Shown here in pieces: positions 1-64,000 of a DNA stretch of 64,000 nt. Position numbers and translations under genes: made by a program. The stretch covers positions 1 to 64,000 of the forward strand of contig NW_026935468.1 in NCBI RefSeq assembly GCF_032062105.1, written 5' to 3'. Numbering within the stretch: the stretch's first letter is position 1; each line of letters starts with the position of its first letter. The notes beneath the pieces were generated by a model that saw nothing but the letters and a program-made list of their open reading frames with translations, made no database searches and was not told the DNA's origin. The stretch comes from Saccostrea cucullata (taxonomy: Eukaryota).

Positions 1-1058
1 AAATCACCAGTATGATGTTTAAATATTTACCGATTCACATTCTCCAATTCCTTTCACCCAATAAAAACCTGGTGGAATATAAAAGTACATTCATATAGGT
101 CGTGATTTTTTTTAAATATTCCTTTGAAAGGAATTCGAAGTTCATATACCCAAGTCATTCATGAACTAATTGATGAGGCGTATCGTATTTGTATATTGCA
201 ATCATATAGCATTACTTTAATTTAAAAAATGAGCAAATAATTTTCAATTCATATTATACACACAAGTATCTCCGAAATGCATGGCGTGTGTATGTAAAGA
301 AACAAAAAAAATGCCTTCTTTAAATGTAGCGAGTCTTTGAATTTGTCTTGATATTGTTCTATGTATATAACGAGTATTCCCGACCGTGATTGGACGGATA
401 TATTTAGAAAACTTGGTAAGTGTTTTTTTCCAAAATTGTTTTGTGCAAATCTATCACACGTCTTGTTGTAACAATAGCATTTTTAATAGGTCAACAATAC
501 CCCTCTTTTTAACATTGTAAGACAACTCCGAATTGCGTCTCATAAGTATACAATCGGATTAAGAATTTACCGATCAAAACATGATCAATTCTTTTTTAAA
601 TACTTAAAACTAATGTATCTTATTTCATACGGTCGTTCCAAATTAGTTTATATACATTATACAGACTTACAAAACAGGTTTTAAATATTTTTCCCTTGAA
701 AAATAAATTTAAAATGGAAAACATTAAGTTTTGAAATCATTATCATGGAAATTATCAATCGTTGAAAGTAAAAAAAATAAATAAAATAATGCACTTGATC
801 CCGTCGCAGAAGAAGTTCGACAGAGGAATGTTTGTTAGAAATGGATTTCTAAATTCATAAGAACTTGATAAATTAAAAAAAGTAGTTTCAGTTTAACCAC
901 ATTTGGCTGCTTTAAAAGAACAATAATTCTCCAACCACATAAAATAAAATTTATACACTTTATTAAAAATACGTATGTGCCACAGAGGACACGATATATA
1001 TAATAATGTATATATTCAATGAAACATATATTTTCTAGGTCTAGGGATTCAAACATGC

Positions 1059-4000
1059 CTATGACGAAAGTATGCCTGAAAAATAAAAACAACGTGTTTA
1101 ACTTAAATATGAAAAAAAAAGATATTTTGTCATTAATAAAGTAATTCTCAACTAGATTGAGTTAAATAGACTTCTACCTGCAATGCATGCAGTCATAAAA
1201 CAGGCGAAACAACCAGAAATCAGGGCGCGGAAGGATACACGCACTATATCTTCTTTGCGGTTTGGTGCTATAGCTGTGAGTGCACCTATCATGATTCCAA
1301 GAGCTGTGAGATTGGAAAATCCACAGAGTGCATACGTAGCAATAACAACCGAATGTTCCTACAAATTTACAAAAACAAATGACATAGTAACATTACAAAC
1401 AGAATTTGTGAGCACCAATCTTTAGTAATCTAAGTACAATGTTATTAAACATTTCATTTCAGTTATAAATTCTCTTTCAGCTTTATGTATTAAGCTGCCA
1501 GGTTTCAATAAAAAAACATTCATAGACTTTCAAAAAGATTTTTTAAAAACACATTTGAGATGAATATGAAAATATACCTTCACATTAAACTTTGCAACTT
1601 ACATATATACAAGTATATGGGAATAATCCTCTCCAAAAATTAAAAAAAGATATACTGAATCGTAGCACTTGAATACTTACAGTCAGTATCCCTCCAGTCA
1701 GAGTTTCGTTACGATCGGCTAAGAATACGTCACAGCTGGATGTGGTTGTCCATGGACCATCGTAAGATTCAAAAACCTGATTATTTTTGACAACTTTTCC
1801 CAAATCTTCGTACGCCAAAAACTCATTGATGAAAGTCTTGATTCCAACCATCCGTGCGACAACGCAACAATCACGTGGTTCCACGCCCAACAGAAAAACC
1901 AGTGGCCAAAATAGATAGGAGCAAATAAGCTGTAAAATGGGGGTTCAAAGTCCACAAAACAATACAAAATAAGAGCCGAGCAAACAGGGACCTCCGAAAC
2001 ATCAGAGATGGGATCAGGTGCCATGGAGGAGTGAGCATCCCTTGCTGACCGGTCACACCGGCCATGTGCTCATTGTCATGATCGTGAAATAACGGAAAAA
2101 TCCGTCGTCAATTCAGTGTATAAATAATGGACTAACAATTGGTATGAAAAACGCCAGTCAGCATTTGACTCAATGATAAATTGTATTTGCTGACAAGGTC
2201 ATTGTATCGACCATAGAACTTACGAAATGATGACTTTAAACGACACTGCTGATATTCTTGTTTCAACAACTTGCTTGTCAATAATTTACCTCGTTTTAGA
2301 AATTGTTCGTACGTACAGCATACTCTTGCATATCGAATCAAGTGATATATAGTCCGTATGCATGTGATGAAGGTATATTGCTGCATAAGTCAGGGAAGTT
2401 GACGATAGAAAAGTTAAAGTCGTCACGTTTATCATATAACTTGGTTGTTAGGTTACCATTAACGTCTTTTTCAAGTAAACTTGCATAAAAAGAACCTTTT
2501 GACCGTGGTGAAAGGCGACGGACTGTTTACCGATAAAACTCGATTTCCCTCGCGTTTAATCCAGAAATTTCTGTTCTCTTTTTTAAAAGTGAAGTCATAT
2601 TCAGTATGATGATACTCTATTTACATGTACTGATTATTCAGACAAAAGCAAGTTTATTGTCTAACTCATCAGCGACTATTTCCCTCGGCTTCACGTCGGA
2701 AAATACTTGCAGTAATTGGGAGATTGGAAGCAGTAAATTCGCTTTTGTCCTCAAACATGTTTCAAGTATAATTGCCAGTTTGAAAATATAGAACTGGTAT
2801 AAGTATAAATAATAATTATATGTAGAATGTTTTATTTATCTCTAGACTACCTACATTATATTCTCCAAACGTTTGACGGAATACCGGTATGCTGGTATTT
2901 TGACACTGCAATAGCAAACTGACAGGTATCTTTATTAATAATCTTACCTGAAAGGTCAGCGGAGGATAATCAGGTAGTACGAGTCCGACCCTCTCCCCGA
3001 GCCATACCAAGGTAGCGTTAACAAATCCCAGGAGAGAGAAGAAGGCAATGACACTGGCTATGATGTACGCCACAATCGGTAGGGCGATAATGGCGCCAAT
3101 CGAGGCGGCCTCCATGATGTTTCTTCCCTGTCTAAAGATGTAAAACTTTCTTGGTTTAATATATCAGTTCTTGTCAATGACTTTAGAATTTTCATTACGA
3201 TGCCAGTTGACATGTTCTACAGTCATCAATATTTAAGTTAAATAGAGCAATGTCACCTTTTTATTTCGAATGCGTCGTTAGATGTATCTCGTCTGCTTTC
3301 TTTGCTTTCGGGCCAAAATAATTTAGAAATTCCGAGTGCAGCAGGTGCGGACATAACACTGGCAGATAGCAGGTGATTTGCAGGAGCCTGAGTGCATTAA
3401 TTAAAAGAGACAGAAATTATGAATAATGGATATTTAAAAAAATATATAAAGGGTCTGTAAACATTGTCCCTGTAGTGTTGGGGAAAAAATAAAGTAAAAT
3501 TAACAAACGACAGGCAGACTTGAATTTACACCCTTCGATCAGAAAAGCTCACTCGAGCCTTTTGCCAAAAGTTAAGGTACGTAGCAATGCTTTTGAAATA
3601 AATTGAGAAAGGAAAGGTTTCAAAGAATGCAAAAATGTTGCTGGTACCCCAAAGAGGATGTAGACAACTAGAGTGCTTCCTGCCACTGTTGCGAATCCAT
3701 TCGTCATCACAGTGTGGAGTTCAGACAAGGTCATCTTGTCAAAGAGAGGCTTGACGATTGTCGTAGTTTCAGCCTAAAACCAAAAGATCGTTTTATTATG
3801 TTTGAATAAATCAATTTGTCTGGAAATGTTAGCTTGAAATGATTACATAGCTAAATTTTAATTCATTATTTACGCAGTAGGATAAAATGCAGAGCGATAC
3901 ATACTGTATAACTTTTTTTTTGTCCATTATGCATCACTTATGTAAAGATTTAAAATTAAAAACTGCTCTCGTTATCAGATTAAACTTTTAAAAAATGATC

Positions 4001-7000
4001 ATCCATTGTGTATGGAAACAAAATCATTATTGATTAAAATATTACAAGAAATACAATACATGGTCTCCTACATGTAGTTAGTGAATTACAGTTACAAGCA
4101 ACATAATAATCTCTTTAATTTGGAACAGTATGATAGTTGATTTATACAATTTGAAGACATTGGAAAATATCTAAATTATGCATAATTCACCACATAATTG
4201 AATTATAACATATATCAGTCACTAGTATTCGTTCAACAATATGAGGAGAAAATTGACAAAAATTTCACGACGATTTGGTGACATTTGAATTTAACCCCAA
4301 ATCGTCATTATCTATAATACTTAAATTTTGGATCATAAAGCTACAATGGCTGATTTTCAGACCAATTTGTTAGTGAAATTGACATTCCTCGTTCGAAAAT
4401 GGCCTTTACGGAGATTACTGGAGAGTGATCTCGGTCTAAGATGAAAGTCATTTTTTAATCTCTCGTTTCCTGTATGATTTCTCTTAATTGTTGTTAAATG
4501 ATTCCTTCACTGCATGTAATGTACTCAATTTATATAAGGTGTAGTCCTATAACAATTAGAAAGAAAATATATCTCTGTCCATCCCGAGGTTTTCGGGAAA
4601 ATTTTTAACTTTGTTGAGCTATAAATCTATACCTATGTATTAGTGTTTGGTAAAACTAAATTTTAGGTAAAAAAAAATGAACAAAAGGATCACATACAAA
4701 TACTTATTAAAATATATATTCATATTTAATTTCTTTTCCCTCCTAGAAAAAAAAACGAGTCCTAATACATTTTTGTTGTTAAGTCTCATCATTTATTAAT
4801 TTTGTTTTAACGCTCAAAGTTATCCATATGAATTTAAGTCATGATTAAAAAACATAATGTCAGTTTGCATTTAAAAGGAACTTATTTTTTATCTAAGTAA
4901 AATTATAAATGGATAAGGATCATTTACTCCAGTGAGAATTATCTCCCGTGAGATATGGTCAATAAACCTTAAAGGCTTACCCATCCAACAAATATATTGA
5001 CTGCGGCGTGCAGTGATTCCATCGCGGAGATTCCCAGGGTATACTGCATTATGAAGGCCAATTTCTGAATTAAGACCTGCATCCATCCTAAGTAATACAA
5101 GATGGAGATGACGGCACTGAAGAAAAATATAACAGACATCACCTGCCAAAGAAAGAAAAATGGACTGTGTATTATTAACTTTTGTGAAGCATCTTTGTCA
5201 TCAAGGATTAATTAATAAAAGTTAATAACAAATCATTTCTTTGAGCAAGATCTTAAAATAGTTTTAATAAATCAAATTAAAAAGAAATTTTAAAAAAATG
5301 CTAACTTTTTCAGTTTTAAAGCTTCAATTCCATTTGATTTTCTTTATACTGTATGTAATTTTTCCAACAAAACTTGAACATTTTTTCCGAAGAATGATAA
5401 GAACAGATACGACTCCCTTCTAAAAGGATTTTACTTTAAAATAGTTTAGTAATTTAAAAAGTCAATGGAAAGTAATCCCTTACATAACATGAACATATAC
5501 ATGTACTTTATTTTACCTTGAATGCAAAAAAGTGTTCAGTGAAGGCATCCCCAAAAACAAATACCGCGCCATTGTCTGAGTGGTCGAGAAATTCCGTGAC
5601 TCTTTTTCCCAGCCAATCAAAAGCGTCATAACCCCATGTAGTTCGGAGGACTATCAAAGCAAAGACCATCTGCAGCAAAAATCCCCACAGTACTGGTCGC
5701 CAAGAAACCTACATATATTAATAGATAAAGAGAGTTTATTTATTTTAAAAGAATTTAAAACTTTAAATTCTATTTTAATGGATTGATACATCATGAACTA
5801 CAGAGAAAAGAAAAGCAATATACTTTTAAACTTTTAAGTAACTTTTATGTTTAGAGAATTGTTTCTTGCCATGAAGCTAGTTATTTTTTTTTTTTAATTC
5901 TTTTCGCCTGAATACAGTATGAAAAAAATGGTCATTTATAACCTATTCAGGGTCCTTTGAAAAGAGGAACAGCACAAACCTGTTCAGGATCCTTTGAAAA
6001 GAAGAACAGCACAAACGTGAAAAAGAGTAAACCAGCAACAGGCACAAGTCTGAAGGGGTTGTGAAACAGCACTGTAGCTATGATGTATATGATGACGACG
6101 ATGATGACATACATGGTTAATATCCTACAGAAAAGAAAGGTGTTTTTTTTTAATTTCTACAAAAAATTTGCATGTTAAAATTACAAATGGCATACATACA
6201 TACTTTTTAAAAATTTTCCTCGTTCTTTCTTTCGGAAAGTTTGGATTCTTTTGAGTACTGTTTAAAAATGCTTCCACTCGATCTCCATACCATTTCTTTA
6301 ATGTATGTATTGCATAGAAAAACAACACAACTACTGTCAACACAAGTAAACGAATCGAACCCTCGTCGCCGAAATTATGAACCATTGCTCCAATGAAATA
6401 AGCAAAATATCCCAGAAGAAGAAAAATCCGGAAACCGGCTTTTAACCTCGTTTTGTGTTTCTTGAGAACTCGGTCCAGGGATTTCCGGACTCTGACGACA
6501 GGACTGAGCGGAGAACAGGTTTTGAGGCATTGCGGAGGAGAATGTTGGTATGTTATAATCACAGAATCCGTCGCTGTGTTGTTTGGGTCCTAATGTGGAA
6601 GAAAACAGGGAATGTTTCAAAAGTAAATATTTAAAAGGAATTAAATGTGTGTATAATACATGCACACTGTGGAAAATGACACAAGACTGAAATGCAAAAC
6701 TCCACACTTGATTAGGCCTGGTGCTTAGAATTCATGATCAGAAATTAAAAAAAGATGTTTTAAGCAACAATAGCACGCAAGATGTATGTGAAGCTTAAAA
6801 CATCTGCTGATAAATGTAGAGCATTCTATCAAAAAAAAAAAAAAAAAAAAAAAAAAAAGATAGCATCTCCTGGACTCCCATTATAGATAGACATAATCAA
6901 TTCATCAATGAAATCTTAGTTTGATTGTTGAGCTTACTTTTCTGGCTTTTCATTTTTTTTTTTTTCGAAATGCAAAATACATACAAAATGCACGGAATGA

Positions 7001-7331
7001 AACATGCCCATTTTAACAAAAGACCGCTATGAATTATGTTGATTGTAACTAAGCTCAAGAAATTAAGGCACGGTATTCGTAAAATATTACTGATTTATGC
7101 AATGACCTTTCTGTGACCTTTAACATCGGCACTATAGTGTGTCGGACCAAACGTTTATAAACATCGGGTTGGCATTGTCACAGATCTAGGTGCAACATAT
7201 TAAGTACCCGTATCATAAGCGAATTTAATTATTAGACTGCAGCAAATGTCCAAAAATGGATGAATTAGTTTAAAGACAAAAAAGTACAAACCAAAAAATA
7301 TGATTACCTGAGGCTCATGGGCTGTAGACAT
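1059..7331 (-). CDS. Concentrative Na+/nucleoside cotransporter (SLC28/CNT family, SLC28A3-like), 11 coding exons, ~598 aa
   Basis: Spliced by hand with GT-AG junctions in consistent phase: 7331-7308, 6589-6204, 6124-5980, 5708-5517, 5142-4981, 3773-3648, 3387-3257, 3131-2948, 1929-1681, 1358-1178, 1075-1059 (TAG). CNT motifs: [85 protein letters not shown]. The 8-codon first exon is the least certain. Confidence 0.93.
1945..2490 (-). mobile_element. 3' fragment of a Penelope-like retroelement (RT C-terminus plus conserved 3' tail)
   Basis: Minus strand encodes [19 protein letters not shown] and [19 protein letters not shown] (degenerate), followed by the GTGACCGGTC..GGGATGCTCACTCCTCCATGGCACCTGATCCCA motif. 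Lies in an SLC28 intron. Confidence 0.75.
5943..6016. repeat. 37-bp tandem duplication across an SLC28 exon/intron boundary
   Basis: ctattcagggtcctttgaaaagaggaacagcacaaac (5943-5979) vs ctgttcaggatcctttgaaaagaagaacagcacaaac (5980-6016). Confidence 0.9.
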
Positions 7332-7682
7332 CTTTATATGAAATAAAATGTGTCGAAAAGGCCCTCAGGGGGATCTATAAATGTGTGCACGGAATAAATG
7401 CTATAAGGATGCCTATGAACCGTATCCAAATTTGAGAGATAGTTTAAAATGGGTCCATGATCTTGAAATTTATATGAAATCTAATGGACAATTCTTTTGT
7501 CCTAAAAGTTGGTAAAGGAGATGGCTGACACAGTGAAATCGCCAATAACTTTTAGCGTTTGTACTTGCAGTTCAAAGTCAAAATTCTTATCAAATGATTA
7601 ATTGTTGGCACCACATTTGTCTTAAATTGCTTGATATTTACTTTCCCATGCAGTATTCACGGGAACCTTTATGATATAAGTA

Positions 7683-8641
7683 AATGTATATATGTAATTT
7701 CTGCAGATAAAAAAGCGTCACTTCACAATTATAATAATTTCTTAAAACATTTTTGTGACGTCATCTTTTGTTAAAAAATAAATTTGTTATTGACCTGCAC
7801 GTGACGTTCCAGGTGAATACAACTTAGGATCTATTTGAGAACAAAGGGCGAGGCAAATCAGTAAACAGCATTGATCAAATCAAAAATTTTTATGAACAGT
7901 GTAGGAAATTCAAAAATTTTACAAAAAATTGTTTTGGACAATAATCCAGTGATTTAAACGGCTATGATTTTTTTTTCATGTGAACAAAATATATTGCTAT
8001 ATATATATTTTCAATGATTGATCCATGGAACATATATAGAATCCAAAGGACACAAAAGATGAACGAGAAGCATGCGTTTTCACTTCTTACACACAACACT
8101 TTTAATTTTTACTTTTTGGCAGTCAGTTTTACCTGATAATATTCCTTCCTTTCAAAGTCTATCCTATAAAAAAGATTGATATATTTTTTTTCATGTCAAC
8201 TACATTGATAAAAAACTTCAAATTGATACGACTGGTAAGGCTTATTTACATTTTAATTCTGCTTCTCTTTTGTATTTGGCTAGGACTTAATTAAATGCAA
8301 CCAAAAAGTAATGGGTTTGTTTTTATTAAAATTTTATCAGTGAATCATATAATAAAACAAATATTGCTGTAACTTTTACGCATGGTCAGTATGTATAAAA
8401 AATTTAGCCATCTTAAAAGGACTAAACAAAGTTAATGTTCATATTTATCGATATAAAACACCTCTCGGATTCCTACTAAAAAAGTGAATACCAAAACTGG
8501 TTTTCAGATGGCTAAATCACAGTCAGTATTGCAGAACGAGGTCTTACCTGTGGCTGTCCTAAAAAATCAGCAATAATTGTATAATGTATATATGTAATTT
8601 CTGCAGATAAAAAAGCGTCACTTCACAATTATAATAATTTC
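7683..8641. repeat. Identical 59-bp direct repeats 900 bp apart
   Basis: aatgtatatatgtaatttctgcagataaaaaagcgtcacttcacaattataataatttc at 7683-7741 and 8583-8641. Confidence 0.92.
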
Positions 8642-11600
8642 ATATTCGGGAACGAGTATACCTTGCAGCGGACAGCCACCGGGGGTAGAATGGATACAAA
8701 ATGACATGGGACTTGCCACGACTATTTCACAGTCCGTCGAAACTTCTTCATTTTATGTCCATTGTTTTTATTCACTGACCTAACTCCTTATCATTGGAGG
8801 CATCGCCTGAGAATGTATACCTTAGGCAGCTCCCTGAATTTGAAGTCATTCCGCAACCGTCAAACCGGTCGCGATGCCGTAGTCTTGCAATAGAGGGCTC
8901 GCGTTGTGAACGGGAGGTCTCGATGGATGGAATTCTCGTTCCCGGTGCCATTTCAAAATAATATATTGATTGAATGATTGTATGTTGTTTTACGTCCCAT
9001 TATTTTACTTATATAAAGACGTCATATATACCATATACCGTACTTAATCCTTTTGCATAAAAAGCAAATTAAACCAATTTATGACATTTATTTCTCAGGT
9101 TTGCATTGTTTAATTTGTTGCATTTTTAAAACGAAGTCTTATTTACCCGGTACCTCCTAAATTGTAACATAGTATCGCGGTATAGGAAAACATGGAAACT
9201 TGTGGCTGACATGGACTTCAATTTTTATTTTTATATTTACGGTGAAATTCTACATTAGAAATAAACATTTATACAAACTAAAGCGAAACATGACACTTTA
9301 GGCTTTGCTAGGTTATAAAATCAATGATCTAAATATGATATAAACGGTAATGGAAATCTGTAAAATTACGTTTTATTTGAATAAAAAATTACTGACACAT
9401 GTTCCATACTTTTTAATCGTCACAAAAGTTTACATTCAGACGACAAACAGTAGTATTTAAACAGAAAGGATATGAACTGTGCAATATACTTGGAAATATA
9501 AGAAGCGTATACTGAAGCAAATTCAACATTTACGGCCGTAAACTGACTGTTATTTTGCCAACAGCCATTGCTGCATTAGAAATGAAATTTGCCGGGCGCA
9601 TGGCAAATACCAAATATTACGTTAAAAAATTTAAGTCACGTGTTTCGGATAGGCGATGGTACTGTAAAGAACTCTAAATTATCAATGGCTTTTAGTATCG
9701 AATATATATATGTAGGTCTAATCTTGAAGCCCTTCATCGCTTCTTGGTATCTAACGTCTTGCAAGGGACTTTTAAAAAAACAGCAATCAATGAAGACCAT
9801 CAGTATCACATACTTTCACAGTTCGTTATCTCTACATAATTCATTATAACTAATGGCAAATCAACGCCACCTTCCTTTTGGATAGATAAAAAGAACGTTT
9901 TCATCATATTGTGAATATGACAAAATTAAATGTCATCGTAAATATTTTTGGCATTTCTCTTCCTCTATATTAATTTCGATACTTTTGGAAAATGCAAAAG
10001 TTAACATATTAATTCATAAATTAGAGTCTAGATGAATACTATTACAGCATAAAATGGACTGTTAAATTCAAAGATACTTAAGGAAGGGAACCCCTATATC
10101 TTCCCAACCCCATCTTCGTTATCCAAAAGCCTACGCCTTTTTCAATTTTGATTACTAGTATCTAGAACTAAAAAGAAGAATGACGGACCAGATTGATATA
10201 CTATACTTAATTTACCCAAAATGACATTTTTATTGCATGTGTTAGATTAAAAGTTTAAAATTTGTCATTGTAAACGTACATGTATCTAGATTGTAAGATT
10301 GCTAAAGATAAGCCTAGACGAATTATTTTTTTTTAATTTTAATGAAACGTAACAATGATTATATAATACATATATATGCTAGGTAAAGTTATCAAACTGA
10401 ATTAGGTCTCACGATAATTATCTTATCAAACGTAATACAGTATATCCTTGTGATACTAAGTAGAACAAGTGCGTACTCATGGCACAAGTTTAACAGTGCG
10501 CGTTTGTCTAAAGAGCCTTTTACATACCGGGTATTATAGCGGATCTAACAAAAATTGACACTAATGCAATTTTTCACGAGATCTATACTAAAAGGAACAT
10601 ATAAAAAAAATCCCACTTACTTCTTCGCTTAAAAACTGTTCACTTTCCATAACGAAATCCGACCTAGAGGTAGCCATTATAAACAAAACCAGAGCCCCCA
10701 AATTTCCATAGGAGTTTACTCTGGAATTAAAGCGAATTATCGTATTTGTTGATCCATTATCAGTCTAAATGTTGTCACTATTATGAATGAAAAATGGCTT
10801 CATCTGTTATCATGCTAAACCAGGTCGATCACTATATACGAGGGGATTTTTGAAGCCATAGTATAATCATTATTTTTAACATATTAATTTGCATATGTTT
10901 GAATTTACAATAATAACAGTTAATATATGTACTGCAATCTTATGTTGATTAACTAATGTTCTATCAATCAAATCGTCAACAAGTATCGATTTATGTATCG
11001 CACTTGTTGAACATAGATTTAATATGAATGGAAATTAAATGAACACATAAAATCAAGAATGATACAAGAATAATGATATTCTATTTTCCCCAATTAATAG
11101 AAGAATTCTTCATTTTTTTTAACTTAACTATATATTTAAAAATGGTGAGATGATAATGAAATAACTCAATCAAAGGTTGAAATGTTTATTTCACGGTCAG
11201 AATGAAATTTAACTACAAAACCTTATTTCTTGTTCTCTACTCCCCAAAGCACATGATCTCTAAAATTAATGATTCTCAGCCGCTTTTTACCATTTCACGA
11301 TTCATTTTGGATAATACCATGAATCTGGGAAAGTGTAAGTCGATTTATTTTTGCGATTTTGCATTTAAGGGGGTTTTATTTTGTGAAAATTACAGAAGCG
11401 AAACTCTTCATTTTTTTTTACCATGTATAACTTACATTAACTTTAGTGTACATGCAAAGTTTGGGCGAAATCTACCTTCCAGGTATTTTCAAGGGACCGT
11501 CTCAAAATATAGGTACATTTACTATAGGATTACTACATGTATCTCATTCGTTGAAATCCGCCTTAAACGGGGGTAAATTTCCACATCTGCTAAATTCATT

Positions 11601-11991
11601 GATACATTAACAAGATATGCTAACACCTGAATCAAAATGCCTTTTCAAAAAATATTTTAAAAGTTCATGTTTAATTCTTGAACACTTTAAAATTGTTTCT
11701 GTTACTTTTTTCTTATTAGGGTTTTGTGCTTGTATAGTGAATTCACAGAATATGCGAAATAAGTACAAATACAAATACACATGTGGTTACAGTGCAATAT
11801 GGACTAAACAGCTAATGACTTGGAAGTAGAGCCGTAATTTTATGTAAAAATATCAATAAAACTAATGAATGTTATACCTTAAATATGTTAAAGTCACACT
11901 ATTTAAATTACTTTCTTTAAAAATTGCTTGTTTATTTTATTACCATACATTTCCCGAGATAAAATAAAAAAAAAATTATAAAAGAAAACGA

Positions 11992-12892
11992 AACAAGCAA
12001 ATTCAAAGAATTGTGGTCCCCCGCTTTCGGTGTCATTTTGTGTGAGATGTCATTTTTTATGACATTTTGTGTCTAAATATAAACGCCCTATCATAAGTCA
12101 TCTATTTAGAAATTATCTTGAACTCCAAGGTCAAGGTCAAATGGTTAACGTTCTTTGTATCCAATGAAAAGTCTTCTCAAAAGAATTACATATATGAAGT
12201 ATGAAAGCCCTAGCCCTTACCATTCAAAAGTAATGGTCAAAAAGTTTTCTCTTAATTACAAAAAATCTCCAAGGTCAAGGTCAAGGTTGTTGCTATCAAA
12301 TAAAAGGTCTTGCCACAAAGAAAACGTATGTGAAATATAAAAGTCCTGGTATCTACTGTTCAAAAGTTGTGGCCAAGGTCAAAGTTTTTGAAAAGAAGGT
12401 CAAACTCAAATGTCAAGGTCGAAAGGGCCAAGGTTTTTGGTATTCAATGAAAGATCTTATCACAAGAATTATTTATATGAAGTATGAGAGCCCTATCCAT
12501 TACCATTCAGAAGTTATTTTACGGAAATCTGAAAGGTCAAGGTCAAAAGGTCAAAGTTGTTGGCATCCAATAAAAGGTCTTGCTACAGAGAATACATATG
12601 TGAAATATGAAAGTCCTTGTACCTACCATTTAAAAGTTATGACCAAAGTAAAAGTTTGGAATTTTTGTGTAAAAGTGGGTCAAACTCCAAGGTCAAGGTC
12701 AAATTTGGTGATACCAAAAGAAAGGTCTTGTCACAAGGAATACACATATGAAATATGAAAGTCATTGCTCCACTGAATCAAAAGTTATGGGCAAGGTTAA
12801 AGTTTTGTGACGGACGGACAGACTGACAGACAGACGGACAGACGAATGAGATTTAATGTCCCCTCGCTTTCGCGAAAGCGGGGGACAAAAAA
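11992..12892 (+). mobile_element. Non-autonomous Helentron-like (HINE-type) element with internal tandem repeats
   Basis: Starts AAACAAG; subterminal GTCCCCCGCTTTCG; repeated CAAGGTCAAGGTCA / ATATGAAAG units; (GACG/GACA)n microsatellite at 12809-12844; 3' hairpin TCCCCTCGCTTTCGCGAAAGCGGGGGACA followed by an A-run. Confidence 0.75.
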
Positions 12893-14892
12893 AGGAGATA
12901 GGGACTGATTAAATATGAGCACAAATGATAAGAAACAGTTGAAGAAAAAAATTGCAAAACATTGTCGAATTTGTTTTGTTTTATTGGCATATATCCTTTC
13001 AGTGTTATAGAGGTTAATCAGAACATTGCAGATTGAAAATGCAACTTTTTAAAGCAATTAAGGAATCAAAGTGTACTGAGGTTATGCAATTGATAGGTAT
13101 GTTCATTGCTGCTGCGTGGTTGCGAAATAAGGATTTTGCAAGTCTGCAGACAGAAAGAAATCTTTCTGCTTACGTATTAGTAAAGAAAACTTTCTTGTTG
13201 GATGTTAAAATTCTAAAGCGTAAGTTAATATACAAAATTAATTTATAACGAAAGTATACAGTCAAATTTTAATAAAAAAGGTTTTATATTTTAAAAAATA
13301 GATCTTCTTTAAGTTTAGAATTTTATTTCATTAACAAAATGAAATGAATTGCAAATTAAATTTTCATAAAAAAGGAAATAAAAAGAAAGAAATATAATTG
13401 CAAATGAAATTAACTTCATGAAAATGTCAAATACTAGTATCCCCTAGTATTAGATTGTATGGAACATTCAATATTCACCGAAACTTTCACAATATAACTT
13501 TTATCCTGTATTAGAAATTATGAGGCGCTAAATTCCTTGAAAGGGATTCTGATCATCGACCTTCGCAATGATGAATTTATTTTAGCATAAAAATATTCAA
13601 AAGAAGCATGAAAATCCAATTTCACAAAATTGAAATAGCTGTCAATTTCTCTATATTTAACATTAAATCTATTTTATTTTTTCGATGATGATAATTATTT
13701 AAGTTACCAGATCCTAAAATGTTTACAGAATATTAAAGTTTAAAAGAATAAGGAATCGAACAAAATTTTGATTAGATATTTAAATATTGCAACGAGAAAA
13801 AGGTGAAAATTTAACTTGCAAATTATTTTGTGATATCTTGTTTCGATGGATATTTTTGTCTTTATTCGTGCTATTTTATTGCTATTGAATAATTTTGTCT
13901 TTGTTGTTATACTGCATGCAGTGATTCAATATCGTTGAGAAATTAAAACAAATACAAACATGTGTACAAGTTTCTCGAGGGAATTGAACGATGCAGGCAC
14001 ATATTTCTCGATCATTCTTTCAAGTTTATTTAATGATAAAATGAGTAATCATCTTTAAAAAACGATGAAACATAGCTCAATTGATAAAGGAGTTTGTTGA
14101 ACAGCAATTTTGCTTAAAAACAAGCTTAAAGAAGCCTATTTTCTCAGCCTAGATTGGAAAATGTCAAACGGGTCACCAAATAACATTGAATTCATCTACC
14201 GAAGGGTAATTAAGCACGCACCATGTTGTGATTGCACCTTGGCTGTTGCTGAGTAAATTCATACAGACTTTCAAATATTTTCGGAATCTTGAAGGAGCAA
14301 TGTTTTAAAAGTTTTCTCTTATACTTTAAAAAGATAAATGTATTGACAGTGATAAGAGTATCTCAAACGACAAACAAACAAACAAAAAATATGAATAGTA
14401 GTGATTTTTAAAATAAGATGTTTTTTCTTTGGTGCAATCTTTAAATACTCGTACAACTTTTTTCGCTTGAATTTTATTGGTTAATAAACACCAATCCTCA
14501 AATATTTACTTATTTTTCATACCTTGAATACTTCCTCAGAACATTTATTTAGTCTTTATATCAGTAATTAATTGTTATTCTAAAATAAATGTAAAAATTT
14601 ATAAATCTAACAAAATTTTACCGATTTGGTGAAACTTACTGGACAAACTCTGACCTCCCCATTCTTCCCTTCCAATGAAACTTTACACTGTAAAATTTAA
14701 ATACAGTAATTAAAATCATAATTGCTCTAAATAAAAAAAGAAAATCATTTATATATAAGTAATTTTCCGTAACCAAACTTAACACCATCGCTGAACATTT
14801 ATGTACAAGTAATTTTCCGTAACCAAAATTAACACCATCGCTGAACTTTTATGATAAAGTTGAGATGAACATTTTTTGTTCTATTTCAGAAA

Positions 14893-17800
14893 ATGCCTAC
14901 ATGTGTCATTTTTATGGTTGGCCTCTTCTTGGCAGACAGAGCATGCGCAATGACATTACATTATAGTGTCATGATCGATGCAGGGAGTTCAGCTAACGGG
15001 TCAGAGTGTATTCATGGCCTGATCGAAGATCAACTTTCTCAACATTTAGCATCACTGAAATATTTTCTAAAAATATAAAGCCACCATTGAGTTCATTTCA
15101 GAATAAATTAGATTCGATTCCGGAATATATTCGTAACTTGACCTCAATCGCCGAATCAAAAGTGCCGTATGATGTTCATAATAGAAGACATCTGTATTTA
15201 CTTGCAACTGCAGGTAATCAACATACTTAAGCAATTAGCCATCTCACACAAAATGGTCAATATGAACGTTTCTTTTTATCATTAAAACAAATACACTTCG
15301 AATTCTTTCCTAGGTCTTCGATTTCTAAAAGAGGAAGATGCTAGAAACTTGATGAATACAGTAAGACGTGTTTTATACGACAGAAGAATCAACAGATTCA
15401 ATTACAGCGAAAGGAGCGTCCGAATTCTCTCTGGCGAAGAAGAGGGCGTGTTCGCTTGGATAACTGCAAACTACCATAATGGATTCCTCTCCTCTAAAAA
15501 GTGAGAATCTTCTTTAATTCAAATAACAAATATAATCATAAAAAACGAAATTTAGTTCCTGTAATATAAGTTTTCATTATATTGCCGTGTTTTCTAGTTC
15601 CCTGTCCTATGGTGTTGGTGTGCTATAGGGCTGTGTATTGACCAAAAAAATTCGATACGATACGATACAATATTTTTTAAAGCGATATGCGATATATTGG
15701 ATTCTAAAACAAGTCCATCAAAAAAGGCTTTTAAATCATTAAATGCATCGATTTCATTAAAAAAAATTAGTGTTTTATTACCCGTTTCAAAGTTCTTATC
15801 CCATAGTCAGTAAATAAAACAATTACAATATAAACTTTTAATGACTGTAAAATCAAAATGTTAAAATAAAATTGTTATGTATCTTATGATAACTATAAAA
15901 ACTGTGTTATTTCTTTTATAAATCTATAATTATTGATCAGTTTTAATTTAAAAAAGTGAAATATAATCTTCGCTGATTAAAATTCCCTCTTTTTCTTAGA
16001 AGAAAAACTGCTTGTCCTACGTATTGGAAGTAACATGTTACGTACGATATATCGATATATTGATACAGCCCTAGTGTGCTAAAAATGGGGGGCGGATCCA
16101 CACAAATAACCTTTCTCCCAGACGGACCTCTCTTAGCTCACATGTTTACATTCCGAATAGCGGGACGAATCTACAATCTCTACTCACACAGTTATCTAAA
16201 TTTTGGAATGAATTATATGTACAGAAGAATCAACAAATATCTTATCCAACAAAATTCACATTACACAAGGATAAATAACCCGTGTGCACTGACAAGTAAG
16301 GATGTAGAAAATAATATTCTGGCTTCTGAATTAAAAAATTATAAGCATATTCATATATTTCTTCTTCAAATGTACTTTTGATGTATACATTATGTTCGAC
16401 ATCTTTTACCAAGCTACATGTACGTATATAGTAAGAATTTGTCATTCACCAACCCGCACGTCTGTTACAATGTTGTTTTTCTAATTTTAACTCAAAGTAA
16501 TTGCAATTAAACTTGATATACAAACAGACAAAGATCTTGCACGAATTTGTAATTATTTTTAAATATATTTAAATTCCTTTAAAACGTTAGCTTTTCTTCC
16601 TGGTCTGTTTGCAATTATACTTACATGAAACACTTGATACACATGAGGATAACACCACAATTAACTCTGGTAAGTGTTACAATGTCATATAGTTCCAAAA
16701 AAAGTCAAGAAGCATAATTTTATGAATGTTCGACTGAATAAAAAATAGTAAAAGTCTCGGTGCAATTTTTGGACAATCATTCACACCAGCAAATACATTG
16801 CCTAGTTGGAAACATATTAATTTGTATGTTTCAGATGACAACTACGCATACGATACTGGCAACAAAACAATAACATTCCGGGGATCTGGTTCTCCTTCGG
16901 AATGTTTCAGGATTTTATCAAAGTTTCTTAAGGAGGCTCACGACACTTGTTACCCAAAGCCCTGTGCAATTGGTTCTGTCTATCAACCCTCAGTAGGTAC
17001 CGACAAATTCTACGCCATTGGAGCCTATGCTTATATTACAGCCACACTAAACGCTACAGACTCTTCTGGGAGACTGGATATCGAAAAACTTAACAAAACG
17101 GAGCATTTGTATTGTACTAAGGTAGGTCAAGTCGGGTGCTGTAAGTCAGTTATTATGTTTAGATCTTATGTTTTTCATTCGCACTGAAGAGATAGAAACA
17201 ACAAGCTAATGTACATCGATAAGAGATTTTGAGTTGATTAGAATTAATTGGGCTAAACAGTTATTGTCAACATATGTTTGGAGATATTGTAGAGGAATAT
17301 ATCCCGTGATGGATTTCATCAGTGCAACATATTAAATTGCAACAAAGCACAATGATCTAACTAAAGATTAGGACTATTTTAAAACTCAAAAACTGCTCTT
17401 TTTTCACTTTTGAATTCACTTTTTTTGGTTTATGTTTTTCAGACTTTTAGACTATGTGGTGTCTGCATACAAAGTAACATCGGAGTTTGTTTCAGTCACG
17501 TGTATGACGGGGCTCTACATGGTCGAGTTATTCACCTTCTCCTATGTGTTTCCGATGAACACAGAAAGGATCTATTCTGTTTTAAAAATCAATGGAAACC
17601 CACTCGGTGAGGCTTTGACATCTGGCATTGAAATCCGTTCTACAATTCAAAAATAAATAAATAAATAAATGAACAACTTTTTTAACGATAAAAAATGAAA
17701 AAAAATTATAATTTAAAAGAAAGCCAAAACACCTGCATTCAAACAAAATTTGGTATTATTTGTTGTTCTGAGTGCGAAAGCATTCGAAATGAATATTGAA

Positions 17801-17985
17801 TTCTTCATATTTTTGTATTTTCAGTTTGGACATTTGGCGCGGTGCTGTTCGAAAATGAACTGATGGCCAAGGTCTACCCCTGTGCCTCAATACCCTTCCC
17901 GTCCAGTGCAGGGGTATCAAAACAAATCCTCAAACTGAAGTGGCTTTTCATCCTTTCTGTGTTCTCATTTTATATTTTTATTTGA
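14893..17985 (+). pseudogene. NTPDase (GDA1/CD39 family) copy 1, pseudogene
   Basis: Same 6-exon layout as copy 2. 1-nt deletion near 14995 in ACR1 (exon 1 is 321 nt vs 322 nt; DAGSSGTR becomes DAGSSANG followed by a stop). 448-bp hAT insertion in exon 3. ACR4 Glu changed to Lys (KMGGGSTQ). Confidence 0.9.
15626..16073. mobile_element. Non-autonomous hAT-type DNA transposon inserted in an NTPDase exon
   Basis: TIRs TAGGGCTGT...ACAGCCCTA; perfect 8-bp TSD GTGTGCTA (15618-15625, 16074-16081); CGATA subterminal repeats; empty site in copies 2 and 3. Confidence 0.92.
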
Positions 17986-20900
17986 CAGATTCGAACATTA
18001 ATGTTTAACGTAATTTTTGTACATAAAACAATCACATGACTCTATAATCATGATAATTATGAACTGAAATCTTATGATATTTCTTATCCGATTCGATATA
18101 ATCGATGGTGCTTTGTTTTCCGTCCGATTCTGAAACACTAATATGAATTTATTTATATGCATGTAAACTGGTATACGAGTGTATGTCTTTTGTTATGTTA
18201 AGAGAATAAAGGAAATACATTCACCAAAACAACGATATTCACTCAATGTGAAATGTTAAGGTTTTATCAAAGGTCAACATGTCAAAATTATTTTTACAAT
18301 AGCTCCTAAACCACCTGGTATGTGGTTTATAAAGTTAAAAATAAAGTTACAAAGATGAAACTTTTACAGTTTATAAATATATCATTGATTAACAGATAGA
18401 AAGTACCACTTGAACACAAACACTGAATAAAAATATATATATCGAGAAAAATTCTTAATAAAAAAGCCTATATTGTTTTATTTTAAAGATACACTTTATT
18501 AATTCCGCACTTTTAGTGAAAACCATCATTGCAGAAAAAATATAAATGTTTATCAATTAAGGGCAAGTTGGACTTCAATAGCCTCTAGGAATTTTTTTTC
18601 ATTGTTTATTTTGTCCAAATGTTAAGATTTGAAACCGAAAGTACATTACAAATGGCGGATTTTATAGGGGTCTTGTCTTTATTTATACATGTCATACTTT
18701 CAATAAGAGCCTTCAAAGACCATTCACGTACAGCTTGCCCTTCTTTGATAAAAGTGATACTTTATATCTGTTAAACAATGATATACTAGTATTTATAAAC
18801 TGTAAAAGTTTTAACTTTATTCACATTGTTTTGGAGCTATTGTAAAAATAAAATTTTGGAAATACTGACCTTTGATGAAACTTTAAAAGGTAGTTGTTTT
18901 TTTATCTTTCATTTATCTTATTAATTCGCACAAACTTGTACTTTATGAATAGCTTCAGGTTCCAAAAACTATTACATGACCTTTAATATACTTAAATTAC
19001 ACACGTACGCGGTATTTTTTAATCGATGTTAACAATTTATCCTGAAATATGAAAAGTATCCCCCAATCATGTTCAGGAGCAAACGACGAGTGTGACCGGT
19101 CTGCAAGGAATGCTTACTCCTTCATGGCACCTGATCCAAACTCTGAAGTTTTAGAGGTACGTGCTTGCTCTACCCCTGATTTGTGTTGTTTTAATCGATT
19201 CATCATCATAAGGGAGAATCAACACTAATTTTCTATCCCTTACATGTAGCCATCGTAAGAAATATTATTTGTTCCAAGCACATACTCATTTTAAGAATGT
19301 CTTTTCATCTTAACATATTCTCAACAGCATTATTAATTTCATCAACATGCACATATTGAATAACAGTTTGGTTGAGTTGTCAAAGCTGATTTTTTCAGCA
19401 TTTACCGCTCTTTAACTATACCAACATACGTTTTCAACAAAAATATATTAAAAATTTTATTTCATCTTAAAGTTATTGAAACTTTTCTGGCAAAACATTA
19501 TAACTAATGACAAAGCAACTCCACCTTCCCTTTTGAAAATATGTAAAGAATTCTTTCATCATATTGTGAAAATGACAAAATCGAATTTCGCGTACGGTAA
19601 ATATTTTTGGCATTTCTCTCCCTCTATATATTAATTCCGATACTTTTGGAGAATGTTTAAGTTCACCTATTAATTCCATTTATTGGACAGTTATTCCTTA
19701 AATGAAGTACATTTCCTATTTGTAATTTTATCTCGAACAGAGACATTGGAAATGTAAATATCATTATTATTATTATATGAAATCGCATGCGTTACAGGAA
19801 TCCCTGAGTTACATTAAAAGTTTCAAAATTTTCATTGTAAACTTACTACATCATATACATGTAGAGTGTAAAACTGTTATAGATAAGTTTAAATGAATCA
19901 TTTTTTTAAAACTTTTAATGTAACGCATGTAATGATCATATAATATCTGCTAGGTAAAGTTATCAAACTGAATTACCCGGTAGGCCTCACAATATTTATC
20001 TTATCAAACTTAATATATGCAGCATATTCCTTTGCTACAAGTAGTGCAAAAGCGAACCCCTCGCATAGGTTTAACAGTATTTGTCAAAAAAGCCTTGAAC
20101 ATATTATGGTGAATCACAAAAAATAAGACACAAATACATTGCTTCATGAAAATGATACTAAAAGGTACAAATTAAAACCAATTTACTTCTTCGCTTAAAA
20201 ACTGTTCACTTTCCATAACAAAATCTGACCTAGAGGTAGCCATTATAAACAACACCAAAGCCCTCAAATTTCCATAGGAATTTAATCTGGAATTATAGCG
20301 AATTATCTTATTTGTTGATCCATTATCAGTCTAAATATTGTCTCTATTATGAATGAAAAATGGCTTCATCTGTTATCATGGTAAACCAGGTCAATCACTA
20401 TACATGAGGACTTTTTGAAGCCTTACTATTATTATTAATTTTATCATATTAATTATCATATGTTTAAATTGTGAATAGATAAATTACAATAATAAAAGTT
20501 GATATATAAGTACTGCAATCTTATGATGATCAGCTAATATTCTATAAATGAAATCGTCACCAAAATATCGATCCATGCATCGACACATGTTGAACATACA
20601 CTGTAGATTGAACAAGAATGGAAATTTTATGATCACATGAAATTAAAAACCTCACAAAACTAGTGATACTTTATATCCCATGATTAATAGGAAAATTTTA
20701 ATTTTTTTTACTTAAACATTTTATTTGAAAATGTTTGAGATGATATGTTTGAAATAAATTCATCAAAGTTTGAAATGTTCATTTCATGGTCTGAATAGAA
20801 TTTATCTACAAAACCTTGTTTCGTGTCCTCTATCCTCCGAAGCACATTTCATGATCTCTTAATGATTCCCAGCTGCTGTTAACCATTTTCATGATTTTCT

Positions 20901-22204
20901 TTGTTGGACAATACCTTAAATCTGGGGAATAAAAATTATTTTTGCGAATTAGCATTCAAAATACTATGTATTAGTTTTCATGAACTGTTCACAAACATTT
21001 CCTATTGAATGTTCATTGCAAGGAGCACACGGCTGGTGTAGCTGGTTGACAGGGAACGTTTTCTCCTCAATGGCACTTTAACCCACCTCTGTTTTTCGTG
21101 GTTCTATTTGCTCTGCTTCAAATTGCGAGCTTGATAATTGTTTGTTATATCCATGTTTAAATTAAGCAATTCTCAAAATTGGTTTATACTTAAAGTTTGT
21201 TGATACTCAGAATTCCTGACACTAATTACAATTCCTGACACCCAGAAATCCTAACAATATAAATCCTGACAAGTGAATTACTGACAATCTCTTATAATGT
21301 AAATCATTGATAATCTTCACATATTTACTGCTGATAAAGCAGTCTTTGTTATAAGAGTTATCTCCCCTTTTAATCCCATTTTGGTTATAGATGTATACCT
21401 AGAACTTTATGCTAAGTTAGACTCATGAAACCCTAACAAAATGGCGTGTGTTGGTAAGGGGACTAACACAGTTTTGAGCATCAACTTTTGACTTGTTTAT
21501 AAGTTTGTGATAAGATTTAATAAACAGTTATAAAGAACACATGGAGTTTCTGTGTAAAAGTTAATATCTACGGTGGAAATAAAGATTAAGGCCAGCCGCC
21601 TGTTACAATACTGGGATTATGAAATTGATAGGTATAATCATTGCTGCTGCGTGGTTGCAAAATTCTGCAGACAGAAAAAAATCTTTCTGCTTACGTATTG
21701 GTAAAGAAATTTTCTTGCTGGATTTTAAAATTCTAAAGCGTAAGTTAATATACAAAATTAATGTATAACGAAAGTATAGTATACAGTCAAATTGTAAAAA
21801 AAAGACTTTCATACTTTAAAAATAAATCTTTAAATTTTATTTCATTAATAACAAGACAGGAATTACGAATTAAATTTTCATAAAAAAAATAGAAAAAAAA
21901 TAAAGGAAAAAAAATTACGCCCCATTTTGCAATTAAAAGTGATTTCATCAAAATGTCAAATACTAGTATTCTATAGTGTTAGATTTCTTGTGAATTTCAG
22001 TCTTCATTGAAACTTTCACAATAAAACTTTGCTGCTGTTTTAGAAATTATGGGGCGCTAAAATCATTTTTAAAGGGATTTTGATCATCGACCTATACGCA
22101 GTGATGAAAAGACCGCATTGATTTTAACATTAAAAAATATTTTAAAGTAAATTTCACCAATTGGGTCACTTAGTTCTTTCTGGATAAAAGAATATGAATA
22201 TATT

Positions 22205-23290
22205 GTGACCAGTCGACAGGGGATGCTCACTCCTCCATGGCACCTGATCCCACTACTTATGTTTTGGAGGTCCCTGTTTGCTCTGCTCCTGTACTGTATT
22301 GTTTTATGGACTTTTGATCTCGAATACTGTTTGTTATCTGCGTGTGTCATTGTAAATATTTCAGAACATGACACATATATAAAAATATTTACATTTCCAA
22401 TGTCTTTGTCTGAGATATAATTACAAATAGTATTTATTTCTTCATCAGTGTACTGGTTCATCGATAGGCGTGGTTTTAAAAAATCAGGGCGGGACAAATA
22501 GAGACAAGAAGCAGGGCTTCTAGCACGTGGATTGGCGGAATCAAGGACATGTAAATATAAGGAATAACTGTCAGATTTTTCAATTTCATGACAATGATCA
22601 ACCGATTGGCTTGCATGAAAATTTTATACATAAACACCTTTGGCGGCTGATATTCTTATTTCATCAACTTGCTTGTCAATAATTCACCTCGTTTTAGAAA
22701 TTGTACATAGGTAGAGCATGCTCTTGCGTATCGAACTAACTGAGATATATACACTCCGTATGTAGGTGATGAAGGTATATTGCTGCATGAGTAAGGGAAG
22801 TTGATGATTGATGTTTATCATAAAGCTTGGTTGTTAGATTACCATTAACGTCTTTTTCAAGTAAAATTTTCATATATGAAACATATGTGTCAGACTCTGT
22901 GGTATCTTTTATCTCAAGTTCATCGGAATATATCGTATTGACATAAGAATGGAGATAACCATTATAAATTGACAATACGTCATTGATATACATGTATCAC
23001 AATGTCGAGTTGAAGGTCACAGCAAGTGTTTTCTTCTTTTCACGTACATGTATTTATAAGATTTTGGACAAATTCTGCTTCATATGAACACATATTAATA
23101 ACAAGACCAATTGGTACACATGGGAATTCCAATAGATTGTTGGAAGGACTGGTCAACTAAAACCACATACATTGTAGATAAAAATTGTGATTCAGAAACT
23201 CAAGCATCTTTTTTTTACCAACTTCAGAGTAATTGTGTGTACTATTAAATGATTTTTAACAAAATAATTTTGCAAATGATCAATGACAAG
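22205..23290. mobile_element. Penelope-like element remnant: + strand 3' tail (22205-22350) and inverted, decayed RT fragment on the minus strand (~22640-23290)
   Basis: Minus strand gives GIPMCTN (cf. GIPMGTN), YINDVLSI (cf. YIDD) and LTTKLYDK. Absent from the paralogous unit-1 region. Confidence 0.72.
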
Positions 23291-23537
23291 GTGTCAGAAA
23301 TGAAGATACTTAAATCATACTGTCTGATTTTATTGGAAAAGTCGTTGATAATTTTGCCTTTATCGTGATGATACATGCAGTGATTCAATCTGTTTGAAAA
23401 ATTAAAACAAATTTATACACTTTTCTCGAGAAAAGTCTGGAATGCGATGCATACACATATTTCTGGATCATTCTTTGCAAGTTCATTCCATAATAAAATG
23501 ATAAATCATCTTTAAAAAACGATTAAACATAGCGCAA

Positions 23538-24230
23538 TACGCGGGTTTCGAGATTGTAACTCTCCTACGACAGAGGCGCAAAACGTATCCATTTCAGCAT
23601 GGAGGTGGGACAAGTTGTTTCTGTACACAAAAATGCATATATAAATGAACGATGTTTATGGCTTTTAAAAATTATTTTAAGTTATAGAAAGATAATAATG
23701 TTAGGAGTGATGCATTTTATGATTTTATCAAGCTCAACTGTGTATATTTACAAATCTACTTTCATTTATAGGGTACTTGAAAACGAAATAAACGTCGTGG
23801 TCTTTATAAAAAGTAAAAGATTTTCTTGATTGTACAAACATTTTCTAAAAAGTAAGTGGGTTCTTTGAAGTTATAAGGAAAATAATCAATGTGTCATTTA
23901 AATTGCCGACGTGCAATGTTCAGATGCATGTGTACTGTATTTATTAGAGGTCCTTATCTCTCTTCCCTCGTCTGAAAAGTCTCACATCCACTGATATTTT
24001 CTTTTTTGTTCCGATTTTTTAGCTTAAAAAAAGACGCTTTTACATTAATTCGGTTACTCTTGAGTTGAAAAGTGCATCTTTACAATTATATAGTTATGAA
24101 AATTCAGTATATTGATAATGCGATATATCCAATATATAAATAACTGTCCCACTTGTTTGTTTACGCGGCAACGAAACCCCCCTCCTCAACGAAAGAGCGC
24201 ACCAAGGGAGAAAATCTCGAAACTTGCGTA
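23538..24230. mobile_element. MITE with 18-bp TIRs, specific to duplication unit 2
   Basis: TACGCGGGTTTCGAGATT ... AATCTCGAAACTTGCGTA; the empty site in unit 1 reads CAATTG (~14078-14083). Confidence 0.85.
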
Positions 24231-24729
24231 TTGATAATGGAGTTTGTTAAACAGCAATCATGCTCAAAACAAGTTTTTTTAAAAAATATAATATGTATTA
24301 AATAACGATGGTAAGAATATCGCAAATGACAAAACAAAATAAAAGATCTGAAGAGTAGTGATTGTTTAATAAAAATGAATTCTGAAAATATCAGTTATTT
24401 TCTTTGGTGTCATCTTTAAATACATTTTTTATACCTTGAATTATTCCTCAGAACATTTAGTCTTAATATCAACAATTAATTGTTATTAAGTGTCAAAATT
24501 TATATCTAGCAAAACTTTTACCGCATTGGTGAAACTTACTAGACAAACTCCCTTTCCTCCCTTCAAATGCAATTTTAAAATTTAAATCAAGTATTTTCAA
24601 AATCATCATTGCTTTAAAAAAAAAAAGAAAACCATCCATGTACAGGTAATTTTCCCTAATCTAAATGAACATGATTTCTGAACTTGTATGATAAAGTTGA
24701 GATGAACATTTTTTGTTCTATTTCAGAAA

Positions 24730-27700
24730 ATGCCCACATGTGTCATTTTCATGGTTGGCCTCTTCTTGGCAGACAGAGCATGCGCAATGACATTACATTA
24801 TAGTGTCATGATTGATGCAGGGAGTTCCGGTACACGAGTCAGAGTGTATTCATGGCCTGATAGAAGATCAACTTTCTCAACATTTAACATCACTGAAATA
24901 TTTTCTAAAAATATAAAGCCACCGTTGAGTTCATTTCAGAATAAATTAGATTCGGTTCCGGAATATATTAGTAACTTGACCTCAATCGCCGAGCCAGAAG
25001 TACCATATCATGTTCATAATAAAAGTCACCTGTATTTATTTGCAACTGCAGGTAATCAACATACATAAGCAATTAGCCATCTTATGCAAAAAAAGTCAAT
25101 TTGAGCATTTCTTTTTATCATTAAAAACAAATCCAGTTCGAACTCTTTCCTAGGTCTTCGATTTCTAAAAGAGGGAGAAGCTAGGAACTTGATGAATACA
25201 GTGAGACGTATTTTGTCCGACAGAAGAATCAACAAATTCATTTACAGCGAAAGGAGCGTCCGAATTCTCTCTGGCGAAGAGGAGGGCGTGTTCGCTTGGA
25301 TTACTGCAAACTACCATAATGGATTCCTCTCCTCTAATAAGTGATAATCTTATTTATATAATTCAAACCACAAATATAATCATCAAAAATCAAATTTAGT
25401 TCCTGTGATATTAAGTTTGCAATATATTTCTGTATTTTCTAGGTCCCTGTCCCATGGTGTTGGTGTGCTAGAAATGGGGGGCGGATCCACACAAATCACC
25501 TTTCTACCAGATGGACCTCTCTTAGCTCACATGTTTACAATCCGAATAGCGGGACGAATTTACAATCTCTACTCACACAGTTATCTAAATTTTGGAATGG
25601 ATTATATGTATAGAAGAATCAACAAATATCTTATCCAACAAAATCCACATTACACAAGGATCACAAACCCGTGTGCACTGACAAGTAAGGATGAAGAAAA
25701 TTAATATTCGGGCATCTGAATTTAAAAATGATAAGCATTTTCATATTATTATTTTTTTTTAGAAATGTACGTTGGATGTACATAACTTTTTCGACTTTTA
25801 ACCATGCCATATATTTAAGAGTCTGTTATTCATCAACCCGTACATCTGTTACGCTGTTGGTGTTTAAATCTTAATTCAGACAGGTTCGATTCGAACAACA
25901 AGTAACAAAGACACATTATTTTGTATATGTGTTTTAATCTCATAAACGATCTCCAAAAACTCCCCCTGCCACACTGATTGCAATAAAACTTGGTATACAA
26001 ACAGATAATGAAAAGATTTACACAAAACAATACATTTTAATTCCATTCTTCAAGGTCTGATTCCAGTTGTACATACATGAAACACTGGATACACAAGTAG
26101 ACAATACCATAAGTAAGTCTGGAAACTGTATACATCTAGTTCCAGAAAATGTCAAGATGCATAATTCTATGAATGTTAGAACTGAATAAAAAATAGTAAA
26201 AGTCTCAAACTATCATTCACACCAGCAAAATTTATACTTTGTTTCATTGGAAATTTGTATGTTTCAGATGACAACTACGCATACGACACTGGAAACAAAA
26301 CAGTAACATTCCAGGGATCTGGGTCTCCTTCGGAATGTTTCAGGATTTTATCAATGTTTCTTAGGGAGGCTCAAGACACTTGTTATCCAAAGCCGTGTGC
26401 GATAGGTTCTATCTATCAACCATCTGTGGGTTCCGACAAATTCTACGCCATTGGAGTTTATGCTTTAGTCGCAAACGATCTCAATGCTACAGACTCTTCA
26501 GGGAGAATTAATATCGATAAACTTAACAAAACAGCGCATGCGTATTGTACTAAGGTATGTCAAGTCGGGTGCTGTAAGTTAGTCATTTTGTTAGACCATA
26601 TGTTTCTTATATTCGCATGGAAGATACAGTCTGAACAAGCTAATGGATTAGATATTAATCATTACACTGCAACATTATACATTTATTGACTGAGTTTGAG
26701 GGCAACATGCGTTTTGTCGGACCCAAGAACCAAACTGTCTGACTGAGGTCGTTTGGTTCGAAGGCCGACAAAACGCATTTTGCCCGAGGACATAGTCAAT
26801 AAATGTTTTGTTATACCTTTCATTTCATTATTTTTTACATATATGTATTTTGTACTGCCTTCCGTAATGTAACCTCCATCACTAGATTAAGCCCCGCCCA
26901 TTCTGTGACGTAATCGGTCCAACGTCTCACTTAGCGGTCCAACATCGATTTTTTTATGCCTGCTCAGCAAAACATTAGAAATGTTTGACTTTTTTCGTAG
27001 ATGTTTTTGAAGGTATAACAAAGAACAATGATCTTACTAAAGCTTTGCACTATTTGTTTTAAAATTTAAAAAAAATTGTAATTTTGTATGATTTATCAAT
27101 TGGTATGTTACATTTTCCTACTTATAATTAAAAAAAAAAAATTGTTATATCTTTCTTCAAGACTGCAAAACAAGGCTAGAATTGATAACTTCACATCCTT
27201 CTCTTAATAAGAAATATTTTTCAGACTTTAGACTATGTGGTATCTGCATACAAAGTAACATCGGAGTTTGCTTCAGTCACGTGTATGACGGGGCTCTACA
27301 TGGTCGAGTTATTCACATTCTCTTATGGGTTTCCTGTGAACACTGAAAGGATCTATTCTGTTTTAGAAATCAATGGAAACCCACTCGGTGAGGCTTTGAC
27401 ATACGGCATTGATTCCGTTCTACAATTCGAAAAATATAAATGAACAAAATTATTAACGATAAAAAATTTAAAAAATGTAATTTATAACAAAGCCAAAACA
27501 CCTGCATTTAACTAAACAAAATCTGGTATTATGTTGTTATGAGTTCAAGAGCAGTTTATATGAATATTGAATTCCTGTCGATACTGTTGTATTTTCAGAT
27601 TGGACATTTGGCGCGGTGTTGTACGAGAATGAACTGTTGGCCAAGGACTATCCCTGCGCCCCAATATCCTTCACTTCCAGTGCAGGGGTATCAGAACAAA

Positions 27701-27759
27701 TCCTCAAACTAAAATGGCTCTTAATCCTTTCTCTGTTGTCTTTTCATATTTTTATTTGA
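24730..27759 (+). CDS. Ectonucleoside triphosphate diphosphohydrolase (GDA1/CD39 family) copy 2, intact, ~453 aa
   Basis: Exons 24730-25051, 25154-25340, 25443-25684, 26268-26554, 27225-27387, 27599-27759 splice in frame. ACR1 DAGSSGTR, ACR2 ATAGLR, ACR3 SGEEEGVFAWITANY, ACR4 EMGGGSTQ, ACR5 DWTFG. N-terminal signal peptide and hydrophobic C-terminus. Confidence 0.93.
26676..27018. mobile_element. Intronic insertion with a long internal hairpin
   Basis: Arms ACATTTATTGACT..GGGCAACATGCGTTTTGTCGG..GAACCAAAC / GTTTGGTTC..CCGACAAAACGCATTTTGCCC..AGTCAATAAATGT; second inverted pair TGTTATACCTT / AAGGTATAACA; absent from copy-1 intron 4. Confidence 0.7.
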
Positions 27760-27773
27760 CAGATTCGAACATA

Positions 27774-28832
27774 CAGTGTGTTTCAGAAAACATGCACCCA
27801 TTTTCATTGAATTATATTTTACTGATGTTTTAACCAATACAATGAACCATCATATTAAATCAAAAGTCACCATTTCAAGATTTATTCTTATGAAAATATA
27901 ACAGAGTTAATATGGCAAATAGATAATGAATTAAAAATGAAAAAAAAGAAACTTGTAAGTTTTACTTATTAACAAAATATGTTCGAAATGGCATCATTTT
28001 TGCTGAATGATGCAAGAAAGTTCTCATTACTAGTGCAAAGTCTCTTGGTAATGAATGAGGTCTTATTTTTCGAATTATTTTGATTTCATTTGTTGTTTTG
28101 TCGTGTGTTTTATAAACTGTGACCTCTAAATATCCTCACAGATAAAAGTCAAGGAGATTTAGGTCAGGTGAGAGTGGAGGCCCAATTTAATGGACTTGAA
28201 TGAGTTGAACATTTGTTTTAACCAGCCCAAGGTTTTAAGATTCAAAACATATATCGGCATTCGATATACATTTGACTTGCTCAATTTTGAGTCACATTTG
28301 TTCACAGGCTCAGTTAGTTTGCTGAAGGATTTCATGTGAGTCTCTAGAACCATGCCTCTGTTGTAACATTCAAAATATGTTCGTCTTCTTATTGTCTTTT
28401 CATCCAATATTTCCTTTTCTTCGATCGTGCATTGACTCTTCTATGAGCTTCAAAATTTTACAGATTTATTGGCCTACAACTTTCACCTTATATTACTAAG
28501 TAAGTCTTTTGCATTCTGTAAACCTTATTTTCATTGTCCTAATTACATGAACCGGTGGCATGCTTTCTTAAAGCAGTTTCGGAGCTTGTGATGATTGCTT
28601 CTTATTAAATTTCATACATGTATCAAGAATGAAATTATATGGGTTTTTTTTCAGTGATGTCAAATATGACGTCATAATTAATTCAATTGATAATTATTTC
28701 CAAATTTTTGTTATCAGTAAAAAATTTAAAAGTCATTTTAGCATAATTCTAAATAACATTTTCATATGTTTCTGTTTGCATATCAATAGAGTGAGGAAAG
28801 TAAAAGGTTGCATGTTTTCTAAACACCCTTTG
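27774..28832 (-). mobile_element. Decayed Tc1/mariner transposon just downstream of the NTPDase copy 2 stop codon
   Basis: TA-flanked imperfect TIRs CAGTGTGTTTCAGAAAACATGCACC / GGTTGCATGTTTTCTAAACACCCTTTG; minus strand ~28185-28110 reads PPLSPDLNLLDFYL*GYLEVTVYK, matching the transposase WPPRSPDL..LDF.LWGYLK motif. Confidence 0.85.
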
Positions 28833-31165
28833 TACGTAAAACAACCACATGACTCCATGATTATGAACTGATATCTTATGATGTTTCCGATTCAATTCAA
28901 TAATCGATAGTGTTTTGTTTTCCGTTCGATTCTGAAACACTAATGTGAATTTATTTATATGCATATATTGTATAGTATACGAGTGTGTGTTTATTGTTAT
29001 GTTAAGAAAATAAACGAAATGCATTCACCCAAACTACGGTATTCACTTGTGTAATGTTAAAAGGTACATTTAAATTTAGTACTTTCTCAGCTTATTCCAT
29101 TTAAAACAGTTCTGAAAACTGCAGGAGATATATCATCTTAGGTAAATAATGTACCAAATAACAATATTTTGTATAGAAACGCCTGTAAAGTTCATCAAAA
29201 GGTATTTTCTTTAAAATGATTTTAAAAATTCTTACATTTGTACATTTGAAAATTTCCATCTTGAAAATAAGTACAAAACGTAACGTGTACTTTTGAATTA
29301 ACCCTCGTATAATTCTAATGCATTTACAGGGTACTTTTATTTTGCATAATATGCATGTAGTAAACATTGTCTCCGCTTGCAGTTCTCAAGATGGGAACTT
29401 TAATATTTCACAGCTCAAATGTATACATTTCAGATGTGTGCATATTACAAATGTACATAAACTTTGATCTCTGATCTTTTTTAAAGGTAAATAAAATTAT
29501 TTATTTTATTTATCTATTTATTTTTTGTTGCAAATTATATTGCATAAAAGATACATCATTTGTCAAGATAACCTATCACAAGAAGGTACTTATTATTTTG
29601 TAGATAATTTAAACATAAATTTTCAAAATTTTACATAAAAATGTGTAAACTTCTTACTTACCATGGATGTCAGTTATCTGTGTTCTCTTGCATTATAATA
29701 TTTGGAAATAAGATACGCAATTTTTTTCAAATTACAAATTTTACATTATTATAAAGGGAAATCAACACTAAATTTCTATACTTTAGCTATCGTAAGAAAT
29801 ATTATTTGTTCCCTGCATATACTCATTTTCAGAATGTCTGTACATCTTAACATATTCTCAGCGGCATCATTAATTTCATTAACATGCACATACTGAACAA
29901 ATGTTTTGCTGAGTCGTCTTTTCTGATTTTTTTCTATAGCATTTACCGCTCTTAAACTATACAAACATACGTTATCAATAATAAACTGAACTCATCTTGC
30001 TTGGCGCATAATTATTAAATGGTGGGAGCACTAAATATCAAAGAAGTGTTTACTACTTGTAAAGAGCATTAGGGATCATCCTGAGACACCATTGGACTTT
30101 TTGCAACAAAGGTATTGTTGAAGTTGTAAAGTATACCTTTAGGATATTTTGTTTTCTATTCAAACTCCTGAGACGTGCAATGTCCTAAGAGGTTACTGTT
30201 AGATGGACATTAATTCCCACTTTTTCTCGATCAGCTGTTCGGAGTGACCTCTTTCATTATTACCTTTAAATATATTCCCATGATTCACGAGAGAGAAAGT
30301 TTCATACAAAGGTAAGATAAAATATATATGCATGTTTATTGTGATATCGGTTTTTCCTTTCATCTCTTTAGCAAAAAATATCGTAAAACTATCGAATATT
30401 CTGAAATCTTGATTTATTTATCTCGAGCTCTATCATTGATTAGATTTGAAAATCATTTGCATTTTCATGTCATTTTGAAATGAAGGTGTCCAAGACTAAA
30501 GAGATTGCATACTAAATATCTTTATGAATATTTGAATGTACATGTATGACCCCTGGCAATATACTAGTACATTGTATGAAAAATTTGAATTGACACGGGC
30601 ACAGTTGTGCGAATTAAATAAACATTCGAGATTTTTGATTATTGTAATGCTGGAAAAAATGTAATATAGAATGTAAGCAATCTACAGACAAACATATTTA
30701 AGTAATGTTTGGATAAAACGGATGAAACAAATACGATAAATATTGCTTAAAAACATCTTACTAAACAACTTATCGACTGAAAAGTTCAAGTCATTTAGAT
30801 TCACAGTCTGTTGACCATATCACAACGATCAGACCAGTTAGAAGATTCGCATCATTTATCCTATATAAAGGTGCAGTCAGCTATATCGTGCAATTGAGGC
30901 TGTTCCCTGTTACGTATAAAAAGACCAACCGTACCCCCACTGTTTTCATCAATACTGTTATATGTACATGCTTAAAATTTTCTTTAAAAATTAACACTGT
31001 CAATTACAGATTTCTAAGTGCAATTTTAACAAATTAAATGAATGAAAAGAAAACATTTGAAAAATTAAGGTACTGCGCTACATTTCATCCAAAATTAAAA
31101 TTTACATGTAGTCTTGTTTGAATATTTTTATTCAAAAAGTTATGTAGGCGAAATACTAACGTGAA

Positions 31166-31267
31166 CACAGGGACAACTTATCCACTCTGTTCTCTACTTC
31201 ACATATAAAAATACACGTGTATTTTTTTATGTGAAGTATAGAACAGAGTGGATAAGATGCCCCTGTG
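31166..31267. repeat. ~100-bp near-perfect palindrome (collapsed MITE-like)
   Basis: CACAGGG..CTTATCCACTCTGTTCT.TACTTCACATA.AAAAATACAC|GTGTATTTTT.TATGTGAAGTA.AGAACAGAGTGGATAAG..CCCTGTG. Confidence 0.9.
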
Positions 31268-31570
31268 GTTGAACAGTCGAGACTTGTTCGACAACATTCG
31301 CTGCAGTTTTCAAGAGCTGTACATTGATTTAGAAAGAAATGACTATCTGCGAATTCCTTTAATTCCCTCCCCCCAAATCACAGGGCAACATTTGATGCAA
31401 AAGGAAGTTATTTCACAGCATTTCAATGCAAACGTATTTAATGCATTTTTATATACATAAATACTAGAAAATGGTAAAGGGTCATTTGAGTTTTCTGAAT
31501 AATTTTCCTGCAAACATATTCATTTAAATACTTCAAATTTATATCAGACTGACATTTCATTATACAGGAG

Positions 31571-34124
31571 ATGGTTATCCGTATTTATATCATCATTAGT
31601 ATGGCGATTCTCTTATGGACAGACAGGACATGCGCTAAGACGATTCAATATTGTGTAATGCTTGATGCTGGAAGTTCTGGTACAACAGTTATAGTGTATT
31701 CATGGCCCGAGCGCAGAACTACTTCATCAATATTCAACATTACTGAAGAATTCTCCCAAAAAATAAAACCAGCATTAAGTTCATTTGAGGATGACTTAAA
31801 TTCAGTTCCGCAATATATCCGAAATATAACCTCAATTGCGGAATCAAACATTCCTTTCTATGCTCAGAACAAGAGTCATATTTACCTCTTTGCAACTGCA
31901 GGTAGTCAAATTCTATCAAACACTGGCCATTTAAATAAAAATATTACTATAATCTTTCGAATAATTTTCACTACTTGTCTTTTGTGTACAGGTCTTCGAT
32001 TTTTAAAAGAAGAAAAAGCCAGGAATTTAATGAGCTCCGTGCGAAGTGTTTTGTCTGATAAAAGAAACCACAAATTCAAATACAGCGAAAGAAGCGTCCG
32101 AATTATCTCTGGCGAAGAGGAAGGTGTGTTCGCTTGGATTACTGCAAACTATCATAATGGATTTCTCGCCTCTAATCAGTAAGAAGCAAACAAATGATTT
32201 ACAACTGGTATTTAAAGAAGACATTCCTTCAATTCAATTTATCTAAGATATTCAGTTTGAGAAAGAATGAATAGCAAGAGTATATTTTTAGATCCCTGTC
32301 CAAAGGTGTTGGTGTGCTAGAAATGGGGGGCGGATCCACACAAATCACCTTTCTCCCAGACGGACCTCTCTTAGCTCACATGTTTACACTCCGAATAGCG
32401 GGACGAATCTACAATCTCTACTCACACAGTTATCTAAATTTTGGGATGAATTATATTCATCGAAGGATTGACGAGTATCTAATCGAACACAACCCGCGGG
32501 AGACGGATATTCATAATCCGTGTACATTGATAAGTAAGGAAGTCTAAAGATAATTAACATAATCAACTTCTGAAAATTATAGATAATTACAATCATAAAC
32601 TTATCAACACACACATAAACTGGATTTCCTTTTATAAAAATAATACACTAAATCTTGGTTATAATGATTGAATTTTCTGTGATTTTGAATTTACTTCCTT
32701 TTAAGGAGGCTGGGAGGTCAACAAATTAATTACAAATTAACCACCAGATTTAACTTATATTTTAAGATATGGTATCTTAAGCTGTCAACTATCATTTGGT
32801 AAAGAAAAAATCCATACATTTTAGTTTTAAAATTTGATCATTTTTGTATATCTTTATATGGAGCTCTTCTTTTAAAGGAGATCGAAATAGTCTGAAAATG
32901 GCTGCCACCCCCAGCCTCGTTAATCGAGATTTTCTATATCCATGCATGGACTGAAGGAACACAAAGAAAAGTTCTTTAAGGCATTCATTCAAAATCCTTA
33001 TATCCCAGATGAACTTATAACCGAGTTCTTTATAAACGAGTTTTACTGTATGATCGATTTTTTTCAGATGACAGTTACACATACGACGCCGGAGACAAAA
33101 CAGTAACATTCCGGGGATCTGGCTCTCCTACGGAATGTTTCAGTATTTTATCAAAGTTTCTTAAGGAGGCTCACGACACTTGTTACCCAAAGCCATGCGC
33201 AATAGGTTCTATCTATCAACCATCTGTGGGTTCCGACAAATTCTACGCCATCGCTGTTTATGCCTACGTCACTACTGATCTCAATGCTACAGACTCTTCT
33301 GGAAGACTTGATATCGATAAACTAAACAAAACTGCGCATATATATTGTACCAAGGTATAAAAGCTTAACCAAATGATACATGTGTATAGCATGTAAACTT
33401 TTATAAATTAATAATTTGACTGAAACATTGCTATTAATAATATAGATCTTGTTCACAATTTTATTGAATGAAAGATATTCCAAATTACATGATTGTGTAA
33501 GTATCCAGAGAGGAAATATCTTCAAGCGGGATCACTCAATTTAAAAAAAAGTTCTGATGTGTATACCACTTAATTTTTATGGGCGATAAAGCAGTTGGGT
33601 ATTTTTGGGGGGACATTATTTCAAAATACTGCAGTCGTTACAAACTGCATGTTCTAACTGTTTTTAAATTTTTCCAGACCATAGATTATGCAGTGTCCGT
33701 GTATAAGATACGTAGAGAGTTCGCCTCACGTCGGTGCATGATGGGGCTGTACATTACAGAGTTACTGACCTTTTCTTATGGATTTCCGGTCAACACCGAC
33801 AGAATTTACTCGACATTGAAGATCAAAGGGAAATCATTAGGTGAGACTTTAATACCTTTATTTTGACTCTTGAAAAGTCATTTGCTTATTATGAGTAAGT
33901 TTTGAGACTTGATGTAGCCGTTTTTACACAATTTTTAAGTGCCTTATTTTGTATTTGCAGACTGGACTTTTGGAGCAGCGCTGTATGAGAATGAACTAAT
34001 GGCAGAAAATTATCCTTGTCCTCCCATTTCATCCTCCATTAGTGCAGGTGTATCACAAGTCAACAAACTAGATCTACTAGAATGCCTCCTAATCCTTTTG
34101 TGTTTTCAATATTTTAATATCTAA
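31571..34124 (+). CDS. NTPDase (GDA1/CD39 family) copy 3, intact, ~457 aa
   Basis: Exons 31571-31901, 31992-32178, 32292-32533, 33068-33354, 33678-33840, 33961-34124 splice in frame. DAGSSGTT, ATAGLR, SGEEEGVFAWITANY, EMGGGSTQ, DWTFG present. Confidence 0.93.
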
Positions 34125-34731
34125 CAAAATATTGTCAATTTTATAAATATGGATTTTTTGTCATATCGTTCAGAAAATGAACGATGTATTCAGGATAATA
34201 GCATTTAATAAAATTTCTGAATATGCTTTTATTTTTATCTGCTGCCTTGATTTGTGCACTATACAAATGCAGTAAGGGTTATTTATATTAATCTTAAAAG
34301 AGAATGAGTTTTTATTGCGGGTAAAATCTTGCGTCACACCTACATAACCATATGAAATCTATGTGAGTGACATCTTGACATATTGTACAATGTTGATATA
34401 TATTTTACACTTTATTTTACACTATTTTGTTATGTACGAGTATGATCATTTAGAATCGCCAAATGTTTCATGCATAAATGAGAATTCTCTTAATTTGCAA
34501 AGCGTGTAAACGGTTGAAACACAGTAAAGAATTCTTTTAGCGAAGTGCCAAGGACGAACAATTTTGTTTCAATAAACGTAATTTTTTCACCACATGGAAT
34601 ATAAGCGTGAATGCGTTATTCGCGTGTTCGCTATAACCATGTTTTACTGTACATGTTTGATTATTCTTGATATCCGTGATTCCTCGTGAAAAAGTTAAGT
34701 TGAATTAAAAAAAAATTTAGGTGCCTATAAG

Positions 34732-35789
34732 TATGGCACGCCAAATTCACAAAAATGAGCTAAACCTAGTTTCACAATTGATAAACTAGGTTTATCGACT
34801 GTAAACTATAGTTTACAAACCGTAAACTATAATTAACGATTCGTTAAGTATAGTTTTCATCTGTAAAACTATATTTAACGGTTGTTAACTATAGTTTAAT
34901 CTAAGTTTATCTGTCTATAATAAAACGTTAACAATAGATTTTGTTGATAAACATAGATTCACGTCTGTAAACTATAATTTACGATGTTAACTATAGTTAA
35001 GAGTTGTAAACCATAGTTTACAAATCGTGAAACTGTATTTATCAGATAATCTATGTTTTGCGATCGCAATTGATTGTTTTTGGTGTTAAGTATAGTTTAC
35101 GGTTGTGAAACATAGATTATCGCGTTAACTATGGTTTACAGACGTAAAATATAGATTAACGTTGTTAACTATAGTTAAAAGTCCGTAAACTATAGTTTAC
35201 AACCGATAAACCTAGTTTATCGACTGTGAAACTATGATTAGCTCATTTTGTGAATTTGGCGTGCTAAACCTTGTTTCACAATTGATAAACTAGGTTTATC
35301 GACTGTAAACTATAGTTTACAAACCGTGAACTATAGTTTACAATTCGTTAATTACAGTTTTCATCTGTAAAACTATATGTAACGGTTGTTAACTATAGTT
35401 TACGAATGCTAATCTAAGTTTATCTGTCTGTAATAAAACGCTAACAATAGATTTTATTGATAAACATACTAATTAGATTCACGTCTGTAAACTATAATTT
35501 ACGATCGTTAACTATAATTAAGAGTTGTAAACCATAGTCTACAAATCGTGAAACTGTATTTATCAGATAATCTATGTTTTGCGATCGCAAGTGATTGTTT
35601 TTGGTGTTAAGTATAGTTTACGGTTGTGAAACATAGATTATCGCGTTAACTATGATTTACAGATGTAAAATATAGATTGACGTTGTTAACTATAGTTTAC
35701 AGTCAGTAAACTATAGTTTACAACCGATAAACCTAGTTTATCGACTGTGAAACTATGTTTTGCTCATTTTTGTGAATTTGGCGTGCCAT
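34732..35789. mobile_element. Foldback-like MITE with 29-bp TIRs, palindromic minisatellite interior and an internal ~520-bp tandem duplication
   Basis: TATGGCACGCCAAATTCACAAAAATGAGC ... GCTCATTTTTGTGAATTTGGCGTGCCATA; many GTAAACTATAGTTTAC-like units; 34759-35263 repeated at 35264-35785. Confidence 0.88.
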
Positions 35790-35850
35790 ATATATAAGTT
35801 CCTTCGGTGAAGTATTTTCATTAGATAACATCTTCTGAAAGCTACGATTA

Positions 35851-35918
35851 TGACGTCACAGTGAAACTCTGTCAAGCCTTTGCGACGTCACAATAGCGAC
35901 ATGTCTATTATGACGTCA
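35851..35918. promoter_or_regulatory. Cluster of three CRE-like motifs immediately upstream of the CIMIP1-like start codon
   Basis: TGACGTCA 35851-35858, CGACGTCA 35883-35890, TGACGTCA 35911-35918; ATG at 35932. Confidence 0.5.
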
Positions 35919-35931
35919 CACATTTGATGAT

Positions 35932-37729
35932 ATGGCCAACTTACAGCCTCTAAAAAATCACATAAACTTTGTTCACAATGACCAGATTTGGTAAGTAAAT
36001 TGTGTATAATTTATTAATAATAATAATAGTATGTTTATATATATATTCTTATGTATGTTTTGATTTTTAAAAAATATCTTTTATTGATTGACATTTACAA
36101 TATAATACATTTTCTATGTAATCTGGATAATTCCTCCAGTTTTGTTCTACTAGATTTTCAAACCAAAAAACAAGATGTGTTTGTGAAACACTATGCGCCC
36201 GACGACAACAAAATTCCAAAAAATTATTTCTAGCAGATAGTAAATATAAAATCTCTATCTCCTTCGCTTCAAAAGTTATGGCGAAAATTCGAAAAATCTA
36301 TTTTTAGTATATAGGTCAAACTCAAGGTCACAAGGTCATTGACCTTGGTGTCATTTGAAAGAACTTAATTAGCGGAGTATGCATATCAAATATGAAGTCT
36401 CTACCTGTCATGGTTCAAAAGTTATGGCGAAGGTTAAAGTTGACAACAGACAGACAGACAAACAGCTAAACATATAAACAGACAAACAGATAAACAGACA
36501 GGACAAAAACAATATACGCTTCGGATCTATCGATTAGGGCGCATAAAAAAGAGAGAGACTATGTAGATGAATTGATGTGCTTTTTGTGCATTTAATCCCA
36601 TCAAAAAAGTTCACTCTAGTCACTTATCTTTCGTAATCTTAGCGAATTCTTTCATTTCTTTTTAAGATTTAATTTGAAACTTTTTACGAACTCGACAGAA
36701 TCCACTTGTAGCTGTAACATCGATTCTTTCATTTCATATGCGCTTTGTATTTCTTTCCTTTTATTATTCACTTATTGATACATCTGACAATCAACCTTCT
36801 TAGATGATGACTGGACAAAGGAATAATAACCAAAGAGAGAAACTAATTCGATTTTTTTAAATATAAAATTTCGGGCTACGAATTTGGTCCAAAAATGTAA
36901 AGGTTTGTTTTCTAGAGCGAAAATAAACCTCAACGGCCGAGTTTTAAAATAAACTTTCGGGCTAAGAATTTGGCTAAAAAAATGTAAAGGTTTGTTTGCT
37001 AGAGAGAAAAAAACCTCATTGGCAAAGTTTTAAACAAAAAAGAAAATTCCGTTCTGTTCCAAACTAACATTTTTATAGCATAAAATAAACTATTTGTCTC
37101 AAATATGGTAGAAAAACATGCTTTCATATTTCAATTTTACACTGAAGGCTGGGAACTTTCCAGCAACATTATTTTCAATGTATATTTCTTTGTTCACTAT
37201 CATGCACTTATTTTCTGTGTAAATGCAGAAAATATAAAACCGTTTAGTCGTTTACATTTTTGCAATCTTGCTATAAAATAAATATAAAGGTTAGATTACT
37301 TGAACGCCATTCATATAAAAAAAAAGTTAAGTTAACGGTAGATTACTTCAGTTTTTCAAAAATAAAATGAAAAACTTTTTATCGTATATTTTGGTGGATA
37401 AATTGAAATAGTTTTAATTTTAAAGACAAAAAACCAATTCTAACGTTTAATGGTTGGTTCCCAATACTTGTTAATTTTTACACATGTCTAGATCTATGAA
37501 ATCTGAAAAAGATCAACTCATACAACCAAATGTTAACGGTTTGTATAAACTGTACATGAAAGATTGTTTCCTGTGCCATTTGCAATTTTCAACCTTCCAT
37601 ATCAATACTGTTACCTGAGCGCATCGCAACGTAACAACAACAATGTTATCTCATAAAGGAGGCAAAGTGAGAAATAGGATGCAGAATCGATTTTGAAAGG
37701 GGGAAAGAGGAAGAAAATTCAACTTACCT

Positions 37730-37767
<38 letters not shown>

Positions 37768-40286
37768 ACAATGTGGCTAGGAAAAAAGCAGAAATCAGTT
37801 TATTATTGAAAAGTTTAAACCCAATAGTGGTCCCAACCAATCCTTAAAAGGGAGAGGGTATGACCTGAACAAACTTGAATCTACACTAAGGATGCTTGCA
37901 TATTTCTTTGACTACCTGTGGCTTTATTGCCCTTTACATTTGAACTTACATTGTGGCCCCGCCCTACCCCCCAGGGGTCAGGACTTGAACAAAATTGAAT
38001 CTACACTACCTGAGAATGCCTCCATATAAATAGGACTAATCATGGCTTTGCTATTCTTGAAAAGAAGATTTTAAAAGATTTTTTCTACGTTTCTAATGTA
38101 AAACTTGGATTTGATTTTGTGGCCCGGCCCTACCCCAAGGGGTCATGATTTGAACAAAATTGAAAGTCTACTACCTGAGGATGCTTCCATAAATATATGA
38201 TCATTCATGTCTTTGCTATTCTTGAGAAGTAGATTTTTAAAGAATTTCCCTATATATTTCTATGTAAAACTTTGATCGGCCATTGAAGCCCCGCCCAACC
38301 CCCAGGGGCCATGGTTCGAACAAACTTGAATCTCCACTACCTGAGGATGCTTTCATAAAAATATGATCATTCATGCCTTTGCTATTCTCGAGAAGATTTT
38401 TAAAGAATTTCCCTAGTATATATTTCAATGGAAAACTTTGATCAACCATTGTGGCCCCACCCTACCCCCAGGGGTCATGATTTGAACAAACCTGAATCTA
38501 GACTACCTGAGGAAGCTTCCATATAAATATGATCATTCATGCCTTTGCTATATTCTTTAGAAGAAGATTTTTAAAGAATTTTCATATATATTTCATTGTA
38601 AAACTTTGGCCATTATGGCCCAGCCCTACCCCTGGGGGTCATGATTTGAGCAAACCTGAATCTACACGACCTGAGGATGCTTCCCTATAAGTTTCATCCT
38701 TCCTGGCACAGTGGTTCTTGAGAAGAAGATTTTTAAAGAATTTTCGTATATATTCCTATGTAAAACTTTGATCGGCCATTGTTTATATTCCTGGCACAGT
38801 GGTAAGAACATATAATTTTCACTGATTATCTCCCCATTGTGGAATCCCCCTTACCTAAGGATACCTTTGGCTCGAAAAGAAAAGTTGAGACAACTAGAAA
38901 AGCTTTGAGCCTTTGGCTCAGGTGAGCTAAAAAGCTTTGACCCCCCCCCCTTTCAAAAAAAGGAAAAACAATCTCCAAACTCGGAGATCCTGTTTCGGTT
39001 GAGGTCGGGTTGTAGGTTACAACTTTTTTTTAAACTTAATTTGTTACTATATTACCATAACACTACACTATAATACATGAATTCGATCATGCAAGCAAAA
39101 ATTGTTTTTAACCTTTGTCAATTGGCAGCTTTTAAAAATAAACTTTCTGCACATTCTATTTATTTAACTGAATAAGTATGAAGAACCTAGTTCATGTACT
39201 GAATTAACAATTCTTAAGTATTCTATCTTAAAATTAAATTGGTTGTCAGAAGCTCTGCCATTTCCAGAAGACTGTGTTAGTCATAATATCCTTTTTATAG
39301 ATCAAAACCTTTGTGTTTTGGGTTTTCTGAATTCTCCCAATCTTTAGCTAAACCTTTGTTCTGAGTCCTGGGAATGCATTGTAAATACAGTGAAACCCTG
39401 TTTTTTGGTTTTTTTTTTATTTATACAAAATTTTATTCACATATTAAGTGAATGGGATTGGGCAGCAGGCGAAGCCTATTTTAGCCCTCTCCCTGTTACC
39501 CTGTTATCTCATACATCAATATCTTTAAAACCCTGGATATGTTGAAGTAATTTGGAAGTCAGAATCAATTTTCCGTTAATACATGTACATATTTCAATAC
39601 AATCATCTCAAATCCTAATGCAACTTTTTTTCAGTCCCATCAAGTTTAAAATATCTAAGAATAACTGTAAATGTACAGTCAAACTTAATGATAATAAAAG
39701 AAAAAACATTTTAAAAAATCCCCCATTAGCTCTGAAATATATTCAAAAGATTACACATTATAAAACATGACTGAATTCTTCTACCAGGAAAGATCATATT
39801 AGGCATGAAATAACATCTCAGAGGAAAAAATGGCCAGAAAGATGGGGATATTTAGTGCAAGAATACAGAATTGTAAGTGTTTTTAAATCTATATATTCTA
39901 TCTGGTTGTACTGAAGTAAGAAGAATTATACAAAAACAAAATTCTTGATATCAATTTATAATATACAAATTCTTTATTTTGAATTATCAATTCACGAATT
40001 TCATTGACAATCATTACAGTTGAACAGACAGCTAATGGGTCAGGAAGTGAGACCCAAATCAAATAGAGGCAGTAGATCTTCAACACCAGGTCTAAAACTC
40101 CCTCCAATCTACCCCTCACTGCGCCCAAAGGGGTTCCCAGTCACCACTTCACAACAGATTGGCTGGAAGTCTGCCAGGAAAGAATGTCAGCTGGAAATCT
40201 ATGGGCGCTATGGCCCAGGGCCCAAGTCCAGGGGCCAGAATGGAATTCTGAAACTGTTGAAGTGGCCCCAGGAAGGCTCTCCTTAA
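35932..40286 (+). CDS. CIMIP1: C20orf85/CIMIP1-like ciliary microtubule inner protein, 3 exons, ~136 aa
   Basis: Exons 35932-35990, 39788-39872, 40020-40286 splice in frame to MANLQPLKNHINFVHNDQIWKDHIRHE..KWPERWGYL..PVTTSQQIGWKS..LKWPQEGSP. This matches the recalled C20orf85 motifs DEIWK, WPQNWGFL, PQTTQGFIGWRS and WPKQG. Confidence 0.78.
36168..36550 (+). mobile_element. Short Helentron-like (HINE/pearl-type) element
   Basis: AAACAAGATGTGTTTGTGAAACACTATGCGCCC start; CAAGGTCA core; (GACA/AACA)n microsatellite; GGGCGCATA end inverted relative to the start. Confidence 0.7.
36868..37030. repeat. ~87-bp direct repeat, 2 copies
   Basis: TTTCGGGCTA.GAATTTGG..AAAAATGTAAAGGTTTGTTT.CTAGAG.GAAAA..AACCTCA at ~36869 and ~36955. 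Confidence 0.8.
37733..38933 (+). mobile_element. Helentron-like element carrying ~5-6 copies of a ~167-bp satellite monomer (resembles the oyster Cg170/HindIII satellite)
   Basis: AAACAAGAGGCCCATGGGCCACATCGCTCACCTGA start; TGAGCCTTTGGCTCAGGTGAGCTAAAA end; CCCTACCCC..GGGGTCATGATTTGAACAAA..TGAATCTACACTACCTGAGGATGCTTCC units near 37960, 38128, 38295, 38460, 38625. Lies in CIMIP1 intron 1. Confidence 0.82.
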
Positions 40287-40536
40287 TTTAAATTCCATTT
40301 CGAATATTTATAAAATTTTTATGAAAAGATTTTTTTGTCCATACTTCCTGGTTTGTTTACATGTATTTAGAATATTTTATCAAAATAATCAGATTGTACA
40401 ATAAGAGGAATGTGATTGAAATAGCAATTTGTGATATGTAACAATGTTATTAATCATGCAATAAAAGTTGATCAGTCACCAGCACACCCTTAGCCACTTG
40501 ATTTATTTTTTTAACTGTCACACATAGCCCCGCCCC

Positions 40537-43097
40537 CTATCTCTCCTCCTCCTCAGAACTGTTCTCTTCACTCTCTTCATACACCGCTATGTGCCTTCTG
40601 TTGGCATTGACCACAGTTAATTCCCCTTCTTCATCTTCGTCATCACTAGGGGGCAGCATGTCAGCTGGAATTCCCTCATCTGCATTGTTCTCCTTTAGCA
40701 CAAATTCTGCCGGCCTATAGAAATGGAATTGCATCATTTTATATGACATTAAAATTAATCTTAAAACTGCAGATTGAGTAAATAAAATAAAATTTTCCAA
40801 GTTTTTTTTTTAAAGCACACAGATGCAATTTATAAAACAATTTTAAGGAAATTATATCTCTTATAATGTTTTGCTTGAATTACATACTGTATATACTCGC
40901 CTATAAGTTGGTCCGCGTGTAAGTTGGTTGTATTTTATAAGCTTATATATCAGAGGGACCGACCTCATATATTACCATTCTTTTCATAGCTTTCCTGTAA
41001 GTCAAACAAAGACTTTTGGACCACAGATTAACTCCCAAAAAACGATTTATAGGCGAGTATATACGGTAATTCCAGCAAAGAAAGTGAATTAATAATTGAA
41101 ATGCAAATACATGTAGTTTTAGCATACTCTGCAATGTTAAAATTTGACAGAATTCAATCACTTTTTTGAGAGTTTTCGAGGGACTAATAGTCATTAATGC
41201 TAGTAAGAGCTATCTCTCTTATCAGATGGTTAATAAACCTTAATAATTCTGAACTATTCCAGATAAATTATTCCTTGTCAGCTTACCATTTTCCCTCTTC
41301 CTGGATATACTTTATTTGCTCTTTATAAAGTATAGCTGCAATTTCTGCCTTCACCTTTTCACCTTCTTGGATCGGCTCAATAAGTACATAGTCTCCTAGA
41401 TAACAAACAGAATTTTTTTAGGTCTGACAGCATCGTCTCATACTACAATCCAGAATCCACTAGGCTACTTGCTAATGTTTGATGTTAAACCCCTAGAAAA
41501 ACCATTATTAACATCTGCTGCACCTTGGTTGACAATACACATGGATTTCTTAGGTGAAGATTTTCAAATTAACCCTAAACTATATACAATACTTTATGTC
41601 ATATTGCAATATATTTCTATTTGTGATAACTCTTTGAAGGTTAGGTGAGTTGATTTCTTAATAATTCAACTAGAACGTAAATTTCGCCAAGTGAAAGATC
41701 AGGAGCTAAGGAAGCCTAATAGGCTAATATGCATGTGCAGCTGTCTTTGTCTTTGGCATCAATGGCGGTGACTGTTCAAATTGACATGGGAGGCCTCATG
41801 TAATTTAAATCTAGCTATCAGACAACATTTTTCAGACCTAAATTTTCAAGTTTATTTCACAATGAAATGGAAATATAAGGGATCACTGTCTAGTTTGTTG
41901 GGTATGCCGGGGACATCAAAGATAGATGGAAAAATGGGATAATTTATGCAAAACAGATTTCTCTTGTTATGCAATTATCCCAGTGGCACGTTCTAACTAT
42001 CATTAATGTCTTACGCATAACAGGCTTCTAGCTTGTAACATGAGCTTTGATTGGTTACAAAGTCAGGTGTAAAATTCCATACACCTGGCTTCAGTCGGGG
42101 GTAAAAAAAATATGTCACAATGCATAGTTTCTCTATGATAAAAAGGAAATAACATGACATCACTATATACATTATAGGATGTGAGTTTTATAAGAACTCT
42201 ACTACATGTAACTAGACAGTGCTTCCTTTATACATTCAACAACACACAATAAATTTCTTTCTCATGCAACAACATCAGCAACAACATGCAACACTTACAG
42301 CCAGTATAGAAGAGGATTGTATATTTTGGTAATTAAATGGTAATTAATTTCATCATTACATGTTTCTTTCTGATCTTATTATTAATATCCAATATCATGA
42401 ATATGTGAAATTTTCATTATTAAGTGATAAATATAATAAAAATTACTTTTAATATAGTTTTTAACATTAAGAAAAGGTATTAAAGTGTGCAAGAACAAAC
42501 TAGACAGAAGATAAATACCTCTTTTGATCCAGACATTTTTCCTGAATCGTGTTGGCATGCTGACAAGGAAACGCTCATTTTGGGCAGTTTCTACTTCATG
42601 CAAGTTATTTCCCCTGCCAGCTGTCACCTGTAAAATATTATATCATTATTTTATTTCTGTTCTATATTTTTTGCAATTATGTATTATATCAATTTAGTAA
42701 AAATTTAAACAGTGCCCCCCTCCCCTAGTAACTGAGAACTGAGGTCATCTTCAAATAAAAAAAAGTTTGCCAGTCCCCTCTTGACTCAAAATAAGAAAAA
42801 AATCTGGTAGGTAGGGTGATAAATATGATGTTAAAATAGTTATTATTCAGATGAGAAAAGTTTGAATTAAAAAAAAAAATCTGAAGGTTAAAATGACCTT
42901 CGAGTTGGGTCCCTTTTAAATTGTCAGTGGGTAGGGGAAGGCAAACAAACAAGTTTTAAAGATTGCCTGAGTGACTCAAATTTAAAAGCTGAATGTGTCG
43001 TAGAACATACCCTGACAATTTGTTGATCTTCTGTTGGCAGAACAAACTCATCTAGGACTTCCTTTGTGACATGTTTTCTCTTTGTGGCTTTAGACAT
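40537..43097 (-). CDS. EIF1AD: Probable RNA-binding protein EIF1AD, 4 coding exons
   Basis: Exons ~43097-43011, 42627-42519, 41395-41288, 40714-40537: [83 protein letters not shown], acidic tail. Confidence 0.95.
40885..41068. mobile_element. pogo/Tigger-like MITE in an EIF1AD intron
   Basis: TACTGTATATACTCGCCTATAA ... TTATAGGCGAGTATATACGGTA, TA-flanked. Confidence 0.8.
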
Positions 43098-43876
43098 CTT
43101 AATAACTCATCTGAAATTTCATCACATTTGCATCATCATTTTGACAAAATCCAATCTTATCCTACCAAATATTGTATAGGTAGGAACAAAGTACATGTAT
43201 TTCTTTTTTATTTCTTTATATTTCTTCTTTTTATGAATTTTTCCTGATTCGTCTATGCATAAAGACTAAGTGTATAAATAGCACTGATGTGTTAAATATC
43301 AACAAGTATGACATATTAATCACATATGGGATATATGAATACAAATAATGATTTTTACATATCAACATGTTCAAAGAACATGTCAAAAAACAGTTGTCAG
43401 AGGAATTTCGAGTTAAAAGCATTTAATAGAGTGTTTTTCTTTACTCTGTCTCTACCGTACAATACCTTAAAACTGGAATCGACGATAGGAAGATTTCAAT
43501 CCAAGTATCAAACCAATGATTACAATTTTTCTGTCACAGTCAGTCGTGTGGCGAAATTCGAGTGTAATTTACACGAGATCGGAAATATATTTGAATCCCG
43601 AGCTCGATTTTATTACCATAGGGATTAGAAAGGGGGGGGGGGTTAATAATAATATCATATCAGGATTTTTACATAAATTCTGCTTATTTTGCTGAGAGTT
43701 TCAAATTATTTGTGAAAGATATTTTAAGTAACTCGAGAGAAAATACGATTTTCAATACAATTACATGTACTGGTCTACATAAATCACGTATTTTAAAAAT
43801 CTTACATGTACATATAGCAGAATTAATGGTGGCATATTTCTTTTGCATGTGAAAGTAATTTATCTTGCATTTAGGG

Positions 43877-44685
43877 TAGGGATGTCAAAATATTTATTTT
43901 CCTTAGTCGAACATGTTGCATTATTGAGAGTTTCAAATTACTTTCATCGATAGCATTTTCATAAATCAAAAACCCTTTTCGTAAATTTATGTAAAAAGTA
44001 ACATCAAATGCCTATACTGTGTGTTAAGGCACCGATATTCAGACGAACCTTAAGTTGGGATAAGATGTAGAAGTTAAATATAGATTTACACAGCAATTGA
44101 TTCTCCAAAATGTATTAATTTCGTAAATCACATTCAAAAATTGGTCTGTACATTCTTTCGTTCTAGTACGCTTATAGAATTGTCAGCAGTGTTTTCAAAG
44201 CTTATTTAAAATAAATTGGAAAGGGGGAGGATATTACTGTTCTAATAATTATCGAAGTTTCAAAACTTCACGGTTGTGCTGTGTTCCTATTGTATAATCT
44301 AAATATTCAAAAAGGTAATGAATAAATTTATATTTGGTACAAGTCCAATTAATAATTTTCAAAGTCCAATAAAGCGCTGCATCATTTACTATAATAACAA
44401 AAAGGTCAGTAATTACGAAATAATTATCGCGGTATGTTTTACTGTTATTTCCATGTAAACAATGTGGAGATTATTTAAATAGTTTGACTTTGTTTAAGCT
44501 CTTATTTGTCTGAGGACGTATACTATTAATGGTTGAGGAATGACGCTTTACAATTTTGAGTTGAAAATTCTTAAACACCTCCTTTTTTTGCATTAATTTT
44601 ATTAAATATTCGAATGTCGTTTTATTTGATCGTCGGTCCATTCGACTGAAAGTCGAATAGTCGACTATTCGTTGACATCCCTGTA
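43877..44685. mobile_element. hAT-type non-autonomous element
   Basis: TAGGGATGTCAA ... TTGACATCCCT(GT)A; 8-bp TSD ATTTAGGG at 43869-43876 and 44686-44693. Confidence 0.8.
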
Positions 44686-45760
44686 ATTTAGGGGCATAAA
44701 TATGCCACCATATAAATTGCTTTAAAATTGTTGCATTTACAGTAGATAAGCAATCATGATAACAGCAGTAAATTTAGGATAAAGAGGTTGAAAGTTCCAC
44801 TAAAAATTAACCTAAAGATGAATCCTGAATATTTCTGTAGATGACAGTCTGGGATATGCGACAGTTTTATTACACGTGTTATCATGTGTTATAGGTATAC
44901 ATTTCCACTTACAACTACAAGTACAATGATGTCGAAATAAATGTGTGCTGTAAATAATGATATAAAAAAGAAAAAAAAATGTTTGACATCGACGCATGTT
45001 CTTCTCGACATATTCGACTAGAATTAATACAGATATTTTCAGTAAATATAAGAATTAAGACTGTTATAGTCAAGAATGGGAAATAAAGACACGATCTAGC
45101 TAAGATCATTCAAAAAATACCTGAAAAAACCCCAATACCTGCCAGTCATCAAAGTGCATTATATGGTTAATTCATGCAAGTTATTGTATATATAATAATT
45201 TTTAAATTTTCAATCTGTCTTCAAATACCTTTAAAAAAGTACCAAATCATCATGATGTTCACTATTAAATAAAAAATGTTTTAATTCGCGTTTAAAACAG
45301 AAATTCCTTTGTTGTTGCGAGTTACAATGTAGTTGATATCAGGTCTCTTAATGGCTCACCAGATTCATTACCGAATTTCTTACTAAGACCATTTAAATTG
45401 ATTGGCCACCTTAACGTGCATTGCATACAGTTTATTGGAATGCAGTGCAGTGTATTTCAATACATTAAAGTGCAGTAATTTTTAATATATGAAAAATTAA
45501 TTTGCCTGCCAAAAAAAGATATTTATATATGTATTCATTTTCCTGGAGCATTCTATTTAAAAATAATACCCTCTCCCCTCTTTTCACTGGAAATTTTACG
45601 GGGAAACACTGGGGCTGGTGGGTCTGTCTGTGTTAACCCTGGTGAAGAATTTTATACAACTACTATTCAGAACAGGTGCTAGTAAACTGATCATTCTCAG
45701 CCAGATGTTAGAGTGTCAAGGTCACAGAGCGAGCTGGACAGAGTCGGAACCATACCTGGA

Positions 45761-48700
45761 ATGAAATCATTATTATTACTGCTGGCGATCACAGTCCAAG
45801 TGTGGACACAAGTTCCCAAAGGTAAAACATACAATGGATTTTTAATAATATTACAAAACAAAATCCATCTAATATCAAAGGAAGTATAAATTCTTTGAGA
45901 GATGATAACATTAAGAGAAAATATTTCTTCTAATGGAATTTATATCATTTGTCATCACCCAACGGCTGATTAACTCAAGAATAAAATTTCAACGAATGAA
46001 AATCATTTCTTTACGTAAAGGTGGCATATCAAACAAGTGCTATTGATATCATGATAAAATTTTATCTTCAATGAATAGAGATAGCAGTTTATAAATAGAA
46101 TATTAGGGCTATTATTTGTTACGTCCAATCACACATGTGTATGTCAACATGCTTTAATATTTTTATTGCTAGATAGGAATAATTGGTTTTATCAAGATTT
46201 TTTTTTGCCTTTCCAACTTGTTGCACAAAATATCTTGGTTGGATTATGTCTAATCAGGAAAAAATACAAAAAGTAGCTGAAGACAACCAATGTACAATTT
46301 TTTTTGTAAACATGACGAATGGATACATGTGCAGTATCATAAAATTCTCTATATTTAAGACCATTTTTTTTATTTTCGAAACAACCAGGTAAGTAGGTCA
46401 AATTTTTGAACTCTTCATGGAGTATACTCTTTATGCTAGGATGTGATGATCCAAGGTCACGTGAGCCTGAAAAAAAAAGAAAAAAAAATACCTCTAATTG
46501 ATGCACAATATGAAAACTATAATTTAAGACCATCTCATGCTTTGATCGAATAATTATTTTTTCCAGGATTTTTCACTTATAAATAATTTTGCGAAAATAT
46601 TCAGTTTTGGAAAAGAAACAAAGTTCCATTTATTTATTTTTTTTTCTTTACACAGGATGTAGGTCTAAGCTTGATATCGTGATCCTGCTGGACGCCTCCT
46701 ACAGCGAAGGGCAGGTAAACTTCAACAAACTATTGCAATTTGTGGAGAATTTTGTTAACCAATTCAATATAGGACCCGACTCTACCCAGATCAGCGTAGT
46801 CCCGTTTGCCACGTCAGTATACAACGCCTTCTCCTTAAATACACACTCAACCAAATCAAGTCTGATCAGCGCCATTCGAAACATACCTTACAAACCGGGG
46901 ACAACGTACATAGACAAGGCTCTCACGTATGTGGAAACTTCCTCATTCTTGCCTCGAAATGGAGGAAGATCTGATGCCGAAAAATTAGTTTTCCTTTTGA
47001 CATATGGCCATTGGTCCAATCAAGCTAAAACCACGTATGTATTTTTTGAAAAAAAAAAATGAAATTATTATTAAAACGGCCTTACGTGATAAATTTTCAT
47101 TTTTCTCCTCTTCAAACGCATATCATTCAAATAAGGTTATATCAAATCTAAAGTGTTTAAAAATAATCTATTTCTTGGAGCATAAACCTTATTTCAAGCT
47201 TGGTTTTGATTGCAGATCCGAAGCCCAACGATTGCACTTTTCTGGTGTTGAGGTTTTTGCTGTTGGTATTGGTAGATATGTTTCTAATTTTGAGCTAGAA
47301 TCCATTGCTAGCGATTATACCAATGTGTTCCAAGTACAGACTTTCGATGAGCTGGACACCATCCAAAGTCAACTGACCAACGCGGCATGTCAACAGGCGG
47401 CCTTACGTAAGCTCTTTGTTGACTCAAAGTTCTTGAAGTAAAAGCTCTATTTTGTCACCAACACAGTTTTTTTAAAGGAAAAATAATAAGTATTTTATGT
47501 TTACATGTACCTCAATATTCTTTTAAATTCAGATTGTCAATCAACAGTTGCAGACATTGTGTTTGCCTTAGACTCTTCTTCCAGTTTTTCAACCATAGAC
47601 TATTCCAAACAGTTGCTTTTCATCAAACACCTTATAAGACAATACGACGTGGGATCAAATGAAACCCAATTTAGTGTAGTGTCTTTTGACTCAAGAGTCC
47701 ATGTGGAATTCCCATTGAATAGCTATAAATCGAAAACACAAGTTCTTGGGGCCATTTCTAATATCACGTATCATTATGCCTATGGATCGACAAACGCTAG
47801 TGAGGCTCTAAAATACATCGCCAGCAACAGCTTTACGTCCACCAATGGCGGTCGAGCAGGAGTAGAACGCTGGGTTATTGTTATCACAGACGGAACATAT
47901 TCATATTCACCAGCTCCCGCAACATCCGCAACATCGGCCGCAACAGATAAACTTCATAAAATGGGGGTTGGGGTCATTTCCATTGGCGTAGGAAGCCGAA
48001 GCAACATGGAGGAGTTGCAAGCTTTGGCTACTGACCCACATCATGTTTTTAAATTGGACACTTACGATGATCTTTTCTCAGTGATGACAAACATAGAATC
48101 AAGAACTTGTGATTTTAATGGTATTTTTATGTTCATTCACATTTTCAACTAAGGCATTTAATTTTGATGGCATGTCAAATTACCATACTAGAGCATATGT
48201 TTTCAATTTTGTTTCTTTTTTTATTTGCGTTATAGCTTGCCATGGTAATAAGGCAGATATTGTGTTTCTTCTGGATTCCTCTGCTAGTGAAGGAAGCGAC
48301 AATTTTAATTACCAACTTCAGTTTCTTCAAAACTTAACTTTAAAGTTTGACATCGGACCTGAAGCTCTTCAGATCGCTCTGGCAACATTTTCCACCAAAC
48401 CATATGGTCATTTTTGGCTTGATACATACCAAAATAAAACAGATCTTATGAATGCCATCGGCAACATCCCATACATTCCTGGAAGCACATACACCGACCT
48501 TGGTCTAAAGTTTGCGCTGGTAAGTCCAATGGATCCTTTTTGTATCTTGTAAATGGAAGAGAAATCAAAAACTGATATTATAGTTCATTTCAGAATGAAA
48601 GTTTCAGTTCTGCCAATGGAGCTCGAGATGAAAGCATACCTAAGATATTGGTAGTATTAACAGACGGACAATCTACCGATCCAATGGCGACAGCTTTAAT

Positions 48701-51700
48701 GGCTGACCGTCTGCACCAACAGGATATCAGGGTCATCACCATAGGAATCGGACAGCGCGTGCGCAGATCTGAGCTGACTGTTATTGCAACAGACAAATAC
48801 CACGTGTTCACTGTTAGTGATTTTAAATCCCTCGCATCCGTTCAAAAGGATTTACAAATTGAAATCTGTAGAAGTGAGACATACTATTGAAAGATCTATT
48901 ATGATGGTTTTATGAAATTCCTGTGTATATGATATGAAACATAAGACGTCTGACATTCCCTCTTTTACTTACAGATGAAGAACCAAGTACAGGCAAGTTC
49001 TATTAGTTTTCATTTGTATGCTTTATATACTTTATATATTAAGCATTTACATATGGAAAAAAAGAAGAAAGTAGTTCACTGAAATGAAGAGTTTTGAGCG
49101 ATTTACTGATAGGGTAGTTTCTTTGTCGCGAAATGTTTCACTTTATTTTTATGAAGTTTAGTCGTCCGTCCGTCCGTCCGTCTGTACGTCCGTCCGTCCG
49201 TCCGTCCGTCCGTCTGTCCGTCCGTCTGTTAGGATCCGCAACTCCTCTCATACCACTGAATGAAATTTGATGAAACTTTCACAGAATCTTTATTACATGT
49301 TGCCATTGTATTTTACTTTTTGATCCGACACATAGTCCCGGCCACAGGAAAACTGCTAAAAATAAGAAAGCACTCTGATATGTTTTTTGAAGTTTTCAGG
49401 ACATTAGTAAAGATAAATTTCCCTGTTTTAGATCAAGTAACTGCTAAAAATAAGAAAGCACCTGATATGTTTTTGCAGTTTCCAAACTATCGAAGTATTT
49501 ATCTTGCACCAAGTCAACATTTAATATGATACATACATGTATTTTATGTAAAATATCATCTACTGATAAAAAAAAATTGGTTTTAAAGTAATTAAACATA
49601 GTCCACTATTGCCGAAAAATGGTAAAATGTCCTTCGATAGATGCAAAGTTAGTAAAATCAATCAATTTAAGTAAATTATCGTTGGATTTACTTGAGATGT
49701 GGTTGCTATAGTGATCTGTACCTTTGTTCATTGTTATTAGAGTGCGGCGATAAGGAAGCGGACATTGTTTTCATTCTGGACGATTCCGGAACTGAGGGTG
49801 CCAGCAATTTCAAGAAGGAATTAAACTTCACCGCTGATTTCATGAAAGGATTTCAAATTGGAAAACAGCATGTTCAATTTGGTCTGGTGACATATTCGAG
49901 TTACGCAAGAAACCAGTTTTATTTCAACACATACCATGACTTGCAGTCCATTTTACACAAACTAGATACTATTACTTACATTGGTGGAACCACACGTACA
50001 GAATATGGTCTTTCAAGTGCCAGGTACCAATTTCAATCATATCATGGAGCAAGACTTCACGCTCAGAAAATCGTCATCATCCTGAGGAATGGGATGTCTT
50101 ATTCCACTACTAGGACGATTGAGAAGGCTAACGAAATGAAAGCTCTTGGTGTAAAAGTGATTTCGGTTGGTATTGGTAAAAACGTCAGTCATATGGAATT
50201 AAATGGAATTGCCACCGACTTACAACATGCGTTCACTGCTGCAGACTTTGATGCTCTTCCGTCTCTGCTATTCAAGATTAAATCTGCTGCATGTTCTGGT
50301 AGGTTTATTTACCCCAATGGGTTTCCACTTTGTGAGAATTATTTTCAAATACTAGTATGCAATATTGTAAAAAAGCAAATTTTTTTTCTTGCAGTTCCTA
50401 ATCCCCGTGTTATTGACCAAGGTAAATTAAATAAGTTTTCTAGAACTATGTACTGGTATATGTATCTTAATTATTTTTAATTATAAAGTCAGAGGAGTTT
50501 TTTTCCCCACCATTTCAACTTCTTTTATTGTATATGTATTAAATATTCTTTATTATTAAATAAACAAAAAATATACTTAAGCTGTTCAGAAATTATGTTT
50601 GATCACTTTCATTATTCCTCACAATATGATTTATTTTAGGTTAAAAGAAGAGTAAGGGGATCCTCTAAAAGATTTTTTTTCTGTTTTAGAGTGTGGAGAA
50701 CGAGATATTGTTTTCTTTCTCGACTCTTCAAGGAGCAAGAGAAAAATCAACTTCAATAAGATGCTCACATTCGTTCAGAACTTCACCAAAAAGTTTGATA
50801 TTGGCCCACAGAATGTTCAGGTTGGAGTGGTTACATTTTCTACCTCTGTGCACGAAAGAATCAAGCTTGACCAATACAGGTACGTGTTGATAGTATAAAT
50901 CAGCTTAAATGCTAGAAAATCTCAATGCATTGTCATAAGCTTGAGGGTAATGGGTAAAGTTGATAATTTCCAAAAACGTTTATGAACTAGCTGTTATTCT
51001 GACACTTAAAAGCCAGGGCCCGTCTTAGAAAAAAACTTACTGCTTAAAACAATATCTAATTTTGATTATTACTTTCTAATTTACATTTAATTAAAAATGG
51101 TTTTATGTTTTTTTAAGGATTACATAAACTGAGTACATAGTTTTATGCTAGAGATATCAAACAGACTATCTAATTTTGCAAAGTTTTACAATCAACTAAA
51201 GTTTTTGGTCTTAGTCGTAAAATGTTTTGTAAAACGGGCCCCTGGTTATAGGTAGAAGTTAAAATCAATTTTTTCAAACTGTAGTGATAAAACAGCCTTA
51301 CTAGCGGCGATCTCTGGGATTTATTACGATGGAGGAGGACTATACACAGACAAGGCTTTACAGTACGCCAGAACACAGGCCTTCCTGCCTTCCCACGGTG
51401 GTAGACCTAACGCCAGCAGGATCGTGGTCGTCATGACGGATGGGCTTTCATTCACGTATTTACAGAAATATTCACTCAAATAATTTTAATCATAATATCA
51501 TGTTTTTAACTGCTTGTATACATTAAATCATGTATTTTAGTTGAAACCAATGCTTACAATTCCTTTCTACCCTATACACAAATCGTATGATGAGCCAGTT
51601 CGTACCTCTGTTTTCCCCCATGTATTATGTTTTTTTTATATTAATTATGTTTCTTTTGCACACAAAATTTAGCGAAGACAAATTGCAATGGAATACTATT

Positions 51701-53440
51701 TCATTGCTCATCAAATATATTTTCATATAATTTCAAATAACCGCGTAGAACTGCGTTATCACAGGTTTACAGGTGCTTTTATTCCTGTATTTTATTACTT
51801 AAAACTGTTCTGCAAAATATATTGTCCTATTAAATGAATCATATTTTGAAATGTATTTAAAAGTACAATTTAATATTTTCATCATTTACCCAATTTTCCA
51901 GAGGATGAAGCGAATGACAAAACTGTCTGTTCATTGTAATAAATGCATTAATGCTTTTTGATGGAAAATCTTAAGTATTTGAAAATCCCTATCAGTGACA
52001 AAACTTTTTCTATCTACATCTTTTTAGTCATGCGAAAACTCTACAAGAAGCTGCAGCCTTGAAATCCCAACCGAATATGAAGGTGATTGCCATTGGCATT
52101 GGACCTAGCGTCAACCAACAAGAAATAAACAGCATAGGCAGTGATTCTCAGCACGTTTTCTATGTTCCTAACTTTGACGTTTTGAACAAGCTTAACTCGG
52201 AGCTTGAGTTCACTTCGTGTCAGAGTGAGTATCATTTACTGTATTTCTTCCCAGCCTGGAATGAATAAGAGGGTAGCTGAGAGTAACCTTTTCATTTTCA
52301 GCATGTGGTTTCATTCAGACAGCTGACATCATCTTTGCACTGGATTCCTCCAGTAGAATAGGACTGATCAACCTACAGAAGGAGATGGACTTCGTGCAGT
52401 CGTTTGTGAGAGATCTTCCAGTAGGTCCTCACAACGTACAGTTCAGCGTTGTCTCATTTGGCTCAGTCGTTCAAAATATATTCTACCTGAACCAGTACTC
52501 ACAAAAGAGACCCATTTTAGATGCAGTTCAACAGACGGACTTTGTCGGGGGTTCGACTCAGACATCAAAAGTGTTGAAGTATATCAGGGAGCACAATATT
52601 CTTCCGGTGAATGGGGCGCGTTCGAACTCTTCACTTCTTGTTGTTGTTCTCGCAGAAAGCACGTCAACAAACAAAAGCGCCACATTGATGGAAGCTAATT
52701 TGCTAAAGGCCTATGGGGCAACTGTTGTCGCAATTGGAATTGGGTCGAATGTTGATAATACCGAACTTAATTCTATTGCTTCAGATCCTAACCATGTTTT
52801 CAAAGCTCAAAATTTTGACACGTTGCAGAATATCAAAGAAGATATTAAAAAGGTTGCCTGTGAGAGTAAGATGTTTAATATTCTAAACTCATATTTTAAA
52901 CTGATATATTGTAAAAGAGTGTAGGTTTTAAGAATACTTTCATTTGGACCACTGTAGTGTTTTTGGTACTATTTAAAGTTTTAGTGTCACTACTCTTTTA
53001 TGAGTGGAATGGGAACGTATATGTAACACTTTAACAGAAAACGATATTCAAACTCGGGATAGGTTTTTAGCATAAACGATTGCATAAAAGTGAGGATATT
53101 TTGACATATAGAGATAGCTTTATATTTTTAATATGGCATTGTAATTTACTGTTAGGAATACTGCAGATATACTTTAAATATTACTGGTACTTTGTAAATA
53201 AATTAATATTCCAACCATTTCACTCACTTAATTTTTTACAGGTGTTAATTTAGATGTTAATTCTACAATGCCGACAGTGCAAGGTTTGCTACTTTATTTA
53301 CTTCCTTTTCATAAAATCATCTTACTTGTGTATGAATTCAGAAACAAATGTATGAAAATAAATGCTCATTAGTATAACGTTTTAATTTTATTTCTTTGGC
53401 AGATGTTACAAGAAAGAGGGTTTTAACCATTGACGATTAG
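45761..53440 (+). CDS. Secreted protein with six tandem VWA domains (matrilin / collagen VI-like, no collagen helix), paralog A, complete
   Basis: Signal-peptide exon MKSLLLLLAITVQVWTQVPK (45761-45821). VWA exons at ~46656-47034, 47216-47406, 47533-48121, 48236-48519, 48594-48873, microexon 48975-48992, 49741-50298, microexon ~50395-50421, 50690-50879, 51285-51456, 52028-52224, 52302-52866; tail exons 53242-53283 and 53403-53440 (TAG). Phases are consistent. AATAAA at 53487. Confidence 0.9.
49160..49330 (-). mobile_element. (CGTC)n microsatellite with a Helentron-like fragment
   Basis: CGTCCGTCCGTC tract at 49163-49228 followed by CGCAACTCCTCTC..GAATGAAATTTGATGAAACTT. Confidence 0.6.
51013..51245. 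mobile_element. PIF/Harbinger-like MITE in a VWA-A intron
   Basis: CCAGGGCCCGT ... ACGGGCCCCTGG termini with further imperfect inverted similarity. Confidence 0.65.
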
Positions 53441-53711
53441 TTAATGTACGAACCTTTATAAAGACTTTTTTGTAAGTTGATATTTTAATAAAATATAGAC
53501 CTCTCGTGTTTTCTACTGAATGTTACAGTTTACTAATCAGATGTTTGTAAAAGCTTTTCAATATGCTCACATTCAAAATGGACAAAAATACACTAACAAT
53601 GATTAAAAAGCAACCCCTCCATCTCTTTTGAATGAATAAAACTTAGACTTGCAATTAAAGTGTGAGTGTGAGAAACAAGTGCAAGAACCTAAATTCCGAG
53701 AGAATGAATTC

Positions 53712-53814
53712 AGGGTTAGGGTTAAGGTTAGGGTTGGGTTAGGGTTTAGGTTAGGGTTAGATGTTGGGTTAGGGTTTAGGCTAAGGTTAGGGTTAAGCTT
53801 GGGGTTAGGGTTAG
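53712..53814 (+). repeat. Interstitial degenerate telomeric repeat (TTAGGG)n
   Basis: ~17 units including TTAGGG, TTAAGG, TTGGG and TTTAGG. Confidence 0.9.
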
Positions 53815-54142
53815 AATGCAAGAGCATGTTCTGATTACAGCTGTAGAAAATACTTGTACAGTAATCCAAATGTCTCAAATAGTTAAAGATCTATGAAATA
53901 AAATTTTGATGTGGCATTCCTCCTTCAATATCAATTATTCTCTGATATTAAAGTGAACATGGATCTCTTGTTTGTGACTTTCGCTTTAGAAGGATGGTTT
54001 CCTATACAAAATAAAAACAAAATACTAAGAACTAGTCCAGAAAACTTAAAATTAATTTCATTGATTATCTGTAGAATCCCCTTATTCTCTCTGTAAGACA
54101 ATTGACTATTCTGTTACACGTTGAATGTAAGCTAAGTGGCAC

Positions 54143-54530
54143 ATGAGCAGCAAAGCTTCTTATGTCTATCAACTTATTAGCTACTCAAGAGCTTGCCCTG
54201 AGTACGATCAGTTTTTGAAGCGAGGCAGGCTACTCACTGATAAGTTGATGTTACCGGGATTTCAACAAACTTGTTTAAACTCGACAATTCGTAAATTCTT
54301 TGATATAATGACCTTGCTAGCCAATATCACCTAGGCCTTTGTTTTTATACTGAACTTGACTACGGAATGATCTGTCCACCTGATCAATTCAAAGGGCTCA
54401 CGGGGGTGTTGCCTACTCATTTCGGGCACCTGATCCCAACTTTGAAATTTCAACCGTGAACGGCTCCCTGTCTTATACCCGCTTCACTTCACATATTTGT
54501 ATCTTTTAAAATAGATTTTTGACCAATCAC
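54143..54530 (+). mobile_element. Penelope-like RT C-terminal fragment plus 3' tail
   Basis: YQLISYSRACPEYDQFLKRGRLLTDKLM..IRKF followed by GGCACCTGATCCCA. Confidence 0.7.
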
Positions 54531-55488
54531 TGTTTCTTCACCTTTTAGACCCCAAAAGACCTTGCTGATCCATCTTCGACTCCTGTTGCAAAAAATAAGA
54601 CTTGTAACAGATCATACATGCACAGGACAGTTTATAAACTGTGAAATCTATAAAATACACACGTAATGTTTCTTTAGGGACCATTAAACACTTATTATCG
54701 GTTACATAACATCGTTTATTGGAATTGTTTTTTCGATTAAATTATTTAGCTTTGGGATACTTATTAAGTATGATCACAGGATATGCAGTACGGTTTTTAA
54801 AGATGCAACCAGGATCTATGCTGATGTTCCTTGATCATTGTTTTTCGTAAGACTCATCCGAGTAAGTTCCATGTTTTGTTCTAATTTAACAGAACATTAT
54901 TTTTAAAACAGTATAAAGTAACCTTTAGTTCGACGTCTTATCCATATCATTCTACAAAAGAAGAAAGACTGATATAAAGCAACAAAATCAAATCGAACAA
55001 AAACATGTACGACATACATGTTTCGATACTGGGAGGGATGGAGGATAGTCCATATCAGCAATGTAGCAGCGAACTTCGAAAGACAAAAACACCCCAAAAT
55101 CTACCTTATTGGTAGCATGGATTCAAAATATGAACAACTAATACCTATGACATCTATACTGCATTCATAACAAATACACGCGTTTTCCCCTAACTTTAAT
55201 AAATATATTTTTACCTTTGTCATATTCATCTCAACCGAACTTTCACAGAGGCAAATAATGAATGAAGCGAAAATTAAAATAACCGTATTTCGAAAAATAA
55301 TAATATAATTTAAAAAAATGCATCGGTTATTACGAATGCATTACATTAGCAAAGCACATTTTTTCTTTCGTCCTTTTCCGTCCATTCCTCGAGAACAGGT
55401 GTTGATAATCTGGTCATTCTCAGCCAGGTGGTGGCGCCATAAGTACAAAGTTAGAACACCTAGTCACAGAACGGAAGACACTTTAGGA

Positions 55489-58400
55489 ATGAGACTAGCA
55501 TTACTGCTGTTGGCGCTTACAGCCGGGGTTTGGACTCAGGTACCAACAGGTAAATTATCTTACATCAAATTCTGTTATTCCTCATGTGTCCAGTAAATAT
55601 ATTATCAGTAAGACACTAAAAGGTTTTCCAATGCCGGAGGAGAAGAAGTCTACATTTATAAGGATTTCTTAATAATATCACTTTGTAATTTTTATTGTAA
55701 AATGAAAATAATTTCCTTTCATAGTACCAGTGCGTGCCCAATATGCTTAGTGTCAGTAGATTACAGAATTGCTTGATCTCCTTAGCAGGAAACTAACACG
55801 TGTACTTCTCTGAGTATATTTTATGCTGTGTAACTTTATCACCAAGTCAATATCGTAACACATACATTTTTTGAGCTTCTTAAATAAAAATTTCAAATGT
55901 AATTATTCCATTTTTGGCACAAGAATACCAGAAGTTTTATCTTCCGGAGATTCTTATCATGTTCAAGTAATGTCCTTGAATTACATAATTCATACACCTA
56001 GAATATCAGCATTTGTTCAAGTTTAGTTCTAATGCGTGTATTTTCTGATGCATTCAAGGCCCTTAGAAACTTGCGTGGACAGAAGGGAAAGGGAGCCTTC
56101 TTTCTAACAATTTTACTAATGCATGCCATACAGTAGAGATAAAGTTAATTTACAGTTGTGACCATTATTCCCTTATAAATAACATTTGTTGGTCTTTTCT
56201 TCTTGTTAAAGAAAATCTGGTTAGATTTCCTAATCAAGGAATAAGTTGTCCCCTCCCCAAACTGAGATTGCCACATAAGGGCCTGCATCCTTTGAATAAA
56301 AAGGTCTCATGGCTTTTGTGACTGGGAATACTTAATAACGCCTTGGTACCTGGTTCCACGACTGGTGGGTCCAGGGCTCTGTTTCTGCTCTGCCCAATTT
56401 GAAATGTTTAAAAGGTAGATCGCGGGTTTACTGTCTGCCTGAAAACATACTCTGAAAATTTGTCAACTTAATCCTCTCGTTTCAAATTTTACTTTCTGAA
56501 ATTTTTATGAGATTCGTCTGCGTGGTTATATTGTTATCGTATTTCAAAGGCACTAATGTTGATGAGAACTGGTGACGCTATTACAATGAAATATATAGTA
56601 AATGAGCCTTTCTCACTGGTAAACACATTTCAAAACCATGCTTTTAATATGAAAACGGCGCAGACGAATTTTATTTTACTCAACACGATGAATGTGAGAT
56701 AAATTTAGAATCGATCTATTAAAAAAAATTAGTATGTGTTCTCGCTCATTTTCTCGCAAAAAAACTTTAAAGTTTTAAAAATTTGTAACAAACGTATATA
56801 ATTTCATTAAGACGTTATATAACGTTAGTGCGACGTCATTATTTATGTACGACTCAAAATCACAATGTAATGAACAATTCACTGAAAATAAAAATTGTTG
56901 TATCTTCATTGATTGACAATAAATACATGTAAACATTGTCATAATTTACCTAAATTGTCACACTTTTTTCAATGAAGCACAGAGTCATGTTATTTGAATC
57001 AATTTTGACCTTTCATGTTCTAACTTTATATTAACTCTTAGTTTAATTTATTATTGATTAGATATTAATTAATCATTTATTTTTTATTGCATTATTAAAT
57101 AAATATTTTTACAGACAAAACAAGCTTTAATGTTTGTTTTATTTTATGATGCACACTGATGGAAATACTTTTTGCTTGTTTGTAGTTTGATACTGTAAAT
57201 GTAGTAAGCTTTTTACGTCGAATCCTATTATGACGTCAGCGAACCCGCGATCTTTAAAATTCCGTCACATTTTCTTGCTTTTCTAGAAATTATAAAACAA
57301 TAACTTTTTAAATAAGGAAATGTTTGTTTGATTACGCTTTTGATGTATTGAAGGTAATTCTGCATCATCGATGTTCTTTAATTTATTTGTTGTTTAAGCT
57401 AAAGATTCAAATTGTGATGATTTGAAAAGGAATATAGACATTCACATCACTCGTATATGATTTTAGATGCTATCCGGACAGATTTTCAAAATTCTAAGAC
57501 CTAAAAATGTTTATGTACATGTACAGTACTCCAAAAATATCCCCAATGATAACAAGACTACATACATCTTTACGGATGGACAGTATGGATAAAAACATGC
57601 ATCTTTCAAACCACATCCGCATTAAACTGCACTCTTTTTTCATTTAAAATTAATATCATGGTGATTGGTTCCGTTATTTATTTCTTCAGGATGTAAATCT
57701 AAATTGGACATAGTGTTTCTACTGGACGCCTCCTACAGTGAAGGGCAGACCAACTTCAACAAACAACTAAAATTCGTCGAAGATTTCGTCAATCAATTCA
57801 GTGTAGGACCTGATGCCACCCAGATCAGCGTGGTCACGTTTGCCACAACAGTACACAATGCGTTTTCTTTAAATGCACATTCAACGAAACCAAGCGTGAT
57901 CAGTGCTATTCAAAGCGTGTCATACCGACCCGGAGCCACGTATACCGATAAGGCCCTCAGCTACGCGGAGACCACCTCATTTCTACCTCAAAATGGAGGA
58001 AGGGCTGACGCGGAAAAGATTGTCATCGTACTTACGGATGGCCAATCATCAAGTCATTCAAAAACACTGTATGTTATATACGTAAATCTTAAATACACTG
58101 ACTACTTCAAATGACCGTTTTTTAAGAGGTTTCTAAAAAATATATATTGAGATTGAAAGTATAGGGAAACCTGTCTAATCCGACGAGCACTAGCAAATGA
58201 TTTTTTTTCGGAATAGACAGGGTGTTGGATTGCACAATGTAAAAACATGGGAACTAGATTTTACTTCGGAATTCACAGTGTGACGATGATGGATTGCACT
58301 GGTTTCGGATTAGACAGTTTTCACTGTATATTGATTGATTCAATTTTAGGCATAATGAATCCATGCCTTTTGTTTCTGACCCATATATAAACTTTAACTA

Positions 58401-61400
58401 TCGCTTATTAGGTATATAACATTCTCCGAAGGCTTATCATATATTCAAATGTTTCACATTTCATATGTACTATATATACCAGTATATGTTTATCTTATTT
58501 TACCATCAATCAGCACTAGATCATCCAGTGTGAAGCTAGGAAATATACATGTAGTGTTTAAGTATGTCTTAGTGACAATAGGACATCATATTGAACTACC
58601 ATTACAATTAAATGTTTGTTTTTCTTAAGTAACCTAGATAGGAAATTGAGAGAATTTGAACTCTTTGTTTTTGTTTTTTATTTTGCTTTAGACTCCAAGC
58701 CCAGAGTTTACACAGTTCAGGTGTAGAAGTCATTGCTGTTGGCATAGGTAATTCAGTATCAAATTCCGAGTTAGAAGCGATTGCAAGCGATCAAGCACAT
58801 GTGTTCCAGGTACAGGACTTTGACCTGCTCCACACAATCCAAAATCAGCTCACCAATGCGGCATGCCAGCAGGCTGCATTGCGTAAGTTCCTCAGCATCA
58901 TTGAATGATATTACGTCTCTGTAATCTTATCGAAAATTAGAATTGTTCAAGCTACCATTGACATGCTTTTCATTTTTGTTGTTGTTCAGATTGTCAGTCA
59001 GCAGTGGCAGACATTGTGTTTGCCATAGATTCTTCCTCAAGTATCTCAAGTACAGATTTTTCAAAGCAGATGATATTCATCAAAAACCTTGTCAGACAAT
59101 ACAATGTAGGATCAAACGAGACACAATTTAGTGTGGTGTCCTTCGACTCAAGGGTCCACCCAGAATTCCAACTGAATAAATACCAGTCCAAAACCCAAGT
59201 GTTAGGCGCTTTGTCTGGCATCAGACATCACTATGGTTCAACACACACGGGTGATGCTTTGGAGTACATCGCCAACACCACCTTCACGCCTGCCAATGGT
59301 GGAAGACCAGGGGTGGAACGTTGGGTGATTGTTCTTACAGATGGATCTTCTACTTCACCAACCGCAACAGTGGCTGCAGCAGACAAGCTTCACAAAATGG
59401 GAATAGAGGTCATTTCCATTGGTGTAGGAAGCGGAGCGAACAAGGCGGAGCTAGAGGCGATTGCTACAGACCCGCAACATGTTTTCAAAGTAGACAACTT
59501 CGATGATCTTCATTCAGTAATGTCAAACATAGAATCGAGCACATGTGGTTTTAATGGTAAGCGAAGATATTACGGATGCCGTAACGTAATCATATTAAAA
59601 AGACAGAAAAAAACATCGCATGCTTCATAAACTGCATTCAAAACAACACTTCTCTTTTGGTTTGTAGTCTGTGAAGGCAACAAGGCGGACATTGTATTTT
59701 TGTTGGACTCCTCGGCCAGTGAGGGTGCTGCCAATTTCCAGCATCAACTGGAGTTTGTTCAAAACTTCACAGATAAGTTCGACATCGGTCCTGACGCTGT
59801 TCAGATCGGTTTGGCTACGTTCTCCACCAAACCACATGGTCATTTCTGGCTTGATACATACCAAAATAAAACAGACCTTATCAACGCGACTGCGTATGTC
59901 CCCTACATTCCTGGAAGCACATATACCGACCTGGGTCTAAAGTTTGCTCTGGTAAGAAAGATAAATCCTTGTTATTTTTCCGGAAAATTTTAACAGAACA
60001 AATATTAAAAATAAGTATATAGTTCATTGCAGAATGAAAGTTTCAGTTCTGCAAATGGAGCTCGAGATGGGAGTGTGCCCAAGATATTGGTAGTGTTGAC
60101 AGACGGACAGTCTACGGATCCAATGGCGACAGCTTTGATGGCCGATCGTCTGCACAGAGACGGCATTAAGGTCATCACCATAGGAATCGGTCAGGGTGTG
60201 CGCAATTCGGAACTGACTGTAATTGCTACCGACAAAAACCACGTGTTTACTGCTACTGATTTCAAATCTCTCGCTTCTTTGCAAAAGGAATTGACCATGG
60301 AAACCTGTAGAAGTAAGAACCATTGCTCAAAAGTCCCTGATCTTGCATTTCCGTTCTTGCGTGTTTTTTAAAAAATGAAATTGACTGGTTTTGCATTCTC
60401 CGTTCATTGGGTTTTTAATATTCCTTTTTTTGTTGCAGATGAAAAACCAAATACAGGCAAGTACTACATTCATTAGATTTACAAAAAAGCAACAAGGTAG
60501 ATAGATCCTTCGAATTCGTTTATAATTGATAAGTGGATGGAACTCGCGATCGTGTTTCATGAAGGACCGAAAAATTGAATCGCGCCATTATTATTTGAAA
60601 GACACGTTTTGATGCACTTACTTTGGAAAAAAATATTTATAGTGCTTTGTATTTTGTTGCATTAAAAAACTTACCTCGAAAAAAAATTCATAGTGCGCTG
60701 GAGTTTGTTAACACTTTTTTAAATATTCAATCAAAAAGTATGTTTTTAACAGAATGTGGAGAGAAGGAAGCGGACATAGTTTTCATTTTGGATGCTTCAA
60801 GTAGTGAAGGTGCCGACAATTTTAAGAAAGAGTTGAACTTCACCGCTGATTTCATGAAGGGGTTCCAAATTGGAAAACAACACGTTCAGTTTGGACTGGT
60901 GACATATTCAAGTTATGCAAGAAACCAGTTTTACTTCAACACGTACAATGACCTGCAGTCAATTTTACACAAACTCGATACCATTTCTTATACGGGTGGA
61001 TCAACTCACACCGAATCTGGTCTTTCGAGTGCTAAATTTCAATATTATTCACATCATGGTGGAAGACCTAACGCTCAGAAAATCGCCATTGTCTTAACGG
61101 ACGGAATGTCTTATTCTTCATCAAGAACAATTGCAAAGGCCAACGAATTGAAAAAGATGGGGGTTAAAGTGATTTCTGTTGGTATTGGTAAAGACGTCAG
61201 CCAGACGGAATTGAATGGAATTGCCACGGACTTGCAGCATGTGTTTACCGTAGGAGATTTTGACGCTCTCAAGTCAATTCAATATGAAATCAAAACTGCT
61301 GCATGTGCCAGTAAGTTTTCTTTTGTATTTATGAATGTTGTCATATCAATCTAAATTAAGCTAAAATGTATGATTGATACATGTTTTCACATTTCTTTTT

Positions 61401-64000
61401 ATAGTTCCAAACCCTCCAGTTATTGACCCAGGTAAGGAAAATGAAGGCTTCACAATGCTACATGATTGGTTAACTTCAGATTTTCAATGATTGGTTAACT
61501 TCAGAAAATTTTATATATATAGTCAATGATTGGTTAGATTTCAGATTTTCAATGATTGGTCAAATTCAGAGTTGCATGTTTTTCTCTCTTTCAACTTTTT
61601 GTCTCATGAAATTCAATCGAAACAAACTGAGTTTTAACTAGAAATTTTAGATCTACTATTGCAAGAATATAGTATAGTCTTCGCGCACTCAATAAAATAC
61701 TGCATAATTTTTATTTCAGTTTTTTGCAGAAAAGATCATCAGTTTGATTTTGCGTTGATGTAATTTAATAATCAGGATTTTTTCATGATGTTAAAAGACT
61801 AAGTCTAAGATTATGCAGTTACTGAGGAAATAAGTTTTTGTCTTTGCTTTCATGGTGACGTTGGCCATCTTGAAGATTTTAAATGTGTCATACTTAACTA
61901 GAATGGTTGATTTAGAAATGAAGTTTCGATAAGAATGTACGAGTTATCAGCAATAAAGGACAAAACTATTCACGAAAGAATTACAATGCTATCATACCCC
62001 AAAAGTTCGTAACTGGAGATATTTTTTCTATATACAGGTTTTAGTCTTTTTGTACAGAAGCAATACACCAACCTTTTGTACATCATGAAAAAAAAAATAA
62101 AAATTGGAATCTCCCTTTTATATTTCAGAGTGTGGAAGCGGGTTGTCCGACATTGTTTTTCTTCTGGACTCCTCGGGAAGCGAAAGAAAAATTAATTTCA
62201 ACAAGATGCTGAGTTTTGTTCAGAACTTTACACAGCAATTTGACATTGGTCCAAAGAATGTACAGGTGGGCGTGGCCACATTCTCTACGAGTACTCACGA
62301 GAGAATTAAGCTTAACCAGTACAGGTAGACAATTTTAATTAACTGTTATCAACAAATTATCAATTTTATGAGAAAAGACTTTTTGAGATCTTTATAAAAT
62401 TGTACTTCATCAACAACGACTTTTTAAAAAAGGGGGATAATTTGCAATTTATCAACTAAAATTCCATTATGGAATATAGTTCTACACTATTTTAACAGGC
62501 ACTTGTTTCGGAAATAAATTTTAACCCTTAGTATATACTATGGGTTAAAATTTATTTCCGAAACCAGTGCCTGTGACTATATTCTGTCGATACATTTTTA
62601 ATCTTTTCAGTATTAAACTGTTTTATCCCCTTATTTCAAAGCCCATATAAATATGCATGTATGGTCATTTCAGCGACAAGACAGCTTTGCTGGCGGCGAT
62701 ATCTGGTATTTATTACGACGCCGGAGCAACGTACACGGACGAGGCTTTAGAGTTTGCCAGAACACAGGCCTTCCTGCCGTCCCACGGTGGTAGACCTAAT
62801 GCCAGCAGGATCGTGGTCGTCATGACAGACGGACAGTCTATAAAGTATTTTAACTTTGGCTACCATCAATAATCTCAGCTTAGAAATAAAACTTTAATCA
62901 AGCACAAAAGCCTTAAAATACTTTCAGAAACAGTGGTCCATTGTGCGTGAATTACTTTAATGAGGATGATATTTAATTTAAAGTTATCATAAAATGAATT
63001 TATTGGACCTGGAGAAAAAAAATCTTGTCCGTTTAAATTTACAATAAAGCAACAGTGTACCTGCAAAAGAAAACTTCAACTTCGAAATGCAAAACGTGTA
63101 TTATATTAGTATTACAAAGAATAAAATTCGAATACATGTATGTAACCATCACTCCAGTGAATATTTTCGTATGAATATTACTATTCTTCACATCGTTTCA
63201 GTCATGCTAAAACCCTACAAGAAGCCACATCTTTGAAATCTCAGCCAAATATGAAAGTTATCTCCATTGGTATTGGATCTGGCGTCAACCAACAAGAATT
63301 GAATAGCATTGCCAGTGACTCACAGCACGTCTTCTCTGTCGCTAACTTTGATGTCTTGAACAAACTTAACTCAGAACTTACATTTACTTCTTGTCAAAGT
63401 CAGTAATTTTTTTTTATCTTGAATACTGCAAATCTCCTTTTATGATATATTTCAAAGTCCACTTTATACTCTTGTATTGAATTTCCTTTTTAGCGTGTGG
63501 ATTTATCCAGACAGCTGACATCATCTTTGCACTGGATTCCTCTGGAAGTGAAGGACCAATCAACTTCCAGAAGCAGCTGGACTTGGTCCAGTCGTTTGTC
63601 CGAGATCTCCCCGTTGGTCCGAACAACGTTCAATTCAGCGTTGTGTCATTTGGCTCTATGGTCCAAAATAACTTCTACCTGAACCAGTACTCGCAGAAAA
63701 GACCTATTTTAGATGCCATACAGAAGACGGATAATGTCGGTGGTTCAACTCAGACGGGAGATGCTCTAAAGTATATCAGGGAACACAACATTCTGCCACT
63801 GAATGGTGCTCGTTCTAACTCTTCTCTGTTCGTTGTTGTTCTAACAGATGGAACATCAACAAACAAAAGCGCCACCTTGACGGAAGCTAACCTGTTGAAA
63901 GCTTCCGGTGCAACTGTTGTCGCTATTGGCATAGGGTCGAATGTGGACAATGCAGAACTGAATGCGATAGCTTCTGATCCCAATCATGTGTTTACTACCC
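55489..64000 (+). CDS. Secreted multi-VWA protein, paralog B (runs off the window end within VWA6)
   Basis: Signal exon MRLALLLLALTAGVWTQVPT (55489-55549). Exons at ~57690-58069, 58692-58882, 58990-59556, 59668-59951, 60033-60312, 60439-60456, 60753-61311, 61406-61431, 62129-62324, 62674-62843, 63203-63398, 63494 onward. DxSxS..T..TDG MIDAS is intact in all six domains. Confidence 0.92.
58160..58328. mobile_element. Tc1/mariner-like MITE
   Basis: TATAGGGAAACCTGTCTAATCCGA ... TCGGATTAGACAGTTTTCACTGTA. Confidence 0.7.
61462..61570. repeat. Minisatellite, ~25-bp unit, 4 copies
   Basis: ATGATTGGTTAACTTCAGATTTTCA-like units in a VWA-B intron. Confidence 0.8.
62495..62574. repeat. 80-bp near-perfect palindrome (collapsed MITE-like)
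   Basis: ACAGGCACT.GTTTCGGAAATAAATTTTAACCC.TAGTA|TA|TACTA.GGGTTAAAATTTATTTCCGAAAC.AGTGCCTGT; flanks ACTATTTT / ACTATATT resemble a TSD. Confidence 0.9.

Follow-up and report, generated by a model that had tools for sequence, protein, structure and literature searches.

Tandem oyster genes of a distinct GDA1/CD39 clade and the likely GPI anchoring of their apyrases

We conclude with good confidence that two neighbouring genes of the oyster Saccostrea cucullata, copies 2 and 3 of a tandem array, are intact genes of a distinct GDA1/CD39 clade and that they likely encode surface apyrases held by a GPI anchor. The anchoring itself we infer from the sequences of the protein ends. A preliminary description of this DNA had proposed a GPI-anchored apyrase subfamily, and in FastTree and IQ-TREE analyses the subfamily proved to be a real clade, much wider than the window, by which we mean the whole stretch of 64,000 nucleotides that was analysed.

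Gene models and transcripts

The window holds three GDA1/CD39 genes in tandem, of which copies 2 and 3 are intact. Spliced at introns of which 10/10 show GT..AG, the open frame of copy 2 encodes 453 aa and that of copy 3 encodes 457 aa, and both reproduce the C-termini previously quoted. The copy 2 last exon begins at position 27599, and the copy 3 stop codon ends at 34124. The copy 2 protein is identical to RefSeq protein P0024; copy 3 matches RefSeq P0025 identically only through residue 437. The features are as follows.

14893..17985, + strand: copy 1, broken NTPDase gene with a frameshift, an insertion and an ACR4 substitution
15626..16073, no strand assigned: MITE-like insertion of 448 bp in copy 1 exon 3
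22522..22550, + strand: copy 2 upstream exon, 3′ end, from RNA contigs; read as 5′ UTR
24730..25051, + strand: copy 2 coding exon 1, with predicted signal peptide (24730-24786, residues 1-19), ACR1 and the start of ACR2
25154..25340, + strand: copy 2 exon 2, with ACR3 and, by alignment, catalytic Glu151
25443..25684, + strand: copy 2 exon 3, with ACR4 and its Glu180; residues 193-202 lie at the predicted dimer axis
26268..26554, + strand: copy 2 exon 4
27225..27387, + strand: copy 2 exon 5
27599..27759, + strand: copy 2 last exon, with ACR5, stalk Cys420 (27655-27657), spacer, hydrophobic end and stop
27679-27681, + strand: copy 2 predicted omega residue Ser428 (alternative, Ser427)
27715-27756, + strand: copy 2 hydrophobic end, Trp440-Ile453
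31571..31901, + strand: copy 3 coding exon 1, with predicted signal peptide (31571-31636, residues 1-22) and ACR1
31992-32178, 32292-32533, 33068-33354 and 33678-33840, + strand: copy 3 exons 2-5
33961..34124, + strand: copy 3 last exon, with ACR5, stalk Cys423 (34017-34019), spacer and stop
34041-34043, + strand: copy 3 predicted omega residue Ser431
34074-34121, + strand: copy 3 hydrophobic end
40020..40286, + strand: LLC1-family coding piece, the last exon of copy 3 in RefSeq, here read as non-NTPDase

The copy 2 upstream exon is joined from 22545 to 24727 with 5 letters between (RNA runs X1 and X2), the short side of the joint measuring 24-25 letters; its translation contained no in-frame ATG after the in-frame stop, and the exon is therefore read as 5′ UTR. 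RNA contigs from two studies splice copy 2 exon 5 to the tail exon and reach 27737 (X1) and 27744 (X2), none of the RNA pieces listed reaching the stop. For copy 3, four reads (run X23) splice exon 5 to the 33961..34124 exon, and its RNA is thin, at about 0.6x past 34048. The raw-read runs X21 and X22 covered the exons at about 1x depth at most and yielded neither start nor end sites. We did not adopt the RefSeq copy 2 isoform X2 (P0012), since no joint from 21739 occurs among the RNA joints listed (15 of 77); this isoform is devoid of exon 1 and ACR1, and it starts within a duplicated segment (13074-13603 and 21609-22147).

Copy 1 was rejected as a third functional enzyme because of a frameshift in ACR1, caused by a 1-nt shortening near 14995, the insertion in exon 3, and the replacement of the ACR4 acid, whose Glu codon reads Lys at 16082-16084. 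The 448-bp insertion has short terminal inverted repeats and an 8-bp target-site duplication (15618-15625 and 16074-16081), and is presumably of the hAT type. Sequences for the signal peptide and the GPI-type tail are still present, so that the earlier statement that all copies carry both termini holds for copies 2 and 3 and, in copy 1, describes a broken gene.

Family membership, active site and phylogeny

Copies 2 and 3 contain all five ACRs and match Pfam GDA1_CD39 (PF01150; E 1e-71). The catalytic Glu151 of ACR3 is invariant (89/89), and the ACR4 acid is Glu, not Asp, in both copies and in 119 of the 122 clade members, compared with Asp in 22/22 controls. The NTPDase fold predicted by AlphaFold (mean pLDDT 85.3, below 50 only in the stalk, 423-434, and in loop 293-296) gave Foldseek query TM-scores of 0.73-0.74 to rat NTPDase1/2 and a probability of 1.00 to NTPDase1, 2 and 4. 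Searching the Atlas with the whole protein returned GDA1_CD39 clusters only, and a feature search with the tail alone returned no usable match. The enzyme chemistry is probably ordinary. The proteins resemble the vertebrate ecto-enzymes NTPDase1/2/3/8 (PDB 3zx3, 3cj9) in fold, in the five ACRs, in the catalytic ACR3 Glu and in their presumed surface location. The clade nevertheless differs from them in having neither N- nor C-terminal membrane helices nor cytosolic tails, in its ACR4 Glu where theirs is Asp, in a shorter ACR3-ACR4 loop (median 16 versus 25), and in sharing only 6 of 10 conserved ectodomain Cys columns, with four missing and an extra Cys in the stalk.

A FastTree analysis of 242 domains placed copies 2 and 3 in a clade of 122 sequences with a support of 0.999. 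The same split was recovered by IQ-TREE from 50 sequences (98.2/99), with NTPDase1/2/3/8 at 100/100, and a tree of 30 rows gave the clade an SH-aLRT of 100. NTPDase4/7 and NTPDase5/6 each reached 100/100 in IQ-TREE and did not include these oyster genes; all the NTPDase5/6 sequences used came from the oyster (5 of 12 kept), and no vertebrate NTPDase 2, 5, 6, 7 or 8 is named in the trees. A sister relationship of the clade to NTPDase1/2/3/8 was not rejected (AU p 0.185). The same oyster genome also encodes NTPDase1/2/3/8, 4/7 and 5/6 genes, and its NTPDase1/2/3/8 gene retains both helices and a basic tail; in its NTPDase5/6-like proteins an N-terminal anchor lies about 65 residues ahead of ACR1, and the chain stops shortly past ACR5. 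The clade spans molluscs, annelids and brachiopods, its named members coming from bivalves, gastropods, octopods, Lingula, Paralvinella, Owenia and Helobdella. The phylogeny that had been suggested as a check thus gives copies 2 and 3 a well-supported place in a distinct mollusc-annelid-brachiopod clade, apart from NTPDase1/2/3/8, 4/7 and 5/6, and the predicted GPI-type trait is wider than the oyster.

Protein ends and the mode of anchoring

In both copies an N-terminal hydrophobic core of about 11-15 residues precedes Asp-Arg and the cleavage pattern A/T-C-A, and hydropathy together with the -3/-1 rule predicts both leaders to be cleavable signal peptides. Near the C-terminus the small triplet S-A-G, earlier proposed as the omega site, lies 25 residues from the end in copy 2 and 26 in copy 3, ahead of a polar spacer. 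The omega-site and signal-peptide -3/-1 rules are general background and were applied by script. The accessible parts of PMC9520029, PMC6742230 and bioRxiv 10.1101/2025.06.10.659000 do not state the omega rule. SAGVS is encoded in all three copies (at 17905, 27679 and 34041), as had been noted, but the argument from a conserved motif is weak, SAGVS being common to recent duplicates only: other oyster clade members read SAGNT, NAGTS, SAAIS and NAAAG at this position. We therefore rejected SAGVS as a motif beyond the recent duplicates; judged by this comparison, the conserved element is the smallness of the residues. The tail diverges faster than the domain and its pattern stays (copy 2 versus P0006, 72% in the domain and 28% in the tail).

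We compared 72 clade members that have a hydrophobic tail with 27 two-helix controls (NTPDase1/2/3/8 and 4/7). The hydrophobic stretch is shorter in the clade (median 17 versus 23 residues) and is followed by a median of 4 residues versus 22, with 8 residues or fewer in 60/72 clade tails (more than 8 in the other 12/72) versus 0/27 controls; the 8 residues past the stretch contain on average 0.58 Lys+Arg in the clade and 3.15 in the controls. Gly/Ala/Ser frequency in clade tails peaks at 0.40-0.54, 5-11 residues before the stretch. An omega-type triplet 17-33 residues from the end was present in 64/72 clade tails versus 4/27 controls under a loose rule and in 49/72 versus 2/27 under a strict one, rules satisfied by 46% and 19%, respectively, of windows drawn at random from the ectodomains of these proteins. 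The contrasts held after thinning to below 55% identity (short-ended, 28/35 versus 0/15; omega, 30/35 versus 2/15); the omega contrast narrowed when the control was widened to 70 non-clade helix-plus-tail sequences (29/70 loose, 19/70 strict). Across the clade an omega-type triplet, S-A-G in copies 2 and 3, is enriched over controls.

It is improbable that the tail is instead a short, uncleaved C-terminal membrane helix of a type I protein with nearly no cytosolic tail. A signal peptide combined with a single C-terminal helix is common in unnamed non-clade NTPDases, and a scripted rule put 5/122 clade members in the helix-plus-tail class; the AlphaFold tail, a continuous 20-residue helix (433-452), is compatible with both a pro-peptide and a membrane helix and does not separate them. 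A search for a true transmembrane helix, however, found only a weak stretch, with a best 19-residue Kyte-Doolittle mean of 1.93 (copy 2) and 1.51 (copy 3) versus 2.85-3.29 in true helices. The scored segment is only 13 (copy 2) and 11 (copy 3) residues long, with a Glu within that of copy 3, and is followed by 0 and 5 residues free of Lys and Arg, so that a basic stop-transfer cluster is absent, and the small residues peak where omega is expected.

Less probable still is that the main products are secreted, the anchor being lost by alternative splicing or poor GPI transfer. The tail is absent in 36/122 clade members, which makes secretion a normal fate in the clade, and P0025, the RefSeq copy 3 protein, ends without the hydrophobic stretch. 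Yet the last exon of P0025, the sole annotated alternative last exon, matches Pfam LLC1 (E 2e-13), and the middle mini-exon of this model lies on a repeated motif and has the non-consensus donor CAA|GTCAAC. We rejected this last exon, and the RefSeq copy 3 model is most likely chimeric. Moreover, the S. echinata orthologue of copy 3 (P0001) keeps the hydrophobic tail, and the copy 2 RNA contigs from both studies use the tail exon.

Least probable of all is a CD39-like protein anchored at both ends by an uncleaved leader plus GPI or a C-terminal helix: some orthologue RefSeq isoforms (P0026, P0048, P0057) have 15-22 extra N-terminal residues, and two anchors matter for CD39 function according to the available part of PMC7954995, but the leader stretch is weak (best 19-residue mean 1.84 in copy 2 and 1.48 in copy 3 versus 2.8-3.25 for the anchors at the N-terminus in three NTPDase controls), its core is short (clade median 14 in 95 members versus 21 in 19 two-helix controls) and precedes a cleavage pattern, and the copy 2 5′ exon observed in RNA offers no in-frame upstream ATG.

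Under GPI anchoring, the leader of 19-22 residues would bring the chain into the ER and be cut after A-C-A or T-C-A; GPI transamidase would then cleave copy 2 behind Ser428 and copy 3 behind Ser431, free a pro-peptide of 25-26 residues and attach GPI. On the outer leaflet the enzyme would convert NTP to NDP and NMP with Ca2+ or Mg2+, presumably through Glu151 and an ACR4 Glu where Asp is usual. Phospholipases could shed the anchored enzyme, which in bivalves points to a sheddable clearance of extracellular ATP, and clade members without a tail would be the secreted form. Entry into the secretory pathway by an N-terminal signal is likewise found in NTPDase5/6, from which the clade is separate, and in Leishmania NTPD2, legume apyrases and cnidarian tail-less NTPDases; the overall topology of the 36 tail-less members is that of secreted apyrases.

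Predicted pairing and relation to known enzymes

Two copies of residues 20-428 of copy 2 were modelled as a predicted homodimer, with an ipSAE of 0.66 versus 0.02 for the best control, at least 73% of contacts shared between runs and a partner pLDDT of 86. The pass mark of the tool was reached by 21/30 solved pairs and 0/23 single chains from microbes, and by 17/29 pairs (7/16 from animals) and 0/30 single chains from eukaryotes; among eukaryotic pairs for which no older relative had been solved only 1/7 passed, and the present pass may reflect solved NTPDase structures already learned by the model. The best contacts pair residues 195-200 of one chain with 145-150 and 216-218 of its partner and resemble a loop exchange, and the interface residues named do not include Cys420. 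The stalk Cys occurs in 62/72 clade tails, 10/36 tail-less members and 0/27 controls, and the Cys count is odd in 56/66. Pairing would involve the ectodomain, not membrane helices, and the stalk Cys, an odd seventh one, may join two chains. GPI-anchored acetylcholinesterase (H form) and membrane dipeptidase are dimers joined by a Cys just before omega; these enzymes are unrelated to the clade, in which the stalk disulfide is putative.

The available parts of PMC7954995 and PMC12586806 give surface NTPDases two helices and assign a GPI anchor to CD73 alone; according to the former, the helices and oligomer formation shape NTPDase activity. We found no literature precedent for a GPI-anchored NTPDase or for this clade, including in the accessible parts of PMC9857879 and PMC4270689; GPI-proteome tables, supplements and subscription journals could hold a mention. 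Annotation pipelines label the clade proteins ENTPD1-, 3-, 5- or 8-like, a point to correct, as they are members of none of these. A surface NTPDase naturally devoid of helices would directly test what the helices do and could guide the design of CD39-like enzymes that are fully active in soluble or lipid-anchored form.

We regard as possible, short of probable, a wider reading in which the clade is a fourth animal NTPDase lineage of lophotrochozoans that uses, in place of the CD39 helices, a GPI anchor together with ectodomain pairing secured by a disulfide in the stalk, in which the anchor was repeatedly dropped to give secreted apyrases, and in which GPI-type tails appear again in amphioxus and slime-mould NTPDases. 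If so, lipid anchoring would be a recurrent, overlooked NTPDase topology and the entire ATP-to-adenosine chain would be sheddable. CD73 (ecto-5′-nucleotidase) is GPI-anchored, PI-PLC-releasable and dimeric according to the available part of PMC7954995, and differs from the clade in its unrelated fold and reaction (AMP to adenosine). The AMP produced would supply CD73-like enzymes of the oyster, which share this type of tail: two of their last exons in this genome encode a Cys, a small triplet, a spacer and a hydrophobic end.

NTPDase cluster and its clade

The forward strand of the window (contig C17605 of a 1.17-Gb assembly; the corresponding RefSeq proteins are named as Saccostrea cucullata) carries three tandem GDA1/CD39 genes with six coding exons apiece:

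14893–17985, + strand: copy 1, broken gene
24730–27759, + strand: copy 2, open frame of 453 aa
31571–34124, + strand: copy 3, open frame of 457 aa

All ten introns in the spliced models of copies 2 and 3 have GT..AG borders, and the copy 2 protein is identical to RefSeq P0024. In copy 1, apyrase conserved region (ACR) 1 is shortened by one base, exon 3 is split by 448 bp of inserted sequence bordered by an 8-bp target-site duplication, and Lys occupies the ACR4 acid position. In Pfam, PDB and fold searches, the domain of copies 2 and 3 proved to be that of an ordinary NTPDase, with all five ACRs; both copies belong to the GDA1/CD39 family, all tests run agreeing.

The phylogeny began with copy 3 and 285 fetched proteins, 286 in all. 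Of these, 34 were removed as redundant cluster members or isoforms, 3 as fragments and 7 as NTPDase5/6-like sequences that the profile covered poorly, which left 242; because relatives came from the best 120 of 606 and the best 150 of 8325 matches, the sample is tilted to close relatives. The oyster genes fell within a clade of 122 of the 242 sampled sequences (support 0.999; 98.2/99 in an unrooted 50-sequence IQ-TREE subset), whose named members among the matches listed are bivalves, gastropods, octopods, Lingula and three annelids. NTPDase1/2/3/8, 4/7 and 5/6, each also encoded in this oyster genome, form clades apart from it. This placement, which rests on sequence comparison, puts copies 2 and 3 outside those groups and agrees with the separate subfamily envisaged in the preliminary description; a sister relationship of the clade with NTPDase1/2/3/8 was not rejected (AU test, p 0.185). 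Among the sampled matches, the ACR4 acid is Glu in 119 of 122 clade members versus 13 of 120 sequences outside it, whereas all 22 NTPDase1/2/3/8 proteins have Asp.

A further clade paralogue lies on contigs C14663 (locus L008) and C2139 (L007), probably as two haplotypes, with exon 4 damaged in the C2139 copy. Its S. echinata orthologue sits on a contig equal in size to that of the copy 2 and copy 3 orthologues, so the cluster may comprise four genes. Elsewhere, in the two-helix NTPDase gene (L009:2235–3600, contig C9382), short copies of the 3′ end of the ACR3 exon form a tandem array in the intron that follows. NTPDases P0059, P0157 and P0158 contain two or four tandem catalytic domains, and P0059 ends in a GPI-like tail.

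Predicted GPI anchoring

The preliminary description had proposed that these NTPDases are GPI-anchored. Signal-peptide and tail calls were made with our own scripted rules, run alongside control sequences. These sorted the 122 clade members into 63 GPI-like, 44 tail-less, 5 helix-plus-tail and 10 other proteins, 8 of the tail-less ones being truncated at ACR5 or misaligned there; outside the clade, 11 of 120 sequences were GPI-like, including Branchiostoma P0127 and P0176 and Physarum P0228. Comparison of 72 clean hydrophobic clade tails with 27 two-helix NTPDase1/2/3/8 and 4/7 controls revealed a median of 4 versus 22 residues after the hydrophobic stretch (≤8 in 60/72 versus 0/27) and a mean Lys+Arg of 0.58 versus 3.15. 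Gly, Ala and Ser peak 5–11 residues ahead of the stretch in clade tails. A small-residue omega triplet was found in 64/72 clade tails versus 4/27 controls by a loose rule (46% of random windows) and in 49/72 versus 2/27 by a strict rule (19%); with 70 helix-plus-tail proteins from outside the clade as controls, the contrast shrank (29/70 by the loose and 19/70 by the strict rule). These counts are non-independent through shared ancestry; after thinning to <55% identity, 28/35 clade tails versus 0/15 controls were short-ended.

In copies 2 and 3, hydropathy at either terminus is 1.5–1.9, far under the 2.8–3.3 of true helices, which argues against an uncleaved N-terminal anchor or a C-terminal transmembrane helix. 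Two CD73-like last exons of the oyster genome share the layout of the NTPDase tails. Copies 2 and 3 are thus probably GPI-anchored, judging from their predicted proteins, and would resemble CD73 in this respect. The C-termini first quoted for the copies are correct in the spliced models. SAGVS indeed occurs in all three (17905, 27679 and 34041) but is ruled out as a family motif, other oyster members having SAGNT, NAGTS, SAAIS or NAAAG there.

Among the papers our literature search covered, none described a GPI-anchored NTPDase or the clade. In the sections available, PMC7954995, PMC12586806, PMC4270689 and PMC9857879 describe no GPI-anchored NTPDase, and PMC9520029, PMC6742230 and bioRxiv 10.1101/2025.06.10.659000 describe neither.

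Tail-less members P0073, P0076, P0089, P0113, P0123, P0125 and P0163, gastropod wherever named, have Arg runs right after ACR5, which may be a processing site or a patch that binds membrane or matrix.

Transcripts and the last exon of copy 3

Runs X1 and X2, from two studies and presumed to be RNA, yielded spliced contigs that link copy 2 exons, among them exon 5 with the tail exon; the exon 3–4 joint occurs in X2 only. The contigs extend to 27737 (X1) and 27744 (X2), short of the stop as displayed. Both also splice in an upstream exon with its 3′ end at 22550; its translation contains no in-frame ATG, which leaves the leader at the N-terminus. For copy 3, coverage is thin: the junction between exon 5 and its last exon is crossed by four reads of run X23, and past 34048 the depth is ~0.6. 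Full-length 459-aa relatives with the tail occur on Logan contigs of 2.2–2.4 kb, a size that suits spliced mRNA.

RefSeq model P0025 of copy 3 lacks the hydrophobic end. It exits the tail exon at a non-consensus donor, passes through a mini-exon on a repeated motif and ends in 40020–40286, a Pfam LLC1 match. In S. echinata, orthologue P0001 retains the hydrophobic end. We therefore reject the P0025 tail as the copy 3 end and read the model as most likely chimeric; it offers the sole annotated alternative last exon. The LLC1-family (ciliary protein) piece (40020–40286, + strand) covers profile positions 52–118 only and may be a partial duplicate, a fuller copy lying on contig C17217.

Proposed mechanism, dimer model and neighbourhood

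In the GPI-anchored reading, the leader would be cleaved and a transamidase would replace the last 25–26 residues with GPI at Ser428 (copy 2) or Ser431 (copy 3); on the outer leaflet the enzyme would convert extracellular NTP and NDP to NMP, upstream of CD73. CD39 activity is influenced by its helices and requires oligomers to be full (PMC7954995). Of the CD39 ectodomain cysteines, the oyster proteins share six, lack four and add a seventh in the stalk, present in 62/72 tails, 10/36 tail-less members and 0/27 controls. A two-copy model of residues 20–428 scored 0.66 (ipSAE; best control 0.02), with 73% contact agreement between runs and pLDDT 86; in calibration on animals 7 of 16 solved pairs reached the mark, and the score may reflect memory of solved NTPDase structures. 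The contacts look like an exchanged loop, and conservation at interface positions is barely above average (0.54 versus 0.49). Residue 413 contacts the partner chain near the two-fold axis, so the stalks would lie near each other; Cys420 is not among the named interface residues. On this modelling, the case for a homodimer is about evenly balanced, and an interchain stalk disulfide is less probable.

An SLC28/CNT sodium-nucleoside transporter gene (PF07662; 1176–6589, − strand) lies head-to-head with the cluster, which would fit nucleotide salvage; 8 contigs in this genome contain matches to the family, so the adjacency is possibly chance. Numerous vWA-domain exons occupy a duplicated block at 46583–64000 (+ strand), whose two copies (46.6–52.8 and 57.7–64 kb) are 72–83% identical; the one exon tested matched Pfam VWA. 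Right downstream of copy 3, direct and inverted repeats are nested within one another over ~1 kb (34726–35796), likely a transposon-derived satellite.
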